In this document: piece by piece, positions 1-38,458 of the stretch
Layout: each line of letters starts with the position of its first letter
Position numbering within the stretch: the first letter of the stretch is position 1
DNA from: an uncultured bacterium
Lineage (GTDB): Bacteria > Methylomirabilota > Methylomirabilia > Rokubacteriales > DASRDR01
Assembly (NCBI GenBank): GCA_964509395.1
Contig: CAZDYT010000001.1
Span: 1 to 38,458, forward strand
Direction: 5' to 3'
DNA: 38,458 nucleotides
The notes under the pieces: generated by a model
Seen by the model: only the letters and a program-made list of their open reading frames with translations
Databases searched by the model: none
Told to the model about the DNA's origin: nothing
Program-made: the position numbers and the translations under genes

Positions 1-1
1 C

Positions 2-790
2 GTGGCTCTTCTGGAGGCGTTGCGAGCCCGCTCGGACTGGGACGTGCTTTCGCTCCGAAAGCTTCCGGGGGACTCGGCGACGCTGCAGGCGCTCGAGGCG
101 GCCCTTCCCGGTCGGCTGCTGTGGCGGGTGGCCGGCCGTGAGCAGTCGCCGTACGTAGAGATCGCCGGAACCTGGGGAGACTTCTTCCGCCACAAAACCC
201 AACGCTTCAGGAAGACCTGCCGAAATATCGAGAACCGACTCGGAAAGAGCGGGATGGTGGCGGTAGAGGAGTACCGCGAGGTTGACCCGGAGGGACCGGT
301 TTTTGCCGAGGTCATGGAAGTCTCGCGGCAAAGCTGGAAGGGCCCGCGGGGAGTGGGCATGGCGACGATGCTCGGGATGCCCAGGTTTTTCCGGGAGCTC
401 ACACAGCGTGCTAGCGCGAACGGCTGGCTGCATCTCTGGATCCTTCGGCTGGACGGGCGCGCCGTGGCCACCGAGTACCAGATCCGGTCCAACGGCCGGC
501 TGCACGCGTTGCGTGCTGATTTCGATGCCGCGCTTGCGAGCCTTTCGCCCGGAGCCGTCCTGAATCTCCGGATCATGCAATCCATCTTTGATCGGCGCGA
601 CGTGGGCGAGTACGACATGGGCCCGGGGGGCAATACGTACAAGCTCCGGTGGGCGACCGGTGCGCGGGAGTCCGTCTGGCTTGAGGTGTACGCTGCCACG
701 CCGTACGGGCGCTTTCTCCACTCAATCGAGACTCGGCTGATTCCGCTCCTGCGGCGGTGGCGGGCTCGCGCGAGAGCGGCATGCGTCTAA
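2..790 (+). CDS. FemAB/CelD-like GNAT-fold transferase, C-terminal part (5' end lies outside the window)
   Basis: The frame is open from the window edge, so there is no true start. The C-terminal region (LRADFD...SPGAVLNLRIMQ...EYDMGPGGNTYKLRWAT) resembles BioF2-like/FemAB-type acetyltransferase C-termini. It parallels the FDFGG...YAFKRRWGG end of the FemAB-like CDS at 32801. Stop TAA 788-790 overlaps the next gene's start. Confidence 0.7.
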   Translation: MALLEALRARSDWDVLSLRKLPGDSATLQALEAALPGRLLWRVAGREQSPYVEIAGTWGDFFRHKTQRFRKTCRNIENRLGKSGMVAVEEYREVDPEGPVFAEVMEVSRQSWKGPRGVGMATMLGMPRFFRELTQRASANGWLHLWILRLDGRAVATEYQIRSNGRLHALRADFDAALASLSPGAVLNLRIMQSIFDRRDVGEYDMGPGGNTYKLRWATGARESVWLEVYAATPYGRFLHSIETRLIPLLRRWRARARAACV

Positions 791-2637
791 TCGGCGGTGT
801 CGTCTTCCGCGATCCCGCACGACCGGCGCCGGACTCTCTCTTGCAAGCTATGGCGCGCCGGATTGCCGGCGTGCGGCAGCCGGTGTGCGCCAGTCGAGGG
901 CATGTCGGGTTCTTCTCGTGCATCGAGCCAGGAGGTTTGGATTTGACGGAGCGGGTCTGGGCGCTCGCCGACCTGGATCTCACAAACCTGCCAGAACTGC
1001 ACGCCCTGGCCGCTCGTGGCGATGGCCGCTCGGACAGGCTCCTGACGACGCTCTATAGAACGTACGGCCCCGCCTTCATCGCGAGGCTCCGGGGGGCCTT
1101 TGCCCTGGCCCTCTGGGACCGTCGGTTCCATCGGCTTCTGCTGGCGGTCGACCGCTTCGGGGTCAAGCGGCTCTACTACGTGAGGACCCCGGAAGGCTTT
1201 ACCTTCGCATCCCGGCCGAGCCCCCTTCTCGCACTGCCAGAACTGTCGGCCGAAGTCGATCCCACGGCGGTGTACCAATACCTGAACTTCGGCTTCGTCC
1301 CCGCCCCCTACTCAGCCTTTGCCCGAGTTCGGCGGCTTCCGCCCGGCCACACCCTCGTGCTCCGGAACGCGGAGCCGACGATCGCGCGCTATTGGGATCT
1401 GGCGTATCCCGAACGGCCAGTCGGAGTCCGTGAGGCGGCCGCCGCGACATTTCGAATGGTCGAAGATGCGGTGGCCGTGTCCCTCCACGGAGCTGCGGCA
1501 AAGGAGACCGGCGCCTTCCTGAGCGGTGGGACCGACAGCAGCACTATCGTCGGTCTCATGACGAAGACAACCGGAGAGCGCGTCCACGCGTTCTCGATCG
1601 GCTTCCGGGAGCCTCGCTACAACGAGCTCCACTACGCCACGCTGACGGCCCGGCACTTTGCCGCGGCGCACGGGACCGCGATACTCACCCCGGAAAGGGC
1701 CCTGTCCACATTGCCGCGCCTCATTGAGGCGCATGACGAGCCGTTCGGAAACGACTCGTCGGTCGCGACGTATGCGTGCGCGCAACTGGCTCGCGACCGC
1801 GGGATGACTCGGTTGCTGGGTGGGGACGGGGGTGATGAGCTGTTCGGGGGCAACGAGCGTTACCGGACGGATCGGATCCTTGTGGCGTACCAGCGGATTC
1901 CCGGCGGGCTCCGGCGTTCAATTCTCGAGCCACTGTTAGCCTGGCTCCCCGATGGGGACGCTTCCCTGCTCGGCCGGGCTCAGCGCTATGTGCACCGGGC
2001 CAATCTCCCAACCCCCCGCCGGTTCTACTTCCATGAGTTCTTCATGGGCCAGGATGGCTTCCGGCTCCTCACGCCCGAGTTTGCCCGGATGGTGGATCGC
2101 GAGGCCCCCTGGAAGGTCGCCCAGCAGCATTTAGACTCGGCGCAAGCGACCAGTGAGCTGAACCGACTGCTCTACCTGGACTTGAAGTTGACCATCGGGG
2201 ACGGCGACCTCTTGAAGGTGACGCGCGCGGCCGAGCTCGCGGGAATTGATGTCCGGTTCCCCATGCTTGATCATTTGTTGGCGGAGTTCACCGGCACCCT
2301 GCCGGCGTGCTACAAAGTCAGGCGCTTCGAGAAGCGGTATCTCTTCAAACGCGCTTTCCGAAACCTCATACCCGCCGAAGTCCTCGCCAAACGCAAACAC
2401 GGTTTTGGCGTGCCCGTGAGCGCGTGGCTCAAGAGTGATCCCGGGTTCCGCCAGCTCCTTCGTGAGAGCCTGCTCTCACCGGGCGCCCACGTGCAGAAAT
2501 ATCTCCGGCAGGAGGGCATTCGCGACCTCGTGCGGCTACACGAAGCCGATGGCACACCATACTACGGAAGCCTCCTGTGGATACTGTTGATGCTCGAGCT
2601 CTGGCACCGTCAGCACGCGAATGGAGTGGGTGTCTGA
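781..2637 (+). CDS. Asparagine synthetase (AsnB)-family amidoligase with degenerate N-terminal glutaminase domain
   Basis: Track ORF 757..2637. The best start is ATG 781 (MRLIGGVVF), which aligns to MCGIAGV of the paralogs with Cys replaced by Arg and overlaps the upstream stop by 10 nt. PP-loop AFLSGGTDSSTIVG is present. C-terminal KHGFGVPVSAW and LLWILLMLELW are shared with the paralogs at 20701 and 24412. Confidence 0.85.
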   Translation: MRLIGGVVFRDPARPAPDSLLQAMARRIAGVRQPVCASRGHVGFFSCIEPGGLDLTERVWALADLDLTNLPELHALAARGDGRSDRLLTTLYRTYGPAFIARLRGAFALALWDRRFHRLLLAVDRFGVKRLYYVRTPEGFTFASRPSPLLALPELSAEVDPTAVYQYLNFGFVPAPYSAFARVRRLPPGHTLVLRNAEPTIARYWDLAYPERPVGVREAAAATFRMVEDAVAVSLHGAAAKETGAFLSGGTDSSTIVGLMTKTTGERVHAFSIGFREPRYNELHYATLTARHFAAAHGTAILTPERALSTLPRLIEAHDEPFGNDSSVATYACAQLARDRGMTRLLGGDGGDELFGGNERYRTDRILVAYQRIPGGLRRSILEPLLAWLPDGDASLLGRAQRYVHRANLPTPRRFYFHEFFMGQDGFRLLTPEFARMVDREAPWKVAQQHLDSAQATSELNRLLYLDLKLTIGDGDLLKVTRAAELAGIDVRFPMLDHLLAEFTGTLPACYKVRRFEKRYLFKRAFRNLIPAEVLAKRKHGFGVPVSAWLKSDPGFRQLLRESLLSPGAHVQKYLRQEGIRDLVRLHEADGTPYYGSLLWILLMLELWHRQHANGVGV

Positions 2638-3674
2638 TGAGAGGCCGGGCGCGAGCGACCATCGTTCGAGCTTTGGCCGCCGGACTCTACAAATCGGGAG
2701 CGGTCGGCGGCCTGTCGAGATTTTCAGACTATGCGGCTTTAGGAGGTCCGGGAGGATTGTCGTATCGCCGGTATCCGGCTTTCCCGATCCTCGTGTACCA
2801 CCGAGTCGATGATAATCGTGACCCATTCTTCCCGTCGGTCCCGACCGAGGTTTTCGAGCGGCAGATGCGCTTCGTCGCTCGCACCTACCGCGTGCTCATC
2901 TTGGAAGAACTGGTGGAGCGGATGCGCAGTGGCGGACTCCCGCGAAACGCTCTCGCGATCACTTTCGATGACGGCTATCGGGATGTCTTGACGCATGTCG
3001 CACCGATCCTGACGAAATACCGAGCGCCCGCCAGCGTGTTCCTCGCAACGGGCTTCATCGGTACCGCCGAGGTTCCGTGGTTCGATCGGCTCGCGATGGC
3101 GTTCAAGCTGACGAAGGCCACGTTCATCGCCACACCGTGGGGCGAAACGATGAGCCTGGCTAGTGACGGAGACCGAGTCCGCGGCCTTCAGCGAACGCTC
3201 GACGCGCTCAAGCGCCTTCAGGACGAAGAGCTGCGGCGCACTGTGGACGGGTTGCTCGAAAGTCTCGGGGTAACGGAGCAGCGGAACTTTAAGGGCCTCA
3301 TGCTCGGTTGGGACGATGTTCACGCTCTGATGGGGCTGGGGTTCGCCATCGGTGCCCACACGGTGAACCACCCGATCCTCTCGCGCGTCAGCCTCGAGCG
3401 GGTTCGGTCGGAGATCGAGGGCTCCCGCGCGATGATCGAGTCAGCGTGCGGCCACAGGCCTCGCGCTTTTGCCTACCCAAACGGGCAATCCGGAGACTAC
3501 ACCGCGGCAGTAGTGCGCCTGGTCCGCGAGGCGGGGTTCACGTGCGCGGTCAGCGCGCGCTTCGGCATCAACACTCGAAGGACATCGCCGTGGGAACTCC
3601 GGCGAGGGCAACCGTGGGAACATGACGTCCCGACTTTCGCGCTGAAGCTCGCGTGGTATCGGATGGCGCTGTAG
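2637..3674 (+). CDS. Polysaccharide deacetylase (NodB/CE4 family), of the type found in PEP-CTERM loci
   Basis: NodB motifs ITFDDGYRD and GAHTVNHP are present, along with FPILVYHRVDD. ATG 2637 overlaps the upstream TGA by 1 nt. An alternative in-frame start at 2577 would overlap the upstream CDS by 61 nt. Confidence 0.88.
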   Translation: MRGRARATIVRALAAGLYKSGAVGGLSRFSDYAALGGPGGLSYRRYPAFPILVYHRVDDNRDPFFPSVPTEVFERQMRFVARTYRVLILEELVERMRSGGLPRNALAITFDDGYRDVLTHVAPILTKYRAPASVFLATGFIGTAEVPWFDRLAMAFKLTKATFIATPWGETMSLASDGDRVRGLQRTLDALKRLQDEELRRTVDGLLESLGVTEQRNFKGLMLGWDDVHALMGLGFAIGAHTVNHPILSRVSLERVRSEIEGSRAMIESACGHRPRAFAYPNGQSGDYTAAVVRLVREAGFTCAVSARFGINTRRTSPWELRRGQPWEHDVPTFALKLAWYRMAL

Positions 3675-3683
3675 CGGGACCTG

Positions 3684-4724
3684 ATGAAACTCACGGACGA
3701 GACCGCTGTCATTCCTGAGCTCATCCGTCGCCACTTGGACATCTTCATGTGTCCGGTATGCGGTGGACGGTTGAAAGTGCCCGACGACCATTCGACGATG
3801 GAATGTGCAGCGTGCAAGCGTGTGTTCGCGTGCGATCAAGGCATTCCCTTGTTATTCTGGCCCACCGGCCGCAGTTCCAAGGCCGATGTGACAGATCTCG
3901 TGAAGGCCTTTTATGAGGAGACGCCCTTTCCTGGTTACGACGACTTGGACTCCCCGGAGAGCCTCCGAGCAAAGGCCGAGAATGGAGTCTTCGCTCGGCT
4001 CTTGAGCGGGCAGATCGCGCATGGCTCGAAGGTCCTCGAATGTGGTTGCGGCACGGGTCAGCTGAGCAATTTCCTTGGATTGACATGGGGACGAAGCGTC
4101 TTTGCCACAGATCTGTGCGTGAACTCTCTGAGGCTGGGCCACGCGTTCGAGGAGCAACATGGTCTTGAGAATGTCTGCTTCGTTCAGATGAACCTCTTCC
4201 GTCCAGTGTTTCGACCGGAGGTCTTTGATTTTGTGATCTGCAACGGTGTGTTGCACCACACCGCTGATCCCTTCGCCGGGTTCCAGGCTCTTTTGCCCTC
4301 TCTGAAGAAGGGCGGTTTCGTCGTCGTTGGACTCTATAACAGGTACGGGAGACTCACGACCGACATCCGACGCCTTATCTTTCGAGTGGCTGGGGATAGG
4401 CTGACGTCCCTCGATCCACGGCTGAGGACCGAGACCCTCAATGACGCGAGAAGGCGGGCTTGGTTCAGGGATCAGTATAAGCATCCGCATGAATCGAAGC
4501 ATACCTTTGGCGAGGTGCTGCGGTGGTTCGACCAGTCGAGCGTCGAATTCGTGAACAGCATACCGAAGTGCGTCGCAAGCGAGTCGTTTTCCCCCGGGGA
4601 GAGATTGTTCGAGCCAAACCCGCGAGGCACGGCCGTCGATCGGGCCATCGTGCAGGCCGCCATGCTTCTCACCGGGGGGCGAGAAGGTGGCTTTTTCACC
4701 ATGATCGGCCGGAAGAGGGCCTGA
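3684..4724 (+). CDS. Class I SAM-dependent methyltransferase with N-terminal Trm112-like zinc ribbon
   Basis: Two Cys pairs, CPVCGG...ECAACKRVFACDQGIPLLF, form a zinc-ribbon-like N-terminus. SAM motif I VLECGCGTGQLSNFL is followed by FDFVICNGVLHHT and GGFVVVGLYN. ATG 3684 lies 9 nt after the upstream TAG. Confidence 0.85.
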   Translation: MKLTDETAVIPELIRRHLDIFMCPVCGGRLKVPDDHSTMECAACKRVFACDQGIPLLFWPTGRSSKADVTDLVKAFYEETPFPGYDDLDSPESLRAKAENGVFARLLSGQIAHGSKVLECGCGTGQLSNFLGLTWGRSVFATDLCVNSLRLGHAFEEQHGLENVCFVQMNLFRPVFRPEVFDFVICNGVLHHTADPFAGFQALLPSLKKGGFVVVGLYNRYGRLTTDIRRLIFRVAGDRLTSLDPRLRTETLNDARRRAWFRDQYKHPHESKHTFGEVLRWFDQSSVEFVNSIPKCVASESFSPGERLFEPNPRGTAVDRAIVQAAMLLTGGREGGFFTMIGRKRA

Positions 4725-4744
4725 GGCGAAGGGAGAGATCCCCG

Positions 4745-4978
4745 ATGCGTGTGCTCAAGGTGATCTGGACTCGGTGGCAGGTGCTCGGCCGGAGGATTGC
4801 GGACCTTCAAGCGCGTGCGCTGCTGTTTGTCTTCTACTTCACGGTGTTCGGGCCATTCGCCCTGGGCGTGAAAGTGCTCGGTGACCCGCTGCGGCTGCAC
4901 CCCGGAGCGGCCAACGGCTGGGTGGCGCGGCCGGGTGCTGACGCGGACCCGCTGACGCTCGCGAGGAGGCAGTTCTAG
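4745..4978 (+). CDS. Small predicted membrane protein (77 aa), hypothetical
   Basis: ATG 4745 is preceded by AAGGGAGAG. There is one clear hydrophobic segment, ALLFVFYFTVFGPFALGVKVL. The 5' part of track ORF 4523..4978 overlaps the methyltransferase CDS and is Arg-rich alternative-frame noise. Stop TAG 4976-4978 sits 1 nt before the carbamoyltransferase ATG. Confidence 0.5.
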   Translation: MRVLKVIWTRWQVLGRRIADLQARALLFVFYFTVFGPFALGVKVLGDPLRLHPGAANGWVARPGADADPLTLARRQF

Positions 4979-4979
4979 C

Positions 4980-6755
4980 ATGAACATCATGGGGATCTCG
5001 TGCTTCTTTCACGATTCGGCTGCGGCCCTTCTCCGGGATGGCGAGATCGTCGCTGCGGCAGAGGAGGAACGCTTCACGCGGAAGAAACACGATTACAGGT
5101 ATCCGGCCAATGCGATCGAGTTTTGCTTGCGTGCAGGTCGGATTCGAGGCGAGGAGCTGGATCTGGTCGTCTTTTTCGAAAAACCATTCCTGAAGTTCGA
5201 GCGGATTCTGCAGTCCACGATGCAGACCTTCCCGAGGTCGCGGAAGGTGTTTCAGGAGTCGTTGGTTGCGTGGTTTACGGAGAAGCTCTGGATCAAGAGC
5301 CTCATCAAAGAAACGCTCCGTGTCCCGGAGTCCAAGATCCTGTTCAGCGACCACCACCTCTCGCACGCCGCGAGCGCCTTCTTTTGCTCGCCCTTTGAGG
5401 AGGCGGCGATCTTGACTGTAGACGGCGTCGGTGAATGGGCGACGGCGACGTATGGCACCGGTCGAGGAAGCGAGATCAAGATTTGCCGCGAGATTCGGTT
5501 CCCCCATTCCCTCGGCTTGCTATACAGCGCCTTCACAGCCTTTTTGGGGTTCGAGGTGAATGAAGGCGAGTACAAGGTGATGGGTATGGCGCCGTTTGGC
5601 GAACCCCGGTACGCGGACAAGGTGTGGAAGCTGATTGGTCAGGAGGCCGACGGCAGCTTCCACCTTAACATGGAGTACTTCTCGTTTCACCAATCGACCT
5701 ACGCGACGTACGACGACCGCTTCGTCGATGTGTTCGGGCCGCCGCGTGATCCGAAGGCCCACTTCTTCACACCCTCGAGCGGGTACCCGTCCTACTTTGG
5801 CGAGAAGCCGGCCGCCTACGACCGCCTGGCTCGGGAGAACCAGCGCTATGCGGATATCGCCGCGAGCATTCAGGCGGTCACCGAAGAGGTGCTGCTGAAG
5901 ATGGCCTGCCACCTACATCGGGAAACAGGCCTGAAGCACCTCTGCATGGCAGGTGGTGTGGCCCTCAACAGCGTGGCAAACGGCCGGATCCTCAGGGAGA
6001 CAGCGTTCGAGGAGATCTTCATCCAGCCCGCTGCGGGAGATGGCGGTGGCGCTGTCGGCGCGGCGCTGTACGGCTATCACATGGTCCTGGGGAAGCCACG
6101 CCAGTTTGTCATGCGTCACGCCTGCTGGGGACAGGAGTACAGCGCCGGCGAAATCGACGCGTTTCTGCGCAGCCAGAATATCGCGCACACGCGCGTCGAG
6201 AATGATGATGCACTGCTCGGGCGCGTCGTGGACGCGCTTCAGCGGGGCAAGGTCGTTGGATGGTTTCAGGGACGGTTTGAATGGGGACCGCGCGCGCTCG
6301 GGAACCGCAGCATCCTCGCGGATCCGCGCGACCCGGCGATGAAGGACATCGTCAACACGAAGATCAAGTTTCGCGAGCCATTCCGACCCTTCGCGCCCTC
6401 GGTACTTATGGAGCGGGCGGCGGACTTCTTCGACTTGGCGGAGCCGGCGCGGCACTATCCCGCGCGGTACATGCTTTACGTCGTGGGCGTAAAGGACGGG
6501 GCGCGAGATCGCGTGCCAGCCATCACCCACGTGGACGGGTCGGCACGACTTCAAACCGTGGACCGCGAGACCGCACCACGCTACCACCGGTTGATTCAGA
6601 CGTTTGGCGAGGCCACGGGGGTTCCGGTCGTGCTGAACACGTCCTTCAATCTGAAGGGAGAGCCGATCGTCAACTCGCCGGCGGAGGCGTTCAGCACGTT
6701 CAGCCGAAGCGGCATGGACGTCCTGGTCCTCGGCCAACACATCATCGAGAAATAG
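4980..6755 (+). CDS. Carbamoyltransferase, NodU/CmcH family
   Basis: N-terminus MNIMGISCFFHDSAAALLRDGEIVAAAEEERFTRKKHD, plus SDHHLSHAASAF, CMAGGVALNSVANG and a C-terminal NTSFNLKGEPIV. These are typical of NodU/CmcH O-carbamoyltransferases. GAGGAGG lies about 9 nt upstream of the ATG. Confidence 0.93.
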   Translation: MNIMGISCFFHDSAAALLRDGEIVAAAEEERFTRKKHDYRYPANAIEFCLRAGRIRGEELDLVVFFEKPFLKFERILQSTMQTFPRSRKVFQESLVAWFTEKLWIKSLIKETLRVPESKILFSDHHLSHAASAFFCSPFEEAAILTVDGVGEWATATYGTGRGSEIKICREIRFPHSLGLLYSAFTAFLGFEVNEGEYKVMGMAPFGEPRYADKVWKLIGQEADGSFHLNMEYFSFHQSTYATYDDRFVDVFGPPRDPKAHFFTPSSGYPSYFGEKPAAYDRLARENQRYADIAASIQAVTEEVLLKMACHLHRETGLKHLCMAGGVALNSVANGRILRETAFEEIFIQPAAGDGGGAVGAALYGYHMVLGKPRQFVMRHACWGQEYSAGEIDAFLRSQNIAHTRVENDDALLGRVVDALQRGKVVGWFQGRFEWGPRALGNRSILADPRDPAMKDIVNTKIKFREPFRPFAPSVLMERAADFFDLAEPARHYPARYMLYVVGVKDGARDRVPAITHVDGSARLQTVDRETAPRYHRLIQTFGEATGVPVVLNTSFNLKGEPIVNSPAEAFSTFSRSGMDVLVLGQHIIEK

Positions 6756-6770
6756 GGGGGCGAGAACGCG

Positions 6771-6941
6771 ATGAAGAGCCTGCTCATGAAGTTCTCGATC
6801 GCGGGGGAGTTGCTGGAATTCCTATGGGCGGCGAAGCTCTGGTGGATGATCCCCATGGTCTTCATGCTTTTGCTCCTGGGTGGTCTGATCCTCTTCGCTC
6901 AAAGTTCAGCAGTCGCACCGTTCATCTACACACTGTTCTGA
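6771..6941 (+). CDS. DUF5989-like small membrane protein (56 aa); not in the supplied ORF track
   Basis: My own translation is MKSLLMKFSIAGELLEFLWAAKLWWMIPMVFMLLLLGGLILFAQSSAVAPFIYTLF*. The single TM and the C-terminal SAVAPFIYTLF tail match the small proteins I recall accompanying carbamoyltransferase genes. A G-rich Shine-Dalgarno-like tract (AGGGGGG) lies upstream. Confidence 0.75.
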   Translation: MKSLLMKFSIAGELLEFLWAAKLWWMIPMVFMLLLLGGLILFAQSSAVAPFIYTLF

Positions 6942-6945
6942 GCCC

Positions 6946-8136
6946 ATGGGAGTGGAAACAGCCTGGCGGCCGCGTCCGATAACGAGGATCGGGGGGCCAA
7001 CGTATTCGCTCCGCGCAAAGCTGTGGCTCGCGTCAGTGAGCATCGGGCTAACGGCGGCGGTGATGGTCACCGTCGGCGAAGCCTATCTGAGGCTGACTCG
7101 AAGCCACGCGAGCCCCGACACCCACCGGGCCAAGTCACTCGAATACGAGGCGACGCTCTTCGCGCGTCACGCCTTTCCCCGAATGGTGCAGAAGAAGCGA
7201 GCGACCCCGAGCGGCTACGTCGAAATCAGCGAACGCGGCTATCGCGGTCGGTCTTTCGAGGTGCCGAAGCCGCCCGGGGTGATCCGTCTTGTGGTCCTCG
7301 GTGGTTCGGCAGCCTTCGACATGTACGCCAAGGAGGGACGAGATTGGCCCCACCTGATAGAAGAGTACCTGCGGGCTCAAGGGCACACGAATGTTGAAGT
7401 CATCAATGCTGGCACCCCCGGGCACGCCACGTTCGATTCTCTGGGACGTCTCTACTCGGAGCTCTGGACGTTCGAGCCGGACTATGTCCTGGTGTACCAC
7501 GCCTGGAACGACATCAAGTACTTTCACCGGCTCGACTCGCAGACCACGTTACTGCGGACTCAGCGCCCGGCCATGGTGACCAACGATGGCGGGCGCCCCA
7601 TGGTCTCGAACCCGTTCATTTACTATTGGGGGCCAGCGGATCGCCTGCTGAGTTACTCCGAGCTGTACGTGCGGCTCCGGTCGCAGTACCTGTTTTGGCG
7701 CATCGGCAAGCCTGGGTCGGAGGGCGTAGTAACCGACGTCAACACCTACGCCAGCACGTATTCCGCCTACGGGCCCCGCCAGTACGGGCTGAACTTGCAC
7801 CTCATCATGTCTGCCGCTAGGCATATCAGGGCCAGAGGAATCCTCGCGACCCAGGCGCGACTGGTGACGCAGTCAAACACTCCGGCCGAGAAGGAGAAGA
7901 TCGCGTACGAGTTAGTAGAGTTGTCCCCTGAGGCGCTTCTTCGCGCCTTCGAGGATTCTGACCGCGCCATCTTCAAGGTGGCGCAGGCTAACGACGTGCC
8001 AGTACTTGATCTGTCGGGTATATTCACTGGCCGCAGCGAGCTCTTCGAGGATCATGTCCACACGACAGCAGCAGGAAGCGAGGCGCTGGCTCGAGCGACG
8101 GCTGAGTTTCTGCGACCGATGATTGGCAGGAGATGA
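6946..8136 (+). CDS. Membrane-anchored SGNH/GDSL-family hydrolase or esterase
   Basis: N-terminal TM segment LWLASVSIGLTAAVMVTVG. SGNH blocks read VVLGGSAAFD (I, Ser), INAGTPGH (II), VYHAWNDI (III, Asn) and DHVHTT (V, DxxH). Confidence 0.75.
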   Translation: MGVETAWRPRPITRIGGPTYSLRAKLWLASVSIGLTAAVMVTVGEAYLRLTRSHASPDTHRAKSLEYEATLFARHAFPRMVQKKRATPSGYVEISERGYRGRSFEVPKPPGVIRLVVLGGSAAFDMYAKEGRDWPHLIEEYLRAQGHTNVEVINAGTPGHATFDSLGRLYSELWTFEPDYVLVYHAWNDIKYFHRLDSQTTLLRTQRPAMVTNDGGRPMVSNPFIYYWGPADRLLSYSELYVRLRSQYLFWRIGKPGSEGVVTDVNTYASTYSAYGPRQYGLNLHLIMSAARHIRARGILATQARLVTQSNTPAEKEKIAYELVELSPEALLRAFEDSDRAIFKVAQANDVPVLDLSGIFTGRSELFEDHVHTTAAGSEALARATAEFLRPMIGRR

Positions 8137-9575
8137 CGATGGCACTTCTCACGCCGTGGCTGTGGGCGTTTGCGTTGGGATGTGTTGCCTTGGGTACACT
8201 CCTTAACGAGTCGTTCAACCCTGCGGTGTTGAACCGGTACTCGCTTCCGTGGGTGGCCGTGATCCTGGCGAGCGTCCTGAGTTTCGCAGTGGCGACTGCC
8301 CTGGCCGCTCGGCAGAGTCTGGCGGGTTCGAGGGCCCTCGATGCCGGGGATCTCAGTGGCGCTAGATATCGATTTCTTTTCGGCACCGCCGCCGCAGGCT
8401 GGGGGGCGAGCCTGTTGACGCAGTACCGCGTCGATCCATTTCACGTGAGGCGGTTGTTTGTCGGTGAGTTCTTTGGCGCCACGCAGACAGCTGGGGTTCT
8501 CCTGGAGTATCTGGCTCAGGTCTCTCTGGGCCTGGCGATGCTCCACTTTCTCATCAGCCGGGCGTTCAATGCCAAGGCTCGTGGAGCGTACCGAGTAGCC
8601 GGGGGACTTGTGATCGTGGCGTCCATAGCGGCTACGTATCTCATCGCCGAAGGTGCCACCCGGGTCGCTAACATCGTTTGGCTCCAGCCCCAGGGCGAGC
8701 CGACGAAACCCACGAGAATGTGGCATGTGCGATATGAAGCGCCCAACAGCTTGGGCTTCCGGGGCGGAGAGTTCGAACAGCGGACGCAACCTGACGAGTT
8801 TCGGATCTTGGTGCTTGGAGACTCAATAACCTACGGCACCGGAGTGACCAACCCCGCCGATCGCTTTACTAGCGTTCTTGCCGAGCAACTGGGCCGGACC
8901 GGGCAGTTCCGCCACGCGAGGGTGTTCAACGCTGGCGTCAAAGGCACCCATTCCGTGGACCACCTGCAAACCCTGGGGCAACTCAGTTGGTTGCAGCCCG
9001 ATCTCGTGATCCTGGCTTATTACTTTAACGACATCGAGCACTTGGTTCCACTGCCGTTAGGAGATACGCCATTCGGAGCCCCCTCGTTCTGGAGCCGGTT
9101 TCGACTGCATCGTGTCCTGATGCTCAACTCGCATCTGTTTGATCAGCTACTTCTTCGTTACCGCCGAGCCAGGCGGATGAACCCTGAAGCTGCGCGTCCT
9201 GACCACTTCTTCGCGTCATACGCCAACCCAGATCTCCTGTCACGGCACCTTGACGTCCTCGAGGAGATCTTTGCGAAGGCGCAGTCCTTCGGTGCCGCTT
9301 TCCGCCTCGTTCCGTTCGACATCGCGGTTCGTCATGATGACCGTTACGAAGCACGCTACCAACGATTCGTCGAAGCCTGCCTCGGGCGGAGGATATCTGT
9401 GTGGCCTATGGGTCGTGTCTTTGATGGGTTTTCCTACTGGGATTTGCGGGTGAGTCGATGGGATGGTCACCCGAACGAGCAGGCCCATCACGTGGTCGGG
9501 AGATTCCTGGCGGAGCGCATCCTTGCGGAAGCCACCATGTTCAGGAGGGCCGGTGAAGCTCGACCGGCGTGGTGA
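8133..9575 (+). CDS. Polytopic membrane domain fused to an SGNH/GDSL-family hydrolase domain
   Basis: ATGA overlap with the upstream stop. About 5 hydrophobic segments occupy the first ~190 aa. SGNH blocks follow: ILVLGDSITYGTG (I), FNAGVKGT (II), ILAYYFNDI (III) and WDGHPNEQAH (V). Confidence 0.75.
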   Translation: MTMALLTPWLWAFALGCVALGTLLNESFNPAVLNRYSLPWVAVILASVLSFAVATALAARQSLAGSRALDAGDLSGARYRFLFGTAAAGWGASLLTQYRVDPFHVRRLFVGEFFGATQTAGVLLEYLAQVSLGLAMLHFLISRAFNAKARGAYRVAGGLVIVASIAATYLIAEGATRVANIVWLQPQGEPTKPTRMWHVRYEAPNSLGFRGGEFEQRTQPDEFRILVLGDSITYGTGVTNPADRFTSVLAEQLGRTGQFRHARVFNAGVKGTHSVDHLQTLGQLSWLQPDLVILAYYFNDIEHLVPLPLGDTPFGAPSFWSRFRLHRVLMLNSHLFDQLLLRYRRARRMNPEAARPDHFFASYANPDLLSRHLDVLEEIFAKAQSFGAAFRLVPFDIAVRHDDRYEARYQRFVEACLGRRISVWPMGRVFDGFSYWDLRVSRWDGHPNEQAHHVVGRFLAERILAEATMFRRAGEARPAW

Positions 9576-9633
9576 ATCCGCCACGACCTATTGCCAAACG
9601 TGACTAGCGAATCCGGCAGGAGCCAGGACGAGA

Positions 9634-10416
9634 ATGGGACAGAGTCTTAAGGAAGTCTGGCGGCATCGCGACTTGGTCCTCAGCTTTGCGGTTCGTGATG
9701 TCAAGGCGAGATACAAGCAGACAGTTTTCGGAGTGGCCTGGGCGATCTTTCAGCCGTTCGCGCTGATGCTGGTCTTCACCCTGGTCTTTTCGCGGTTCGC
9801 AAAGATACCGACCGAAGGGGTTCCCTATCCTGTCTTCTCCTATCTCAGCCTGGTCTTTTGGACCTTCTTTGCAATGACGATCTCGCAGGGTACCGTCGCC
9901 ATCGTGGCGAACGCTAACCTGGTCAGGAAAATCTACTTTCCTCGTGAAACGCTGTTGATGTCCATCGTCCTGTCGGCGGGATTGGACCTTACGGTCGCCA
10001 CGGTGATCTTCGGAGGTATGCTGTATTACTACGAGATCCCCATTACGCTGCAGGCCCTCTGGGTTCCTGTCCTACTGGTGCTGCAGACGCTCCTGGCGTT
10101 CGGTGTTATCTGCTTCACGTCGGCGATGCACGTCAACTTCCGAGACATCGGCCATGCCATCCCGCTGACACTTCAGCTCTGGATGTTCGTGAGTCCCGTT
10201 GCCTACCCACTCAGCCTGGTTCCAGCTGCGTGGCTCCCCATTTACCTCCTGAATCCCATGGCGTCGATCATCGAAGGGTATCGGTTCGCGCTCCTTGGTG
10301 GTGCTCCTCCGAATCTGGCTTATCTCGCCCTTGATAGCTGGATCACGCTCGTTGTGGCTCTAGCGGGATATGCGATGTTCAAACGTGTTGAACGAACCTT
10401 CGCGGACGTCATCTGA
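9634..10416 (+). CDS. wzm: ABC-2 type polysaccharide export permease
   Basis: 260 aa with about six hydrophobic segments. The N-terminus LVLSFAVRDVKARYKQTVFGVAWAIFQPF is typical of Wzm/TagG/KpsM-like ABC-2 permeases. It lies directly upstream of the ATPase. Confidence 0.9.
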   Translation: MGQSLKEVWRHRDLVLSFAVRDVKARYKQTVFGVAWAIFQPFALMLVFTLVFSRFAKIPTEGVPYPVFSYLSLVFWTFFAMTISQGTVAIVANANLVRKIYFPRETLLMSIVLSAGLDLTVATVIFGGMLYYYEIPITLQALWVPVLLVLQTLLAFGVICFTSAMHVNFRDIGHAIPLTLQLWMFVSPVAYPLSLVPAAWLPIYLLNPMASIIEGYRFALLGGAPPNLAYLALDSWITLVVALAGYAMFKRVERTFADVI

Positions 10417-10422
10417 CGAGGG

Positions 10423-11655
10423 TTGGCTGCAGTGGCGGACGTGGTGATTCGGTTCGACGAGATTTCCAAGCGGTATCGCTTGCGGCGTGGTTGGTATCGG
10501 TCGATTCGAGAGGAACTCCGGGAGTGGGCTCAGCGCATCGTCACCAGGAGTGGGCGGAGGGACGTTTTCTGGGCGTTGAAGAACGTGAGCTTCGATGTGG
10601 AGCAGGGCGATGTCGTCGGCTTGATAGGGCCCAATGGTGCCGGAAAGAGCACGATACTCAAGATCCTTTCTCAGGTCACGGTGCCGACGAGTGGACGGTT
10701 TGCGCTTCGTGGCCGAGTAGGAGCTCTCATCGAGATTGGTGCCGGTTTCCACCCGGACTTGACCGGTCGGGAGAACGTCTATCTGAATGGCGCGATCATG
10801 GGCATGCGGCGGCAGGAGATCGATGCGAAGTTTGACAGAATCGTCTCGTTCGCAGAGGTTGAAACATTCGTCGATACGCCTGTAAAGCACTACTCCTCCG
10901 GCATGCAGGTGCGACTCGGCTTTTCTGTCGCGGCGCACACGGACCCGGACATCCTGCTGATCGATGAGGTCTTAGCGGTCGGGGATGCCTCCTTCCAGAT
11001 AAGATGCCTGAACCGGCTTGCCGAGCTCAAAGAACAGGGAAAGACCATCATTCTGGTCTCCCATAACATGGCGAACGTCCTCCAGCATTCGAGGAAAGTA
11101 CTTTGGATCGAGGGGGGAGAAATCCGTGGATACGGTTGCCCTGACGCGGTCGTAGAGCGGTACCTCGCGTCCGTTAGAGACCGGATGCACGCGAGTGCGA
11201 CGGCCGTGTTTTCTTCGTCCGACGCTGATCAACCGATCCGGGTGGATCGGGTCTCGCTGTGCGACGTAGAGGGCCGTGTTCCGGAAAAGTTCCGGTACGG
11301 AGACGCAGTCTGTATCGACATCAGCTTTACCGTGCGCCAACCGATCCACAACCCGGTCTTCGAAGTGACGATCCAGGATGCCCATGGCTATCCGCTGGGT
11401 GGTATCACATCTCGGTTCGGGGGCCTCAAGATTGACTCAACCGTCGAACAGGGGGTCGTGCGGTTGATGCTGCGCCCGGTTCTTTTCCTGAAAGGCGACT
11501 ACGTGATCAACGTGCACATCCGTGATCAATGTATCGAGCGCTACTACGACGTGAAGAAGAGAGCCGCGGTTCTAATCGTTGATGGCCCGAGCATCGCGTC
11601 GCGAGAGGTGAGTGGACACCTGGTGTATCCGCACGAATGGCAGGTTCGGCTGTGA
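10423..11655 (+). CDS. wzt: Polysaccharide ABC exporter ATP-binding protein with C-terminal Wzt_C-like domain
   Basis: Walker A GPNGAGKST, signature YSSGMQVRLGFS and Walker B ILLIDEVLAVGD are present. A ~160 aa C-terminal extension (IRVDRVSLCDVEGR...VVRLMLRPVLFLKGDYVINVHI) follows. The start is non-ATG (TTG 10423 or GTG 10432). Confidence 0.9.
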   Translation: MAAVADVVIRFDEISKRYRLRRGWYRSIREELREWAQRIVTRSGRRDVFWALKNVSFDVEQGDVVGLIGPNGAGKSTILKILSQVTVPTSGRFALRGRVGALIEIGAGFHPDLTGRENVYLNGAIMGMRRQEIDAKFDRIVSFAEVETFVDTPVKHYSSGMQVRLGFSVAAHTDPDILLIDEVLAVGDASFQIRCLNRLAELKEQGKTIILVSHNMANVLQHSRKVLWIEGGEIRGYGCPDAVVERYLASVRDRMHASATAVFSSSDADQPIRVDRVSLCDVEGRVPEKFRYGDAVCIDISFTVRQPIHNPVFEVTIQDAHGYPLGGITSRFGGLKIDSTVEQGVVRLMLRPVLFLKGDYVINVHIRDQCIERYYDVKKRAAVLIVDGPSIASREVSGHLVYPHEWQVRL

Positions 11656-11693
11656 TTGGCGTCGACAGCGTCCAGCGCGGTGCTCCTGAAAGG

Positions 11694-12653
11694 ATGGATC
11701 TGAGCGTCGTCGTGTGCACGTACAACAGGGCCGAGCTCTTGGCGGAAACGCTGGACGCGTTACTGAGGCAGGTTGTCCCAGCGGAGCTTCACTGGGAGAT
11801 CCTGGTGATGGACAACAACTCGCGAGACCGTACGCGGGAGGTGGTCGGACGCTTTGAAAGGGTAGGCGCGGTTCCGGTTCGATACATGTTTGAGGGACGC
11901 CAAGGGCTTTGTCACGCGAGAAATAGCGGGGTGAAGCATTCACGCGGCGCGATTGTGGCCTTTACGGACGATGACGTTAGGCCCGCGGGGGACTGGGCCC
12001 ACGGAGTCATCCTCGCAATGCGGGAGCATGCCGCTGATGGCGTCGGGGGGAGGGTATTACCGAGGTGGGCACTGCCTCCACCCGAGTGGCTCCTTGGGAA
12101 CACGGGCCTTCTCGGGCTGCTTGCGCTGCTGGAATCAGAGGAGTGTTCGCGAATCGAAAGAGGAAAGGGCGCACGAATCTTAGGGGCAAACATGGCATTT
12201 CGCCGTGATTTGTTCGATGCGGTGGGAGGATTCAACACAAGTCTTGGGCGCATTGGGACGAAGCTGTCCGGCGGCGAGGACACAGAATTTGTGAGCCGGG
12301 CGGTGGAGGCGGGGAAGGTCCTCGTGTATGATCCACGCCTTGTCGTGTCGCATTATGTCGGACCTTACCGAATGCGGAAGAGTTACTTCCGAAAGTGGCG
12401 CTTTGATGCCGCGGAGAACGAAGGCATGCAGCCGAGCGACATCTGCGCGCCGCGCGTGCTGGGAATCCCGCTTTACGTCTTCCGGCTACTGGCAAAGCAG
12501 CTAGCCCTGTGGTTGAAAGCCTTGGCCACTCGTGACCCTGGGGCGTTTCAAAGAGAGCTGGCCATCGTGGATAGCATCGGCTTCTTGGTCGGCTGTGCGC
12601 GAAATAGGGTGCGCTCGCGGAGAGAAGGCGGGATGAACGGCCCGAGCGGTTAG
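11694..12653 (+). CDS. Glycosyltransferase family 2
   Basis: MDLSVVVCTYNRAELL, VMDNNSRDRT, the DxD-type motif AFTDDDV and GANMAFRRDLF are present. ATG 11694 is preceded by GAAAGG. An alternative ATG at 11637 would overlap wzt by 19 nt. Confidence 0.88.
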   Translation: MDLSVVVCTYNRAELLAETLDALLRQVVPAELHWEILVMDNNSRDRTREVVGRFERVGAVPVRYMFEGRQGLCHARNSGVKHSRGAIVAFTDDDVRPAGDWAHGVILAMREHAADGVGGRVLPRWALPPPEWLLGNTGLLGLLALLESEECSRIERGKGARILGANMAFRRDLFDAVGGFNTSLGRIGTKLSGGEDTEFVSRAVEAGKVLVYDPRLVVSHYVGPYRMRKSYFRKWRFDAAENEGMQPSDICAPRVLGIPLYVFRLLAKQLALWLKALATRDPGAFQRELAIVDSIGFLVGCARNRVRSRREGGMNGPSG

Positions 12654-12835
12654 GGAGGAGTCCCGCGGAATTCGGGGTGCGTGATCCGCGCGGGGGTCTC
12701 GGAGATGCGGAACCTATGCGGGAAGGTGACGGGTGCGACGAGACGGGAAAGGGGATCGGTCGCTGTTGTTGATAGTAGCGCGATGAACGAAGAGCTACGA
12801 CGGGACGTGAAACACCGGGCGCTGAGGATCCGTAC
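12654..12835 (+). promoter_or_regulatory. Only sizeable intergenic gap in the window; candidate internal promoter/leader region
   Basis: 182 bp lie between the GT2 stop (TAG 12651-12653) and the GT4 GTG at 12836. GAGGA sits 7 nt upstream of that GTG. I could not recognise a convincing -35/-10 or -24/-12 element by eye. Confidence 0.3.
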
Positions 12836-14032
12836 GTGAGGATCGCAATGATCGTGGGTGGCTTTCCGAAGCTGTCGGAGACGTTCATTCTGGACCAAAT
12901 CACAGGATTGATCGACCTTGGCCACGAGGTGGACGTGTACGCACGCAGGAGCGTGAGCGAGTCTGCCGTCCATGATGAGGTGAAAGAGTACGATCTGCTG
13001 GCCAGGACCCACGCGTTCGACTTGCCGGGGACGCGGTGGAGTCGGGTAGAGCGGGCTCTGCGGATCTTGCTCCGCGAGATGCCTCGTCATACGAGTGTGA
13101 TGGCCCGCTGCATGAATCTGGGGCGCTACAAGAGCGTATACGCGGTGCTGAACAACGTGATGCACGTCGAGCCGTTCCTGAAGCGGAAGTACGACGTGAT
13201 CTTCTGCCATTTCGGCGGAAATGGGGTCGAGTTCGCGTTTCTCAAAGACGTGTTCCGGGAGGCACGCTTTGTCGCGATGTTCCACGGAGACGATTTGTCT
13301 CTCGGGGACGAGCAGGGACCAGAGGTGTTTAAAAGCCTCCGAAGGGTCGGCGATATGTTCCTCGTGAACACCGACTGCTACGGGGGGGCGAAGCTGCGTG
13401 AGGCTGGCTTCGAATCGGAGAAGATCGCAACCTTCCACTACGGGCTCGCGGTTGAGAAGGTCGCCTTCAGGGAGCGCGCGCCGCGCGGCGGTCGGGTCCG
13501 CATTCTGAGCGTCGCCCGGCTCGTGCCGAAGAAGGGCCTCGAGTTTGGGATTCGAGGCGTGGCGGAGCTTCAGAACGCAAATCCGCAGCTCGGGATCGAG
13601 TATCGCATTATCGGCGATGGTGAGTTGAAAGGCCGGCTGGGCCGGACCATCGGTGAGCTAGGTGGGAGCCGTAGCATCGAGCTCCTCGGGGCGTTGTCTC
13701 GCAGCGAGGTCATGCAATGGATGCACGAGTCGGACATCTTTCTCCTCCCCAGTCTGTTGGAGCAAGCGGGGATGGTGCTCGTGGAGGCACAGGCGTCGGG
13801 CATGCCGATCGTGGCTAGCCGTGTGGGTGGCGTGCCCGAGATGGTGCGCGAGGGCAGATCGGCTTTGCTGGTGCCGCCTGGAGACTCGCGAGCCATCACC
13901 TTGGCCCTCCAGCGGTTGGTCGATGACCCTGAGCGGTGGGCAGCGATGGGGCATGAGGGGCGGCGCTTCGTGGAAGAACATCACGATCTCGAGGTGCAGA
14001 AGGTGCGACTTGCCGAGCTTCTTGCGGTATGA
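12836..14032 (+). CDS. Glycosyltransferase family 4 (WcaL-like)
   Basis: N-terminus (M)RIAMIVGGFPKLSETFILDQI and GT4 C-terminal motif QAGMVLVEAQASGMPIVASRVGGVPEMV. GTG start with a GAGGA Shine-Dalgarno sequence. Confidence 0.88.
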   Translation: MRIAMIVGGFPKLSETFILDQITGLIDLGHEVDVYARRSVSESAVHDEVKEYDLLARTHAFDLPGTRWSRVERALRILLREMPRHTSVMARCMNLGRYKSVYAVLNNVMHVEPFLKRKYDVIFCHFGGNGVEFAFLKDVFREARFVAMFHGDDLSLGDEQGPEVFKSLRRVGDMFLVNTDCYGGAKLREAGFESEKIATFHYGLAVEKVAFRERAPRGGRVRILSVARLVPKKGLEFGIRGVAELQNANPQLGIEYRIIGDGELKGRLGRTIGELGGSRSIELLGALSRSEVMQWMHESDIFLLPSLLEQAGMVLVEAQASGMPIVASRVGGVPEMVREGRSALLVPPGDSRAITLALQRLVDDPERWAAMGHEGRRFVEEHHDLEVQKVRLAELLAV

Positions 14033-15336
14033 ACCGGATGGGACTGGGGGAATCGGTTAAGCCGATGGTGAATGTGCTCTTCATCGAGAAGAGCTTCGGG
14101 CTCTCCGGTTCGACAATGAGCCTTTGCACGCTGCTGGGACATCTGGACGCAGAGGCGTATCGACCTCACGTGGTCGTCTCACGCAGGGAACAAAGGGAGT
14201 ATCTCCTCCGTCACGTTGGGACTCTGAAAGAAGTGGCGTTAATCACTGAGGCGCGGAGCCTAAAATCCAGCTCCGTAGTAGAGCATCTAGTGAGACTGGT
14301 CCAATGGCGTGCCCCGCGTGCGGAGCGGGTTCTGATGTGGCTGATTGCGGTGGGCGATTTTCTGGTCGGCACCATTCCGTATGCCGTTCGTTTGTACAGC
14401 TGGGCACGAAGGCGGCGTGTCGTGCTGGTGCACCAGAACAATGGCTTCGACGCTGGCGCGCTCATCGCTGCGCGGCTCCTAGGGGCACCCATGGTTGGAT
14501 TCCAGCGCGGCGACGAGTGGAATTCATTTCTGGTTCGGAGCTTGGCGGGCTTCGTGGATTGTTACGTCGCCAACTCGGACGCAACGAGGGCCAATCTGCT
14601 GTCGCTGCATATCCCGCAAGGCCGGGTGCGGGTTGTGTATCCCCCTATCGACTTTTCGAGGTTCGATTGCGACATGCGGCGGCGCCTGCGCCGTAGGGAC
14701 TTTGGGATCCCAGAGTCAAGCCGGTGCTTCGGCATCGTAGGGATACTCGTCGAGTGGAAGGGACATGGCGTCTTTCTGCGGGCCGCGCGGCGCGTATTCG
14801 AGAGGATGCCTCAGGCGCGGGCTTTCGTCGTCGGCGACACGCCGACTGAACAAGCGCGCTACCGGGTGGAGCTGGAAGAGCTCGCTCGGGAGCTTGGCAT
14901 CACCGACCGTGTCCGGTTTATCGGCTTCAGGGAGGACATGCCCGAGGTCCTTCAGTTGCTGGACGTCGTGGTTCATGCATCGGTGCGTGCGGAGCCGTTC
15001 GGGCGGGTGATCGTTGAGGCCATGGCGATGAAGAAGCCGGTCGTGGCGAGTATGGCAGGAGGTCCAGTCGAGATCGTGGAGAGCGGGTGCAACGGCTTCC
15101 TTGTCCCCCCGGGGGACCACGACGGGCTGGCCGACCGGATTCTGGAGCTGCTGTCAGATCCGGAACGTGCTCGGCAAATGGGCGAGGAAGCGTACAGGCG
15201 CGCCTGCGATCGGTTCTCGGTTGCCTCTCACATGGAGCAAATTTACGAGGTATACGCGGCGCTCCTGGCGCCCGGTGGCCGAGTCGATGCGATTCCGAGC
15301 GGGAGGGCGGTGGCCCGCGAGGTGCGGCGACGGTGA
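14029..15336 (+). CDS. Glycosyltransferase family 4
   Basis: ATGA overlap with the upstream stop; an alternative start at MVNVLFIE is near 14065. GT4 motif PFGRVIVEAMAMKKPVVASMAGGPVEIV is present. Confidence 0.85.
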   Translation: MNRMGLGESVKPMVNVLFIEKSFGLSGSTMSLCTLLGHLDAEAYRPHVVVSRREQREYLLRHVGTLKEVALITEARSLKSSSVVEHLVRLVQWRAPRAERVLMWLIAVGDFLVGTIPYAVRLYSWARRRRVVLVHQNNGFDAGALIAARLLGAPMVGFQRGDEWNSFLVRSLAGFVDCYVANSDATRANLLSLHIPQGRVRVVYPPIDFSRFDCDMRRRLRRRDFGIPESSRCFGIVGILVEWKGHGVFLRAARRVFERMPQARAFVVGDTPTEQARYRVELEELARELGITDRVRFIGFREDMPEVLQLLDVVVHASVRAEPFGRVIVEAMAMKKPVVASMAGGPVEIVESGCNGFLVPPGDHDGLADRILELLSDPERARQMGEEAYRRACDRFSVASHMEQIYEVYAALLAPGGRVDAIPSGRAVAREVRRR

Positions 15337-15845
15337 GAATCGGCCGGGACAGGACGACAATCGCTCACTCGTTCATCCTTGCTGGAGCGTGTGTTCTGGT
15401 AGCGGCATCCCAGATCGCATTCGCCGCGCCGCCTTTGGGAGGAGTCAGGGACATCGGTGGGGGAGTCAGCACGGACCCCGTCGTGATCGCGGGGCAGGTT
15501 CGCTCAGCTGTCCGGCTGGGTAAGTTCGCGGTTGGGCAGCTTGCGGGCCCAGACGCCCTCGAGAGCTTCAATCAGACACACGGGGTTATGAGCGAGATGT
15601 ACGCCCAAGTCAGGCTGGCAGTCACGGGGATGTACTGGGCGAAGCAGTACGCCAGGTTTCCGGATCCTCTCCTGGACTATGAATCGAAGAGAACGCATGA
15701 GGCGTGGGTACAGATCAGAGGCGTCGTGGACAGGCATATCCGCGGTGACTCGCCGGTGATCTCGCCGGGACAGATCCCCGCGGCCATTCACGACCTGAAT
15801 TCGGCCATAGCGATTCTCGAGCAAGTATTGGAGCTGATGCCTTGA
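15333..15845 (+). CDS. Small secreted hypothetical protein (~170 aa)
   Basis: GTG 15333 overlaps the upstream TGA (GTGA). The signal-peptide-like N-terminus is VRIGRDRTTIAHSFILAGACVLVAASQIAFA/APP. The upstream part of track ORF 15087..15845 overlaps the GT4 CDS and is treated as alternative-frame noise. I recognised no family motif. Confidence 0.5.
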   Translation: MRIGRDRTTIAHSFILAGACVLVAASQIAFAAPPLGGVRDIGGGVSTDPVVIAGQVRSAVRLGKFAVGQLAGPDALESFNQTHGVMSEMYAQVRLAVTGMYWAKQYARFPDPLLDYESKRTHEAWVQIRGVVDRHIRGDSPVISPGQIPAAIHDLNSAIAILEQVLELMP

Positions 15846-17170
15846 ATGCTCTGCGACTTCGCTGGGCCGTGGCCAGCGCTTTCATCCTAGCCACGATCGC
15901 GACGCTCCTCGGCGGCACGGTGGGCAGTGGCCTGCTCGGGGGGAGCCTCCTCGATGGCACCTTGAGCGCCGACCCCTGGGGCTGGGCGTCGAATCCGGTC
16001 ATTGCGGCCGACGACGGTGGAACGCTGTATGCGGCGTGGGCGCAGCACCGGCGGCCCGGTATCTGGGAACTTTCCGCGATCTACGTCAAGAAATGGGCGA
16101 ACGGGCAGTGGGAGCAACTCGGCGGCAGGATCGGACACGCCCGGGGCCATGCGGGGGCGGGCGCCACCTGGCCAAGCGCCTACGCGCCCTCCATCGCTCT
16201 CCTCGGCAAGGCACCCTACGTGGCGTGGTACGAGGGTGGAGGGTATGGCTGGGGAACTCTTAGGGGCGTTCATTTCGGCTCCTCCGCCTTTGTGGCCCAC
16301 TGGGATGGCGCGAGGTGGGTCGAGGATCCAAATACCGAACAGTTGAATGGAGCCCTGAATACGGACGTCGGCTTGAAGGAAACCGGGTATATCCCATCCG
16401 CTCGCCGTCCGAAGCTTGCCGTCGTCAGTGGCCGTCTCTATGCGGCGTGGATCGAGACGCGCGTCATGCCCGGCTCCGGTGTGAGCTACAACGTATTGGT
16501 CGTCAAACACTTGCAGGACGGCCGTTGGGTCCAGGACGGGAAAGATCTATGGGAGAGCCGGCAGGTGGGCGATGCGACGATCATCGATCTCGCGATCGCC
16601 GACCTCGGAGGTGAGCCGTGGATCGCCTGGTCGGAGTCCAAGCGCAGGGCAGGGTACCGTCCGGCGGCTGTCCGGGTCGCCAGGCTTTCCCTGGGCGATT
16701 GGGTCACCGTCGGGGATCGTCTCAATGTCTCGCCCCGAGGGTACGCAAACTATCTCGCGATGGCTGGACTTGCCGGCCGTGCCTATGTGGCTTGGCAGGA
16801 GCGCCCGAGTAGCGGGAATAACCGGATTTATGTCAAGCACTGGGACGGGAGCCGGTGGGTGGCTCATGGCGACGCTTTGAACGCGGATCCAGACGCTGGG
16901 GAAGCCGGCCGCGCGGCGCTCGTCGGCGACGAGGGGGGCCTGTGGCTGACGTGGCCCGAGGGCCGTCCCGGACAGCGGGCCAAGCTTTACGTAAGGTCCT
17001 TCGGCAGCACCGGCTGGAGCGCGCCGCTTGCGGTCCCGCTCAGGGATTCGGAAAGTGGCGCGGCGGACACGCCCGCGCTAGCAATAAGCCGCCGGACGCC
17101 ATACGTCATCTGGGCGGAAAAGAGCCCGCCGCCAGCTACCAAGCAGATCTACGTGAGGGCGCTCCCATGA
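15842..17170 (+). CDS. Secreted or anchored repeat protein, predicted 6-7 bladed beta-propeller (hypothetical)
   Basis: TTG 15842 overlaps the upstream TGA. The N-terminus MNALRLRWAVASAFILATIATLLGG is hydrophobic. Seven ~50-60 aa repeats centre on an aromatic-x-x-W motif: LYAAW, PYVAW, LYAAW, PWIAW, AYVAW, LWLTW, PYVIW. Each is followed by a second strand ending in W (YVKKWANGQW, VAHWDGARW, VKHLQDGRW, YVKHWDGSRW). Confidence 0.65.
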   Translation: MNALRLRWAVASAFILATIATLLGGTVGSGLLGGSLLDGTLSADPWGWASNPVIAADDGGTLYAAWAQHRRPGIWELSAIYVKKWANGQWEQLGGRIGHARGHAGAGATWPSAYAPSIALLGKAPYVAWYEGGGYGWGTLRGVHFGSSAFVAHWDGARWVEDPNTEQLNGALNTDVGLKETGYIPSARRPKLAVVSGRLYAAWIETRVMPGSGVSYNVLVVKHLQDGRWVQDGKDLWESRQVGDATIIDLAIADLGGEPWIAWSESKRRAGYRPAAVRVARLSLGDWVTVGDRLNVSPRGYANYLAMAGLAGRAYVAWQERPSSGNNRIYVKHWDGSRWVAHGDALNADPDAGEAGRAALVGDEGGLWLTWPEGRPGQRAKLYVRSFGSTGWSAPLAVPLRDSESGAADTPALAISRRTPYVIWAEKSPPPATKQIYVRALP

Positions 17171-19374
17171 CCGATCGGGCAGCTAGCGCCGCACGTACGC
17201 TCGCCGTCGCCTGTCTGGCCCTTACTTTGTCTGGCACCCAAACGCGACTGGAAGCTCGAGAATTGCCGCCCAATATCTGGGTCAATCTACGGGCCGGAGG
17301 CGTGGCTACGGGTAACGGCATCGGGGACGAAGGCTACAACTCCTTTGTCTACACCCCCGCCCTCAGGAAGGCACTGGTCTTTGGGCAATACCATGCGATT
17401 AGCGTGAGCGATGGGGAGGACCAGAACGCCCTGCTGGCCTACGATTTCGCTCTGAATCGGTGGGAGCTCCTCGAGGTCACCGAGGCCGCTTGGAGCGAGT
17501 TCCTTCCGGGTGTGGGCCATGATCAGGGCAACGTCGCGGTTGACACCTTACACGATCTTTACATCACCAAGGGCAACCAGACGCTGCACGGCAACACCGC
17601 CCACACGACGTACGTATACGATCTCAAGGCGGGACGCGGAAAGCGAATGATGCCACCCGTGGAGCCATACATCGGCGAGTCGGCGGCGAGCGCCTTTGAT
17701 CCGGATCACGATCTCGTCCTGACGACTAAGGGGCCTTCCTGGCTTTACGACCACAATGCCAACGTGTGGACGGAGGTCCCCAACAGTCCCTCGCACCGTA
17801 TGTCTCCGGGACTTGTTTACGACACGAAGCAGCGGGTCTTCGTCATGTTTGGGGGCAGTGACTCGAGCGAAACGTGGAGCTTCGATGCCGGTACGCGGGT
17901 CTGGACGAAGCGAAATCCTCCTGTGTCTCCTCCAGGAAGGACTGCGCCAAACGTGGCCTTCGACAGCGTGAATGGTGTGGCCCTGCTGGTAGGAGGGCAC
18001 GGGAAGGGCGGTGTCGAGCTGTCGGACGTGTGGGTGTACGAGACAGCCCTCAACCGTTGGAGCGAGTTGCCAGTCTCCGCGCCGCCGGGGATCAATCCCG
18101 GGGCCGGCAACAACCTGACGTACGACTCACACCACCAGGTGTTCCTTCTCAAGAGCACCACGGACCTGCGCGACGTTTGGGCATTCAAGTATGTGCCCTC
18201 CCGGGTTGGACAATCGCTTCGGGCCGGCAACGGGACGCTCACCAACGACAGGCCTTGGCCAACACCGCCGCCCGTAATTCTTCCACTTGGCTTTGAATCG
18301 CCGGCAACTGCCGCTTCCCTGCCGATTGGCCCAGTCGACCTCCCGCTCAGAACATGGGTGGCCCGGCGCCTTCCGCCACATGGTAAGGGCCCGCAGGCGG
18401 GGAAGCACATGCGGCTCGCGCACAACCCAGTCAACGGCCGTCTGTATCTCCTCGGCGGCGACTACGCGGGCCTCATCGGCTACGACTCCGGACGCAACGA
18501 GGTCTACTCCTACTCGGTCGCGGATGACACGTGGGTGCTGGAATATCCGTATTGCGGGCCGCCCGGCTCGGTCCAGCCCAGCCATCCTGACGAGGTCGGC
18601 TGGGTGTACGACACTCTACGCCACATTTTCTGGGTGATCCCCGGCTATATGTCGGCGGCTGCGGAGGACCCGTGCCCGCAGAATCTCGTGCTCGATCGCA
18701 TCATGACATTCGATCCGATCACGAAGCAGTGGGCGGTTCCCAATCGCACGATGAGCCATCTTAACGGCGGCGTGAAGTTCGCGGTCTATGATCCCGTGAC
18801 GGACGCCATCATCCGGTTCATCGGGAGCGGCATCCAACACTACGCCATCGCGAGCAACAGGGAGTCAGTGTACCTGTACGACAACGTCCTCCAAGAGGCC
18901 AGACTCACGGAGGAGTACGGCGCGATCGATCCCGTCGGGAGGGTGATCTACGTCATCGAGCCGGTGCAGGGCCGGCTCTATCGCTACTGGATCGACCAGC
19001 GCCGGCTGGAGTTCGTCGTCAACACTCCGGTGAGCAACCCGGTCCCGCCCGGCGGCGCCGATGACTACTGGCCATGGAACAGCGCCATGCCCATCTGGGA
19101 TTCGATCAACGGGGTCCTTCTCTGGCCCCGGATTCGGGATTTCTCGACCGCGAACATCACCCTCTACATCTACCACCCGGATACGGGACAGTGGGAAAAG
19201 GACGCGATGGTGCAGCCGAACGGGCTGCCCGTCCGGGGGAACACGGCCGTCTTCGACCCGGATCAGAACGTCTTGATGGTGTTGGGTGGGACGTACCCAA
19301 GGAACGAGTATCTGTTTCTGTACCGCTACGGAGCCGGCCCGGCAAGGTCCCGGACTGGCGCCGCACGGCCTTAG
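17167..19374 (+). CDS. Secreted Kelch-repeat protein with two predicted propeller domains
   Basis: ATGA overlap at 17167. Signal-like N-terminus MTDRAASAARTLAVACLALTLSG. Kelch-like blades are visible in VFVMFGGSDS..TWSFD, ALLVGGHGKGGVELSDVWVYE..NRWSEL, LYLLGGDYAG and VLMVLGGTYP. A Pro-rich linker (PWPTPPPVILPLGF) separates the two halves. The 5' part of track ORF 16855..19374 is alternative-frame overlap. Confidence 0.75.
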   Translation: MTDRAASAARTLAVACLALTLSGTQTRLEARELPPNIWVNLRAGGVATGNGIGDEGYNSFVYTPALRKALVFGQYHAISVSDGEDQNALLAYDFALNRWELLEVTEAAWSEFLPGVGHDQGNVAVDTLHDLYITKGNQTLHGNTAHTTYVYDLKAGRGKRMMPPVEPYIGESAASAFDPDHDLVLTTKGPSWLYDHNANVWTEVPNSPSHRMSPGLVYDTKQRVFVMFGGSDSSETWSFDAGTRVWTKRNPPVSPPGRTAPNVAFDSVNGVALLVGGHGKGGVELSDVWVYETALNRWSELPVSAPPGINPGAGNNLTYDSHHQVFLLKSTTDLRDVWAFKYVPSRVGQSLRAGNGTLTNDRPWPTPPPVILPLGFESPATAASLPIGPVDLPLRTWVARRLPPHGKGPQAGKHMRLAHNPVNGRLYLLGGDYAGLIGYDSGRNEVYSYSVADDTWVLEYPYCGPPGSVQPSHPDEVGWVYDTLRHIFWVIPGYMSAAAEDPCPQNLVLDRIMTFDPITKQWAVPNRTMSHLNGGVKFAVYDPVTDAIIRFIGSGIQHYAIASNRESVYLYDNVLQEARLTEEYGAIDPVGRVIYVIEPVQGRLYRYWIDQRRLEFVVNTPVSNPVPPGGADDYWPWNSAMPIWDSINGVLLWPRIRDFSTANITLYIYHPDTGQWEKDAMVQPNGLPVRGNTAVFDPDQNVLMVLGGTYPRNEYLFLYRYGAGPARSRTGAARP

Positions 19375-19383
19375 GGAGGCGGG

Positions 19384-20697
19384 ATGCGCGATTTTCTGGT
19401 CACGGGCGTCATTTTCGCTCTGCTGCCGGCCTGCTTCTTTTCGCCATGGATCGGCGTGCTGGTATGGTCGTGGATCGGCTACATGAACCCTCACCGCCTC
19501 ACGTGGAGCTTCGCCTACACCATGCCGTTCGCCCAAATGGTGGCCATCGCTACGCTGAGTGGACTGCTCTTCACGAAGGACCGGATGCCGCTGCCGAGGA
19601 GGCGGGAAGTCTACCTGCTCTTGGCGCTCTGGGGTGTGTTCCTCGCCTCGACGTTCAACGCGCTTCATCCGGATCCCGCGTGGGAGCAGCTGACCAAGGT
19701 GTCGAAGATCTTGCTCATGACCTTCGTGACGCTTCTGCTCTTCCAGGATCGGCGGAAGCTGCGTGTCCTATTCTACGTGATCGCGCTGTCGATCGGGTTC
19801 TTTGGGCTCAAGGGCGGAATTTGGGCCGTAGCCACGGGCGGTGCCAATAGCGTCCTTGGACCGCCAGACTCGTTCATCGAGGGCAATACGGACCTGGGTC
19901 TGGCGCTCAACATGGTGTTGCCTATCCTGCTGCTCCTGAGTCGGGACGAAAGGCGCCCGTGGCTCCGATATCTCCTCCGGGCCACGTTCGGGTTCTCGAT
20001 CATCGCGGTCCTCTTCACGTACTCACGGGGCGCGGTCCTGGGACTGGCGGTCGTCCTGCCCCTCATGCTTCTCAAGAGCCGGATAAGGCTCGCGATTATT
20101 CCGTTGGCGCTCGTTGCGGCGCTGTTCGGAAAACCGCTGATCGAGTCGGTGATGCCGGCACCATGGCTCGAGCGCATGGGAACGATCGGGACTCCCGAGG
20201 AAGACGCGTCTGCTAGCATGCGCCTCAACGCCTGGAGGGTCGCGTATCTACTCGCATGGGACCACCCGTTTCTCGGAGCGGGATTCAGGCCCTTCTCACC
20301 AGAGGTTTATTCGAGGTACTCGCCGGACGAACGGTGGAACGACAATCAGGACGCGCACAGCATCTATCTGCAGGTCCTGGCGGAACATGGTTTCACCGGC
20401 TTGGCCCTCTACGGCGGCCTGATTCTGTCTACGCTGCTGAGCCTGAGACACATAGTGCGGAGGTCACGGCGAGACCCGGGGGGGGGGAGGTGGTTGGGCG
20501 ATGCAGCCCGAGCGCTGGAGGTGAGCCTAGCGGGGTTCTTGGTGAGTGGTACGTTTCTGAGCATTTCGTACTTCGATCTCTTCTTCCATGTCGTCGCCAT
20601 GACGACGATCTTGCGGCTTCTCCTTGACCAGCAGACGGCAGAGTCCAGCCGGGGCACTGTTCCGGCGGCCATCAGGCAGGACCTCGTGAGGCGTTGA
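19384..20697 (+). CDS. O-antigen ligase/polymerase-like (Wzy_C) polytopic membrane protein, exosortase-A-system-associated type
   Basis: N-terminus MRDFLVTGVIFALLPACFFSPWIGVLVWSWIGYMNPHRLTW matches my recollection of the exosortase-A-associated putative O-glycosylation ligase family. It has 10 or more hydrophobic segments and the Wzy_C-like FTYSRGAVLGLAVV. GGGAGG lies upstream of the ATG. Confidence 0.85.
   Translation: MRDFLVTGVIFALLPACFFSPWIGVLVWSWIGYMNPHRLTWSFAYTMPFAQMVAIATLSGLLFTKDRMPLPRRREVYLLLALWGVFLASTFNALHPDPAWEQLTKVSKILLMTFVTLLLFQDRRKLRVLFYVIALSIGFFGLKGGIWAVATGGANSVLGPPDSFIEGNTDLGLALNMVLPILLLLSRDERRPWLRYLLRATFGFSIIAVLFTYSRGAVLGLAVVLPLMLLKSRIRLAIIPLALVAALFGKPLIESVMPAPWLERMGTIGTPEEDASASMRLNAWRVAYLLAWDHPFLGAGFRPFSPEVYSRYSPDERWNDNQDAHSIYLQVLAEHGFTGLALYGGLILSTLLSLRHIVRRSRRDPGGGRWLGDAARALEVSLAGFLVSGTFLSISYFDLFFHVVAMTTILRLLLDQQTAESSRGTVPAAIRQDLVRR
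20478..20487 (+). repeat. G10 homopolymer inside the ligase-like CDS
   Basis: The sequence reads gagaCCCGGGGGGGGGGagg, encoding P-G-G-G-R. It is the longest mononucleotide run I noticed in the window. Confidence 0.9.
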
Positions 20698-20700
20698 ACG

Positions 20701-22572
20701 ATGTGTGGGATCGCGGGTGTCCTCAGGCAGGACGGAAAGCCCGTAGGGGAGCAGCTCCTGCGGGCGATGACCTCAATCCTCGCTCACCGCGGGCCGGATG
20801 GGGAGGGTTATCTGATTCGGAGGCCTGTCGGGCTGGGCCACCGGCGGCTTGCGATCATCGATCTCGTCAGCGGCCATCAACCCATGGCGAACGAGGACGG
20901 GTCTGTGGCGCTGGTGTTCAACGGAGAGATCTATAACTTCCGCGAGCTGCGCCGGGAACTCGAGGTCCACGGGCATGTCTTCCGGACCACTTCGGACAGC
21001 GAGGTTATTCTGCGCGCGTACGAGGCATACGGGGTGGAGTGTCTCGGCCGGCTCAGGGGCATGTTCGCCTTCGCCATTTGGGACGGACGGCGCCGACGCC
21101 TGTTCCTCGCTCGCGACCGGGTCGGGATCAAGCCGCTCGTCTATGCCTGGGACGGGCGGCGACTCCTCTTCGCCTCCGAGCTCAAAGCGATCCTTCAGGA
21201 TCCGTCGGTGCCGAGAGACCTGGACTGGGAGGCTCTGAGGGACTACCTGACCTTCTCGTACATTCCCAGCCCACGGACGATCTTTCGCGGGATCCGCAAA
21301 CTCGCCCCGGCGTCGTACCTGGTGCTCGATCTGGATCGCGGTGAGCCCGAGGTCCGGCGTTACTGGGACCTCCAGTTCCTCCCGGACGAAACTCGCACAG
21401 AGGCGGAGTGGGTCGAAGGCCTCCGCTGGCGTCTCCAGGACTCGGTCCGAAGCCATCTCGTGAGCGACGTGCCGATCGGTGCCTTTCTGAGCGGGGGAAT
21501 GGATTCGAGCACGGTGGTCGCGCTCATGTCGCAGGAGGTGGGGGAGCCGGTCCGCACGTTCTCGATCGGCTTCGACGAGGCGGATTTCGACGAGCTCCGG
21601 TATGCCAGAGCCGTGGCTCGTCGTTACGGGACCGATCACTATGAGTTTGTGGTGAAACCGGATGCTCTCGAAGCAATGCCGCGCCTCATGTGGCAGTTCG
21701 ACGAGCCCTTCGCCGACAGCTCCGCGGTTCCGACCTATTACGTATCCAAGATCACCCGGGAACATGTGACGGTGGCGCTGTCGGGCGACGGAGGGGACGA
21801 GAACTTCGCTGGCTATGGGCGCTACTTGCAGGCGCTGAGGTGGCACGAGCGCCTGGACCATCCGCTGGGTGCCATAGCACGGCCGCTCTTTCGACTGGCG
21901 GCCAGCCTGCTTGCCCCGGGCGCCCGGGGACGAGGATACCTGGAGCTGTTGGGCTCGGAACCGACCGAGCGCTACTTCCGGATGGTCACGTATCAACGGA
22001 CGGGGACACTCCGCCGGCTTCTCACCCCGGACGCGCAAGCTCACGTCGCACCGATTGTGACTCCGGCGCTGTTTCGCCAACTTGTCCGGGAGGGGCGGGC
22101 CTCCGACTACCTGGCGACGCTCCAGTATCTGGACGTCCGGACCTACCTCCCCGAGGACATCCTCACCAAGATCGATCGGACCAGCATGCTGGTCTCGCTC
22201 GAGACCCGGGTGCCGCTCTTGGATCACCTCCTCATGGAGTACGTGGCGAGAATGCCGAGCCGACTCAAGCTGCGAAACGGCGCTGGCAAGGCAGTGCTCA
22301 AAGGGGTCATGGCGGAGGACCTGCCGAGCGAGATTCTCGGGCGACGCAAGATGGGGTTCGGCGTGCCGATCGGGACGTGGTTTCGGCGAGAGCTGGCCGG
22401 ATACGCTCGCGAGATCCTCGTCGACAGGCGGACCCGCCAGCGAGGGCTCATCAATGCCCACGCCGTGGAGGCCCTGCTGGAGGAACATCGCACCGGCAAG
22501 CGCGAGCGGTCCAGTCAGATCTGGCTCTTGCTCTGTCTTGAGGAGTGGGCTCGTCGGTGGTGGGACCGGTGA
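20701..22572 (+). CDS. Asparagine synthetase (glutamine-hydrolysing) family amidotransferase, exosortase-system-associated type
   Basis: MCGIAGV N-terminus with HRGPDGEG, HRRLAIIDL, NGEIYNF and SDSEVIL. PP-loop AFLSGGMDSSTVVALM is present. Confidence 0.93.
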   Translation: MCGIAGVLRQDGKPVGEQLLRAMTSILAHRGPDGEGYLIRRPVGLGHRRLAIIDLVSGHQPMANEDGSVALVFNGEIYNFRELRRELEVHGHVFRTTSDSEVILRAYEAYGVECLGRLRGMFAFAIWDGRRRRLFLARDRVGIKPLVYAWDGRRLLFASELKAILQDPSVPRDLDWEALRDYLTFSYIPSPRTIFRGIRKLAPASYLVLDLDRGEPEVRRYWDLQFLPDETRTEAEWVEGLRWRLQDSVRSHLVSDVPIGAFLSGGMDSSTVVALMSQEVGEPVRTFSIGFDEADFDELRYARAVARRYGTDHYEFVVKPDALEAMPRLMWQFDEPFADSSAVPTYYVSKITREHVTVALSGDGGDENFAGYGRYLQALRWHERLDHPLGAIARPLFRLAASLLAPGARGRGYLELLGSEPTERYFRMVTYQRTGTLRRLLTPDAQAHVAPIVTPALFRQLVREGRASDYLATLQYLDVRTYLPEDILTKIDRTSMLVSLETRVPLLDHLLMEYVARMPSRLKLRNGAGKAVLKGVMAEDLPSEILGRRKMGFGVPIGTWFRRELAGYAREILVDRRTRQRGLINAHAVEALLEEHRTGKRERSSQIWLLLCLEEWARRWWDR

Positions 22573-23690
22573 GGCGGCTTCACGTCGTGCACGTTCTCCA
22601 CTCGCTCGACGTCGGCGGCACGGAAAACGGCGTTGTGAACCTCATGACTGCCCTCGACGAAGGCTTCAGGCACACCGTCATTGCAATGACCTCGGTGGGA
22701 CGGATGGCGGCGCGCCTCCCTGCGGGTGTGACCACCATCTCCTTGGGCAAGCGGGTCGGGATCGACCTCCATGCACTGACGAGATTGGCTGCGCTTATTC
22801 GGCGCCTGGAGCCCGACATCGTTCACTCGCGCAACTGGGGGGCATTCGACGCGGTGCTCGCGGGCAGGCTGGCTGGGGCCCCCGTCATCGTTCACGGCGA
22901 GCACGGGCGCGAGGCCGGCGACCCGTGGGGTCTGAATGGTTGGCGAAATCGCCTGCGTCGCTGCTCGGCTCCGCTGGTGAACCGGTTCGTCACCGTCTCC
23001 TGCGACCTCCGCCGCTGGCTGGTCGAGACCGTCGGCATCCCGGCGACGAAAGTTGAAACGATCCACAATGGCGTCGACGTGAACCGCTTTTCTGAAGAGG
23101 CTCGCGACGCAGGTCGTCGGGCTCTCGGCTTGCCTCCCGGCGTCACCGTGATCGGCACCGTAGGACGACTCGACCCGGTCAAGGACCAGCTCGGCCTGAT
23201 CGAGGCCTTTACTCGGCTCGACCACCGGGGCCGGACGCTGGCGCTCGTCATCGTTGGTGAAGGTCCCTGCCGGACCAGCCTCGAGACGCGGGCGCAGCAG
23301 CCAGACGTCGCAGGCCGCGTGCATCTCTGCGGGGAGCGATCAGATGTCCCGCTCCTGCTCAAAGGTGTTGACATCTTCGCGCTTCCGTCCATCGCCGAAG
23401 GGATCTCGAACACGGTGCTCGAGGCGATGGCGACCGGCTTGCCCGTCGTCGCCACGCGGACCGGCGGGAATCCGGAGGTGGTGGAGGATGGGGTGACAGG
23501 AACGCTCGTGCCGGTTGGTGACCGGCAGGCACTTGCTCGTGCCTTGGAAGCCTACGTCGCTGACCCCCATCTCATGACGGCGCACGGCAAGGCCGGACGG
23601 CAGCGGGCCACGCAGGAGTTCGGACTCGAACGCATGGCCGGATGCTACCGCCATCTCTACCTGGACCTTGCCAGAGGTAATTTTCGATGA
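22569..23690 (+). CDS. Glycosyltransferase family 4 (PEP-CTERM/EpsH1-system-associated sugar transferase type)
   Basis: VRRLHVVHVLHSLDVGGTENGVVNLM is characteristic as I recall it. GT4 motif GISNTVLEAMATGLPVVATRTGGNPEVV is present. GTG 22569 gives a GTGA overlap with the upstream stop. In-frame alternatives exist back to 22545. Confidence 0.88.
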   Translation: MRRLHVVHVLHSLDVGGTENGVVNLMTALDEGFRHTVIAMTSVGRMAARLPAGVTTISLGKRVGIDLHALTRLAALIRRLEPDIVHSRNWGAFDAVLAGRLAGAPVIVHGEHGREAGDPWGLNGWRNRLRRCSAPLVNRFVTVSCDLRRWLVETVGIPATKVETIHNGVDVNRFSEEARDAGRRALGLPPGVTVIGTVGRLDPVKDQLGLIEAFTRLDHRGRTLALVIVGEGPCRTSLETRAQQPDVAGRVHLCGERSDVPLLLKGVDIFALPSIAEGISNTVLEAMATGLPVVATRTGGNPEVVEDGVTGTLVPVGDRQALARALEAYVADPHLMTAHGKAGRQRATQEFGLERMAGCYRHLYLDLARGNFR

Positions 23691-24409
23691 TGGGGATCCT
23701 GGACCGGCGACAGAAGTGCCGCAAACTGATCCAGCGATACTACCGGGGCCCATCGCGCGAGGAGCTCCTCGATTCGACGGCCGCCGCACTCGCCCGACCC
23801 TCGGACGTCCTTCTGGACGCCGGATGCGGTGCTGACTTCCCGCTCCTCTCGCGCTACGGCCCGAAGGTTGCGTTCGCAGTCGGCGTCGACTTATGCTCTC
23901 CGGCCCCGAACGTGCTCGGGCGCACGAAGGTGATCGTCGGCAACCTCGAATCCCTCCCGATACGGAGTCAGAGCGTCGATCTGATTGTCTCGCGCTCTGT
24001 CGTCGAGCACCTCGATCACCCCGTCGAGACCTTTAAAGAATTCGGCAGGGTGCTCCGCTCCGGTGGACGACTCGTCTTCACGACGCCGAACAAATATTAC
24101 TACTCGTGTCTCGTTGCTCTGCTCACCCCTGGGTGGCTCAAAGACGTGTATTTCCAGAAGGTGTTTGGCGGCGATGCGTACGCTCACTTTCCCGTCCGCT
24201 ATCGCGCGAACACGGCTCGGGCCTCCCGGGACCTTGCTCGCGTCACCGGCTTCGAGCTGACCCGCACCGAGGCTATCGAGCACTACCCGTACTACCTGAT
24301 GTTCTCGCCTGCCCTGTTCCGCCTGGGGATCCTTTACGACGAGATCGTCCGGGCGCTCGGGTTCACTCAGCTTCAGAGCACGTGGCTCGTGGTGATGGAG
24401 AAGAAGTAG
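23687..24409 (+). CDS. Class I SAM-dependent methyltransferase
   Basis: ATGA overlap with the upstream stop. Motif I VLLDAGCGADFPLL, then SVDLIVSRSVVEHLDHP and GGRLVFTTPN. Confidence 0.85.
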   Translation: MMGILDRRQKCRKLIQRYYRGPSREELLDSTAAALARPSDVLLDAGCGADFPLLSRYGPKVAFAVGVDLCSPAPNVLGRTKVIVGNLESLPIRSQSVDLIVSRSVVEHLDHPVETFKEFGRVLRSGGRLVFTTPNKYYYSCLVALLTPGWLKDVYFQKVFGGDAYAHFPVRYRANTARASRDLARVTGFELTRTEAIEHYPYYLMFSPALFRLGILYDEIVRALGFTQLQSTWLVVMEKK

Positions 24410-24411
24410 GG

Positions 24412-26328
24412 ATGTGTGGCATCGCGGGGATAGTCCACGCCGACCCGGGGTTCCCGGTGTCCCGTGAGCTGCTGGGCCGCATGACTGATGCCATGGCTCA
24501 CCGGGGGCCGGACGCCGAGAGTGTTCACCTGTGGCGTGGAGCCGGTTTCGGCCACCGGCGGCTCAGCATCATCGACCTTGCCACGGGTGATCAGCCAATG
24601 TTCAACGAGGACCGCACGAAGGCGGTAATCCTCAACGGAGAGATCTACAATTTCCCCGAGCTGCGGTCGGAGCTGGAGGGCCGCGGTCACCGATTCACCA
24701 CCCGCGCAGACACCGAGGTGATCGTCCATGCTTACGAGGAGTTCGGAGTGGGCTGCGTGGCTCGGTTGCGAGGGATGTTTGCGTTCGCGCTCTGGGATGA
24801 GCCGGAGCGACGGCTCCTGCTGGCGCGGGATCGGGTGGGTAAGAAGCCACTCTACTACACGCATGCCGGCGAGCGCCTCTGTTTTGCCTCGGAGCTGAAA
24901 GCACTGCTCCAGGATGCGAGCCTCAAGCGGGGTGTCAGCGCGGAATCGCTCGATGACTACTTCTCGTTCGGCGCAGTCCAGGCACCAGCCACCATCTTTC
25001 AGGGGGTCATCCAGCTCCCGCCCGGCCATTACCTCGTTTGGGAGCGCGGCGCGCCACGAATCGCCGAGTACTGGGACGTTCCCCGAGGTGAGGTGGTGCG
25101 TCGCAGTGAAGTCGAAACTGTAGAGGCGTTCGCCGAGGTCTTCGCCGACGCCGTTCGCGTGCGGCTCGTCAGCGACGTTCCCCTGGGCGCGTTCCTGAGC
25201 GGCGGCGTGGACTCGAGTGCCGTGGTGGACATGATGGCGCGTCTGTCGAACTGGCCGGTGGTGACGACCAGCGTCGGCTTCTCCGAGCGGGCTTTCAGCG
25301 AGCTCGGCCATGCGCGAGCGGTAGCCACCGCCGTGGGCGCCGAGCACCACGAGGTCCTCGTGGAGCCGCGGGCAGTCGACGTGCTCCCGCGGCTCGTCTG
25401 GCATCTGGACGAACCCTTCGCAGATTCGTCGGCCCTTCCCACGTACTATGTGTCTCGAGCGGCGCGCGAGCAGGTCACCGTGGCCCTCTCGGGTGACGGT
25501 GGCGATGAGGTCTTCGCGGGGTATCAGCGTCGCTATGGCTTTCACCGCTGGGAGGCGCGCCTCCGTCGATGGCTACCGACCTCCGTTCGGACAGGCGTCA
25601 TGGCTCCGCTCGGGGCGGTCTACCCAAAGGCGGACTGGCTGCCGCGTCCCCTCCGGGCCCGCTACTTCCTTCAGAATCTCGGCACGACACCGGAGCGCGC
25701 GTACTTCTCGGATCTCTCGCTCTTCCGGGACGACGAGAAGGCCCGGCTGCTCTCCGCCGATTTCAGAAGTGAGCTCGCCGACCACGATCCCTTCACGGCC
25801 TTCGCCCGCCACTTCGAGAGGGTCCGCGGGCTCGACTCGCTGAGTCAACTCCTCTACGTTGACCTGAAGACTTGGCTGGCCAACGACATCCTCGTGAAGG
25901 TCGACCGGATGAGCATGGCGAACTCGCTCGAGGTCCGTGCCCCGCTCCTCGACCACAAGGTCATCGAGTTTGCCGCCACTGTGCCGCCCGATCTGAAGTA
26001 CCGAGGGCGCACTTCGAAGTACCTTCTGAAGCGTCATCTGGAAGGGCGCGTGCCGCGGTCTGTGATCCACCGGCCGAAGCAGGGGTTCGAGATCCCGCTG
26101 GCGAGCTGGCTCCGCGGCGAGTTGCGAGAGATGGCGGCGGATCTGCTCCTCTCTCCGCGATCGCTCGCGCGCGGATATGTGCGGCCCGAGGGAGTGCGCC
26201 GGCTCTGGCAGGATCATCAGACCAGAGTGCGGGATCACTCGGCCCGAATCTGGGCGCTCATCGTCCTCGAATTGTGGCACCGCTCGTTCGTGGATGAGGC
26301 GCCCGGGCAAGGAGCCCCGAGGTCATGA
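24412..26328 (+). CDS. Asparagine synthetase (glutamine-hydrolysing) family amidotransferase, second intact paralog
   Basis: The true start is ATG 24412 (MCGIAGIVHAD), 2 nt after the upstream TAG. Track ORF 24106.. carries a spurious 102-aa extension overlapping the methyltransferase. HRGPDAES, HRRLSIIDL, NGEIYNF, ADTEVIV and PP-loop AFLSGGVDSSAVV are present. Confidence 0.93.
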   Translation: MCGIAGIVHADPGFPVSRELLGRMTDAMAHRGPDAESVHLWRGAGFGHRRLSIIDLATGDQPMFNEDRTKAVILNGEIYNFPELRSELEGRGHRFTTRADTEVIVHAYEEFGVGCVARLRGMFAFALWDEPERRLLLARDRVGKKPLYYTHAGERLCFASELKALLQDASLKRGVSAESLDDYFSFGAVQAPATIFQGVIQLPPGHYLVWERGAPRIAEYWDVPRGEVVRRSEVETVEAFAEVFADAVRVRLVSDVPLGAFLSGGVDSSAVVDMMARLSNWPVVTTSVGFSERAFSELGHARAVATAVGAEHHEVLVEPRAVDVLPRLVWHLDEPFADSSALPTYYVSRAAREQVTVALSGDGGDEVFAGYQRRYGFHRWEARLRRWLPTSVRTGVMAPLGAVYPKADWLPRPLRARYFLQNLGTTPERAYFSDLSLFRDDEKARLLSADFRSELADHDPFTAFARHFERVRGLDSLSQLLYVDLKTWLANDILVKVDRMSMANSLEVRAPLLDHKVIEFAATVPPDLKYRGRTSKYLLKRHLEGRVPRSVIHRPKQGFEIPLASWLRGELREMAADLLLSPRSLARGYVRPEGVRRLWQDHQTRVRDHSARIWALIVLELWHRSFVDEAPGQGAPRS

Positions 26329-27062
26329 CGATCTTCGAGGCAGAGTGGCGCGCCCGTTTCGAACGCTTTGGCCGCAGCTACGCGGAGGAGCATTTTGTCT
26401 CGGGCTGGTCCCCCGCGGGGCTCGCGCGCCGTTTCAGCCTGTTCGAGCAGTTGATTGGCCATCTCGCGCTCCCAGTGGGCTCCCGCGTCCTGGAGCTAGG
26501 ATGCGGGGCCGGCACCTACGTGCGTCGCCTGGCAGAACTGGGCCATTCTGTGGTCGGCATCGATTATGCGCTCCCGAGCCTCGGCCGCGCCGTTGAAGCC
26601 GATCCGGGCCGAAAAGGCCGATACCTGGCGGCGGATGGTCACGAACTGCCGTTTACGCCCGAGTGCTTCGATCTGGTCGTCTGCATCGGGGTGCTCCAGG
26701 CGGTAAGCCGACCCGGGCCGTTGCTGGACGAGATGATCCGAGTCCTGCGCCCGGAGGGGCTCCTCGTGGTGGAGGCGCTCAACGCACTGGAAATTCCGGC
26801 GCTCGCCCGGCGACTCTCGGAGATCGCCGGAGGCCGGCGCTCACGGGTCCGGCATGACTCGCCGTTTGAAGTTTGCCGGGCGCTTGAGCAACGGAAGATC
26901 CGTCACCTGCGGCGTGTTGGCGTCTACCTTCTGCCGCGCCGCTTCCCGCGGCTAGGGCGGATCCTGGACAGTCGGGGGCTGATCCGGCTCATCGAGATGG
27001 TTCCCGGCGGCTCGCTCGTGATGGCCCACGCGTTCTGGTACGTGGGGCGGAAGTCGTCATGA
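26325..27062 (+). CDS. Class I SAM-dependent methyltransferase
   Basis: ATGA overlap with the upstream stop. Motif I VLELGCGAGTYVRRL, then VVGIDYA, FDLVVCIGVLQAV and EGLLVVEALN. Confidence 0.85.
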   Translation: MTIFEAEWRARFERFGRSYAEEHFVSGWSPAGLARRFSLFEQLIGHLALPVGSRVLELGCGAGTYVRRLAELGHSVVGIDYALPSLGRAVEADPGRKGRYLAADGHELPFTPECFDLVVCIGVLQAVSRPGPLLDEMIRVLRPEGLLVVEALNALEIPALARRLSEIAGGRRSRVRHDSPFEVCRALEQRKIRHLRRVGVYLLPRRFPRLGRILDSRGLIRLIEMVPGGSLVMAHAFWYVGRKSS

Positions 27063-28240
27063 CGATTCTGCATATCCTGGATCACTCGGTCCCGCTCGCC
27101 AGCGGCTACAGCTTCCGCAGCCGGAACCTGGTCAGGTTCCAGCAACAGGTCGGACTGCGGCCGGTCGTCCTTACCTCCCCCCGACAGGGGAGTGAGCGGG
27201 ATGGTGCCGACACGCTGGAGGGCGTCCGCCATTACCGGACTGGCCCTGTCGGAGGGCGGCTATCGTGGCTCCGCGAGGTCCGACAGATGGGACGCATGGC
27301 GATGCGCATCGCGGCGGTCGCCCGTAGCGAGCGCGCCTCGTTCCTCCATGCGCACTCGCCGCTGCTCAACGGTCTCCCGGCGCTCTGGGCGGGCCGCCGC
27401 CTCGGACTTCCGGTCATCTACGAGGCCCGGGCGTTTTGGGAAGACGCCGCCGTCGACCATGGAACGGTTCGCCAGGGATCGCTTCGCTACCGCCTCATCC
27501 GGCTCGTGGAGACCTGGCTCTTCCGCAAGGCCGACCGGGTCGTCACGATCTGCGAGGGAATGCGCAAGGAGATCGTGCGGCGGGGCGTGGACGCGGCGCG
27601 CGTCGCCGTCGTTCCCAACGGAGTCGACGTGGACGTGTTTCGGCCACGTTCCCGGAGCGAGAGCCTGGCCAAGAGGATCGGGCTGAACGGAGGTCCAGTC
27701 TTCGGCTTCATCGGGTCCTTCTACCGCTACGAGGGACTCCGCTTCTTGATCGACTCGATCCCGGCGATCCGCGAGGCTCTCGTCGGCGCCAGGGTGCTGC
27801 TGGTCGGGGGAGGGGAAGAAGATGCCGCGCTCCGGACCGCGGCGGCGTGTCTGGGCGATACCGTGGTTTTCGTTGGGCAGGTGCCCCACCAGCGGGTCAG
27901 CGAGTTCCTTTCGGTGATGGACGTCTTCGTGTGCCCGCGCCGACGGATCCGCCTGACCGAGTTGGTGACACCTCTCAAGCCGCTGGAGGCGATGGCCATG
28001 GGGAGGCCGGTGTTGGCCAGCGACGTGGGAGGGCACCGGGAGTTGATCCGGCACGAGGCTACCGGTCTGCTCTTCCCCGCGGAGAGTCAGCGGGCCTTCG
28101 TCGCCCAGGCGACGCGCGTCGGCGCCGATCCGCTTCTTCGGAAGGCGCTCGGCGAGACTGCCCGCAGTTACGTGCTGGGAGAACGCAGTTGGGACCGAGT
28201 GGTCCCGATGTACTTGCGAATCTACTCAGAACTTGCATGA
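27059..28240 (+). CDS. Glycosyltransferase family 4 (PEP-CTERM/exosortase-A-associated type)
   Basis: ATGA overlap with the upstream stop. N-terminus MTILHILDHSVPLASGYSFRSRNLVRFQQQVGLRPVVLTSPRQ resembles the exosortase-associated GT family I recall. GT4 motif PLKPLEAMAMGRPVLASDVGGHRELI is present. Confidence 0.88.
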   Translation: MTILHILDHSVPLASGYSFRSRNLVRFQQQVGLRPVVLTSPRQGSERDGADTLEGVRHYRTGPVGGRLSWLREVRQMGRMAMRIAAVARSERASFLHAHSPLLNGLPALWAGRRLGLPVIYEARAFWEDAAVDHGTVRQGSLRYRLIRLVETWLFRKADRVVTICEGMRKEIVRRGVDAARVAVVPNGVDVDVFRPRSRSESLAKRIGLNGGPVFGFIGSFYRYEGLRFLIDSIPAIREALVGARVLLVGGGEEDAALRTAAACLGDTVVFVGQVPHQRVSEFLSVMDVFVCPRRRIRLTELVTPLKPLEAMAMGRPVLASDVGGHRELIRHEATGLLFPAESQRAFVAQATRVGADPLLRKALGETARSYVLGERSWDRVVPMYLRIYSELA

Positions 28241-29486
28241 GGTGACCGTGCGAGTCCTCGTACTGAGCTCGGTCTTTCCGAATCCGAGACAGCCGGCTCT
28301 GGGGGTGTTCATCCGGCAGCGCGCGCGGCTGGTGGCCCGCCACTGCGAGCTCAGGGTGGTGGCGCCGATACCCTGGTTCCCGCTCAACGGCCTGATCCGC
28401 GGCCCTCACGTGACAGGGGTTCCGGCGTTCGAGATGCAGCAGGGCCTCTCTGTGTATCATCCCCGGTTCTTCTGCGTTCCCCGGTATCTCAAGTGGCTCG
28501 ACGCGCTGCTCTACGCAGGCTCACTCCTTGCCTTCGTGGTTCGCCTCCGCCGGGAGTTTCCGTTCGATCTGATCGACGCCCACTTCGTGTATCCGGATGG
28601 GGCGGCCGCCGTCATGTTGGGCAAGGTGCTTCGCATCCCGGTCCTCATAACGGTGCGCGGGAGCATCGTCCGGCTCTCAGGCTACCCCCTTCATCGTCCC
28701 CAGATCGGCTGGGCACTTCGGCGGGCCAGCGGCATTGTGGCGGTCAGCCAGTCACTCAAACACGTCGCGATGCAGCTGGAGATCCCAGCACACGAGATTC
28801 GCGTGATTCCCAATGGCGTGGACACCAAGCAATTTCATCCCTCGGACCGTGCCGCGGCTCGAGCGGCGTGCGGGCTTGCGGTCGACCGAACGATCCTCCT
28901 CGCCGTCGGCGGGATCTACGATGGCAAGGGACACCACCTTGTCGTAGACGCGCTTGCGGGTCTTGTCACTCGCCACCCCAACCTACTCTACGTCATCGTT
29001 GGTGCAGAGCGCCCGGGGGACAGCTACCGAAGGAATCTCGAACGGATGATTGCGGCCCGCGGTCTCGTGGAGCATGTTTTCATCGCCGGCCCGCGCCCTC
29101 ATGACGAGCTCCCCCGGTGGTATGCGGCAGCTGATCTCTTCTGCCTGGCGACGCGCTCGGAAGGGTGGGCGAATGTTCTGCTCGAGGCCATGGCCAGCGG
29201 AGTTCCTGTGGTGACGACAGACGCAGGCGGGAATGCCGAGATCGTGCGCGACGGGCGTGACGGGCTCCTCGTCCGATTCGGCGACGCGCGCGGGCTGGCC
29301 TCGGCCATCGAGGAGGCACTGGGCCGGCAGTGGGACCGTGACGCCACGGTCGCCTACGCCCGGGGCTTGAGCTGGGAGCGCGCTGCAGAGACTGTGCTCG
29401 AGGAGTTCCGGCGTCTCGTGCCCGTAGCCCCGAGCGAGGTTCGCGTGGGGCAGGCCATCGACTACTCACCCCGAAACAACGCATGA
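28233..29486 (+). CDS. Glycosyltransferase family 4
   Basis: VRVLVLSSVFPNP N-terminus. The start is uncertain among TTG 28233, GTG 28242 and GTG 28248. GT4 motif GWANVLLEAMASGVPVVTTDAGGNAEIV is present. Confidence 0.85.
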   Translation: MHEVTVRVLVLSSVFPNPRQPALGVFIRQRARLVARHCELRVVAPIPWFPLNGLIRGPHVTGVPAFEMQQGLSVYHPRFFCVPRYLKWLDALLYAGSLLAFVVRLRREFPFDLIDAHFVYPDGAAAVMLGKVLRIPVLITVRGSIVRLSGYPLHRPQIGWALRRASGIVAVSQSLKHVAMQLEIPAHEIRVIPNGVDTKQFHPSDRAAARAACGLAVDRTILLAVGGIYDGKGHHLVVDALAGLVTRHPNLLYVIVGAERPGDSYRRNLERMIAARGLVEHVFIAGPRPHDELPRWYAAADLFCLATRSEGWANVLLEAMASGVPVVTTDAGGNAEIVRDGRDGLLVRFGDARGLASAIEEALGRQWDRDATVAYARGLSWERAAETVLEEFRRLVPVAPSEVRVGQAIDYSPRNNA

Positions 29487-30655
29487 TTGCGCGTCTCTTG
29501 ACGAACAGGCTCTTCCGGACCGAGGCGCGCCGTGCGCTGCTTCGTGACGCCCTCGGATGGCATGGCCCCGCCCTCTCCACGCGCAGCCATCTCGAAGAGG
29601 TCGCTCGATGGATCCTCCGGGCGCAGGCCGCAACCCCCGACGACGGTGTTTCGGGCGGGTACTCATTTGAGGATGGCTGGATCGCTTCCTACCCAGAAAC
29701 CACCGGTTACATCATTCCGACCCTGCTGACCTACGCGGACTACTCGGGCGACCGGGAATACGCAAGGCGGAGCCTCGCCATGGCCGAATGGGAACTCACC
29801 GTGCAGCACCCGGGTGGCGGGTTCCCCGGTCATTTCGTCGATCGGCCACACCCGCCGGTCGTGTTCAATACCGGACAGGTCATCTTCGGACTCCTCGCGG
29901 CGCACGAGGCGTCGAAAGACCGGCGGTACCTGGAGGGGGCCGTCCGCGCGGCCAACTGGCTGGTGCGCGTCCAGGACGATGATGGGGCGTGGCGGCGTCA
30001 CGAGTACCGGGACACACTGCACGCCTATAACACGCGCACCGCCTGGGCGTTGGTCGAGGTCGGACTCGTGTCGGGCGACGACAGATTCGTCTTCGCGGGT
30101 AGACGGAACCTGGACTGGGCGCTGTCGCAGCAGGAGCCCGACGGCTGGTTCCGCCACTGTGGGTTCTACGCTGGAGAGGATGCCTTTCTGCACACGATTG
30201 CCTACACCACTCAAGGACTTCTTGAGGGCGGACTCCGGCTCGACCGGTTGGATCACGTCTCCGCGGCGTCGCGTGCCTGCCGGGCGGTCCTCGCGCATCT
30301 CACAGCGGAGGGTTTCATACCCGGCCGGTTCGGACCTGGATGGAAACCCACGGCTCGGTACTCCTGCTTGACGGGGAACGCCCAGATCGCGGCCCAGTGG
30401 TTTCGCCTCTATGACATCTTGCGAGTTCCGGCGTTCCTTGATGGTGGCCGGCGCGCCACCGGTTTTCTCAAGAGGCTGCAGGACTGCCGCACCGAGAACC
30501 TGAACATCAGGGGAGCCGTGAAGGGCTCGCATCCGATCTGGGGGCGGTACGCGTTCGGAAGCTACCCAAACTGGGCCGCAAAGTTCTTCATGGACGCCCT
30601 CCTGATGGAGGAGGCCGTCCTCGCCGGTGACGTGACATGCATCCGCTGCTGGTGA
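29483..30655 (+). CDS. Predicted alpha/alpha-toroid protein with QW-type (prenyltransferase/terpene-cyclase-like) repeats; function unknown
   Basis: ATGA overlap with the upstream stop. QW-like motifs are VQDDDGAWRRHEY and QQEPDGWFRH, plus RWILRAQAATPDDGVSGGY. The repeated helical pattern includes ANWLV and LDWAL. Confidence 0.6.
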   Translation: MIARLLTNRLFRTEARRALLRDALGWHGPALSTRSHLEEVARWILRAQAATPDDGVSGGYSFEDGWIASYPETTGYIIPTLLTYADYSGDREYARRSLAMAEWELTVQHPGGGFPGHFVDRPHPPVVFNTGQVIFGLLAAHEASKDRRYLEGAVRAANWLVRVQDDDGAWRRHEYRDTLHAYNTRTAWALVEVGLVSGDDRFVFAGRRNLDWALSQQEPDGWFRHCGFYAGEDAFLHTIAYTTQGLLEGGLRLDRLDHVSAASRACRAVLAHLTAEGFIPGRFGPGWKPTARYSCLTGNAQIAAQWFRLYDILRVPAFLDGGRRATGFLKRLQDCRTENLNIRGAVKGSHPIWGRYAFGSYPNWAAKFFMDALLMEEAVLAGDVTCIRCW

Positions 30656-32001
30656 AGAAGATCCTGTTCCCGGCGCATGAGTGGCTACTCGGCAAGCGGA
30701 CGCTGGCCCGGCTGTTCGACCTCGATCGGACGCAGTGGTTGGCGCCTGCTGCGCTGGAGGAGTACCGGTTCGAAAGGCTCAGGCGACTGCTCGAGTATGC
30801 GTACGCCTATGTTCCCTATTACCGGCGTGTTTTTGACGAGCACGAAGTTCCGCCTCGTCGCGTGCAATCCTTCTCCGACCTTCGCCGCGTGCCCTATCTG
30901 ACCCGGGAGATGGTACGTGCCCACCAAGGAGAGCTCAGGCCTCGCGTGCCGGTTCGTGGTGCGCGACCATTCAGCACGGGCGGCTCCACTGGAAGCCCGG
31001 TAACGGTCTTCATCGACATGGAACGCATGGCGTTCTCGGACGCCTCGCGCCTTCGGGCTCACCGCTGGTTCGGGTTAGAGATCGGCGTGCGCGAGATCGC
31101 GCTGTGGGGCTCTGTGCGAGACTTGAGTCGCCAGGGAGCCCTCCGCGTGCTGCGTGATCGGCTGTTGAACTATCGAACCCTGTCCGCCTTCGACTTGGGC
31201 GAGCGGGCTTTGGGCGCGTATGCTCGGCTGCTTGACCGCTTCCGACCTGCGAAAATATACGGCTACGCCAGTGCGATCACACTGCTCAGTCAGTATCTGA
31301 GTCGCCGAGGGCTCACCCGGGCCGCGCGGTCCCTCCGGGCGGTGTTCTCGACCGCAGAGCCGCTGTTCGGTTATCAGCGAGCTCTGATCCGAGAGGGGCT
31401 CGGGTGCGTGGTAGCCGAGGAATATGGGTCACGCGATGCGGGCTTGATCGCCAACGAGTGCCCAGCGGGAGGCCTCCACGTGAACGCGGAGGGTATTCAC
31501 GCCGAGGTGCTCGGTCCGAGCGGCGAGGCCGGTGAACTCGTGATTACCAATTTCGACACCCCTGCGATGCCGATCATTCGCTACCGCACGCAGGACATCG
31601 GGGTTCTTGGCCGTGCCGGATGCCGCTGTGGCCGAACGCTACCAGTCCTCGCTGGTATCCAGGGTCGAAGCACTGACTTCCTTGTGACTCCTGATGGTCG
31701 GGTGCTTCACGCGCTGGCAGCGATTTACATTCTCCGCGAGATTCCTGGAGTCCAGGAGTTTCAGATTCTGCAGGAATCACTGAACCGCGTCATCGTCCAC
31801 GTCGTCCCGTGCGTTACGTTCGGGGAGGGCCAGTTGGGCGCGATCAGGGCAGCGATGCAGGGTCTGATGGGCCCCGGCGTTCTCGTCGATGTCGTGAGCA
31901 CAAGCTGCATCGATCGGCCGGTATCCGGGAAGCATCGATATGTAATCTCTGCGGTGGCCGACGCGTACTTGGGCGCGATGCTGGAAAGAGTGGCGCGATG
32001 A
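30637..32001 (+). CDS. CapK / phenylacetate-CoA ligase (PaaK) / F390-synthetase-like adenylate-forming enzyme
   Basis: FSTGGSTGSPVTVF phosphate-binding loop, IYGYASAI, AEEYGSRDAG, and a C-terminal SGKHRYVIS. ATG 30637 overlaps the upstream CDS by 19 nt. An alternative GTG at 30652 would give a GTGA overlap. Confidence 0.8.
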   Translation: MHPLLVKKILFPAHEWLLGKRTLARLFDLDRTQWLAPAALEEYRFERLRRLLEYAYAYVPYYRRVFDEHEVPPRRVQSFSDLRRVPYLTREMVRAHQGELRPRVPVRGARPFSTGGSTGSPVTVFIDMERMAFSDASRLRAHRWFGLEIGVREIALWGSVRDLSRQGALRVLRDRLLNYRTLSAFDLGERALGAYARLLDRFRPAKIYGYASAITLLSQYLSRRGLTRAARSLRAVFSTAEPLFGYQRALIREGLGCVVAEEYGSRDAGLIANECPAGGLHVNAEGIHAEVLGPSGEAGELVITNFDTPAMPIIRYRTQDIGVLGRAGCRCGRTLPVLAGIQGRSTDFLVTPDGRVLHALAAIYILREIPGVQEFQILQESLNRVIVHVVPCVTFGEGQLGAIRAAMQGLMGPGVLVDVVSTSCIDRPVSGKHRYVISAVADAYLGAMLERVAR

Positions 32002-32804
32002 GCCGAGTCGTACTCCTCACTCGACCGTCGAACTGGCAGGGGGTGCTCACACTTCGAGAGTGCTCGCGGCAAGGTCTTGCCGTGTCGGGCGTGATCCTCG
32101 AGCCGAAGGGGTTAGGCGAGAGGCTGAGAAGGCTGTGGAAGTTCCTAAAGCTCAACGGTCCGGCAGATACGGCACGCAAAATCTGGCACACGGTGCTGTC
32201 GGATAGACGCTTCCGACGGGAAGTGAAGCGGGTCTATCGAGACGATGTGCCATCCAGCGTCCGAGACATTGGATCTCTTCTCGGCATGCCGGTTTACGAA
32301 GTCGGTTCCCATAACGACCAGCAGTGTGAGCAGCTTCTGGAAGAGCTTTCGGCCGACTTCATATTGCTGGCCGGCACGTGCATCATCAAGCCGCATATCC
32401 TCAAACAAGCACGACTCGGATGTCTCAACGCCCATACAGGGTGGCTTCCGGACTATCGCGGCGTTCACGCCAACCTGTGGTCGCTCCTTGAGGGGGGAAG
32501 GCTCGGTGTCACGGTCCATTATGTGGATCCTGGTGTTGACACGGGGCCGATTCTCCTTCGTGAGGAGCTGCGGGTCGTCCCGGGAGATACCCTCGAGACC
32601 ATCGAGCTGCGGACCGCGGAGCTCTGCGCGCGAATGATGGTCGACACCATCAAGGCGATCGAGAACGGGGCGGCCGTTCCTTGCCCCCAGCGCTTGGGTG
32701 AGGGCCGCTGTTACCGGGCCCTTCCGTTTCGCAAGGAACAGGAGGTCCGTCGGCTTCTCAAACGGATGGCGCGGGCAGGCGTGGCTAATGGACAGGCGTC
32801 ATGA
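31998..32804 (+). CDS. Formyltransferase-fold protein (Fmt/ArnA N-terminal domain-like)
   Basis: ATGA overlap at 31998; the track ORF starting at 31809 carries an alternative-frame extension. The catalytic-triad context is CLNAHTGWLPDYRGVH (Asn..His) and VHYVDPGVDTGPIL (Asp). This aligns by eye to Fmt INVHGSLLPRWRG and DVGLDTGDML. Confidence 0.85.
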   Translation: MSRVVLLTRPSNWQGVLTLRECSRQGLAVSGVILEPKGLGERLRRLWKFLKLNGPADTARKIWHTVLSDRRFRREVKRVYRDDVPSSVRDIGSLLGMPVYEVGSHNDQQCEQLLEELSADFILLAGTCIIKPHILKQARLGCLNAHTGWLPDYRGVHANLWSLLEGGRLGVTVHYVDPGVDTGPILLREELRVVPGDTLETIELRTAELCARMMVDTIKAIENGAAVPCPQRLGEGRCYRALPFRKEQEVRRLLKRMARAGVANGQAS

Positions 32805-33820
32805 ATGTCTCTAGCTCTCCGCCGCCACAGTGGGACCGGATGGTCGCCGCACCATGCCAACTCACCGGTTTTGCGGCCGCCATGACGACTATGGGATACC
32901 ACCCCCTCTATCTCTTCGAGGGCGATCAGCGCGCCCTGGCGCTGGTAAGGGGATGGACCCGCGGAGTTCGACGTGTGATCGCGCGGGCCAATCTGTTCGC
33001 TGCTGGTGTGGACGGGGGCTTTGTCACACGGGCAGTGGAGGCCATGGCGCAGCTCGGTGTGTCCTACGTGAGAGTGGGGGATTCGATGTGGGGGCTCGGC
33101 AAGTCCGAAACGACGAACGCTTCGCACGGTGCGCGAACTACGGTCATCCAACGTCATACATTCGTTCTGGATCTGGCGCAGAGCGAGGAGATGCTGCTGA
33201 GGAACCAAGGACCCAGTGTGCGCACCTCAGTGCGAAAAGCCGAGAGGGCCGGCGTGGAGGTTCGGGAGATCACCACGAGCGCGGACCTCGAGGCGTACTG
33301 CGCGTTGGCGAGGGGGACCTCCGCTAGAGTCCGAAGCGTGAGCGCGTATACGGATTTCCCGACCAGCTTCTTCACGGAGTTGTTCAAGCGCATGACGGGA
33401 ACGGGGGCGGCAAAGTTTTACCTGGCTTGTATCGATGCTACCCCCGTGGCGGGAGCCATCTTTCTATGCTCGAAGGAAAGGATGCTGTATTTCGCGGGGG
33501 CCTCGACCCGTGACCGAGCGTACACGGCTCTTCAAGCGCCGACTGCCGTGCTCTGGCACGCGATTCGGGGGGCCAAGCGCCTCGGACTGAGCCGCTTCGA
33601 CTTCGGAGGTTGCACACCCACGGAGGATCCGCGGGATCCGCGCTATGGGGTGTACGCATTCAAGAGGCGGTGGGGAGGGGACCTGGAGACGTTCTACAAC
33701 CTCGAGGTTGTCGTGGCACCGGCGCTGGTATGGTTCCAGGACCGCGTGCTATCGCCTCTCTGGAACCGTGTGCATCCCTTCTACTTTAGGCTCCTTGAGC
33801 TCAGGAAGGCGCTCCCATGA
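32801..33820 (+). CDS. FemAB-family (aminoacyl-tRNA-dependent transferase-like) GNAT-fold protein, PEP-CTERM-system-associated type
   Basis: ATGA overlap with the upstream stop. 339 aa with SVRTSVRKAERAGVEVREI, FYLACIDATPVAGAIFL and FDFGGCTP...YAFKRRWGG. Confidence 0.8.
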   Translation: MNVSSSPPPQWDRMVAAPCQLTGFAAAMTTMGYHPLYLFEGDQRALALVRGWTRGVRRVIARANLFAAGVDGGFVTRAVEAMAQLGVSYVRVGDSMWGLGKSETTNASHGARTTVIQRHTFVLDLAQSEEMLLRNQGPSVRTSVRKAERAGVEVREITTSADLEAYCALARGTSARVRSVSAYTDFPTSFFTELFKRMTGTGAAKFYLACIDATPVAGAIFLCSKERMLYFAGASTRDRAYTALQAPTAVLWHAIRGAKRLGLSRFDFGGCTPTEDPRDPRYGVYAFKRRWGGDLETFYNLEVVVAPALVWFQDRVLSPLWNRVHPFYFRLLELRKALP

Positions 33821-35934
33821 TCGTTCTCCAGGGAGTCGTCTTCCTTCTAGCGGCCACCAGCGCCCTCGCCCTCGCAGCCGCGGTTCTCGCGCAGCGGGGT
33901 CCGAGGTCCGTTCACTGGAGTTTTGCGGCCGGAATGGTCGGGTTCGCCGTCGAGCAAATCGCTGGGTTCATGCTGGCAACGGTCACGGAGACGCCCGCTG
34001 ATCACTTGCTGTGGCTCAGAATCAGCGCGGTCGCGGGGCTCTTGCTGACGGTGCCCTGGACCGTATTTGTAGCCGCTCTGTGCCATCCGGGTGCGGAACG
34101 GATCGGTTTCGGTTGGCGCCTGGCGCTCGGCGCTCTGTGCGCCCTCGGCCTGGCCGGCGGAGTGGCTGTCCTCCTGTGGCCGAGCTTTGAGCTATTCGAT
34201 GCTCCGGGGAGGTTCCTGGCAGCGCGCCTGAGTGTGATCGGACATGCGGCCAGCGTCGTGCGGCTTTTAGCCACGGTCGGGATACTCGCCGCTCTGGAGG
34301 GGTGCCTCAGGCGGTCGAGGGGGACGACCCGGTGGCGTCTGAAATACCTCCTGCTCGGGCTGGGCGGGATCTTCCTCGTCCGGTTCTACCTGTTAAGCCA
34401 CGAGCTGCTTTTCAAGGTCGTGATGGTCGACTACTTGACCACGGGTGCGGTGACGCTTTTTGTAGGCAACTTGCTCGTGGGCGCTTCGCTCGCCCGGGGT
34501 CGACTCGCGATAGCCGATCTGACTGTGTCGCGTCAGCTGGTGTATCGGTCCATGGTCGTCGGTGTCCTCGGGTGCTATCTCCTCGTCATAGGCGCGCTCG
34601 GCTGGCTCCTCAACACGCTGGGCATCCGGCAGGAGCTCTTCTGGGGCTCGCTCGTCGTCTTCGTCTCGGCCCTGGGCCTGGCGGCGATCCTGCTTTCTGG
34701 CGAGGTCCGCCGGCGAGTGAAGCGCTTCGTCGGGCTCCACTTCTACCGGAGCAAGTACGACTATCAGGAACAGTGGTCGCGCTTCACGAAACGTCTTGGG
34801 TCGCGGCTCACCTTGGAGGCGCTTGCGCCAGAGCTGGTGAACGCAGCCTGTGAGGCGGTCGGGGCGACGTCCAGCGCCCTCTATCTGGCCGACGAGCGAG
34901 ACGGGCGGTACCACCTCGTAGCGGCGGCAGGGACCCGTGGGCTGCCGGCGAGGCTCGCGGCTGAGTCCCCCCTCCTTGCGCGAGTCAGGGCAGAGCAGAC
35001 ACCGGTGCGGTTGGGGAACGGTGGCGGGACGCTTGAGCGTCTCGGCGGACGCGCGCTGGCGGAAACTCTTCCTGACGCGGTGGTCGCGGTGCCGCTTCCC
35101 TGGCAGGGGCGGTTGACCGGCGTCATGCTGCTCGGGCCGGAGCGAACAGGCGCGACTTACGTTCCCGAGGACTTCGAGTTCCTCGCGACCGTGGGGGAGC
35201 AGGCTGCCGGGGCTCTCGTAACGGCGCAGCTCTCCGAGCGCCTGGTCCAATCTCGGGAGTTCGAAGCGTTCAACCGTCTAACGACGTTCGTGGTACACGA
35301 TCTGAAGAATTCGATCTCGGCGCTGTCCATGCTGAGTCAGAACGCCCTCGCTCACTTCGACGACCCCGAGTTCCAGCGTGACGCGGTTCGCACCCTGTCT
35401 CGGACGGTCGACCGGATGAAGGCCCTGCTGAGCCGCCTGAGCGCGACCCCGGTCCCCGACTCGGCACAGCGGCAGCTAGAGGTGGTCGACCTCGTGGCGC
35501 TTGTCCATGCGGCGACCGACCCGTTGGCGAAGAACCCGAAGGTGAGTCTCGTCACCGACCTCGCCCCGGTGGACGCGGTCCGTGGCGACCGTGATGCGCT
35601 CCTGCGGGTGATCCAGAACCTGGTCACCAACGCAGGGGAGGCGCTCAACGGGGAGGGCATCGTGACGGTGCGCACTTACGAGGACCAAGGGTGGACGGTC
35701 GTCTCGGTCGCAGACACGGGCTCCGGCATCCCGGAGGAGTTTCTCCGAAACTCGCTCTTCGTGCCGTTCCGCTCGACCAAGAAGGGCGGCTGGGGAATCG
35801 GCCTCTACCAGTCAAAGCTGATCGTCGAGGCGCACGGCGGGACGATGGAGGTGGCGAGCAAGCTCGGTGAGGGAACGACCTTTTGGGTTCGGCTCCCTGT
35901 CAAGCACTCGCGAAAGGGGGTGGCGAGCGCGTGA
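33817..35934 (+). CDS. prsK: PEP-CTERM system sensor histidine kinase
   Basis: ATGA overlap with the upstream stop. A ~300 aa polytopic N-terminus is followed by the HFYRSKYDYQEQWSRFTKRL motif typical of PrsK. Then come a GAF-like region, H-box FVVHDLKNSISAL, N-box VIQNLVTNAGEAL, G1 VADTGSGIP and G2 GGWGIGLYQSK. Confidence 0.9.
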   Translation: MIVLQGVVFLLAATSALALAAAVLAQRGPRSVHWSFAAGMVGFAVEQIAGFMLATVTETPADHLLWLRISAVAGLLLTVPWTVFVAALCHPGAERIGFGWRLALGALCALGLAGGVAVLLWPSFELFDAPGRFLAARLSVIGHAASVVRLLATVGILAALEGCLRRSRGTTRWRLKYLLLGLGGIFLVRFYLLSHELLFKVVMVDYLTTGAVTLFVGNLLVGASLARGRLAIADLTVSRQLVYRSMVVGVLGCYLLVIGALGWLLNTLGIRQELFWGSLVVFVSALGLAAILLSGEVRRRVKRFVGLHFYRSKYDYQEQWSRFTKRLGSRLTLEALAPELVNAACEAVGATSSALYLADERDGRYHLVAAAGTRGLPARLAAESPLLARVRAEQTPVRLGNGGGTLERLGGRALAETLPDAVVAVPLPWQGRLTGVMLLGPERTGATYVPEDFEFLATVGEQAAGALVTAQLSERLVQSREFEAFNRLTTFVVHDLKNSISALSMLSQNALAHFDDPEFQRDAVRTLSRTVDRMKALLSRLSATPVPDSAQRQLEVVDLVALVHAATDPLAKNPKVSLVTDLAPVDAVRGDRDALLRVIQNLVTNAGEALNGEGIVTVRTYEDQGWTVVSVADTGSGIPEEFLRNSLFVPFRSTKKGGWGIGLYQSKLIVEAHGGTMEVASKLGEGTTFWVRLPVKHSRKGVASA

Positions 35935-36791
35935 AGCTCATGACTGTGTGCGCTCCGTCGACTCGGTTGATCTGGTTGTCGCTCGGGCTTCCCGGCCTGG
36001 CGGCCGTCGGCCTCTACGGTCCCCTCTTCCCCGCGATCGTCCGCGAGTGGGCCGAATTCCCGAACCTCTCGCACGGCTTCGCGATCCCGCTCATCGCCGC
36101 CTACTTGCTCTGGGCACGCCGGGACCGCCTTCAGACCATCCTGCTGGAGCCGTCGCTCTGGGGGCTGCCCGTGGTGGTTGCGGGGCTTGGGGCGCTTGTC
36201 GTCGGGGTCCAGGGTGGCGAGCTTTTTCTGGCGCGGGTCTCGTTTCCCGTAACGCTGCTCGGGTTGACGCTGTTTCTGGCGGGCCCGAAGGTCATCCGGG
36301 AGACCTGGATCGGAATTGGATACCTCGCCTTCATGATCCCGCTCCCCTGGGTAACCGTGAAGCTGATTACCTACCGGTCGCGGATTTTGGACGCGGCGGC
36401 CTCCGCGGAGGCTCTAGGATGGCTGGGCGTGCCGGTCTACCGCGAGGGCGTGTTCCTCCACCTCCCGAACATAACGCTGGAGGTGGCCGACGTTTGCAGC
36501 AGTATCCCGGCCATCGCGGCACTCCTCGCTCTCGGCGTCGCCTACGCGTCGCTCGGGCGACGGCCGGTCGCGGCTCGCGTGGCGCTGATCGCTGCGGCCC
36601 TGCCGTTCGCGATCGCATCGAACATCATTCGCCTCACCACGACCGGCGCGGGCGTCTACTACATCGGGCCGTGGACCCTGAAGACCGCGTATCACATGTT
36701 CAACGGCACCGTGAACTTCCTGCTGACGTTCCTGTTGCTCCTGATCCTGGACGGCGCCCTGATGGGGCTCGCACGACGGTGGTCCCGATGA
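35931..36791 (+). CDS. xrtA: Exosortase (EpsH/Xrt family); XrtA-like by gene context
   Basis: GTG 35931 gives a GTGA overlap; ATG 35940 is an alternative. Motifs are FPNLSHGFAIPLIAAYLLW, a Cys motif LEVADVCSSIPAI, an Arg motif SNIIRLT and a His motif AYHMFNGTV. About 8 hydrophobic segments. Confidence 0.88.
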   Translation: MKLMTVCAPSTRLIWLSLGLPGLAAVGLYGPLFPAIVREWAEFPNLSHGFAIPLIAAYLLWARRDRLQTILLEPSLWGLPVVVAGLGALVVGVQGGELFLARVSFPVTLLGLTLFLAGPKVIRETWIGIGYLAFMIPLPWVTVKLITYRSRILDAAASAEALGWLGVPVYREGVFLHLPNITLEVADVCSSIPAIAALLALGVAYASLGRRPVAARVALIAAALPFAIASNIIRLTTTGAGVYYIGPWTLKTAYHMFNGTVNFLLTFLLLLILDGALMGLARRWSR

Positions 36792-37432
36792 CACGTCTCT
36801 CGTGGTTCAGTGCGGCAGCCTTGGCCCTTCTGGGGCTGGCCGGGGGGCTCTTTGCTGTGCCACGGGAAATCCGGCAGGTTCCGCTGGTCGCACCGCTGGA
36901 GACCATCCCAGGCGTCCTCCGGGACTGGCAGGCGGTGGACCAGGGGGAACCGGAGATGCTTCCCCAGGATCGGGCGGCGCCCGCCCAGCTCGTCCGCGCC
37001 TATCGCAACGGGACGCAGATGGTTTGGGTGACGGTGGGCTACTACCCGAGCCAAGTTCGGCAGCGGCCGGCGTCGCAGGAGCTGCTCTATCCGGGCCAGG
37101 GGTGGAGCGAGCTGACCGCGCGCTCGGTTACCGTCCCGCTTGACGGGATCTCCGGACGCGTGATCCCGGCCAATCTCGTCGTCATGCGAGGGCGGGGCCG
37201 CGAGTTTGCCGTCCTCTACTGGTACCAGGTCGGCGCGCGTACCGTGGCGAGTGACCACTGGAATCGCGCGCTCCTTCTGTACAACCGCCTCGTGAACCGG
37301 CGAGACGATGGGGCCCTGGTGCGGATCGCCTCGCCGGTTCCCGAGGGGACGGGGCCGGAGTCGGTCTTCGCTGAGCAGGTCGAGTTCGTTCAAGCGTTTT
37401 ACCCGGAGCTGCTGCGAAGGCTGCCGCACTAG
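36788..37432 (+). CDS. epsI: EpsI-family exosortase-associated protein
   Basis: ATGA overlap at 36788. N-terminal TM segment SWFSAAALALLGLAGGLF is followed by PLETIPGVLRDWQAVD, VWVTVGYYPSQ, YPGQGW and AVLYWYQVGARTV. The upstream 307 codons of track ORF 35867..37432 are Arg/Pro-rich alternative frame of the exosortase gene. Confidence 0.85.
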   Translation: MTRLSWFSAAALALLGLAGGLFAVPREIRQVPLVAPLETIPGVLRDWQAVDQGEPEMLPQDRAAPAQLVRAYRNGTQMVWVTVGYYPSQVRQRPASQELLYPGQGWSELTARSVTVPLDGISGRVIPANLVVMRGRGREFAVLYWYQVGARTVASDHWNRALLLYNRLVNRRDDGALVRIASPVPEGTGPESVFAEQVEFVQAFYPELLRRLPH

Positions 37433-37453
37433 GGCGAGAGCGTGCACGGGGAG

Positions 37454-38458
37454 ATGGCAATGAGGAAGCCCAAGCTCTTGATCGTGGAGGACGACGAAGC
37501 GATCCGCACCCAGCTCACGTACGCGTTGCGTGAGGATTATGCCCTCGCGTTCGCCGAGGATAGGGCTCAGGCGATCGCGGCGATCCAGGAGAGCCAGCCG
37601 GAGCTCGTGACTCTGGACCTTGGGCTGCCGCCCCGCTCCGACACGGCGGAGGAAGGTCTCAACGCGCTCGACGAGATTCTCCGACTCACCCCCACGGCGA
37701 AGGTCGTGGTCGTCACCGGAAACCAGGATCGCGAGAATGCCCTCCGAGCGGTTCAGCTGGGAGCGTTCGACTACTACCTGAAGCCGATCGACCTGTCGGA
37801 GTTCAAGGTGCTGCTTCGGCGGGCCGTCCGGCTCCAGGGACTCGAGGAGGAGACGGAGAGTTGGATCCACGATCAGGAAGAGGCGATCCGGTTCGAGGAG
37901 ATCCTCGGCAGCACGCCCGCGATGCGCGAGATCTTCAGGATCGTTCAGCGGGTGGCCAAGTCCGACGCGACGATCCTCGTCCAGGGGGAAAGCGGAACGG
38001 GGAAGGAGCTCGTCGCTCGAGCGATCCACCGGCGGAGCCGGCGCCACGGCGCCTCGTTCGTGGCGATCAACTGTGGGGCTATTCCGGAAACTCTCCTCGA
38101 GGCAGAGCTCTTCGGCCACGAGAGGGGCGCGTTCACCGGGGCCCACATCCAGCGCAAAGGCAGGTTCGAGCTGGCGGAGCGCGGCACGCTGTTCCTGGAT
38201 GAGATCGGCGAGCTGAGCCTGATGCTCCAAGTCAAGCTCCTTCGCTTCCTCCAGGAGCGCACCATCGAGCGAGTTGGGGGACGCGAGGCCATCCCCCTGG
38301 ATCTTCGCGTGATCGCTGCGACGAACCGGGACCTGAAGGTTCAGCTCCAGCAGGGACACTTCCGCGAGGACCTCTACTATCGCCTCTCGGTCATTATGGT
38401 CGAGTTGCCCCCCCTCCGAGAGCGAGGCGAGGACGTGATTCTCTTGGCCAATACGTTC
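37454..38458 (+). CDS. prsR: PEP-CTERM-box sigma-54-dependent response regulator (3' end outside window); not in the supplied ORF track
   Basis: My own translation begins [21 protein letters not shown]...[10 protein letters not shown] (receiver Asp)...[30 protein letters not shown]. The AAA+ domain shows Walker [15 protein letters not shown] and Walker [10 protein letters not shown]. The frame stays open to base 38458. GGGGAG lies upstream of ATG 37454. Confidence 0.93.

Follow-up and report, generated by a model that had tools for sequence, protein, structure and literature searches.

A Cys-less AsnB homolog with an intact adenylating domain is encoded between a GNAT and a polysaccharide deacetylase in an exosortase locus

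Introduction

In soil and wastewater bacteria, the formation of flocs and biofilms is driven by exosortase/PEP-CTERM systems. The window analyzed here, a 38,458-nt stretch of DNA from an uncultured member of the Rokubacteriales, encodes three AsnB-like proteins together with exosortase-associated genes. Two of these proteins are intact; the third, hereafter the Cys-less AsnB, was initially annotated as a copy that had lost its glutaminase nucleophile. This raises the question of what such an enzyme could still catalyze, and with which source of nitrogen.

Results

The gene extends from an ATG at position 781 to a TGA at positions 2635-2637 and its product starts with MRLIGGV, as initially annotated (table 1). 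The ATG lies inside the upstream PF13480 GNAT ORF, whose stop codon occupies positions 788-790 (10-nt overlap), and the stop codon has one base in common with the ATG (2637) of the CE4 deacetylase gene, forming a TGATG junction. The initial annotation saw no upstream start that would restore an MC N-terminus, and this is borne out: the sole in-frame upstream start, GTG 757, would give MAGSRESG-MRLIGG, and no in-frame upstream start yielding MC was found. Moreover, the N-termini of the orthologs read M-x-L-I-G-G, matching the MRLIGG start. The length of 618 codons and the domain match (E = 4.7e-74) indicate that this is not a chance ORF.

Table 1. Features of the window discussed in the text.
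Feature	Position	Strand	Evidence
PF13480 (Acetyltransf_6) GNAT gene, 5' end cut by window edge	2..790	+	Pfam E 1.3e-25
Cys-less AsnB CDS, 618 aa, AsnB fold without glutaminase nucleophile	781..2637	+	ORF/start, Pfam, NCBIfam, AF2, Foldseek
Degenerate Ntn (class II glutaminase-like) domain, residues 1 to ~205	781..1395	+	hhalign, family columns, conservation, pLDDT
DLDLTN motif in place of NGEIYN (AS-B N74-G75-E76...N79)	970..987	+	translation
Asn_synthase (PP-loop ATP pyrophosphatase) domain, residues 232-610	1474..2610	+	PF00733, E 4.7e-74
PP-loop SGGTDSS	1522..1542	+	translation
GDGGDEL, counterpart of AS-B S346-G-E348-G-S-D351-E352	1822..1842	+	translation
CE4 polysaccharide deacetylase	2637..3674	+	PF01522 E 3.3e-24; start codon
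Intact paralog 1 (MCGIAGV), WbpS-like amidotransferase	20701..22572	+	GATase_7 171.5 bits, full profile
Intact paralog 2 (MCGIAGI), WbpS-like amidotransferase	24412..26328	+	GATase_7 164.5 bits, full profile
PrsK	33817-35934	+	TIGR02916 433.7 bits, cutoff 300
Exosortase	35883-36791	+	TIGR02602 150.6 bits, cutoff 105.6
EpsI	36815-37432	+	TIGR02914 97.6 bits, cutoff 42.8
PrsR, cut by window end	37454-38458	+	TIGR02915 468 bits on truncated protein

Residue equivalences in the N-terminal half were derived from three agreeing alignments: a three-way alignment, a MAFFT alignment of 122 sequences including E. coli AsnB, and hhalign (profile-profile alignment with probability 100, E = 5e-116). All three place Arg2 in the column of AS-B Cys1, which confirms the replacement of the nucleophile first seen by eye, and GVRQP in place of HRGPD. 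The segment HRRLSIIDL, which includes AS-B R49, corresponds to a 9-residue deletion, AS-B N74/G75/E76 correspond to D64/L65/D66, and AS-B D98 corresponds to S84 in a column that is variable across the family. Both the nucleophile Cys after Met and the residues R49, N74, G75 and D98 of class II glutamine amidotransferases are therefore missing; Pfam, NCBIfam, MAFFT and hhalign revealed no shifted equivalents of the nucleophile, glutamine-binding or oxyanion residues. The glutaminase landmarks had been described as unrecognizable. They are indeed missing, but the site has been remodeled rather than merely blurred: N74 and E76 are each replaced by Asp in 111 of 119 orthologs and N79 is retained in 116 of 119, so that a near-invariant D-x-D-x-x-N (111/119) occupies the position of the former glutaminase motif.

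The overall architecture of this half is nevertheless recognizable. GATase_7 scores 58.3 bits, exceeding its 25-bit cutoff, over profile positions 37-122 only, and the interface motifs LRGxFAxAxWD and DxFGxKxLYY are retained. The AF2 model has a pLDDT of 94.9 and a pTM of 0.94, and all blocks of the N-domain reach a pLDDT of at least 81, mostly at least 89. Foldseek matched the model to TsnB9 (E = 2e-29, TMq 0.76) and to AS-B, beta-lactam synthetase and carbapenam synthetase (CarA) (TMq 0.56-0.61), as well as to the Ntn domains of PurF and GlmS. AF2, Foldseek and GATase_7 thus agree on a four-layer Ntn fold: the predicted fold is kept and its catalytic residues are gone.

In contrast to residues 1-60, for which mean pairwise identity across the family is 0.28, the synthetase domain is highly conserved (0.65-0.69; residues 61-150 reach 0.55). 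Pfam Asn_synthase (PF00733) matches residues 232-610 with 250.6 bits (threshold 21), and the SGGxDS PP-loop and the catalytic acidic and basic residues are present. The initial annotation had noted that this half retains SGGTDSS and motifs shared with the paralogs. The family alignment substantiates this: the S/G/G/D/S positions of the PP-loop are invariant in 119 of 119 sequences and the x position is Thr in 118 of them, whereas only five positions strongly discriminate the family from the intact paralogs, against 64 invariants common to both. G348, D349, D352, E353, K479, R482 and K539 (which corresponds to AS-B K449) are invariant in the 119 relatives and common to the canonical paralogs. 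The adenylating PP-loop domain is intact in sequence, and strong purifying selection acts on it.

The best-scoring NCBIfam model, TIGR03108, reached 335 bits with a match beginning at residue 72, far from its cutoff of 816.9, and TIGR01536 (asparagine synthase, glutamine-hydrolyzing) reached 249.7 bits, below its cutoff of 267.1. The TIGR03108 shortfall, the lack of Cys1, R49, N74, G75 and D98 and the deletion of HRRLSIIDL indicate that this protein cannot be a glutamine-dependent amidotransferase. Membership in the lasso-peptide or macrolactam cyclases was rejected: NF033535 and NF033561 scored 152 and 75 bits (cutoffs 525 and 300), and the neighboring genes are all polysaccharide genes. For comparison, the intact paralogs score 519 (paralog 1) and 515 bits with TIGR01536, above the cutoff of 267, and 704 (paralog 1) and 755 bits (paralog 2) with TIGR03108, both under its cutoff.

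The Cys-less state is not restricted to this locus. A survey of orthologs, as initially suggested, identified more than 119 proteins with 53-65% identity, mostly from Rokubacteria/Methylomirabilota, and all are Cys-less. Approximately 140 additional clusters defined at 50% identity, from other phyla, present likewise degenerate glutaminase domains, and 146 of the best 150 representatives at 50% identity are non-canonical. In a neighbor-joining tree of the synthetase domain, 143 of 144 degenerate representatives group apart from every canonical one, although strict monophyly of the degenerate clade is weakly supported (bootstrap 4/30). The protein is thus a Cys-less AsnB copy as first described, but not a paralog that decayed locally: sequence comparison places it in an old and widespread family whose members are Cys-less or degenerate throughout.

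The gene neighborhood was then compared across loci. The CE4 gene, whose product contains the motifs TFDD, H-T-x-x-H and R-x-F-A-Y-P, lies directly 3' of the Cys-less AsnB gene in 11/11 close loci and in four acidobacterial or actinobacterial loci. The PF13480 GNAT gene lies directly 5' in 8/11 close loci (its full-length ortholog, in locus L001, encodes 368 aa). Two proteins of Burkholderiaceae (P0265 and P0270) are natural fusions of the two, with an N-terminal part matching the GNAT (E = 4e-46) and a C-terminal part matching the Cys-less AsnB (E = 4e-89). Many proteobacterial relatives have neither the deacetylase nor the GNAT next to the AsnB homolog. Synteny and fusion strengthen the early suggestion of a substrate-linked trio. 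The upstream gene does overlap the start as annotated, but calling it FemAB-like is only loosely right, since BLASTP finds no similarity between this GNAT and the canonical XrtA FemAB protein (TIGR03019) of the same locus; no match to the TIGR03019 model was obtained either.

The window carries PrsK, exosortase, EpsI and PrsR genes and thus has the markers of an exosortase-associated exopolysaccharide locus; such a marker was found within 6 kb in 37 of 80 genome loci. In related loci, the genes located 5' include those for a UDP-sugar dehydrogenase, WecB, a TIGR03006 deacetylase and a TIGR03019 FemAB protein, and the TIGR03006 and TIGR03019 genes adjoin orthologs of the Cys-less AsnB gene. Such neighbors place the gene in a uronic-acid setting. 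An intact paralog is found directly 5' in L011, L012 and L015, directly 3' in L033, and within ~1 kb in L026, L044, L050 and L070, while none was found within 10 kb on either side in L001.

Discussion

With moderate confidence, we propose that the Cys-less AsnB is an active cytoplasmic ATP-dependent amide synthetase that adenylates a carboxylate without hydrolyzing glutamine and that acts in an exopolysaccharide trio with the GNAT and the CE4 deacetylase. We infer its catalytic activity, the identities of carboxylate and nucleophile and the order of steps as follows. In a three-enzyme sugar-tailoring module of the exosortase/PEP-CTERM exopolysaccharide pathway, the deacetylase would expose a free amine on an amino sugar carried by a nucleotide or a lipid, probably a uronic acid of the ManNAcA/GlcNAcA type. 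The PF13480 GNAT, as an acyl- or aminoacyl-transferase, would re-acylate this amine. The Cys-less AsnB would then adenylate a carboxylate, for which the most parsimonious candidate is the C6 carboxylate of the uronic acid, amidated by its WbpS-like ancestors, and would couple it to a nitrogen nucleophile not derived from glutamine. By analogy, a substrate amine (borne by an amino acid, amino sugar or other compound) is a likelier nucleophile than free ammonia, given the precedent of characterized Cys-less AsnB homologs (PdmN, beta-lactam synthetase, lasso cyclases). The family probably forms an uncommon amide linkage on a sugar that is part of a secreted polysaccharide.

An enzyme using free cytoplasmic NH3/NH4+ to make a primary amide, such as a uronamide, is possible but rather unlikely. 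With 64 shared invariants, its synthetase site barely differs from those of the intact paralogs, the N-domain fold and both interface motifs are retained, AS-B Cys1 mutants keep ammonia-dependent synthesis, and the two near-invariant acidic residues that replace N74 and E76 might capture ammonium and pass it along the retained tunnel. However, two intact glutamine-dependent paralogs already exist in the locus, so that there is little reason for a third one that would do the same chemistry from a less favorable source of nitrogen. In addition, to our knowledge, the natural Cys-less AsnB homologs characterized so far all use substrate amines, as beta-LS, CarA and McjC do, and none of them is a dedicated NH3-dependent amidase. 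The close coupling to an amine-generating deacetylase also suits an amine nucleophile better. That same coupling would fit a lactam-forming cyclase closing the adenylated carboxylate onto an amine of the same molecule, either the one released on the sugar by the deacetylase or one borne by an amino acid that the GNAT has attached. AS-like enzymes include known lactam formers, and the combination of a vestigial Ntn domain with an active PP-loop is that of beta-LS and CarA (Foldseek TMq 0.56-0.58, E = 1e-18 to 1e-20). We nevertheless consider this quite improbable: the lasso and macrolactam models remain far below their cutoffs, in sequence as well as in structure the protein resembles intermolecular amidotransferases (TsnB9, TIGR03108) more than beta-LS/CarA, and we know of no such sugar lactam in exosortase-type exopolysaccharides.

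A non-catalytic role as scaffold, regulator or heterodimer partner of an intact paralog is, if anything, harder still to credit. AS-B enzymes are dimers and intact paralogs are often adjacent, but L001 has none nearby, and the ammonia tunnel of AS-B is intramolecular, making supply in trans structurally unlikely. A pseudoenzyme would be expected to lose catalytic residues, yet the ATP-site and catalytic residues are all invariant across more than 119 orthologs, and no other part of the protein is as conserved as the synthetase domain. Finally, the gene of one related MAG locus (L053) is broken across frames, which could evoke a wrongly assigned start, a frameshift or faulty assembly as the origin of the Cys-less N-terminus. 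Such an artefact has a negligible probability and is refuted by the ortholog starts, the MAFFT family alignment and hhalign: the in-frame upstream stretch is part of the GNAT gene and encodes no Cys, the same kind of start recurs in over 119 independent orthologs drawn from several sources, and a start error cannot account for the internal losses of HRGPD, HRRLSIIDL and NGEIYN.

With the WbpS/WbqG/PGN_1234-type uronic-acid amidotransferases (TIGR03108), of which the window encodes two genuine members, the Cys-less AsnB shares a long insertion in the synthetase domain, C-terminal motifs and the same setting, namely exopolysaccharide loci of exosortase systems that also encode CE4 deacetylases and Fem-like GNATs; it differs by its degenerate glutaminase half and its low model score. 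The beta-lactam and carbapenam synthetases and McjC-type lasso cyclases also combine a Cys-less vestigial Ntn domain with a PP-loop (structure matches with E = 1e-16 to 1e-20), and use acyl-adenylate chemistry with a substrate-borne amine for the intramolecular cyclization of small molecules or peptides. TsnB9 retains its N-terminal Cys and takes glutamate gamma-hydroxamate as donor. This enzyme, which transfers hydroxylamine onto a polyketide carboxylate (PDB 7YLZ), is the closest solved structure and sequence; its phmmer match (E = 2e-29) spans residues 87-361, with a weak second segment at 479-542, and leaves the first 86 residues uncovered. Judging by its description, PdmN of the pradimicin pathway (and the proposed Tln4/TlnF) resembles the Cys-less AsnB in having a non-Cys N-terminus and an intact adenylating domain, and joins a carboxylate to an amino-acid amine rather than to glutamine-derived ammonia. 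In AsnB homologs, a non-Cys N-terminus tracks ligase and not amidotransferase activity, as PdmN and FdmV illustrate (bioRxiv 10.1101/2025.10.30.685158). PdmN acts on aromatic polyketides and carries Ser at its N-terminus; the neighbors of the Cys-less AsnB, by contrast, are all polysaccharide machinery, and its entire pocket is remodeled. With this family, ligase-type AsnB chemistry, so far encountered in antibiotics and lasso peptides, would extend to polysaccharide tailoring.

The three enzyme types of the trio (AsnB-like, CE4 and PF13480-type GNAT) are also those co-encoded in the Wbp/Vim system of the Bacteroidota type IX secretion system. There, AsnB-like WbpS, which forms the uronamide, acts with the CE4 deacetylase VimE and the Fem-like aminoacyl transferase VimA to build an aminoacylated uronamide sugar that is the acceptor for a sortase-like enzyme, and the same gene set has been noted in exosortase loci (PMC7468200). 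In contrast, WbpS is a canonical Cys-containing enzyme, and the GNAT and CE4 proteins adjacent to the Cys-less AsnB are not of the TIGR03019 and TIGR03006 types. Since this GNAT is not VimA-like by sequence, the analogy is architectural only. One speculative and doubtful extension is that the trio produces the exosortase acceptor sugar, with the Cys-less AsnB making an N-substituted uronamide or a second amide and the D-x-D pocket binding an amine other than ammonia. Such a sugar might, with equally low probability, parallel the Wbp/Vim sugar as a "linking sugar" for PEP-CTERM proteins. If true, a 20-year-old open question would become testable.

These comparisons define a large, phylogenetically broad and unannotated AsnB-fold family unable to use glutamine, which synteny and gene fusion tie to a GNAT and a deacetylase, and they provide a concrete three-enzyme module for in vitro reconstitution. 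In public databases, its members are labeled "asparagine synthase (glutamine-hydrolysing)", "asparagine synthetase B family protein" or "asparagine synthase-related protein", a widespread misannotation that can now be corrected.

Sequence and structure of the degenerate AsnB

The protein encoded at positions 781–2637 (hereafter, the degenerate AsnB) presents a full Pfam Asn_synthase domain (250.6 bits; residues 232–610) and a partial match to GATase_7 (58.3 bits; residues 72–150 on profile positions 37–122). The two intact, Cys-containing WbpS-like paralogs of the window match the whole GATase_7 profile (171.5 bits for 20701–22572 and 164.5 bits for 24412–26328). The best NCBIfam model for the degenerate AsnB is that of the XrtA/PEP-CTERM amidotransferases (TIGR03108; 335 bits; cutoff 816.9; match from residue 72), and its score for glutamine-hydrolysing asparagine synthases (TIGR01536) falls below a cutoff that both intact paralogs pass (249.7 and 267.1 bits, respectively). 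It qualifies as a PP-loop Asn_synthase protein and not as a class II amidotransferase, a TIGR01536 or TIGR03108 member or a lasso/macrolactam cyclase. Identity as a lasso cyclase, macrolactam cyclase or NAGGN amidotransferase was rejected, every score being far under the cutoff.

Residue equivalences were determined with a three-way alignment, a 122-sequence MAFFT alignment including E. coli AsnB (from NC_000913) and an hhalign profile–profile comparison of the degenerate family (A2) to canonical sequences (A3) (probability 100; E = 5e-116). The three alignments were concordant. In E. coli numbering, Cys1 corresponds to Arg2, D98 to S84 and N74-G75-E76...N79 to D64-L65-D66...N69; the canonical HRGPD is replaced by GVRQP, and the HRRLSIIDL segment, which includes R49, falls in a 9-residue deletion. 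The initial annotation had proposed that Cys1 is an Arg, that the glutaminase landmarks are gone and that the synthetase half keeps its PP-loop; all of this stood, and the synthetase half further retains K539, the equivalent of K449. A shifted alignment rescuing the glutaminase residues was ruled out by Pfam, NCBIfam, MAFFT and hhalign. These alignments show that the predicted protein lacks the glutaminase site and that its adenylation site is intact and conserved.

The AlphaFold2 model of the degenerate AsnB, which was fed with the family alignment, presents a confidently folded N-domain (pLDDT 94.9 and pTM 0.94 for the model). A Foldseek search of the PDB with this model retrieved the hydroxyamidotransferase TsnB9 (7YLZ; E = 2e-29; TMq 0.76), the E. 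coli and human asparagine synthetases (TMq about 0.6), and beta-lactam synthetase and carbapenam synthetase (TMq 0.56–0.58 each). As modeled, the degenerate AsnB is an enzyme of the AsnB fold built of two domains, of which the Ntn domain is vestigial. This architecture is also that of beta-lactam synthetase and carbapenam synthetase.

The ATG of the gene lies 10 nt within the upstream GNAT ORF, whose stop is at 788–790, and the last base of its TGA (2635–2637) is shared with the ATG of the downstream CE4 gene (TGATG); the first overlap agrees with the arrangement originally described. As also noted there, no upstream start yields an MC N-terminus: the sole in-frame start 5' of the ATG is a GTG at 757, and the extension (MAGSRESG) contains no Cys. 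A mis-called start or a frameshift hiding an MC was rejected, since the frame 5' of the ATG falls within the GNAT gene and has no Cys, and since orthologs start alike. Recent pseudogenisation was also rejected, as the family stands at 53–65% identity with invariant catalytic residues. A promoter and terminator scan across the GNAT, degenerate AsnB and CE4 trio revealed no internal signals, which is compatible with an operon and nothing beyond that. In one Rokubacteria MAG (MFD00962; L053, 5488–8133), the gene is broken across several frames, and this may reflect an error of assembly or sequencing and not a true pseudogene.

Coordinates of the features discussed (in the window unless another locus is named)
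Feature	Location	Strand	Remarks
GNAT	2–790		PF13480 (Acetyltransf_6); upstream of degenerate AsnB; 5' end cut at window edge
Degenerate AsnB, CDS	781–2637	+	618 aa; N-terminus MRLIGGV
DLDLTN	970–987	+	contains D64-L65-D66...N69
PP-loop SGGTDSS	1522–1542	+	kept
GDGGDEL	1822–1842	+	kept
CE4 deacetylase	2637–3674		downstream of degenerate AsnB; metal-binding motifs TFDD and H-T-x-x-H
Small ORF and carbamoyltransferase	4724–6755; L001 15271–17472; L004 2020–4221
Weak alpha/alpha-toroid protein	29483–30655		squalene-hopene-cyclase-C-like
Adenylating enzyme	30637–32001		PaaK/F390-synthetase-like
Formyltransferase-like protein	31809–32804
Second FemAB/PF13480 protein	32801–33820		TIGR03019 only 37.9 bits
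PrsK			433.7 bits; cutoff 300
Exosortase	35883–36791		TIGR02602 150.6 bits; cutoff 105.6
EpsI	36815–37432
PrsR	37454–38458		cut at window end
GlmS after CE4	L003 12876–14714; L086 7857–9695; L087 7874–9712; L088 7885–9723; L089 7923–9761

Conservation within the family

The homolog search yielded 119 full-length relatives (53–65% identity), and those named by organism come from MAGs of Rokubacteria/Methylomirabilota. Databases name these proteins "asparagine synthase-related protein", "asparagine synthetase B family protein" or "asparagine synthase (glutamine-hydrolysing)". None of the 119 starts with MC and the majority open with M-x-L-[IL]-G-G. The PP-loop, D349, D352, E353 and K539 are invariant, and 64 invariant positions are common to the family and the canonical paralogs. 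At the former glutaminase site, N74 and E76 are each replaced by Asp in 111 of the 119 sequences and N79 is retained in 116, with the R49 and D98 columns being variable. The Cys-less state is family-wide and not a local accident. Residues 1–60 evolve under relaxed constraint, since their mean pairwise identity is only 0.28, relative to 0.65–0.69 in the synthetase core (0.55 for residues 61–150). Beyond residue 60, and including the remodelled D-x-D-x-x-N of the former active site, the conservation pattern indicates purifying selection.

Some relatives do possess an N-terminal Cys. A Rokubacteria subclade (P0042, P0058, P0062, P0065, P0080, P0084, P0085 and P0086) carries its Cys right at the Cys1 column (x-C-V-I-G-G), in most cases after an N-terminal extension of 12–20 residues (only M-A in P0084), and the remodelled D-x-D-x-x-N site is still present. 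Many distant relatives (33–45% identity) from Proteobacteria, Acidobacteriota, Actinomycetota and Planctomycetota start with M-x-G-[LIMVF]-C-G-W (loci L013, L025, L031, L042, L062 and others; representatives P0153, P0159, P0163, P0176, P0183, P0200 and P0227). Their Cys occupies the nucleophile position, preceded by a conserved leader of 4 residues, and these proteins lack R49, N74 and D98. The leader looks real, because a Phe codon before the Cys cannot serve as an alternative start; leader and Cys could represent a processed propeptide or a relic Cys.

Distribution and phylogeny

We scanned 1.84 billion 50%-identity cluster representatives with HMMER. Among the best 150 matches (319–770 bits), the canonical N-domain (MCGI...HRGPD...RRLSIIDL...NGEIYN) was found in only four (P0201, P0251, P0262 and P0269), and the R49 segment and N74 were missing from all others. 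Searching genomes for the patterns FLSGGTDSS and GDGGDEIF identified 80 loci, distributed among Methylomirabilota, Acidobacteriota, Actinomycetota, Desulfobacterales and numerous Beta- and Gammaproteobacteria; isolates of Massilia, Janthinobacterium, Duganella, Denitromonas and Methylibium are among them, and Massilia frigida (L031) and Janthinobacterium sp. BJB426 (L042) are culturable. At all 80 loci the encoded protein gives a better score with the degenerate AsnB than with the intact paralog, and an MCG start is absent throughout. When a neighbor-joining tree was built from only the synthetase domain, 143 of the 144 degenerate representatives fell in one clade without any of the six canonical bacterial sequences. 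The remaining representative sits with the canonical ones and strict monophyly obtained a bootstrap of 4/30, suggesting a near-exclusive clade only. Exosortase–exopolysaccharide markers were found within 6 kb at 37 of the 80 loci, most commonly a DUF5935/Wzy_C ligase-like gene. The degenerate AsnB belongs to a separate, large clade, beside the WbpS-like amidotransferases, in polysaccharide loci.

Gene neighborhood

Across the 11 close loci (the window, L001, L003, L004, L006, L007, L008 and L086–L089), the CE4 gene lies immediately 3' of the degenerate AsnB gene in 11 and a PF13480 GNAT gene immediately 5' in 8. The AsnB–CE4 pair was further found in Bryobacteraceae, Terriglobales and Actinomycetota (L011, L012, L013 and L015), and in several Burkholderiales a CE4 gene adjoins on the opposite strand. 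Natural GNAT–AsnB fusions also exist: P0265 (1032 aa; ENA) and P0270 (1092 aa; NCBI TAK91068.1; Burkholderiaceae MAG) combine PF13480, a degenerate GATase_7 and Asn_synthase in a single polypeptide, with a domain order identical to the gene order. In P0265, residues 1–333 match the GNAT of L001 (32% identity; E = 4e-46) and residues 501–1014 match the degenerate AsnB of the window (34% identity; E = 4e-89). The fusions are strong evidence that the predicted GNAT and AsnB proteins act on the same pathway intermediate and, together with the synteny, strengthen the substrate-linked trio proposed in the initial annotation.

Upstream in related loci, we found the canonical XrtA set: a UDP-sugar dehydrogenase, a TIGR03006 deacetylase (363 bits), WecB and a TIGR03019 FemAB protein (405 bits). 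This set points to a ManNAcA-type uronic acid as the sugar precursor. BLASTP revealed no significant similarity between the trio GNAT and the TIGR03019 protein of the same locus (E = 0.65) or between the trio CE4 and the TIGR03006 protein (E = 0.022), and orthology of the GNAT to VimA/TIGR03019 and of the CE4 to TIGR03006 is accordingly not supported. By these comparisons, the trio is a second, unmodelled set beside the canonical one. In 5 of the 11 close loci, a full-length GlmS (GATase and SIS; 612 aa) immediately follows the CE4 gene; at this position the window carries a Trm112-like/SAM methyltransferase (3684–4724) and a carbamoyltransferase instead.

Proposed function and alternatives

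The degenerate AsnB is linked to the GNAT, the CE4 deacetylase and an exopolysaccharide context. The Wbp/Vim pathway relies on the AsnB-like WbpS to form a uronamide, on VimE (CE4) to take off the 2-N-acetyl group and on the Fem-like VimA to attach Ser or Gly. The end sugar is the attachment point for cargo by the type IX secretion system sortase, and according to the authors this gene set also occurs in exosortase loci (PMC7468200). Among natural-product AsnB homologs, those with a non-Cys N-terminus are ligases acting on amino-acid amines (PdmN) and those containing the Cys are amidotransferases (FdmV) (bioRxiv 10.1101/2025.10.30.685158). Other homologs form lactams or transfer hydroxylamine or hydrazine.

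Given the two intact WbpS-like enzymes already present in the locus, the most plausible role of a third paralog that is conserved and Cys-less is a different chemistry. We favor, with some reserve, a glutamine-independent exopolysaccharide-tailoring amide synthetase, most likely amine-ligating, which would form an N-substituted amide on a uronic-acid or GNAT-installed carboxylate. Such an enzyme would be cytoplasmic and would act on a nucleotide- or lipid-linked sugar, given the presumed need for ATP. Amidation with free ammonia would equally bypass glutamine, but is rather unlikely next to two intact amidotransferases. Lactam formation is known among AsnB homologs and is improbable here; a non-catalytic partner is slightly less credible still, with every adenylation residue listed above invariant. 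That the Cys-less state is an artefact has a negligible probability given the shared start of the orthologs.

The principle of Cys-less AsnB enzymes is already established, and the chemistry of this one we only infer. By analogy, the degenerate AsnB would function in the manner of the Cys-less AsnB-fold ligases and cyclases already described, but its clade is separate and tied to polysaccharide loci. The literature searches retrieved neither a description of this clade nor anything specific on Cys-less AsnB in exopolysaccharide or O-antigen loci; papers on Rubrivivax and Thauera exopolysaccharides only mention three "asparagine synthase (wbpS)" genes in each cluster, with Thauera tmz1t_3247 and Rubrivivax RGS1_10423 named "putative asparagine synthase". 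Defining the family corrects a widespread misannotation and gives the biochemistry of exopolysaccharides and exosortases a lead that is solid and testable.

Other features of the window

The window is an exosortase/PEP-CTERM exopolysaccharide locus, and it further encodes a Wzy-like protein, a Wzm/Wzt ABC exporter, many glycosyltransferases, methyltransferases and a carbamoyltransferase. The exosortase passes the general TIGR02602 model and no subtype (144 against 208 bits for XrtA; 190 against 425 for XrtW). A 521-aa ORF (35867–37432) is a chimera of frames, the real genes of this stretch being those of the exosortase, EpsI and PrsR, and a 555-aa minus-strand ORF (36692–38359) without family match looks spurious. 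The intact paralogs (MCGIAGV and MCGIAGI, respectively) present every canonical motif and score 704 and 755 bits for TIGR03108; as this is below the cutoff, the NCBI pipeline would probably call them generic asparagine synthases.

The region 29483–33820, just 5' of prsK, may constitute another tailoring block. A conserved small ORF (about 79–84 aa; no family) lies directly 5' of a NodU/CmcH-type carbamoyltransferase, which is followed in L001 and L004 by a DUF5989 mini-protein; this arrangement suggests O-carbamoylation of the polysaccharide. Finally, the stretches 6946–9575 and 15842–19374 comprise two tandem GDSL/SGNH acylhydrolase-like genes and a 442-aa ORF without family match, which overlaps the start of a Kelch-repeat protein.

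Follow-up and report, generated by a model that had tools for sequence, protein, structure and literature searches.

Three coupled genes in an exosortase-type polysaccharide locus form a conserved module of a predicted helical protein and modelled beta-propellers

Introduction

Three overlapping genes, here called A, B and C, lie between glycosyltransferase genes and a ligase-like gene in the window, a 38,458-nucleotide stretch of DNA from an uncultured bacterium. Do these genes form a unit, and what could their products do to the polymer made by the locus? The original prediction took them for three secreted proteins acting as one polymer-handling complex, produced stoichiometrically with the assembly machinery. 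We find that the genes do belong to a conserved unit, that this unit is built differently from the proposed trio, and that a glycan-related role of its exported proteins is plausible but tentative.

Gene organization and export

The features discussed are collected in Table 1. The three genes are chained exactly as first described: A starts with GTG at 15333 in a GTGA overlap with the TGA of the upstream GT4 gene, B with TTG at 15842 in a TTGA overlap with the TGA of A, and C with ATG at 17167 in an ATGA overlap with the TGA of B. A purine-rich box of the GGAG/GAGG type precedes each start by 8-11 nt. Overlaps of 4 nt are the rule across the operon, where 11 of its 28 gene junctions have them; within the window they are no mark of the trio in particular, and they make a weak argument for stoichiometric co-production. 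The A/B and B/C overlaps also recur in independent loci at ~50% protein identity, and this recurrence exceeds chance. Judged by their sequences, A, B and C are real genes, and homologues support both the non-ATG starts and the export segments.

Table 1. Features of the locus and the modules of protein C
Feature	Position	Strand	Description
Wzm/Wzt ABC exporter	9634..11655	+	PF01061, PF00005, PF14524
GT4 glycosyltransferase	14029..15336	+	stop codon overlaps start of A
Gene A	15333..15845	+	170 aa, small protein, predicted exported
Gene B	15842..17170	+	442 aa, predicted exported, modelled 7-bladed beta-propeller
Gene C	17167..19374	+	735 aa, two modelled 6-bladed Kelch propellers and linker
C-N (C residues 1-345)	17167..18201	+	weak signal segment, then 6-bladed Kelch propeller
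Inter-propeller linker (C residues 348-384)	18208..18318	+	Pro/Thr/Ser/Ala-rich, predicted disordered, pLDDT below 50
C-C (C residues 385-735)	18319..19374	+	second 6-bladed Kelch-type propeller, modelled
PEP_O_lig_1, WaaL/Wzy_C-type membrane ligase with DUF5935	19384..20697	+	TIGR03097 (1.5e-131); Pfam Wzy_C, DUF5935

A hydrophobic N-terminal export segment is found in each of the three proteins, as had been noted. The N-terminus of A (MRIGRDRTTIAHS-FILAGACVLVAASQIAFA, followed by APP) has a textbook n-h-c region with AFA, giving a predicted signal peptide of approximately residues 1-31 that ends at AFA before APP. The segment of B covers residues 9-23 (Kyte-Doolittle hydropathy 2.28) and that of C, the weakest, residues 5-19 (1.65). 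Homologues retain such segments, in many cases together with an AxA site or a lipobox; all modules and their homologues carry an N-terminal signal, anchor or lipobox segment. By these criteria A, B and C are predicted to be exported by the Sec route. None of them has a PEP-CTERM tail, in agreement with the original prediction, or another sorting signal. Poly_export and Wzz (OPX/PCP) domains are likewise absent from the 30 large ORFs scanned in the window; the implied idea that the trio stands in for such components is unsupported.

Protein A

The mature part of A is predicted to form about four amphipathic helices, and the alpha-type hydrophobic periodicity of the family alignment supports the helical protein that had been expected. 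A word-index homology search gave no matches for A, and neither Pfam nor the PDB holds a match. Exhaustive phmmer searching recovered 48 representatives, nearly all of 150-170 aa, with the conserved motifs QLR.A..LG, Y.LIR.A, F.DPLLD, AW...R.PVD and a C-terminal ..LP. Two observations support the coding status of A: its GC3 of 0.72 resembles that of the neighbor genes, and its nearest relative is 95% identical at the amino-acid level. A founds an unannotated family, whose members occur in the same loci as the other modules of the trio.

Propeller B

B was modelled with AF2 as a 7-bladed propeller (pLDDT 90.3, pTM 0.88), which agrees with the W-rich repeat propeller anticipated for it; its Trp content is 5.7%. 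The motifs P.LAV, YVAW.E and IYVK.W.G..W recur in every blade, and blade 2 contains an invariant WYEGGGYGWG insert. B has approximately 35 full-length relatives with 45-54% identity, all labelled hypothetical, and its clusters number about 35 among 5.8 billion proteins. Distant relatives are lipoproteins. B itself has no match in Pfam or NCBIfam, including NF053835 ("PDIAV motif-containing lipoprotein"), which weakly matches 16 of 34 B-family members (best 3.7e-07) through a common blade repeat motif; that family is uncharacterised and gives no functional information.

The structural neighbors of B found by Foldseek include hydrolases and lyases, two of the classes proposed for this search: GH145, GH33, PL24/25, GH93 and GH43, so that its nearest solved folds are all carbohydrate-active propellers. 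The top hits comprise GH145 rhamnosidases (5mum, 5mvh, 5muk), GH33 sialidases, PL24/25 ulvan lyases (7drq, 6jq9, 6byp), GH93 and GH43. The propellers of GH145, PL24 and PL25 are 7-bladed, as is that modelled for B. However, the TM-scores reach only 0.45-0.55 at 9-14% identity, a similarity that is generic to propellers. From GH145, PL24/PL25 and GH33 (Pfam BNR_4/sialidase superfamily), its best structural neighbors, B also differs in sequence, with no BNR_4 match, no Asp-boxes and no FRIP motif. A BNR_4 domain is present in PL25 ulvan lyases (PMC13193363).

Two assignments of B were rejected, namely sialidase, for want of an Asp-box and a FRIP motif, and BNR_4/PL25, because BNR_4 matches occur in distant relatives only and cover about 40 profile positions (approximately 226-266 of 272), that is, one blade motif. 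GH43 matches occur in 3 of 34 family members, the best (6.3e-06, 26.2 bits) lying below the 32.2-bit cutoff; no GH or PL family is matched at the sequence level. Within the B family, 16 of 17 invariant polar residues map to D-A loops, strand-A starts, strand-B ends or B-C loops. According to strand topology they would come together on the face where propellers usually take their ligand (the top face, at the channel mouth), and many Asp, Glu, Arg, His and Lys are invariant on this predicted face.

The tandem propeller C

Both halves of C are Kelch-type by sequence and were modelled as 6-bladed propellers, in line with the double Kelch propeller first described, with a relative orientation that is not fixed (disordered linker, pTM 0.52). 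The N-terminal half, C-N, matches Pfam PF24681 at 3.6e-23 and is 60% identical to a stand-alone 351-aa Kelch protein encoded directly after B in locus L003. It has few invariant polar residues and no invariant His or Cys. The C-terminal half, C-C, is 40% identical to L003:19590-20894(-) and densely populated with invariant polar residues (K413, H414, R425, D432, R443, E445, D475, D482 and R485), of which only one is His, and has two conserved Cys (C463 and C503). Pfam Kelch_6 is matched by all 14 aligned C-C members, and a search with the family profile retrieved Kelch structures (2.5e-18), Keap1 and muskelin among them. Stand-alone forms of C-C have their own N-terminal signal or lipobox.

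Foldseek comparisons of C gave TM-scores of 0.26-0.4, again propeller-generic. BT4663 and BT4673, periplasmic tandem-propeller glycan sensors from Bacteroides hybrid two-component systems, and the GH74 xyloglucanases are its closest bacterial neighbors. These are two-propeller, envelope-located, glycan-binding architectures, as C may be, but they align with C at TM 0.26-0.31 and their propellers are not Kelch-type; C also lacks the kinase and regulator domains of the former and the catalytic motifs of the latter. A galactose oxidase assignment of C was rejected; the copper-site residues of the GlxA type are not conserved.

Could B, C-C or both be an enzyme, such as a glycoside hydrolase or lyase, that cuts or edits the polymer in the periplasm? 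Glycanases such as PslG, AlgL and BcsZ are common in polysaccharide operons, the top structural neighbors of B are enzymes, and invariant polar residues are abundant both on its predicted ligand face and in C-C. The UDP-sugar dehydrogenases and amidotransferases encoded in the host loci moreover suggest a chemistry based on uronic acids, such as lyases attack. We nevertheless regard this as unlikely, in view of the missing family matches and catalytic motifs described above and of the one motif repeated near-perfectly in all seven blades of B, which is more typical of binding propellers. The Pel9A-like beta-helix proteins of two related loci are also better enzyme candidates.

The propellers could instead be protein-protein scaffolds, or acceptor substrates of the neighboring O-glycosylation-type ligase, and bind no glycan directly. 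Kelch propellers are classic protein-interaction modules, as the Keap1 and muskelin matches recall, and the ligase family is named putative O-glycosylation ligase. Disordered segments rich in Pro, Thr, Ser and Ala, like the linker of C, are of the kind modified by bacterial O-oligosaccharyltransferases. One precedent is GlxA, a Kelch-type protein that forms a complex with the glycan synthase CslA and thereby activates it (PMC11022532). On the other hand, the linker is missing where C-N and C-C are separate genes and is therefore not a conserved feature, the GlxA-type copper site is not conserved, and the conserved charged putative pockets of B and of C-C suggest that the ligand is a sugar or small molecule, all of which makes this explanation improbable.

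Conservation and modular composition

Loci L001, L003/L004, L006 and L007 share the order GT4-A-B-C-N and its 4-nt overlaps, while L005 has B and C-N with A 2.3 kb away and L015 has B, C and the ligase in this order. The adjacency of GT4 and A is conserved, and once the two form a single ORF (P0127). Wherever B occurs, C-N either comes after it or is joined to it: three Nannocystaceae MAGs and L008 encode B and C-N as one ORF, P0033, P0034 and P0036 are fusions of this kind, and P0060 combines B, C-N and C-C within one 1208-aa protein. C of the window is itself a fusion of C-N and C-C, which are separate genes in some related loci. In L016, A is found with a different Kelch protein fused to C-C and with the ligase, and B is missing.

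By sequence comparison the trio is thus a conserved unit in related loci, but synteny, fusions and L016 resolve it into four modules: B pairs with C-N in one sub-unit, and A, C-C and the ligase go together in the other. The fusions also give real support to the physical complex that had been proposed. The module is rare, and B+C-N also occurs outside polysaccharide loci.

That A, B and C might form no functional unit, being unrelated hypothetical genes packed tightly in a long operon, would fit the frequency of 4-nt overlaps in this operon and the failure of the word-index search to find A. This is contradicted by the synteny and fusion data (order and overlaps kept in independent loci at ~50% identity, and multiple gene fusions) and by the recovery of the A family, in the same loci, by exhaustive search, and we consider it very improbable. 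None of the three proteins has homology to a characterised, unrelated family.

The host loci are of the exosortase type (PrsK, EpsI, XrtA amidotransferase and PEP_O_lig_1). A Wzm/Wzt pair, with a C-terminal carbohydrate-binding domain on Wzt, is present in the window and also in L001, L003 and L016. Pel9A-like beta-helix proteins are encoded in L005 and L006. The ligase lies directly downstream of C or of a C-C-containing protein in the window, L001, L015 and L016. This link is not universal, since no ligase gene is found within 10 kb in L003 and L005-L007, and L017 has C-C without A.

The Nannocystaceae fusions adjoin flagellin, FliD and phospholipase D genes and not polysaccharide genes, so the B+C-N sub-unit needs no exosortase locus. 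As stand-alone secreted proteins they could suggest that A, B and C, comparable to Bap1 and RbmC of Vibrio cholerae, are matrix proteins or adhesins, which would cross-link or anchor the completed exopolysaccharide extracellularly but would not help to assemble it. FN3, Ig-like, PKD and dockerin domains do occur in relatives of B and C-N, and FN3, Ig-like and dockerin partners are typical of extracellular glycan-active or adhesive proteins; the distant lipoprotein relatives of B fit as well, and the literature records propeller adhesins whose ligand is their own polysaccharide and whose genes lie next to those for its biosynthesis (PMC10102183; bioRxiv 10.64898/2026.08.03.742583). Yet A, B and C have no evident outer-membrane route and no sorting signal, and their coupling between glycosyltransferases and ligase, conserved across loci, fits an envelope role better, which leaves the matrix role doubtful.

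Proposed function

Two further known systems are close to the one described here. Bap1 and RbmC of Vibrio cholerae are, like B and C, exported beta-propellers encoded beside exopolysaccharide genes, and their propeller binds the organism's own polymer (VPS) via one defined pocket (bioRxiv 10.64898/2026.08.03.742583). However, they have an 8-bladed propeller with beta-prism or beta-gamma-crystallin domains and no detected sequence relationship to the trio, which would bring three propellers and a helical partner, lies inside the biosynthetic operon and is linked to a WaaL-like ligase. GlxA of Streptomyces is a membrane-anchored extracytoplasmic Kelch-type propeller that is co-encoded with polysaccharide synthesis genes, as C is, and complexes with the synthase CslA (PMC11022532). 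In contrast to C, it is a copper enzyme of seven blades, its cofactor being Tyr-Cys and its ligands His and Tyr, which is unlike a C-N without invariant His or Cys and a C-C with one invariant His, and it serves a processive synthase instead of an ABC exporter and a ligase.

The evidence for a polymer-handling role consists of gene context and the generic resemblance of B to glycan-active propellers; that propellers are also common platforms for protein-protein interaction counts against glycan binding. Our preferred reading, of an envelope-side assembly that binds or processes glycan, would work as follows. The glycan, built in the cytoplasm and exported via Wzm/Wzt, would arrive on the periplasmic side, which may also be the site of A, B and C. 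There B, C-N and C-C would act as one physical assembly, in the periplasm or on the outer side of the membrane, with B and C-C each supplying a conserved charged putative pocket on the standard ligand face and C-N connecting them. Its most likely job would be to bind the exported glycan of the locus, as the propellers of Bap1 and RbmC do with theirs, and it may also trim or remodel it. Since A and C-C are tied to the PEP_O_lig_1 ligase, the assembly probably acts during ligation or release or immediately thereafter.

With about 35 clusters of B, the module is too rare to be core machinery and is an accessory. We tentatively propose, as a reading with a reasonable but less than even chance, that A, B and C constitute a conserved Sec-exported accessory module in a subset of XrtA/PEP-CTERM-type polysaccharide loci, where they may serve as an envelope-side glycan-binding or glycan-processing assembly.

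Locus and operon

Searches against Pfam and NCBIfam class the window as an XrtA/PEP-CTERM-type exopolysaccharide locus, with PrsK, an EpsI-containing exosortase ORF, the PEP_O_lig_1 ligase and an XrtA-system amidotransferase in one neighbourhood; for the amidotransferase, TIGR03108 is the top match at 704 bits, under the 817-bit cutoff. The whole window reads as one long plus-strand operon of ~63% G+C, and genes A, B and C sit in it between a GT4 glycosyltransferase gene and the gene for the ligase. The original prediction had remarked on missing OPX/PCP components, and indeed no Poly_export/SLBB (OPX, Wza) or Wzz (PCP, Wzz/Wzc) Pfam match was found in A, B or C or in any of the window's 30 large ORFs.

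Coordinates and family assignments of features in the window
Feature	Coordinates	Assignment
Gene A	15333-15845	170 aa
Gene B	15842-17170	442 aa
Gene C	17167-19374	735 aa
PEP_O_lig_1 ligase, exosortase-associated, WaaL-like	19384-20697	TIGR03097, 1.5e-131
PrsK kinase		TIGR02916, 1.4e-129
EpsI-containing exosortase ORF	35867-37432 (+)	TIGR02914, 5.2e-27
ORF overlapping the EpsI ORF	36692-38359 (-)	555 aa, no matches
AsnB-type amidotransferase	757-2637	
AsnB-type amidotransferase	20701-22572	
AsnB-type amidotransferase	~24409-26328	
Wzm/Wzt ABC exporter, Wzt with C-terminal carbohydrate-binding domain	9634-11655	Pfam
Protein with alpha/alpha-toroid matches	29483-30655	390 aa; SQHop_cyclase_C 3.4e-07, Pec_lyase 5e-04
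Glycosyltransferases (seven)		
Methyltransferases (four)		
Carbamoyltransferase (one)		
GDSL proteins (two)		
FemAB-like and GNAT proteins		
Polysaccharide deacetylase		
Intergenic gap	4725-4979	255 nt
Intergenic gap	6756-6945	190 nt
Intergenic gap	12654-12835	182 nt

We also noticed several features of the locus beyond the three genes. The three AsnB proteins, the carbamoyltransferase and several methyltransferases (region 3684-6755) and the carbohydrate-binding Wzt all occur within this exosortase locus. They point to a glycan that depends on an ABC transporter and is probably end-capped and amidated, an unusual combination of pathways for such a setting. In the ORF called exosortase/EpsI, the EpsI/DUF3485 match is confined to residues 315-520 and the N-terminal ~300 residues have no exosortase Pfam match; its start and its exosortase domain are putative. 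The protein with alpha/alpha-toroid matches, all of them weak, could be the glycan-active enzyme of the locus, and its gene shares a 4-nt overlap with the end of the GT4 gene before it. Only three sizeable intergenic gaps interrupt the operon, each a possible internal promoter or regulatory site.

Families and predicted folds of the three products

The products of A, B and C had been proposed to be, respectively, a probably helical protein, a W-rich repeat propeller and a double Kelch propeller, and all three assignments are borne out by the present analysis. In A, four segments with hydrophobic periodicity of the alpha type are set apart by Pro/Gly-rich breaks, and the protein has no Pfam, NCBIfam or PDB match. 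A word-index homology search returned A itself as the sole sequence, which left it looking like an orphan or spurious gene; this was dropped when positional homologues and an exhaustive phmmer search revealed a family. Contigs with B homologues carry a gene of 150-170 aa at the position of A, 27-37% identical to it and with motifs in common, and phmmer against 1.84 billion representatives brought the family to 48 members (16 with E <=1e-10), nearly all 150-170 aa long. The C-terminal half of A and its counterpart in the nearest relative share 95% identity, and the codon-position G+C of gene A is like that of the neighbouring genes. A is a genuine gene and the founder of an unannotated family. 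One member, P0127 (581 aa), has a GT4 glycosyltransferase and an A-family domain called as one ORF. Either the cytoplasmic enzyme and the exported protein are truly fused here, or the single ORF stems from a frameshift or a gene-calling error at the GT4/A overlap, which is conserved.

The relatives of B are ~35 full-length proteins at 45-54% identity and one at 84%, all unnamed and metagenomic, and the only NCBIfam link of the family is a weak one to the uncharacterised 'PDIAV motif lipoprotein' family. Searches of the PDB with A and B, as single sequences and as family profiles, gave nothing usable. The model of B, built from a 34-sequence alignment (pLDDT 90.3, pTM 0.88), is a four-stranded propeller of seven blades, each with the motifs P.LAV, YVAW.E and IYVK.W.G..W, and blade 2 has the invariant insert WYEGGGYGWG. 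The Foldseek neighbours of this model are all carbohydrate-active propellers, namely GH145, GH33 sialidases, PL24/PL25 ulvan lyases, GH93 and GH43. The similarity is modest, with TM of only 0.45-0.55 and identity of 9-14%. The top matches are the GH145 chains 5mum, 5mvh and 5muk (E ~1e-9, TM 0.52-0.54, rmsd 6.6-8.2 A, identity 13-14%). Membership of GH145 (alpha-L-rhamnosidases of the BT3686 type) would call for a seven-bladed propeller whose posterior face bears the catalytic His, together with sequence membership; sequence and profile searches against the PDB gave no match between B and GH145.

Two enzyme families were considered for B and rejected. The GH33 sialidase/BNR superfamily is marked by Asp-boxes (S-x-D-x-G-x-T-W) and by a FRIP motif with the catalytic Arg triad; Asp-box and [FY]RIP motif are absent from B, as they are from A and C, and the B-family profile reaches only E = 0.47 against the sialidase chain 10qf, so that the likeness is structural only (TM 0.43-0.50). 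For the BNR_4 domain, which is present in PL25 lyases (PMC13193363), a match along the 272-position profile at >27.3 bits was required; B itself has no BNR_4 (PF15892) match, and those found belong to distant relatives only (P0040, P0043-45), their best stretches covering profile positions ~224-267 only (about 40 positions), equivalent to one repeated blade motif. With carbohydrate-active neighbours on one side and these family tests on the other, we consider it fairly unlikely that B and/or the C-terminal propeller of C is a genuine glycanase or lyase.

Full-length relatives of C are 46-58% identical to it, and its model (pLDDT 81.8) shows two propellers of six blades each with a disordered linker (residues 348-384) between them. 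Kelch-clan membership (PF24681, PF13964, PF01344; six-bladed four-stranded fold) follows for the N-terminal module C-N (residues 1-345) from a PF24681 match at 3.6e-23 (82.5 bits vs a 50-bit cutoff), and for the C-terminal module C-C (residues 385-735) from a Kelch_6 match in 14 of 14 family members and a family-profile match of 2.5e-18 to Kelch structures in the PDB (Kelch designs). Since the two domains of full-length C have no defined orientation, generic tandem propellers dominate its Foldseek matches; the best bacterial ones, at TM 0.26-0.31, are GH74 enzymes and two glycan sensors of Bacteroides, BT4663 and BT4673.

Two Kelch enzymes were likewise rejected for C. A copper radical oxidase of the GlxA/galactose-oxidase type has a Tyr-Cys cross-link pair and binds its copper through two His and one Tyr; judged on conservation only, the residues of C-N conserved at >=85% include no His and no Cys, and in C-C a Y462-C463 pair is present but H414 is the sole invariant His, with no second conserved one. 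The sialic-acid mutarotase NanM/YjhT scores 16-19 bits vs cutoffs of 243-416 bits (NF010730, TIGR03547, TIGR03548).

Synteny and modular organization

A close examination of related loci on other contigs supports the expectation that the trio is conserved. The order of the window, GT4-GT4-A-B-C(727 aa)-ligase-AsnB, recurs in L001 (JGI), and B-C-ligase-AsnB-GT4 is found again in L015. In L003/L004 (NCBI) and L006 and L007 (ENA), GT4-A-B is followed by a short Kelch gene of 351-357 aa whose product matches residues 1-345 of C at 56-61% identity. Residues 378-735 of C have their match, at 32-42% identity, in a separate exported or lipoprotein gene that lies at another place in the locus, on the other strand. 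Since homologues of C-N and C-C are separate genes there, C is a fusion of two modules. In L005, B is followed by Kelch and A lies 2.3 kb downstream.

Other fusions join the modules differently. B and C-N form a single ORF in three Nannocystaceae MAGs and in L008, similar fusions are found in the proteins P0033, P0034 and P0036, and P0060 (1208 aa) has B, C-N and C-C in one polypeptide. The stand-alone B+C-N fusions lie among flagellar and phospholipase D genes, and the A-family profile, with matches in exosortase-type loci only, finds none among them. In L016 (NCBI GCA_030157125.1; 9516-12259), a 4-nt overlap couples A to the gene of a 752-aa protein that combines a different Kelch with C-C, the latter 60% identical over the aligned region; PEP_O_lig_1 and AsnB come after, and there is no B. 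The set consists of four modules in two sub-units: B with C-N, and A with C-C, often with the ligase.

Two further observations concern the spread of these modules. L003 has a second A paralogue directly after Wzt (512-964, profile E = 3e-19) and a second, divergent Kelch gene (5489-6607), and the module is therefore duplicated in this locus. The contigs L008 and L009 are binned as Woesearchaeota and Aenigmatarchaeota (DPANN archaea), and their B+C-N(+FN3) proteins are 46-50% identical to bacterial ones, which indicates mis-binning or cross-domain transfer.

Gene coupling and export

The three genes had been described as chained by GTGA, TTGA and ATGA overlaps, each product with a signal-like N-terminal segment and none ending in PEP-CTERM, and this description proves accurate throughout. 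The overlaps read exactly so (15333-15336, 15842-15845 and 17167-17170), with a purine-rich box upstream of each, and the A/B and B/C 4-nt overlaps are also kept in related loci (L001, L003/L004, L006, L007). Because 4-nt overlaps occur at 11 of the 28 operon junctions and a promoter/terminator scan of 12500-21000, which took in the last of the three gaps only, found no signal above chance, coupling is a property of the whole operon and not specific to the trio. Such operon-wide coupling would sit with a trio that is no functional unit; the recurring gene order, the overlaps kept in related loci and the gene fusions speak against that reading, and we regard it as very improbable.

All three products start with a hydrophobic segment, and a heuristic test of sequence features (basic n-region, 10-20-residue h-region, AxA or lipobox c-region) points to Sec export of each. 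A has a complete canonical n-h-c signal peptide (AFA|APP), B an h-region of 18 residues modelled as a helix (3-22) and followed by a disordered stretch, and C a shorter h-region ending LSG|T. These export segments are kept in homologues, several with AxA sites or lipoboxes. The C-termini (A ..VLELMP, B ..IYVRALP, C ..RTGAARP) lack the PEP motif, hydrophobic helix and basic cluster of exosortase substrates, with no PEP among the final 40 residues and no hydrophobic segment at the C-terminus. That these exported products are extracellular matrix adhesins is an unlikely alternative in our judgment. As a separate observation, about three quarters of A-family members carry Pro just before the stop codon (A-family alignment A6; window 15843-15845), and B (..ALP) and C (..ARP) end in Pro as well.

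Conserved residues

By convention, the 'top' face of a propeller, round the channel mouth, is where ligand or active sites usually lie. It is formed by the loops from strand D to strand A, the beginning of strand A, the end of strand B, and the loop from B to C with the start of strand C. Of the 17 invariant polar residues of the B family, 16 fall in these elements; the invariant set includes D44, H69, E131, N173, R188, E205, E320, D349, R357, E373, D409, E426 and K427. Judged by strand topology, these residues would thus lie on the top face at the channel mouth. C-C has a dense invariant polar set as well (K413, H414, R425, D432, R443, E445, D475, D482, R485) and two conserved Cys. Invariant polar residues are few in C-N, which looks like a connector, as fits its middle place in the fusions. 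A role of the propellers as protein scaffolds or ligase acceptors, against which the conserved polar sets of B and C-C speak, seems improbable to us.

Discussion

In ABC-transporter-dependent pathways, the glycan is built in the cytoplasm and moved across the inner membrane by the exporter. In the mechanism we propose, the glycosyltransferases of the locus would build the glycan in the cytoplasm and Wzm/Wzt would carry it over the inner membrane, and A, B and C would be exported to its side of the membrane. B, C-N and C-C would make up one assembly, as their fusions suggest; it may bind the polymer in pockets conserved in B and in C-C, possibly also process it, and act beside the WaaL-like ligase. 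A would be a small helical adaptor associated with C-C. An exported propeller assembly that binds, and perhaps processes, the polymer next to the ligase is the best explanation we can offer, and we hold it tentatively, at somewhat short of even chances. Its binding half has a precedent in Bap1 and RbmC, whose propellers bind their own exopolysaccharide, and its second half, the partner complex, in the Kelch-type GlxA, which complexes with the synthase CslA.

The ties of A and C-C to the ligase could also be read more narrowly. A and C-C, with B/C-N as an add-on glycan-recognition arm, would then be dedicated periplasmic cofactors of PEP_O_lig_1 that capture the Und-PP-linked glycan from Wzm/Wzt, or the acceptor, and present it to the ligase. 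We rate this reading as quite unlikely. If true, it would add to the ligases of the WaaL/PglL type an accessory complex not described before, and provide the first accessory factors for this enzyme class.

No description of genes A, B and C was found in the literature searched, which covered exosortase/PEP-CTERM systems together with Kelch proteins, propellers, O-antigen ligases and Wzt. The A and B families are without annotation, and the trio is a variant of the exported propellers that accompany polysaccharide systems. The module is rare: B accounts for ~35 clusters in a set of 5.8 billion proteins, and a scan of 185,579 species-representative genomes with an alignment of the closer sequences gave six loci. 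It is an accessory of some exosortase loci, neither a missing core component nor a demonstrated OPX/PCP substitute, and being rare it explains a subset of systems and not the pathway in general.

Many environmental bacteria form flocs and biofilms by means of exosortase (PEP-CTERM) polysaccharide systems. To our knowledge, their periplasmic steps are almost unknown, the role of the WaaL-like PEP_O_lig_1 included. The four-module exported set, with A and C-C tied to the ligase, offers small and concrete targets for work on glycan capture, attachment or organization, and if polymer binding is all that the proteins do, they would provide new probes specific for the glycan and new components of the matrix.

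Follow-up and report, generated by a model that had tools for sequence, protein, structure and literature searches.

A predicted amine-tailoring cassette of variable composition in an exosortase/PrsK-PrsR exopolysaccharide locus of an uncultured bacterium

Gene content and junctions of the locus

The window is a stretch of 38,458 nucleotides from an uncultured bacterium (GCA_964509395.1, CAZDYT010000001.1:1-38458). It contains four chained ORFs, G1 to G4, which encode a toroid protein, an adenylating enzyme, a formyltransferase and a Fem-type transferase (Table 1). These families had been named in a first-pass annotation and were confirmed by Pfam and NCBIfam domain matches. The gene coordinates were confirmed as well. 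All four products are soluble. The motifs STGGSTGSP, LNAHTGWLPDYRG, DPGVDTG, VQDDDGAW and QQEPDGWF were found in the window proteins.

The sequence places the start of G1 in an ATGA (29483-29486) shared with the end of the GT4 gene. ATGA overlaps also join G2 to G3 at 31998, G3 to G4 at 32801 and G4 to prsK at 33817. The overlap of G1 and G2 is 19 nt, with the G2 ATG at 30637 and the G1 stop at 30653-30655. Overlaps had been claimed at 30637 or 30652, 31998 and 32801, running into prsK, and all were seen, with 30637 favoured as the start of G2; position 30652 is a GTG in the G2 frame, at codon 6. The start at 30637 is supported because the N-terminus MHPxLV is conserved in 28 homologs and because the same 19-nt overlap of toroid and CapK genes occurs in loci L001, L012, L036, L037 and L105 and on an 18448-bp contig. 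ATGA coupling was also found upstream of the four genes at 27059 (methyltransferase/glycosyltransferase) and 28233 (glycosyltransferase/glycosyltransferase). Since the 4-nt overlaps run on upstream into glycosyltransferases and downstream into prsK, coupling sets no four-gene boundary. The overlap chain is a sign of a long operon and not of a four-gene unit.

Table 1. Positions of the features discussed and the basis of their assignment.
Feature	Position	Strand	Basis
Polysaccharide deacetylase	2577..3674	+	PgaB/IcaB/NodB-type matches
GT4 glycosyltransferase, constant upstream partner of the CapK-like gene	28233..29486	+	Pfam Glycos_transf_1 124 bits, Glyco_transf_4
G1, soluble (alpha/alpha)6 toroid, uncharacterised carbohydrate-enzyme-like family	29483..30655	+	AF2 model, Foldseek, conservation
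G2, PaaK/CapK-type adenylate-forming enzyme	30637..32001	+	NCBIfam, Pfam PF27533, PDB relatives
G3, short (268 aa) formyltransferase without Fmt-type C-terminal domain	31998..32804	+	Pfam Formyl_trans_N, fold, triad
G4, Fem-type double-GNAT transferase, subfamily apart from TIGR03019	32801..33820	+	Pfam, family profile, Lys conservation
PrsK histidine kinase	33817..35934	+	TIGR02916 433.7 bits (cutoff 300)
Exosortase, start codon uncertain	35883..36791	+	TIGR02602 150.6 bits (cutoff 105.6)
EpsI	36788..37432	+	Pfam DUF3485 133 bits; TIGR02914 97.4 bits (cutoff 42.8)
PrsR sigma-54 response regulator, truncated where the window stops	37454..38458	+	TIGR02915 468 bits across 335 residues (full-length cutoff 502.6)

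The models TIGR02916, TIGR02602, TIGR02914, TIGR04063 and TIGR03097 (the last an O-antigen-ligase-like protein) all scored over cutoff, which identifies an XrtA/PEP-CTERM PrsK-PrsR locus. The exosortase was not assigned to XrtA, scoring 144.3 against a cutoff of 208 for TIGR03109. The top subtype model was XrtW (189.6 against 425). The window also holds three AsnB-like amidotransferases, stp2/stp3 glycosyltransferases and Wzm/Wzt. The deacetylase is a candidate source of free sugar amine. The scan of window ORFs detected no sugar aminotransferase, and tRNA and aaRS genes were likewise not found in the window. The classical exosortase-A accessory set comprises an acyl-CoA ligase, a carrier protein, a PLP decarboxylase and hydrolases (NCBIfam TIGR03098-03101). 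These families had no match among the window ORFs scanned.

Families and folds of the four proteins

The AF2 model of G1 (pLDDT 94.5) is a single barrel of 390 aa with 12 helices forming six hairpins. The top Foldseek match was the GH88 unsaturated glucuronyl hydrolase 3wiw (TM 0.72). Cellobiose and glucose 2-epimerases matched with TM 0.67-0.72, and E-values for both groups were 1e-9 to 1e-7. G1 has the fold of the GH88 and AGE-epimerase families without their sequence signature, as no match to Pfam GH88 or GlcNAc_2-epim was obtained for G1 at E<=0.01, and relatives carry faint precomputed ones. Sequence matches to solved structures were local and at the level of the repeat only. The family has 37 invariant columns in 34 homologs of 38-73% identity. 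No signal peptide or hydrophobic N-terminus was seen in the G1 sequence.

G2 scored 106 (DVU1553_fam_AMP), 92, 80 and 66 bits against NCBIfam models with cutoffs of 300-700, and was not assigned to the PaaK, F390 synthetase or DVU_1553 equivalogs. Precomputed Pfam matches to CapK_C (PF27533) are present on G2 and its homologs. PDB relatives include PaaK (4r1l, E=7.5e-23), AjiA1 and NatL2. The P-loop residues G115-G116-S117-T118-G119, which align with the PaaK P-loop, and the C-terminal G431-K432 show no variation among 28 sequences. This phosphate-binding loop and C-terminal lysine place G2 in the PaaK/CapK branch of the ANL superfamily. The top NCBIfam match of the upstream GT4 was TuaC-like and under cutoff. 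In about 20 loci, homologs of this GT4 (47-71% identity) lie immediately 5' of CapK or toroid-CapK.

G3 scored 86.6 bits against Formyl_trans_N (gathering cutoff 26.1). PDB relatives are E. coli Fmt (1.6e-18), PseJ (4.4e-17), ArnA and WbkC, and the AF2 model (pLDDT 92) matched the ArnA N-domain and Fmt in Foldseek with TM 0.64-0.68. An Asn/His/Asp triad had been proposed, and N144, H146 and D181 proved invariant in 25 sequences and aligned with N108, H110 and D146 of E. coli Fmt ('NVHGSLLP', 'LDTG'). Close relatives number only about 20. The N-terminal half of the model contains a 40-residue helical insert at residues 39-80. With 71.6 bits against 201.5 for TIGR00460, the Fmt equivalog, G3 is not classed as Fmt. 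It has no match to Formyl_trans_C (PF02911), and without the C-terminal tRNA-binding domain of Fmt, action on aminoacyl-tRNA cannot be assumed.

G4 scored 71.9 bits against Pfam FemAB (cutoff 24) and 69.4 bits against Acetyltransf_6. The family profile found FemX of S. aureus (7e-17) and W. viridescens (8e-9), FemA and an aa-tRNA-dependent peptide synthase. All solved relatives are aminoacyl-tRNA-dependent. All 19 sequences have K288, which aligns with Lys305 of W. viridescens FemX; the role of Lys305 has been described (PMC12945691). G4 thus has the FemAB score, the double-GNAT size and the Lys305 equivalent that mark FemABX enzymes; its tRNA dependence is predicted from homology and this one conserved lysine. 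Against TIGR03019 G4 scored 37.9 with a cutoff of 260.35 and is not a member. All 19 family members matched this model weakly (33-38 bits or similar, best E-value 9.9e-17), and judged by sequence the G4 family is a separate subfamily.

Recurrence across loci and alternative readings

A check for co-occurrence of the four genes in other genomes found toroid-CapK-Fmt-Fem in identical order on four other contigs (L036, L037, L105 and the 18448-bp ENA contig). The formyltransferases checked from the recurring blocks shared 45-85% identity, and the block was seen repeatedly in uncultured soil bacteria. Two short contigs, L034 and L035, also carried the Fmt-Fem pair. The slot that separates CapK from Fem varied. 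It held a formyltransferase in loci of the window type, a GNAT in L001, a second Fem paralog in L047, L057 and L080, and an ATP-grasp protein with a CehA/McbA-like metallohydrolase in L012 and L084. These contents are all amine-acylating or ligating chemistries.

CapK mostly occurred in genome loci without toroid, formyltransferase or Fem, and GT4-CapK-prsK-exosortase is the usual backbone of Rokubacteria-type loci without the other three genes. The toroid adjoined Fem with CapK absent in L039 and L045, Fem was present with CapK absent in L062-L068, and CapK directly adjoined Fem in L043 and L114. A toroid alone, flanked by GT4 genes, was found in L003. The fixed, coupled four-gene module first proposed is therefore rejected. 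The block is a mix-and-match cassette in which each gene is separable. A ligase/carrier/decarboxylase module had been described as different from the block. In L114 the operon continues after toroid-CapK-Fem with DegT, an AMP-binding ligase, a 94-aa ORF and an Orn/DAP-type decarboxylase, so such a module is no alternative to the block.

The favoured reading, held with moderate confidence, is a cytoplasmic cassette that would add N-formyl, N-acyl or aminoacyl substituents to the exopolysaccharide repeat unit. The general idea of N-formylation, N-acylation or aminoacylation of an amino sugar was already in the first-pass annotation and is consistent with the data. Further support comes from relatives, where the slot 5' of Fem holds other amine-acylating enzymes. 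Weighing against the favoured reading are the separability of every gene, the toroid-formyltransferase pairs of L110 and L111 with no polysaccharide genes among their called neighbours, the failure to find a sugar aminotransferase, tRNA or aaRS gene in the window, and the missing Fmt-type C-terminal domain of G3. An unlikely but still credible alternative is that four independent tailoring activities share the operon, each altering a different polymer feature with no common substituent. Every gene can be found without the others and the overlap chain spans the whole operon, both of which suit independence. However, seven loci retain both the gene order and the 19-nt overlap of toroid and CapK despite differing slot content, relatives of G3 with at least 45% identity and a checked neighbourhood all lie in this block, and the slot enzyme is always amine-acylating.

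It is improbable that G2 and G4 form a tRNA-free donor-transferase pair in which G2 adenylates an amino acid or other acid and G4, with its GNAT fold, passes it to the sugar. PaaK-like ligases such as NatL2 and AjiA1 form bonds without CoA. Their presence among the G2 relatives and the CapK-Fem adjacency in two loci would fit such a pair, but CapK is usually without Fem and Fem can be without CapK. The aminoacyl-tRNA dependence of the solved G4 relatives and the invariant Lys305 equivalent also argue against it.

The toroid had been thought to have no obvious role. Its fold is of the carbohydrate-active (alpha/alpha)6 type, and in distant lineages (L108, L109, L110 and L111) a homolog is coupled by 4-nt overlaps to a related formyltransferase, with CapK and Fem absent nearby. 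These formyltransferases share 32-35% identity with G3 across the catalytic half. No polysaccharide genes were among the called neighbours of the pair in L110 and L111. A homolog is also translationally coupled to a HAD-GNAT fusion. Other homologs accompany nucleotide-sugar dehydrogenases in glycan loci of bacteria, of a Woesearchaeota MAG and of plasmids from cultured haloarchaea. Heparinase II/III or alginate-lyase-family genes occur near the toroids of L109 and L113.

A degradative or trimming toroid, a GH88-like hydrolase or lyase-type enzyme serving chain length or polymer recycling and unrelated to N-acylation, is likewise quite unlikely. The lack of a signal peptide or hydrophobic segment, the lack of any Pfam GH88 or lyase match over threshold, and the coupling to formyltransferases and to the HAD-GNAT fusion weigh against it, even with GH88 as the top structural match and lyase-family genes near two toroids.

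A terpene cyclase or prenyltransferase acting on a polyprenyl carrier or hopanoid-like lipid is very improbable and disfavoured: the NCBI name of the homologs ('prenyltransferase/squalene oxidase repeat-containing protein'), the QW-like motifs, a SQHop_cyclase_C score of 30.1 bits barely over the cutoff of 26.1 (residues 82-227 only) and a local profile match to squalene-hopene cyclase (E=7e-8) speak for it, but cyclase-type matches span only 70-146 residues of a single 390-aa barrel, the cyclase models TIGR03463, TIGR01787 and TIGR01507 gave 26.7, 22.7 and 17.7 bits against cutoffs of 851, 322.7 and 431, and the neighbours of the toroid gene always include glycan genes or a formyltransferase. 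In the fold comparison that had been called for, glycoside hydrolases and sugar epimerases were the structural neighbours at TM about 0.7, and terpene cyclases reached 0.57 at best. The family consensus is VQDxDGAW with Asp166, within the DDD run, variable, so the DxDD motif is not conserved. A two-barrel class II cyclase (~630 aa, DxDD) was ruled out by the single six-hairpin barrel and the lack of a conserved DxDD.

Proposed roles and comparison with known systems

For the favoured N-acylation cassette we infer every substrate and the order of steps from the observed folds, catalytic residues, gene order, conservation and variation. The four genes would make up the tailoring portion, variable in content, of an exosortase/PrsK-PrsR exopolysaccharide operon in a Rokubacteria/Methylomirabilota-like soil bacterium. 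The solubility of the products points to action in the cytoplasm, with nucleotide- or lipid-linked repeat units as the expected targets. G4 would most likely transfer an amino acid from aminoacyl-tRNA to a free sugar amine, such as that of a de-N-acetylated hexosamine. G3, a predicted folate-dependent N-formyltransferase, would formylate an amine, whether this belongs to that class of sugar amine or is the newly introduced alpha-amine. Sister loci would have another reaction in place of formylation: N-acetylation by the GNAT, further aminoacylation by the Fem paralog, or ligation by the ATP-grasp protein. G1 is a putative (alpha/alpha)6 enzyme that binds sugar and is of the epimerase/hydrolase type. 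Its probable task is to prepare or recognise the N-acylated sugar, and it would be the evolutionary partner of the G3 formyltransferase lineage. G2, a predicted ATP-dependent carboxylate-adenylating ligase, would belong to the backbone with GT4 and act independently, either to produce an acyl donor or to amidate a uronic acid.

A more speculative extension, which we regard as doubtful, is that the (alpha/alpha)6 sugar enzyme and the short formyltransferase form an undescribed two-enzyme unit across several phyla, joined in Rokubacteria-type exosortase loci to an aminoacyl-tRNA-dependent Fem and building N-formyl-aminoacyl exopolysaccharide side chains. If so, side chains of sister loci would be N-acetyl-aminoacyl or dipeptidyl, the system would be to a polysaccharide what Fem bridges are to peptidoglycan, and uncapped variants could offer an amine acceptor for exosortase-mediated protein attachment.

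G1 resembles GH88 and AGE-superfamily 2-epimerases in having one (alpha/alpha)6 barrel, about 390 aa long, but differs in having only 9-15% identity and no mappable catalytic residues. G2 shares the ANL-type P-loop and C-terminal lysine of PaaK and 'CapK' proteins but is under the PaaK and F390-synthetase equivalog cutoffs. We know of no CapK-type enzyme with a defined substrate. The biofilm polysaccharide cluster of Rubrivivax gelatinosus, conserved with Thauera sp. MZ1T, includes a CapK gene that neighbours GT4, asparagine synthase and wzy and was hit in a transposon screen (PMC3684757).

In fold and Asn/His/Asp triad G3 is like the ArnA N-domain, PseJ, WbkC, VioF, FdtF and Met-tRNA formyltransferase. 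Unlike the known sugar and tRNA formyltransferases, it is under all equivalog cutoffs, carries the helical insert and lacks the Fmt C-terminal domain. PseJ and PseH are alternatives in pseudaminic-acid-type pathways, and the formyltransferase/GNAT swap between the window and L001 resembles this.

The block is a predicted tailoring set within XrtA-type loci, like the classical exosortase-A accessory set, but its proteins differ. G4 and the TIGR03019 proteins are both Fem-type and in exosortase polysaccharide loci; to our knowledge TIGR03019 is itself uncharacterised. Like FemX, FemA and FemB, G4 passes the FemAB model and has the lysine equivalent, and its length (339 aa) is close to that of W. 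viridescens FemX (335 aa). It differs from FemABX in its low identity and in lying in an exopolysaccharide operon rather than a cell-wall context. The acceptor of G4 is presumably a sugar amine, whereas that of FemABX is the peptide-stem lysine. In BD-12 biosynthesis the Fem-like Orf11 aminoacylates an amino sugar from Gly-tRNA (PMC12945691). The GNAT-fold Orf11, unlike G4, belongs to a Streptomyces small-molecule antibiotic pathway, but its reaction, an amino acid onto a sugar amine, is of the type proposed for G4.

The exosortase locus and its operon

The window covers an exosortase locus for a polysaccharide. Downstream of four putative tailoring genes, which encode a toroid (G1), a CapK-like adenylating enzyme (G2), a formyltransferase (G3) and a Fem-type transferase (G4), come genes for PrsK (TIGR02916, 434 bits), for an exosortase and for EpsI, and then PrsR, cut by the window end. 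The exosortase passed the general exosortase model and failed the XrtA-specific one (144 against 208). Its top score was to the XrtW model (190 against a cutoff of 425). EpsI is a gene of its own, separate from the exosortase. The TTG listed as the exosortase start gives a 52-nt overlap with prsK, and the true start probably lies further downstream. Methyltransferases, Wzm/Wzt, several GT4 genes (among them stp3, which passed its cutoff) and an O-antigen-ligase-like TIGR03097 protein, above cutoff, are also encoded. The NodU-like carbamoyltransferase and two SGNH/GDSL proteins suggest that the same polymer also receives O-carbamoyl or O-acetyl groups. No tRNA genes, and no PEP-CTERM tails on any ORF, were found in a search of the window. 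Genes for large Kelch beta-propeller proteins are repeatedly found next to these loci, and the window copy is without a PEP-CTERM tail. For G1 to G4 the closest relatives belong to Rokubacteria/Methylomirabilota, to Binatia and to related bins from soil metagenomes.

Coordinates of features in the window and in homologous loci (L numbers, from genomes and metagenomes)
Feature	Position	Strand	Remarks
AsnB-like "XrtA system amidotransferase" paralog	757-2637		Under equivalog cutoff; model matched only from position 87 on, glutaminase end may be incomplete
AsnB-like paralog	20701-22572		Under equivalog cutoff
AsnB-like paralog	24106-26328		Under equivalog cutoff
Deacetylase	2577-3674		
NodU-like carbamoyltransferase, two SGNH/GDSL proteins	4980-9575		
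Kelch protein, window	16855-19374		
Kelch protein	L105:15802-18801		
Kelch protein	L114:18031-19170		
Methyltransferase	26325-27062		Best match DVU_1556 family, below cutoff
G1, toroid	29483-30655	+	ORF, 390 aa
G2, CapK-like	30637-32001	+	ORF, 454 aa; best match DVU_1553 family, below cutoff
G3, formyltransferase	31998-32804	+	ORF, 268 aa
G4, Fem-type	32801-33820	+	ORF, 339 aa
Exosortase	35883-36791		
Heparinase II/III-like protein	L068:2662-5022		
Dehydrogenase with intein	L107:1949-4654		
Toroid-formyltransferase pair	L108:6001-8117		4-nt overlap
Toroid-formyltransferase pair	L109:6001-8057		4-nt overlap
Toroid-formyltransferase pair	L110:6001-8081		4-nt overlap
Toroid-formyltransferase pair	L111:6001-8039		4-nt overlap
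Surroundings of the L109 pair	L109:1-13212		

The DVU_1556 and DVU_1553 matches echo the pairing of families named for adjacent Desulfovibrio genes. The first-pass annotation had placed overlaps at 31998 and 32801 and a direct run into prsK, and these were borne out by reading the junctions from the sequence (ATGA at 31998, 32801 and 33817). G1 and G2 overlap by 19 nt (30637/30655). The start of G2 had been left at 30637 or 30652. It was assigned to 30637 because the N-terminus MHPxLV is kept in 28 homologs and the 19-nt overlap is also present in six other loci; 30652 is a mere in-frame GTG at codon 6. GC content is uniform in this region. The same ATGA coupling joins the upstream methyltransferase, stp3 glycosyltransferase and GT4 genes (27059, 28233, 29483) and prsK downstream. 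Such overlaps are thus a property of a single long operon and, contrary to what had been thought, do not delimit a four-gene unit.

Gene order and the exchangeable slot

Gene neighbourhoods were surveyed around G2 homologs in 28 genome loci and around G4 homologs in 71 metagenome loci. The survey was extended with contigs from exact protein look-ups and all window proteins were mapped onto every locus. Greedy ORF calling was noisy in the high-GC loci L062 and L068, which were usable for a few genes only. The proposed co-occurrence was seen elsewhere, as the exact toroid-CapK-Fmt-Fem order was present in L036, L037, L105 and an 18448-bp ENA contig, and the flanks of L105 match those of the window. 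The Fmt-Fem pair was found on short contigs L034 and L035. Every neighbourhood-checked G3 relative of at least 45% identity sits in a toroid-CapK-Fmt-Fem block, and a 36% relative (L106) has an unrelated context.

The survey ruled out the fixed four-gene module of the first-pass annotation and showed separable parts. The commonest genome layout is GT4-CapK-prsK-exosortase-prsR without toroid, Fmt or Fem (L007, L009, L010, L011, L015 and partial contigs), and CapK and its GT4 are therefore the locus backbone. L039 and L045 have toroid next to Fem without CapK. Fem genes of a more remote group occur in Fem-Fem2-ATP-grasp-hydrolase sets (L062, L065, L066, L068, L075), with neither toroid nor CapK in the vicinity. 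In L114 the order is toroid-CapK-Fem, a 342-aa ORF with a faint Acetyltransf_1 match, a 94-aa ORF, DegT, an AMP-binding ligase and an Orn/DAP decarboxylase, so the classical accessory set and the toroid-CapK-Fem block coexist.

Two further arrangements were observed. L068, without a G1-type toroid, has a heparinase II/III-like protein upstream, between a GT and an asparagine-synthase gene. Heparinase II/III-like proteins are themselves an alpha/alpha toroid with a beta-sandwich. Distant CapK-like paralogs (24-36% identity) form tandem arrays of two to four genes (L022, L024, L027, L028, L030, L031) in Zixibacteria, Dehalococcoidales, Ignavibacteriales and other bins.

The slot between CapK and Fem is exchangeable. 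It holds a formyltransferase in the window, L036, L037, L105 and the 18448-bp contig, a GNAT in L001, and a Fem paralog (40% identical) in L047, L057 and L080 and partially in L042, L046, L049 and L050. An ATP-grasp protein with a CehA/McbA-like metallohydrolase occupies it in L012 and L084 (partial in L040, L051 and L052), and it is empty in L043 and L114. Independent enzymes sharing nothing but the operon were considered unlikely, the separable parts being set against the recurring order and the slot.

Putative functions of the four proteins

A cassette model, in which these genes form the variable part of an exosortase/PrsK-PrsR operon and add small groups to the exopolysaccharide, was modestly favoured. 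The analysis shows the folds and catalytic residues of the proteins, their solubility, their place in the operon, and which parts are conserved or replaced; the reactions are inferred. G2 is a PaaK/CapK-type adenylating enzyme whose P-loop and C-terminal Lys are invariant in the homolog alignment, and would act independently on a carboxylate. G3 is a formyltransferase (Pfam, 86.6 bits) and its predicted Asn/His/Asp triad is intact, with N144, H146 and D181 invariant. The fold resembles the ArnA N-domain and Fmt (TM ~0.65), with a helical insert at residues 39-80. G3 has no Fmt C-terminal domain and is therefore unlikely to be a Met-tRNA formyltransferase that modifies the Fem donor. The close family is tiny (~20 clusters at at least 45% identity). 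N-formylation of an amine is the putative reaction.

G4 passed the Pfam FemAB model, in agreement with its earlier assignment. A profile of 19 relatives retrieved FemX of S. aureus (7e-17) and W. viridescens (8e-9), as well as FemA and an aminoacyl-tRNA-dependent peptide synthase. K288 is invariant and aligned to FemX Lys305, the sole reactive residue of that active site (PMC12945691). Membership of TIGR03019 was ruled out on score (38 bits against a cutoff of 260). G4 would move an amino acid from an aminoacyl-tRNA to a sugar amine. A tRNA-independent CapK-Fem donor pair was judged improbable; the two genes adjoin where the slot is empty, and Fem also occurs without CapK. In the cassette model the amine may originate from the locus deacetylase, as the window ORFs that were scanned yielded no sugar aminotransferase. 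Sister loci have, at the G3 position, enzymes that would acetylate, add a second aminoacyl group or ligate with ATP, a variety which suggests that the slot enzymes all act on one shared free amine, capping or extending it.

G1 was predicted as a single six-hairpin (alpha/alpha)6 barrel (pLDDT 94.5) and would act on, or present, the sugar. Its nearest structures were GH88 unsaturated glucuronyl hydrolases (TM 0.72) and cellobiose/glucose 2-epimerases (0.67-0.72), followed by GH76, MmpH and GH127, with terpene cyclases lower (TM 0.57). No signal peptide was found in G1, and a trimming hydrolase was regarded as a doubtful role, with the GH88 match in its favour. Sequence matches to solved structures span 25-195 residues and never the full protein. 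The family has more than 4,400 matches in bacteria and archaea. Its members at 38-73% identity share 37 invariant columns, in which Trp, Tyr, His and Glu are frequent. The QW-like motifs noted earlier are real; in the family consensus VQDxDGAW the second Asp varies and a DxDD motif is not conserved. Curated cyclase models gave 18-27 bits against cutoffs of 322-851, and a terpene cyclase or prenyltransferase was ruled out by architecture, model scores and structural neighbours, leaving a terpenoid role highly implausible.

Four toroid homologs of a 403-413 aa subgroup (43-45% identity) were sampled, in L108 (KSB1), L109, L110 and L111. In all four of these distant loci the toroid gene is translationally coupled to a following gene for a 266-296 aa Formyl_trans_N protein. 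The formyltransferases of L108 and L109 are 44% identical to each other and 32-35% identical to G3 over the catalytic half (E ~1e-25). In the window the CapK gene stands between the two members of the pair. L109 encodes two sulfotransferases, a heparinase II/III-like protein, GT4s, a UDP-sugar dehydrogenase, a deacetylase and a GT2 around the pair and looks like a glycosaminoglycan-like sulfated polysaccharide pathway. No polysaccharide genes were among the called neighbours in L110 and L111. A HAD-GNAT fusion precedes the toroid in L107 (a Woesearchaeota MAG) and the related contig L004. Plasmid toroids of the cultured Halobellus limi (DV707_RS16185) and Haladaptatus sp. QDMS2 (P1M51_RS18515) have wecB, nucleotide-sugar dehydrogenase, sulfatase, alginate-lyase-family and GT genes around them. 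The toroid is accordingly an enzyme of glycan pathways that is found time and again with an enzyme transferring N-acyl groups. L107 also has an intein (Pfam Intein_splicing) in a UDP-glucose/GDP-mannose dehydrogenase gene, two genes upstream of the fusion and toroid. As a lead in its own right, the toroid-formyltransferase pair comes from a family of thousands with homologs in cultured haloarchaea open to genetic study.

Comparison with known systems

Bacteria of soil and sludge commonly carry exosortase polysaccharide loci, with very little established about the polymer chemistry or the accessory-gene functions. Literature searches found no paper joining PEP-CTERM, FemAB and exosortase, none on CapK with phenylacetate-CoA ligase and polysaccharide, nothing relevant on formyltransferase, exopolysaccharide and aminoacyl-tRNA, and none pairing exosortase with Fem or combining the cassette's elements. 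Catalogues already list Fem-type and CapK-type genes of exosortase loci, and the component superfamilies themselves are known. New elements are the cassette with its exchangeable slot, a Fem subfamily of its own, a small clade of dedicated formyltransferases and the pairing of toroid with formyltransferase. Nothing is mechanistically surprising so far and the G1 to G4 substrates are putative. The block offers a concrete, testable picture of a cassette with one exchangeable N-capping or extension position and an adjoining Fem-type transferase.

A CapK gene lies beside GT4, asparagine synthase and wzy in the cluster for the biofilm polysaccharide of Rubrivivax gelatinosus, a cluster also conserved in Thauera sp. 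MZ1T, and transposon mutagenesis yielded an insertion in this CapK gene (PMC3684757). This arrangement fits the backbone role of CapK and GT4 here. The reaction type proposed for G4 is known from Orf11 of BD-12 biosynthesis (PMC12945691), a precedent for sugar aminoacylation by such an enzyme. Should the Fem enzyme indeed modify a sugar from aminoacyl-tRNA, exopolysaccharides would join peptidoglycan and antibiotics as targets of tRNA-dependent aminoacylation.
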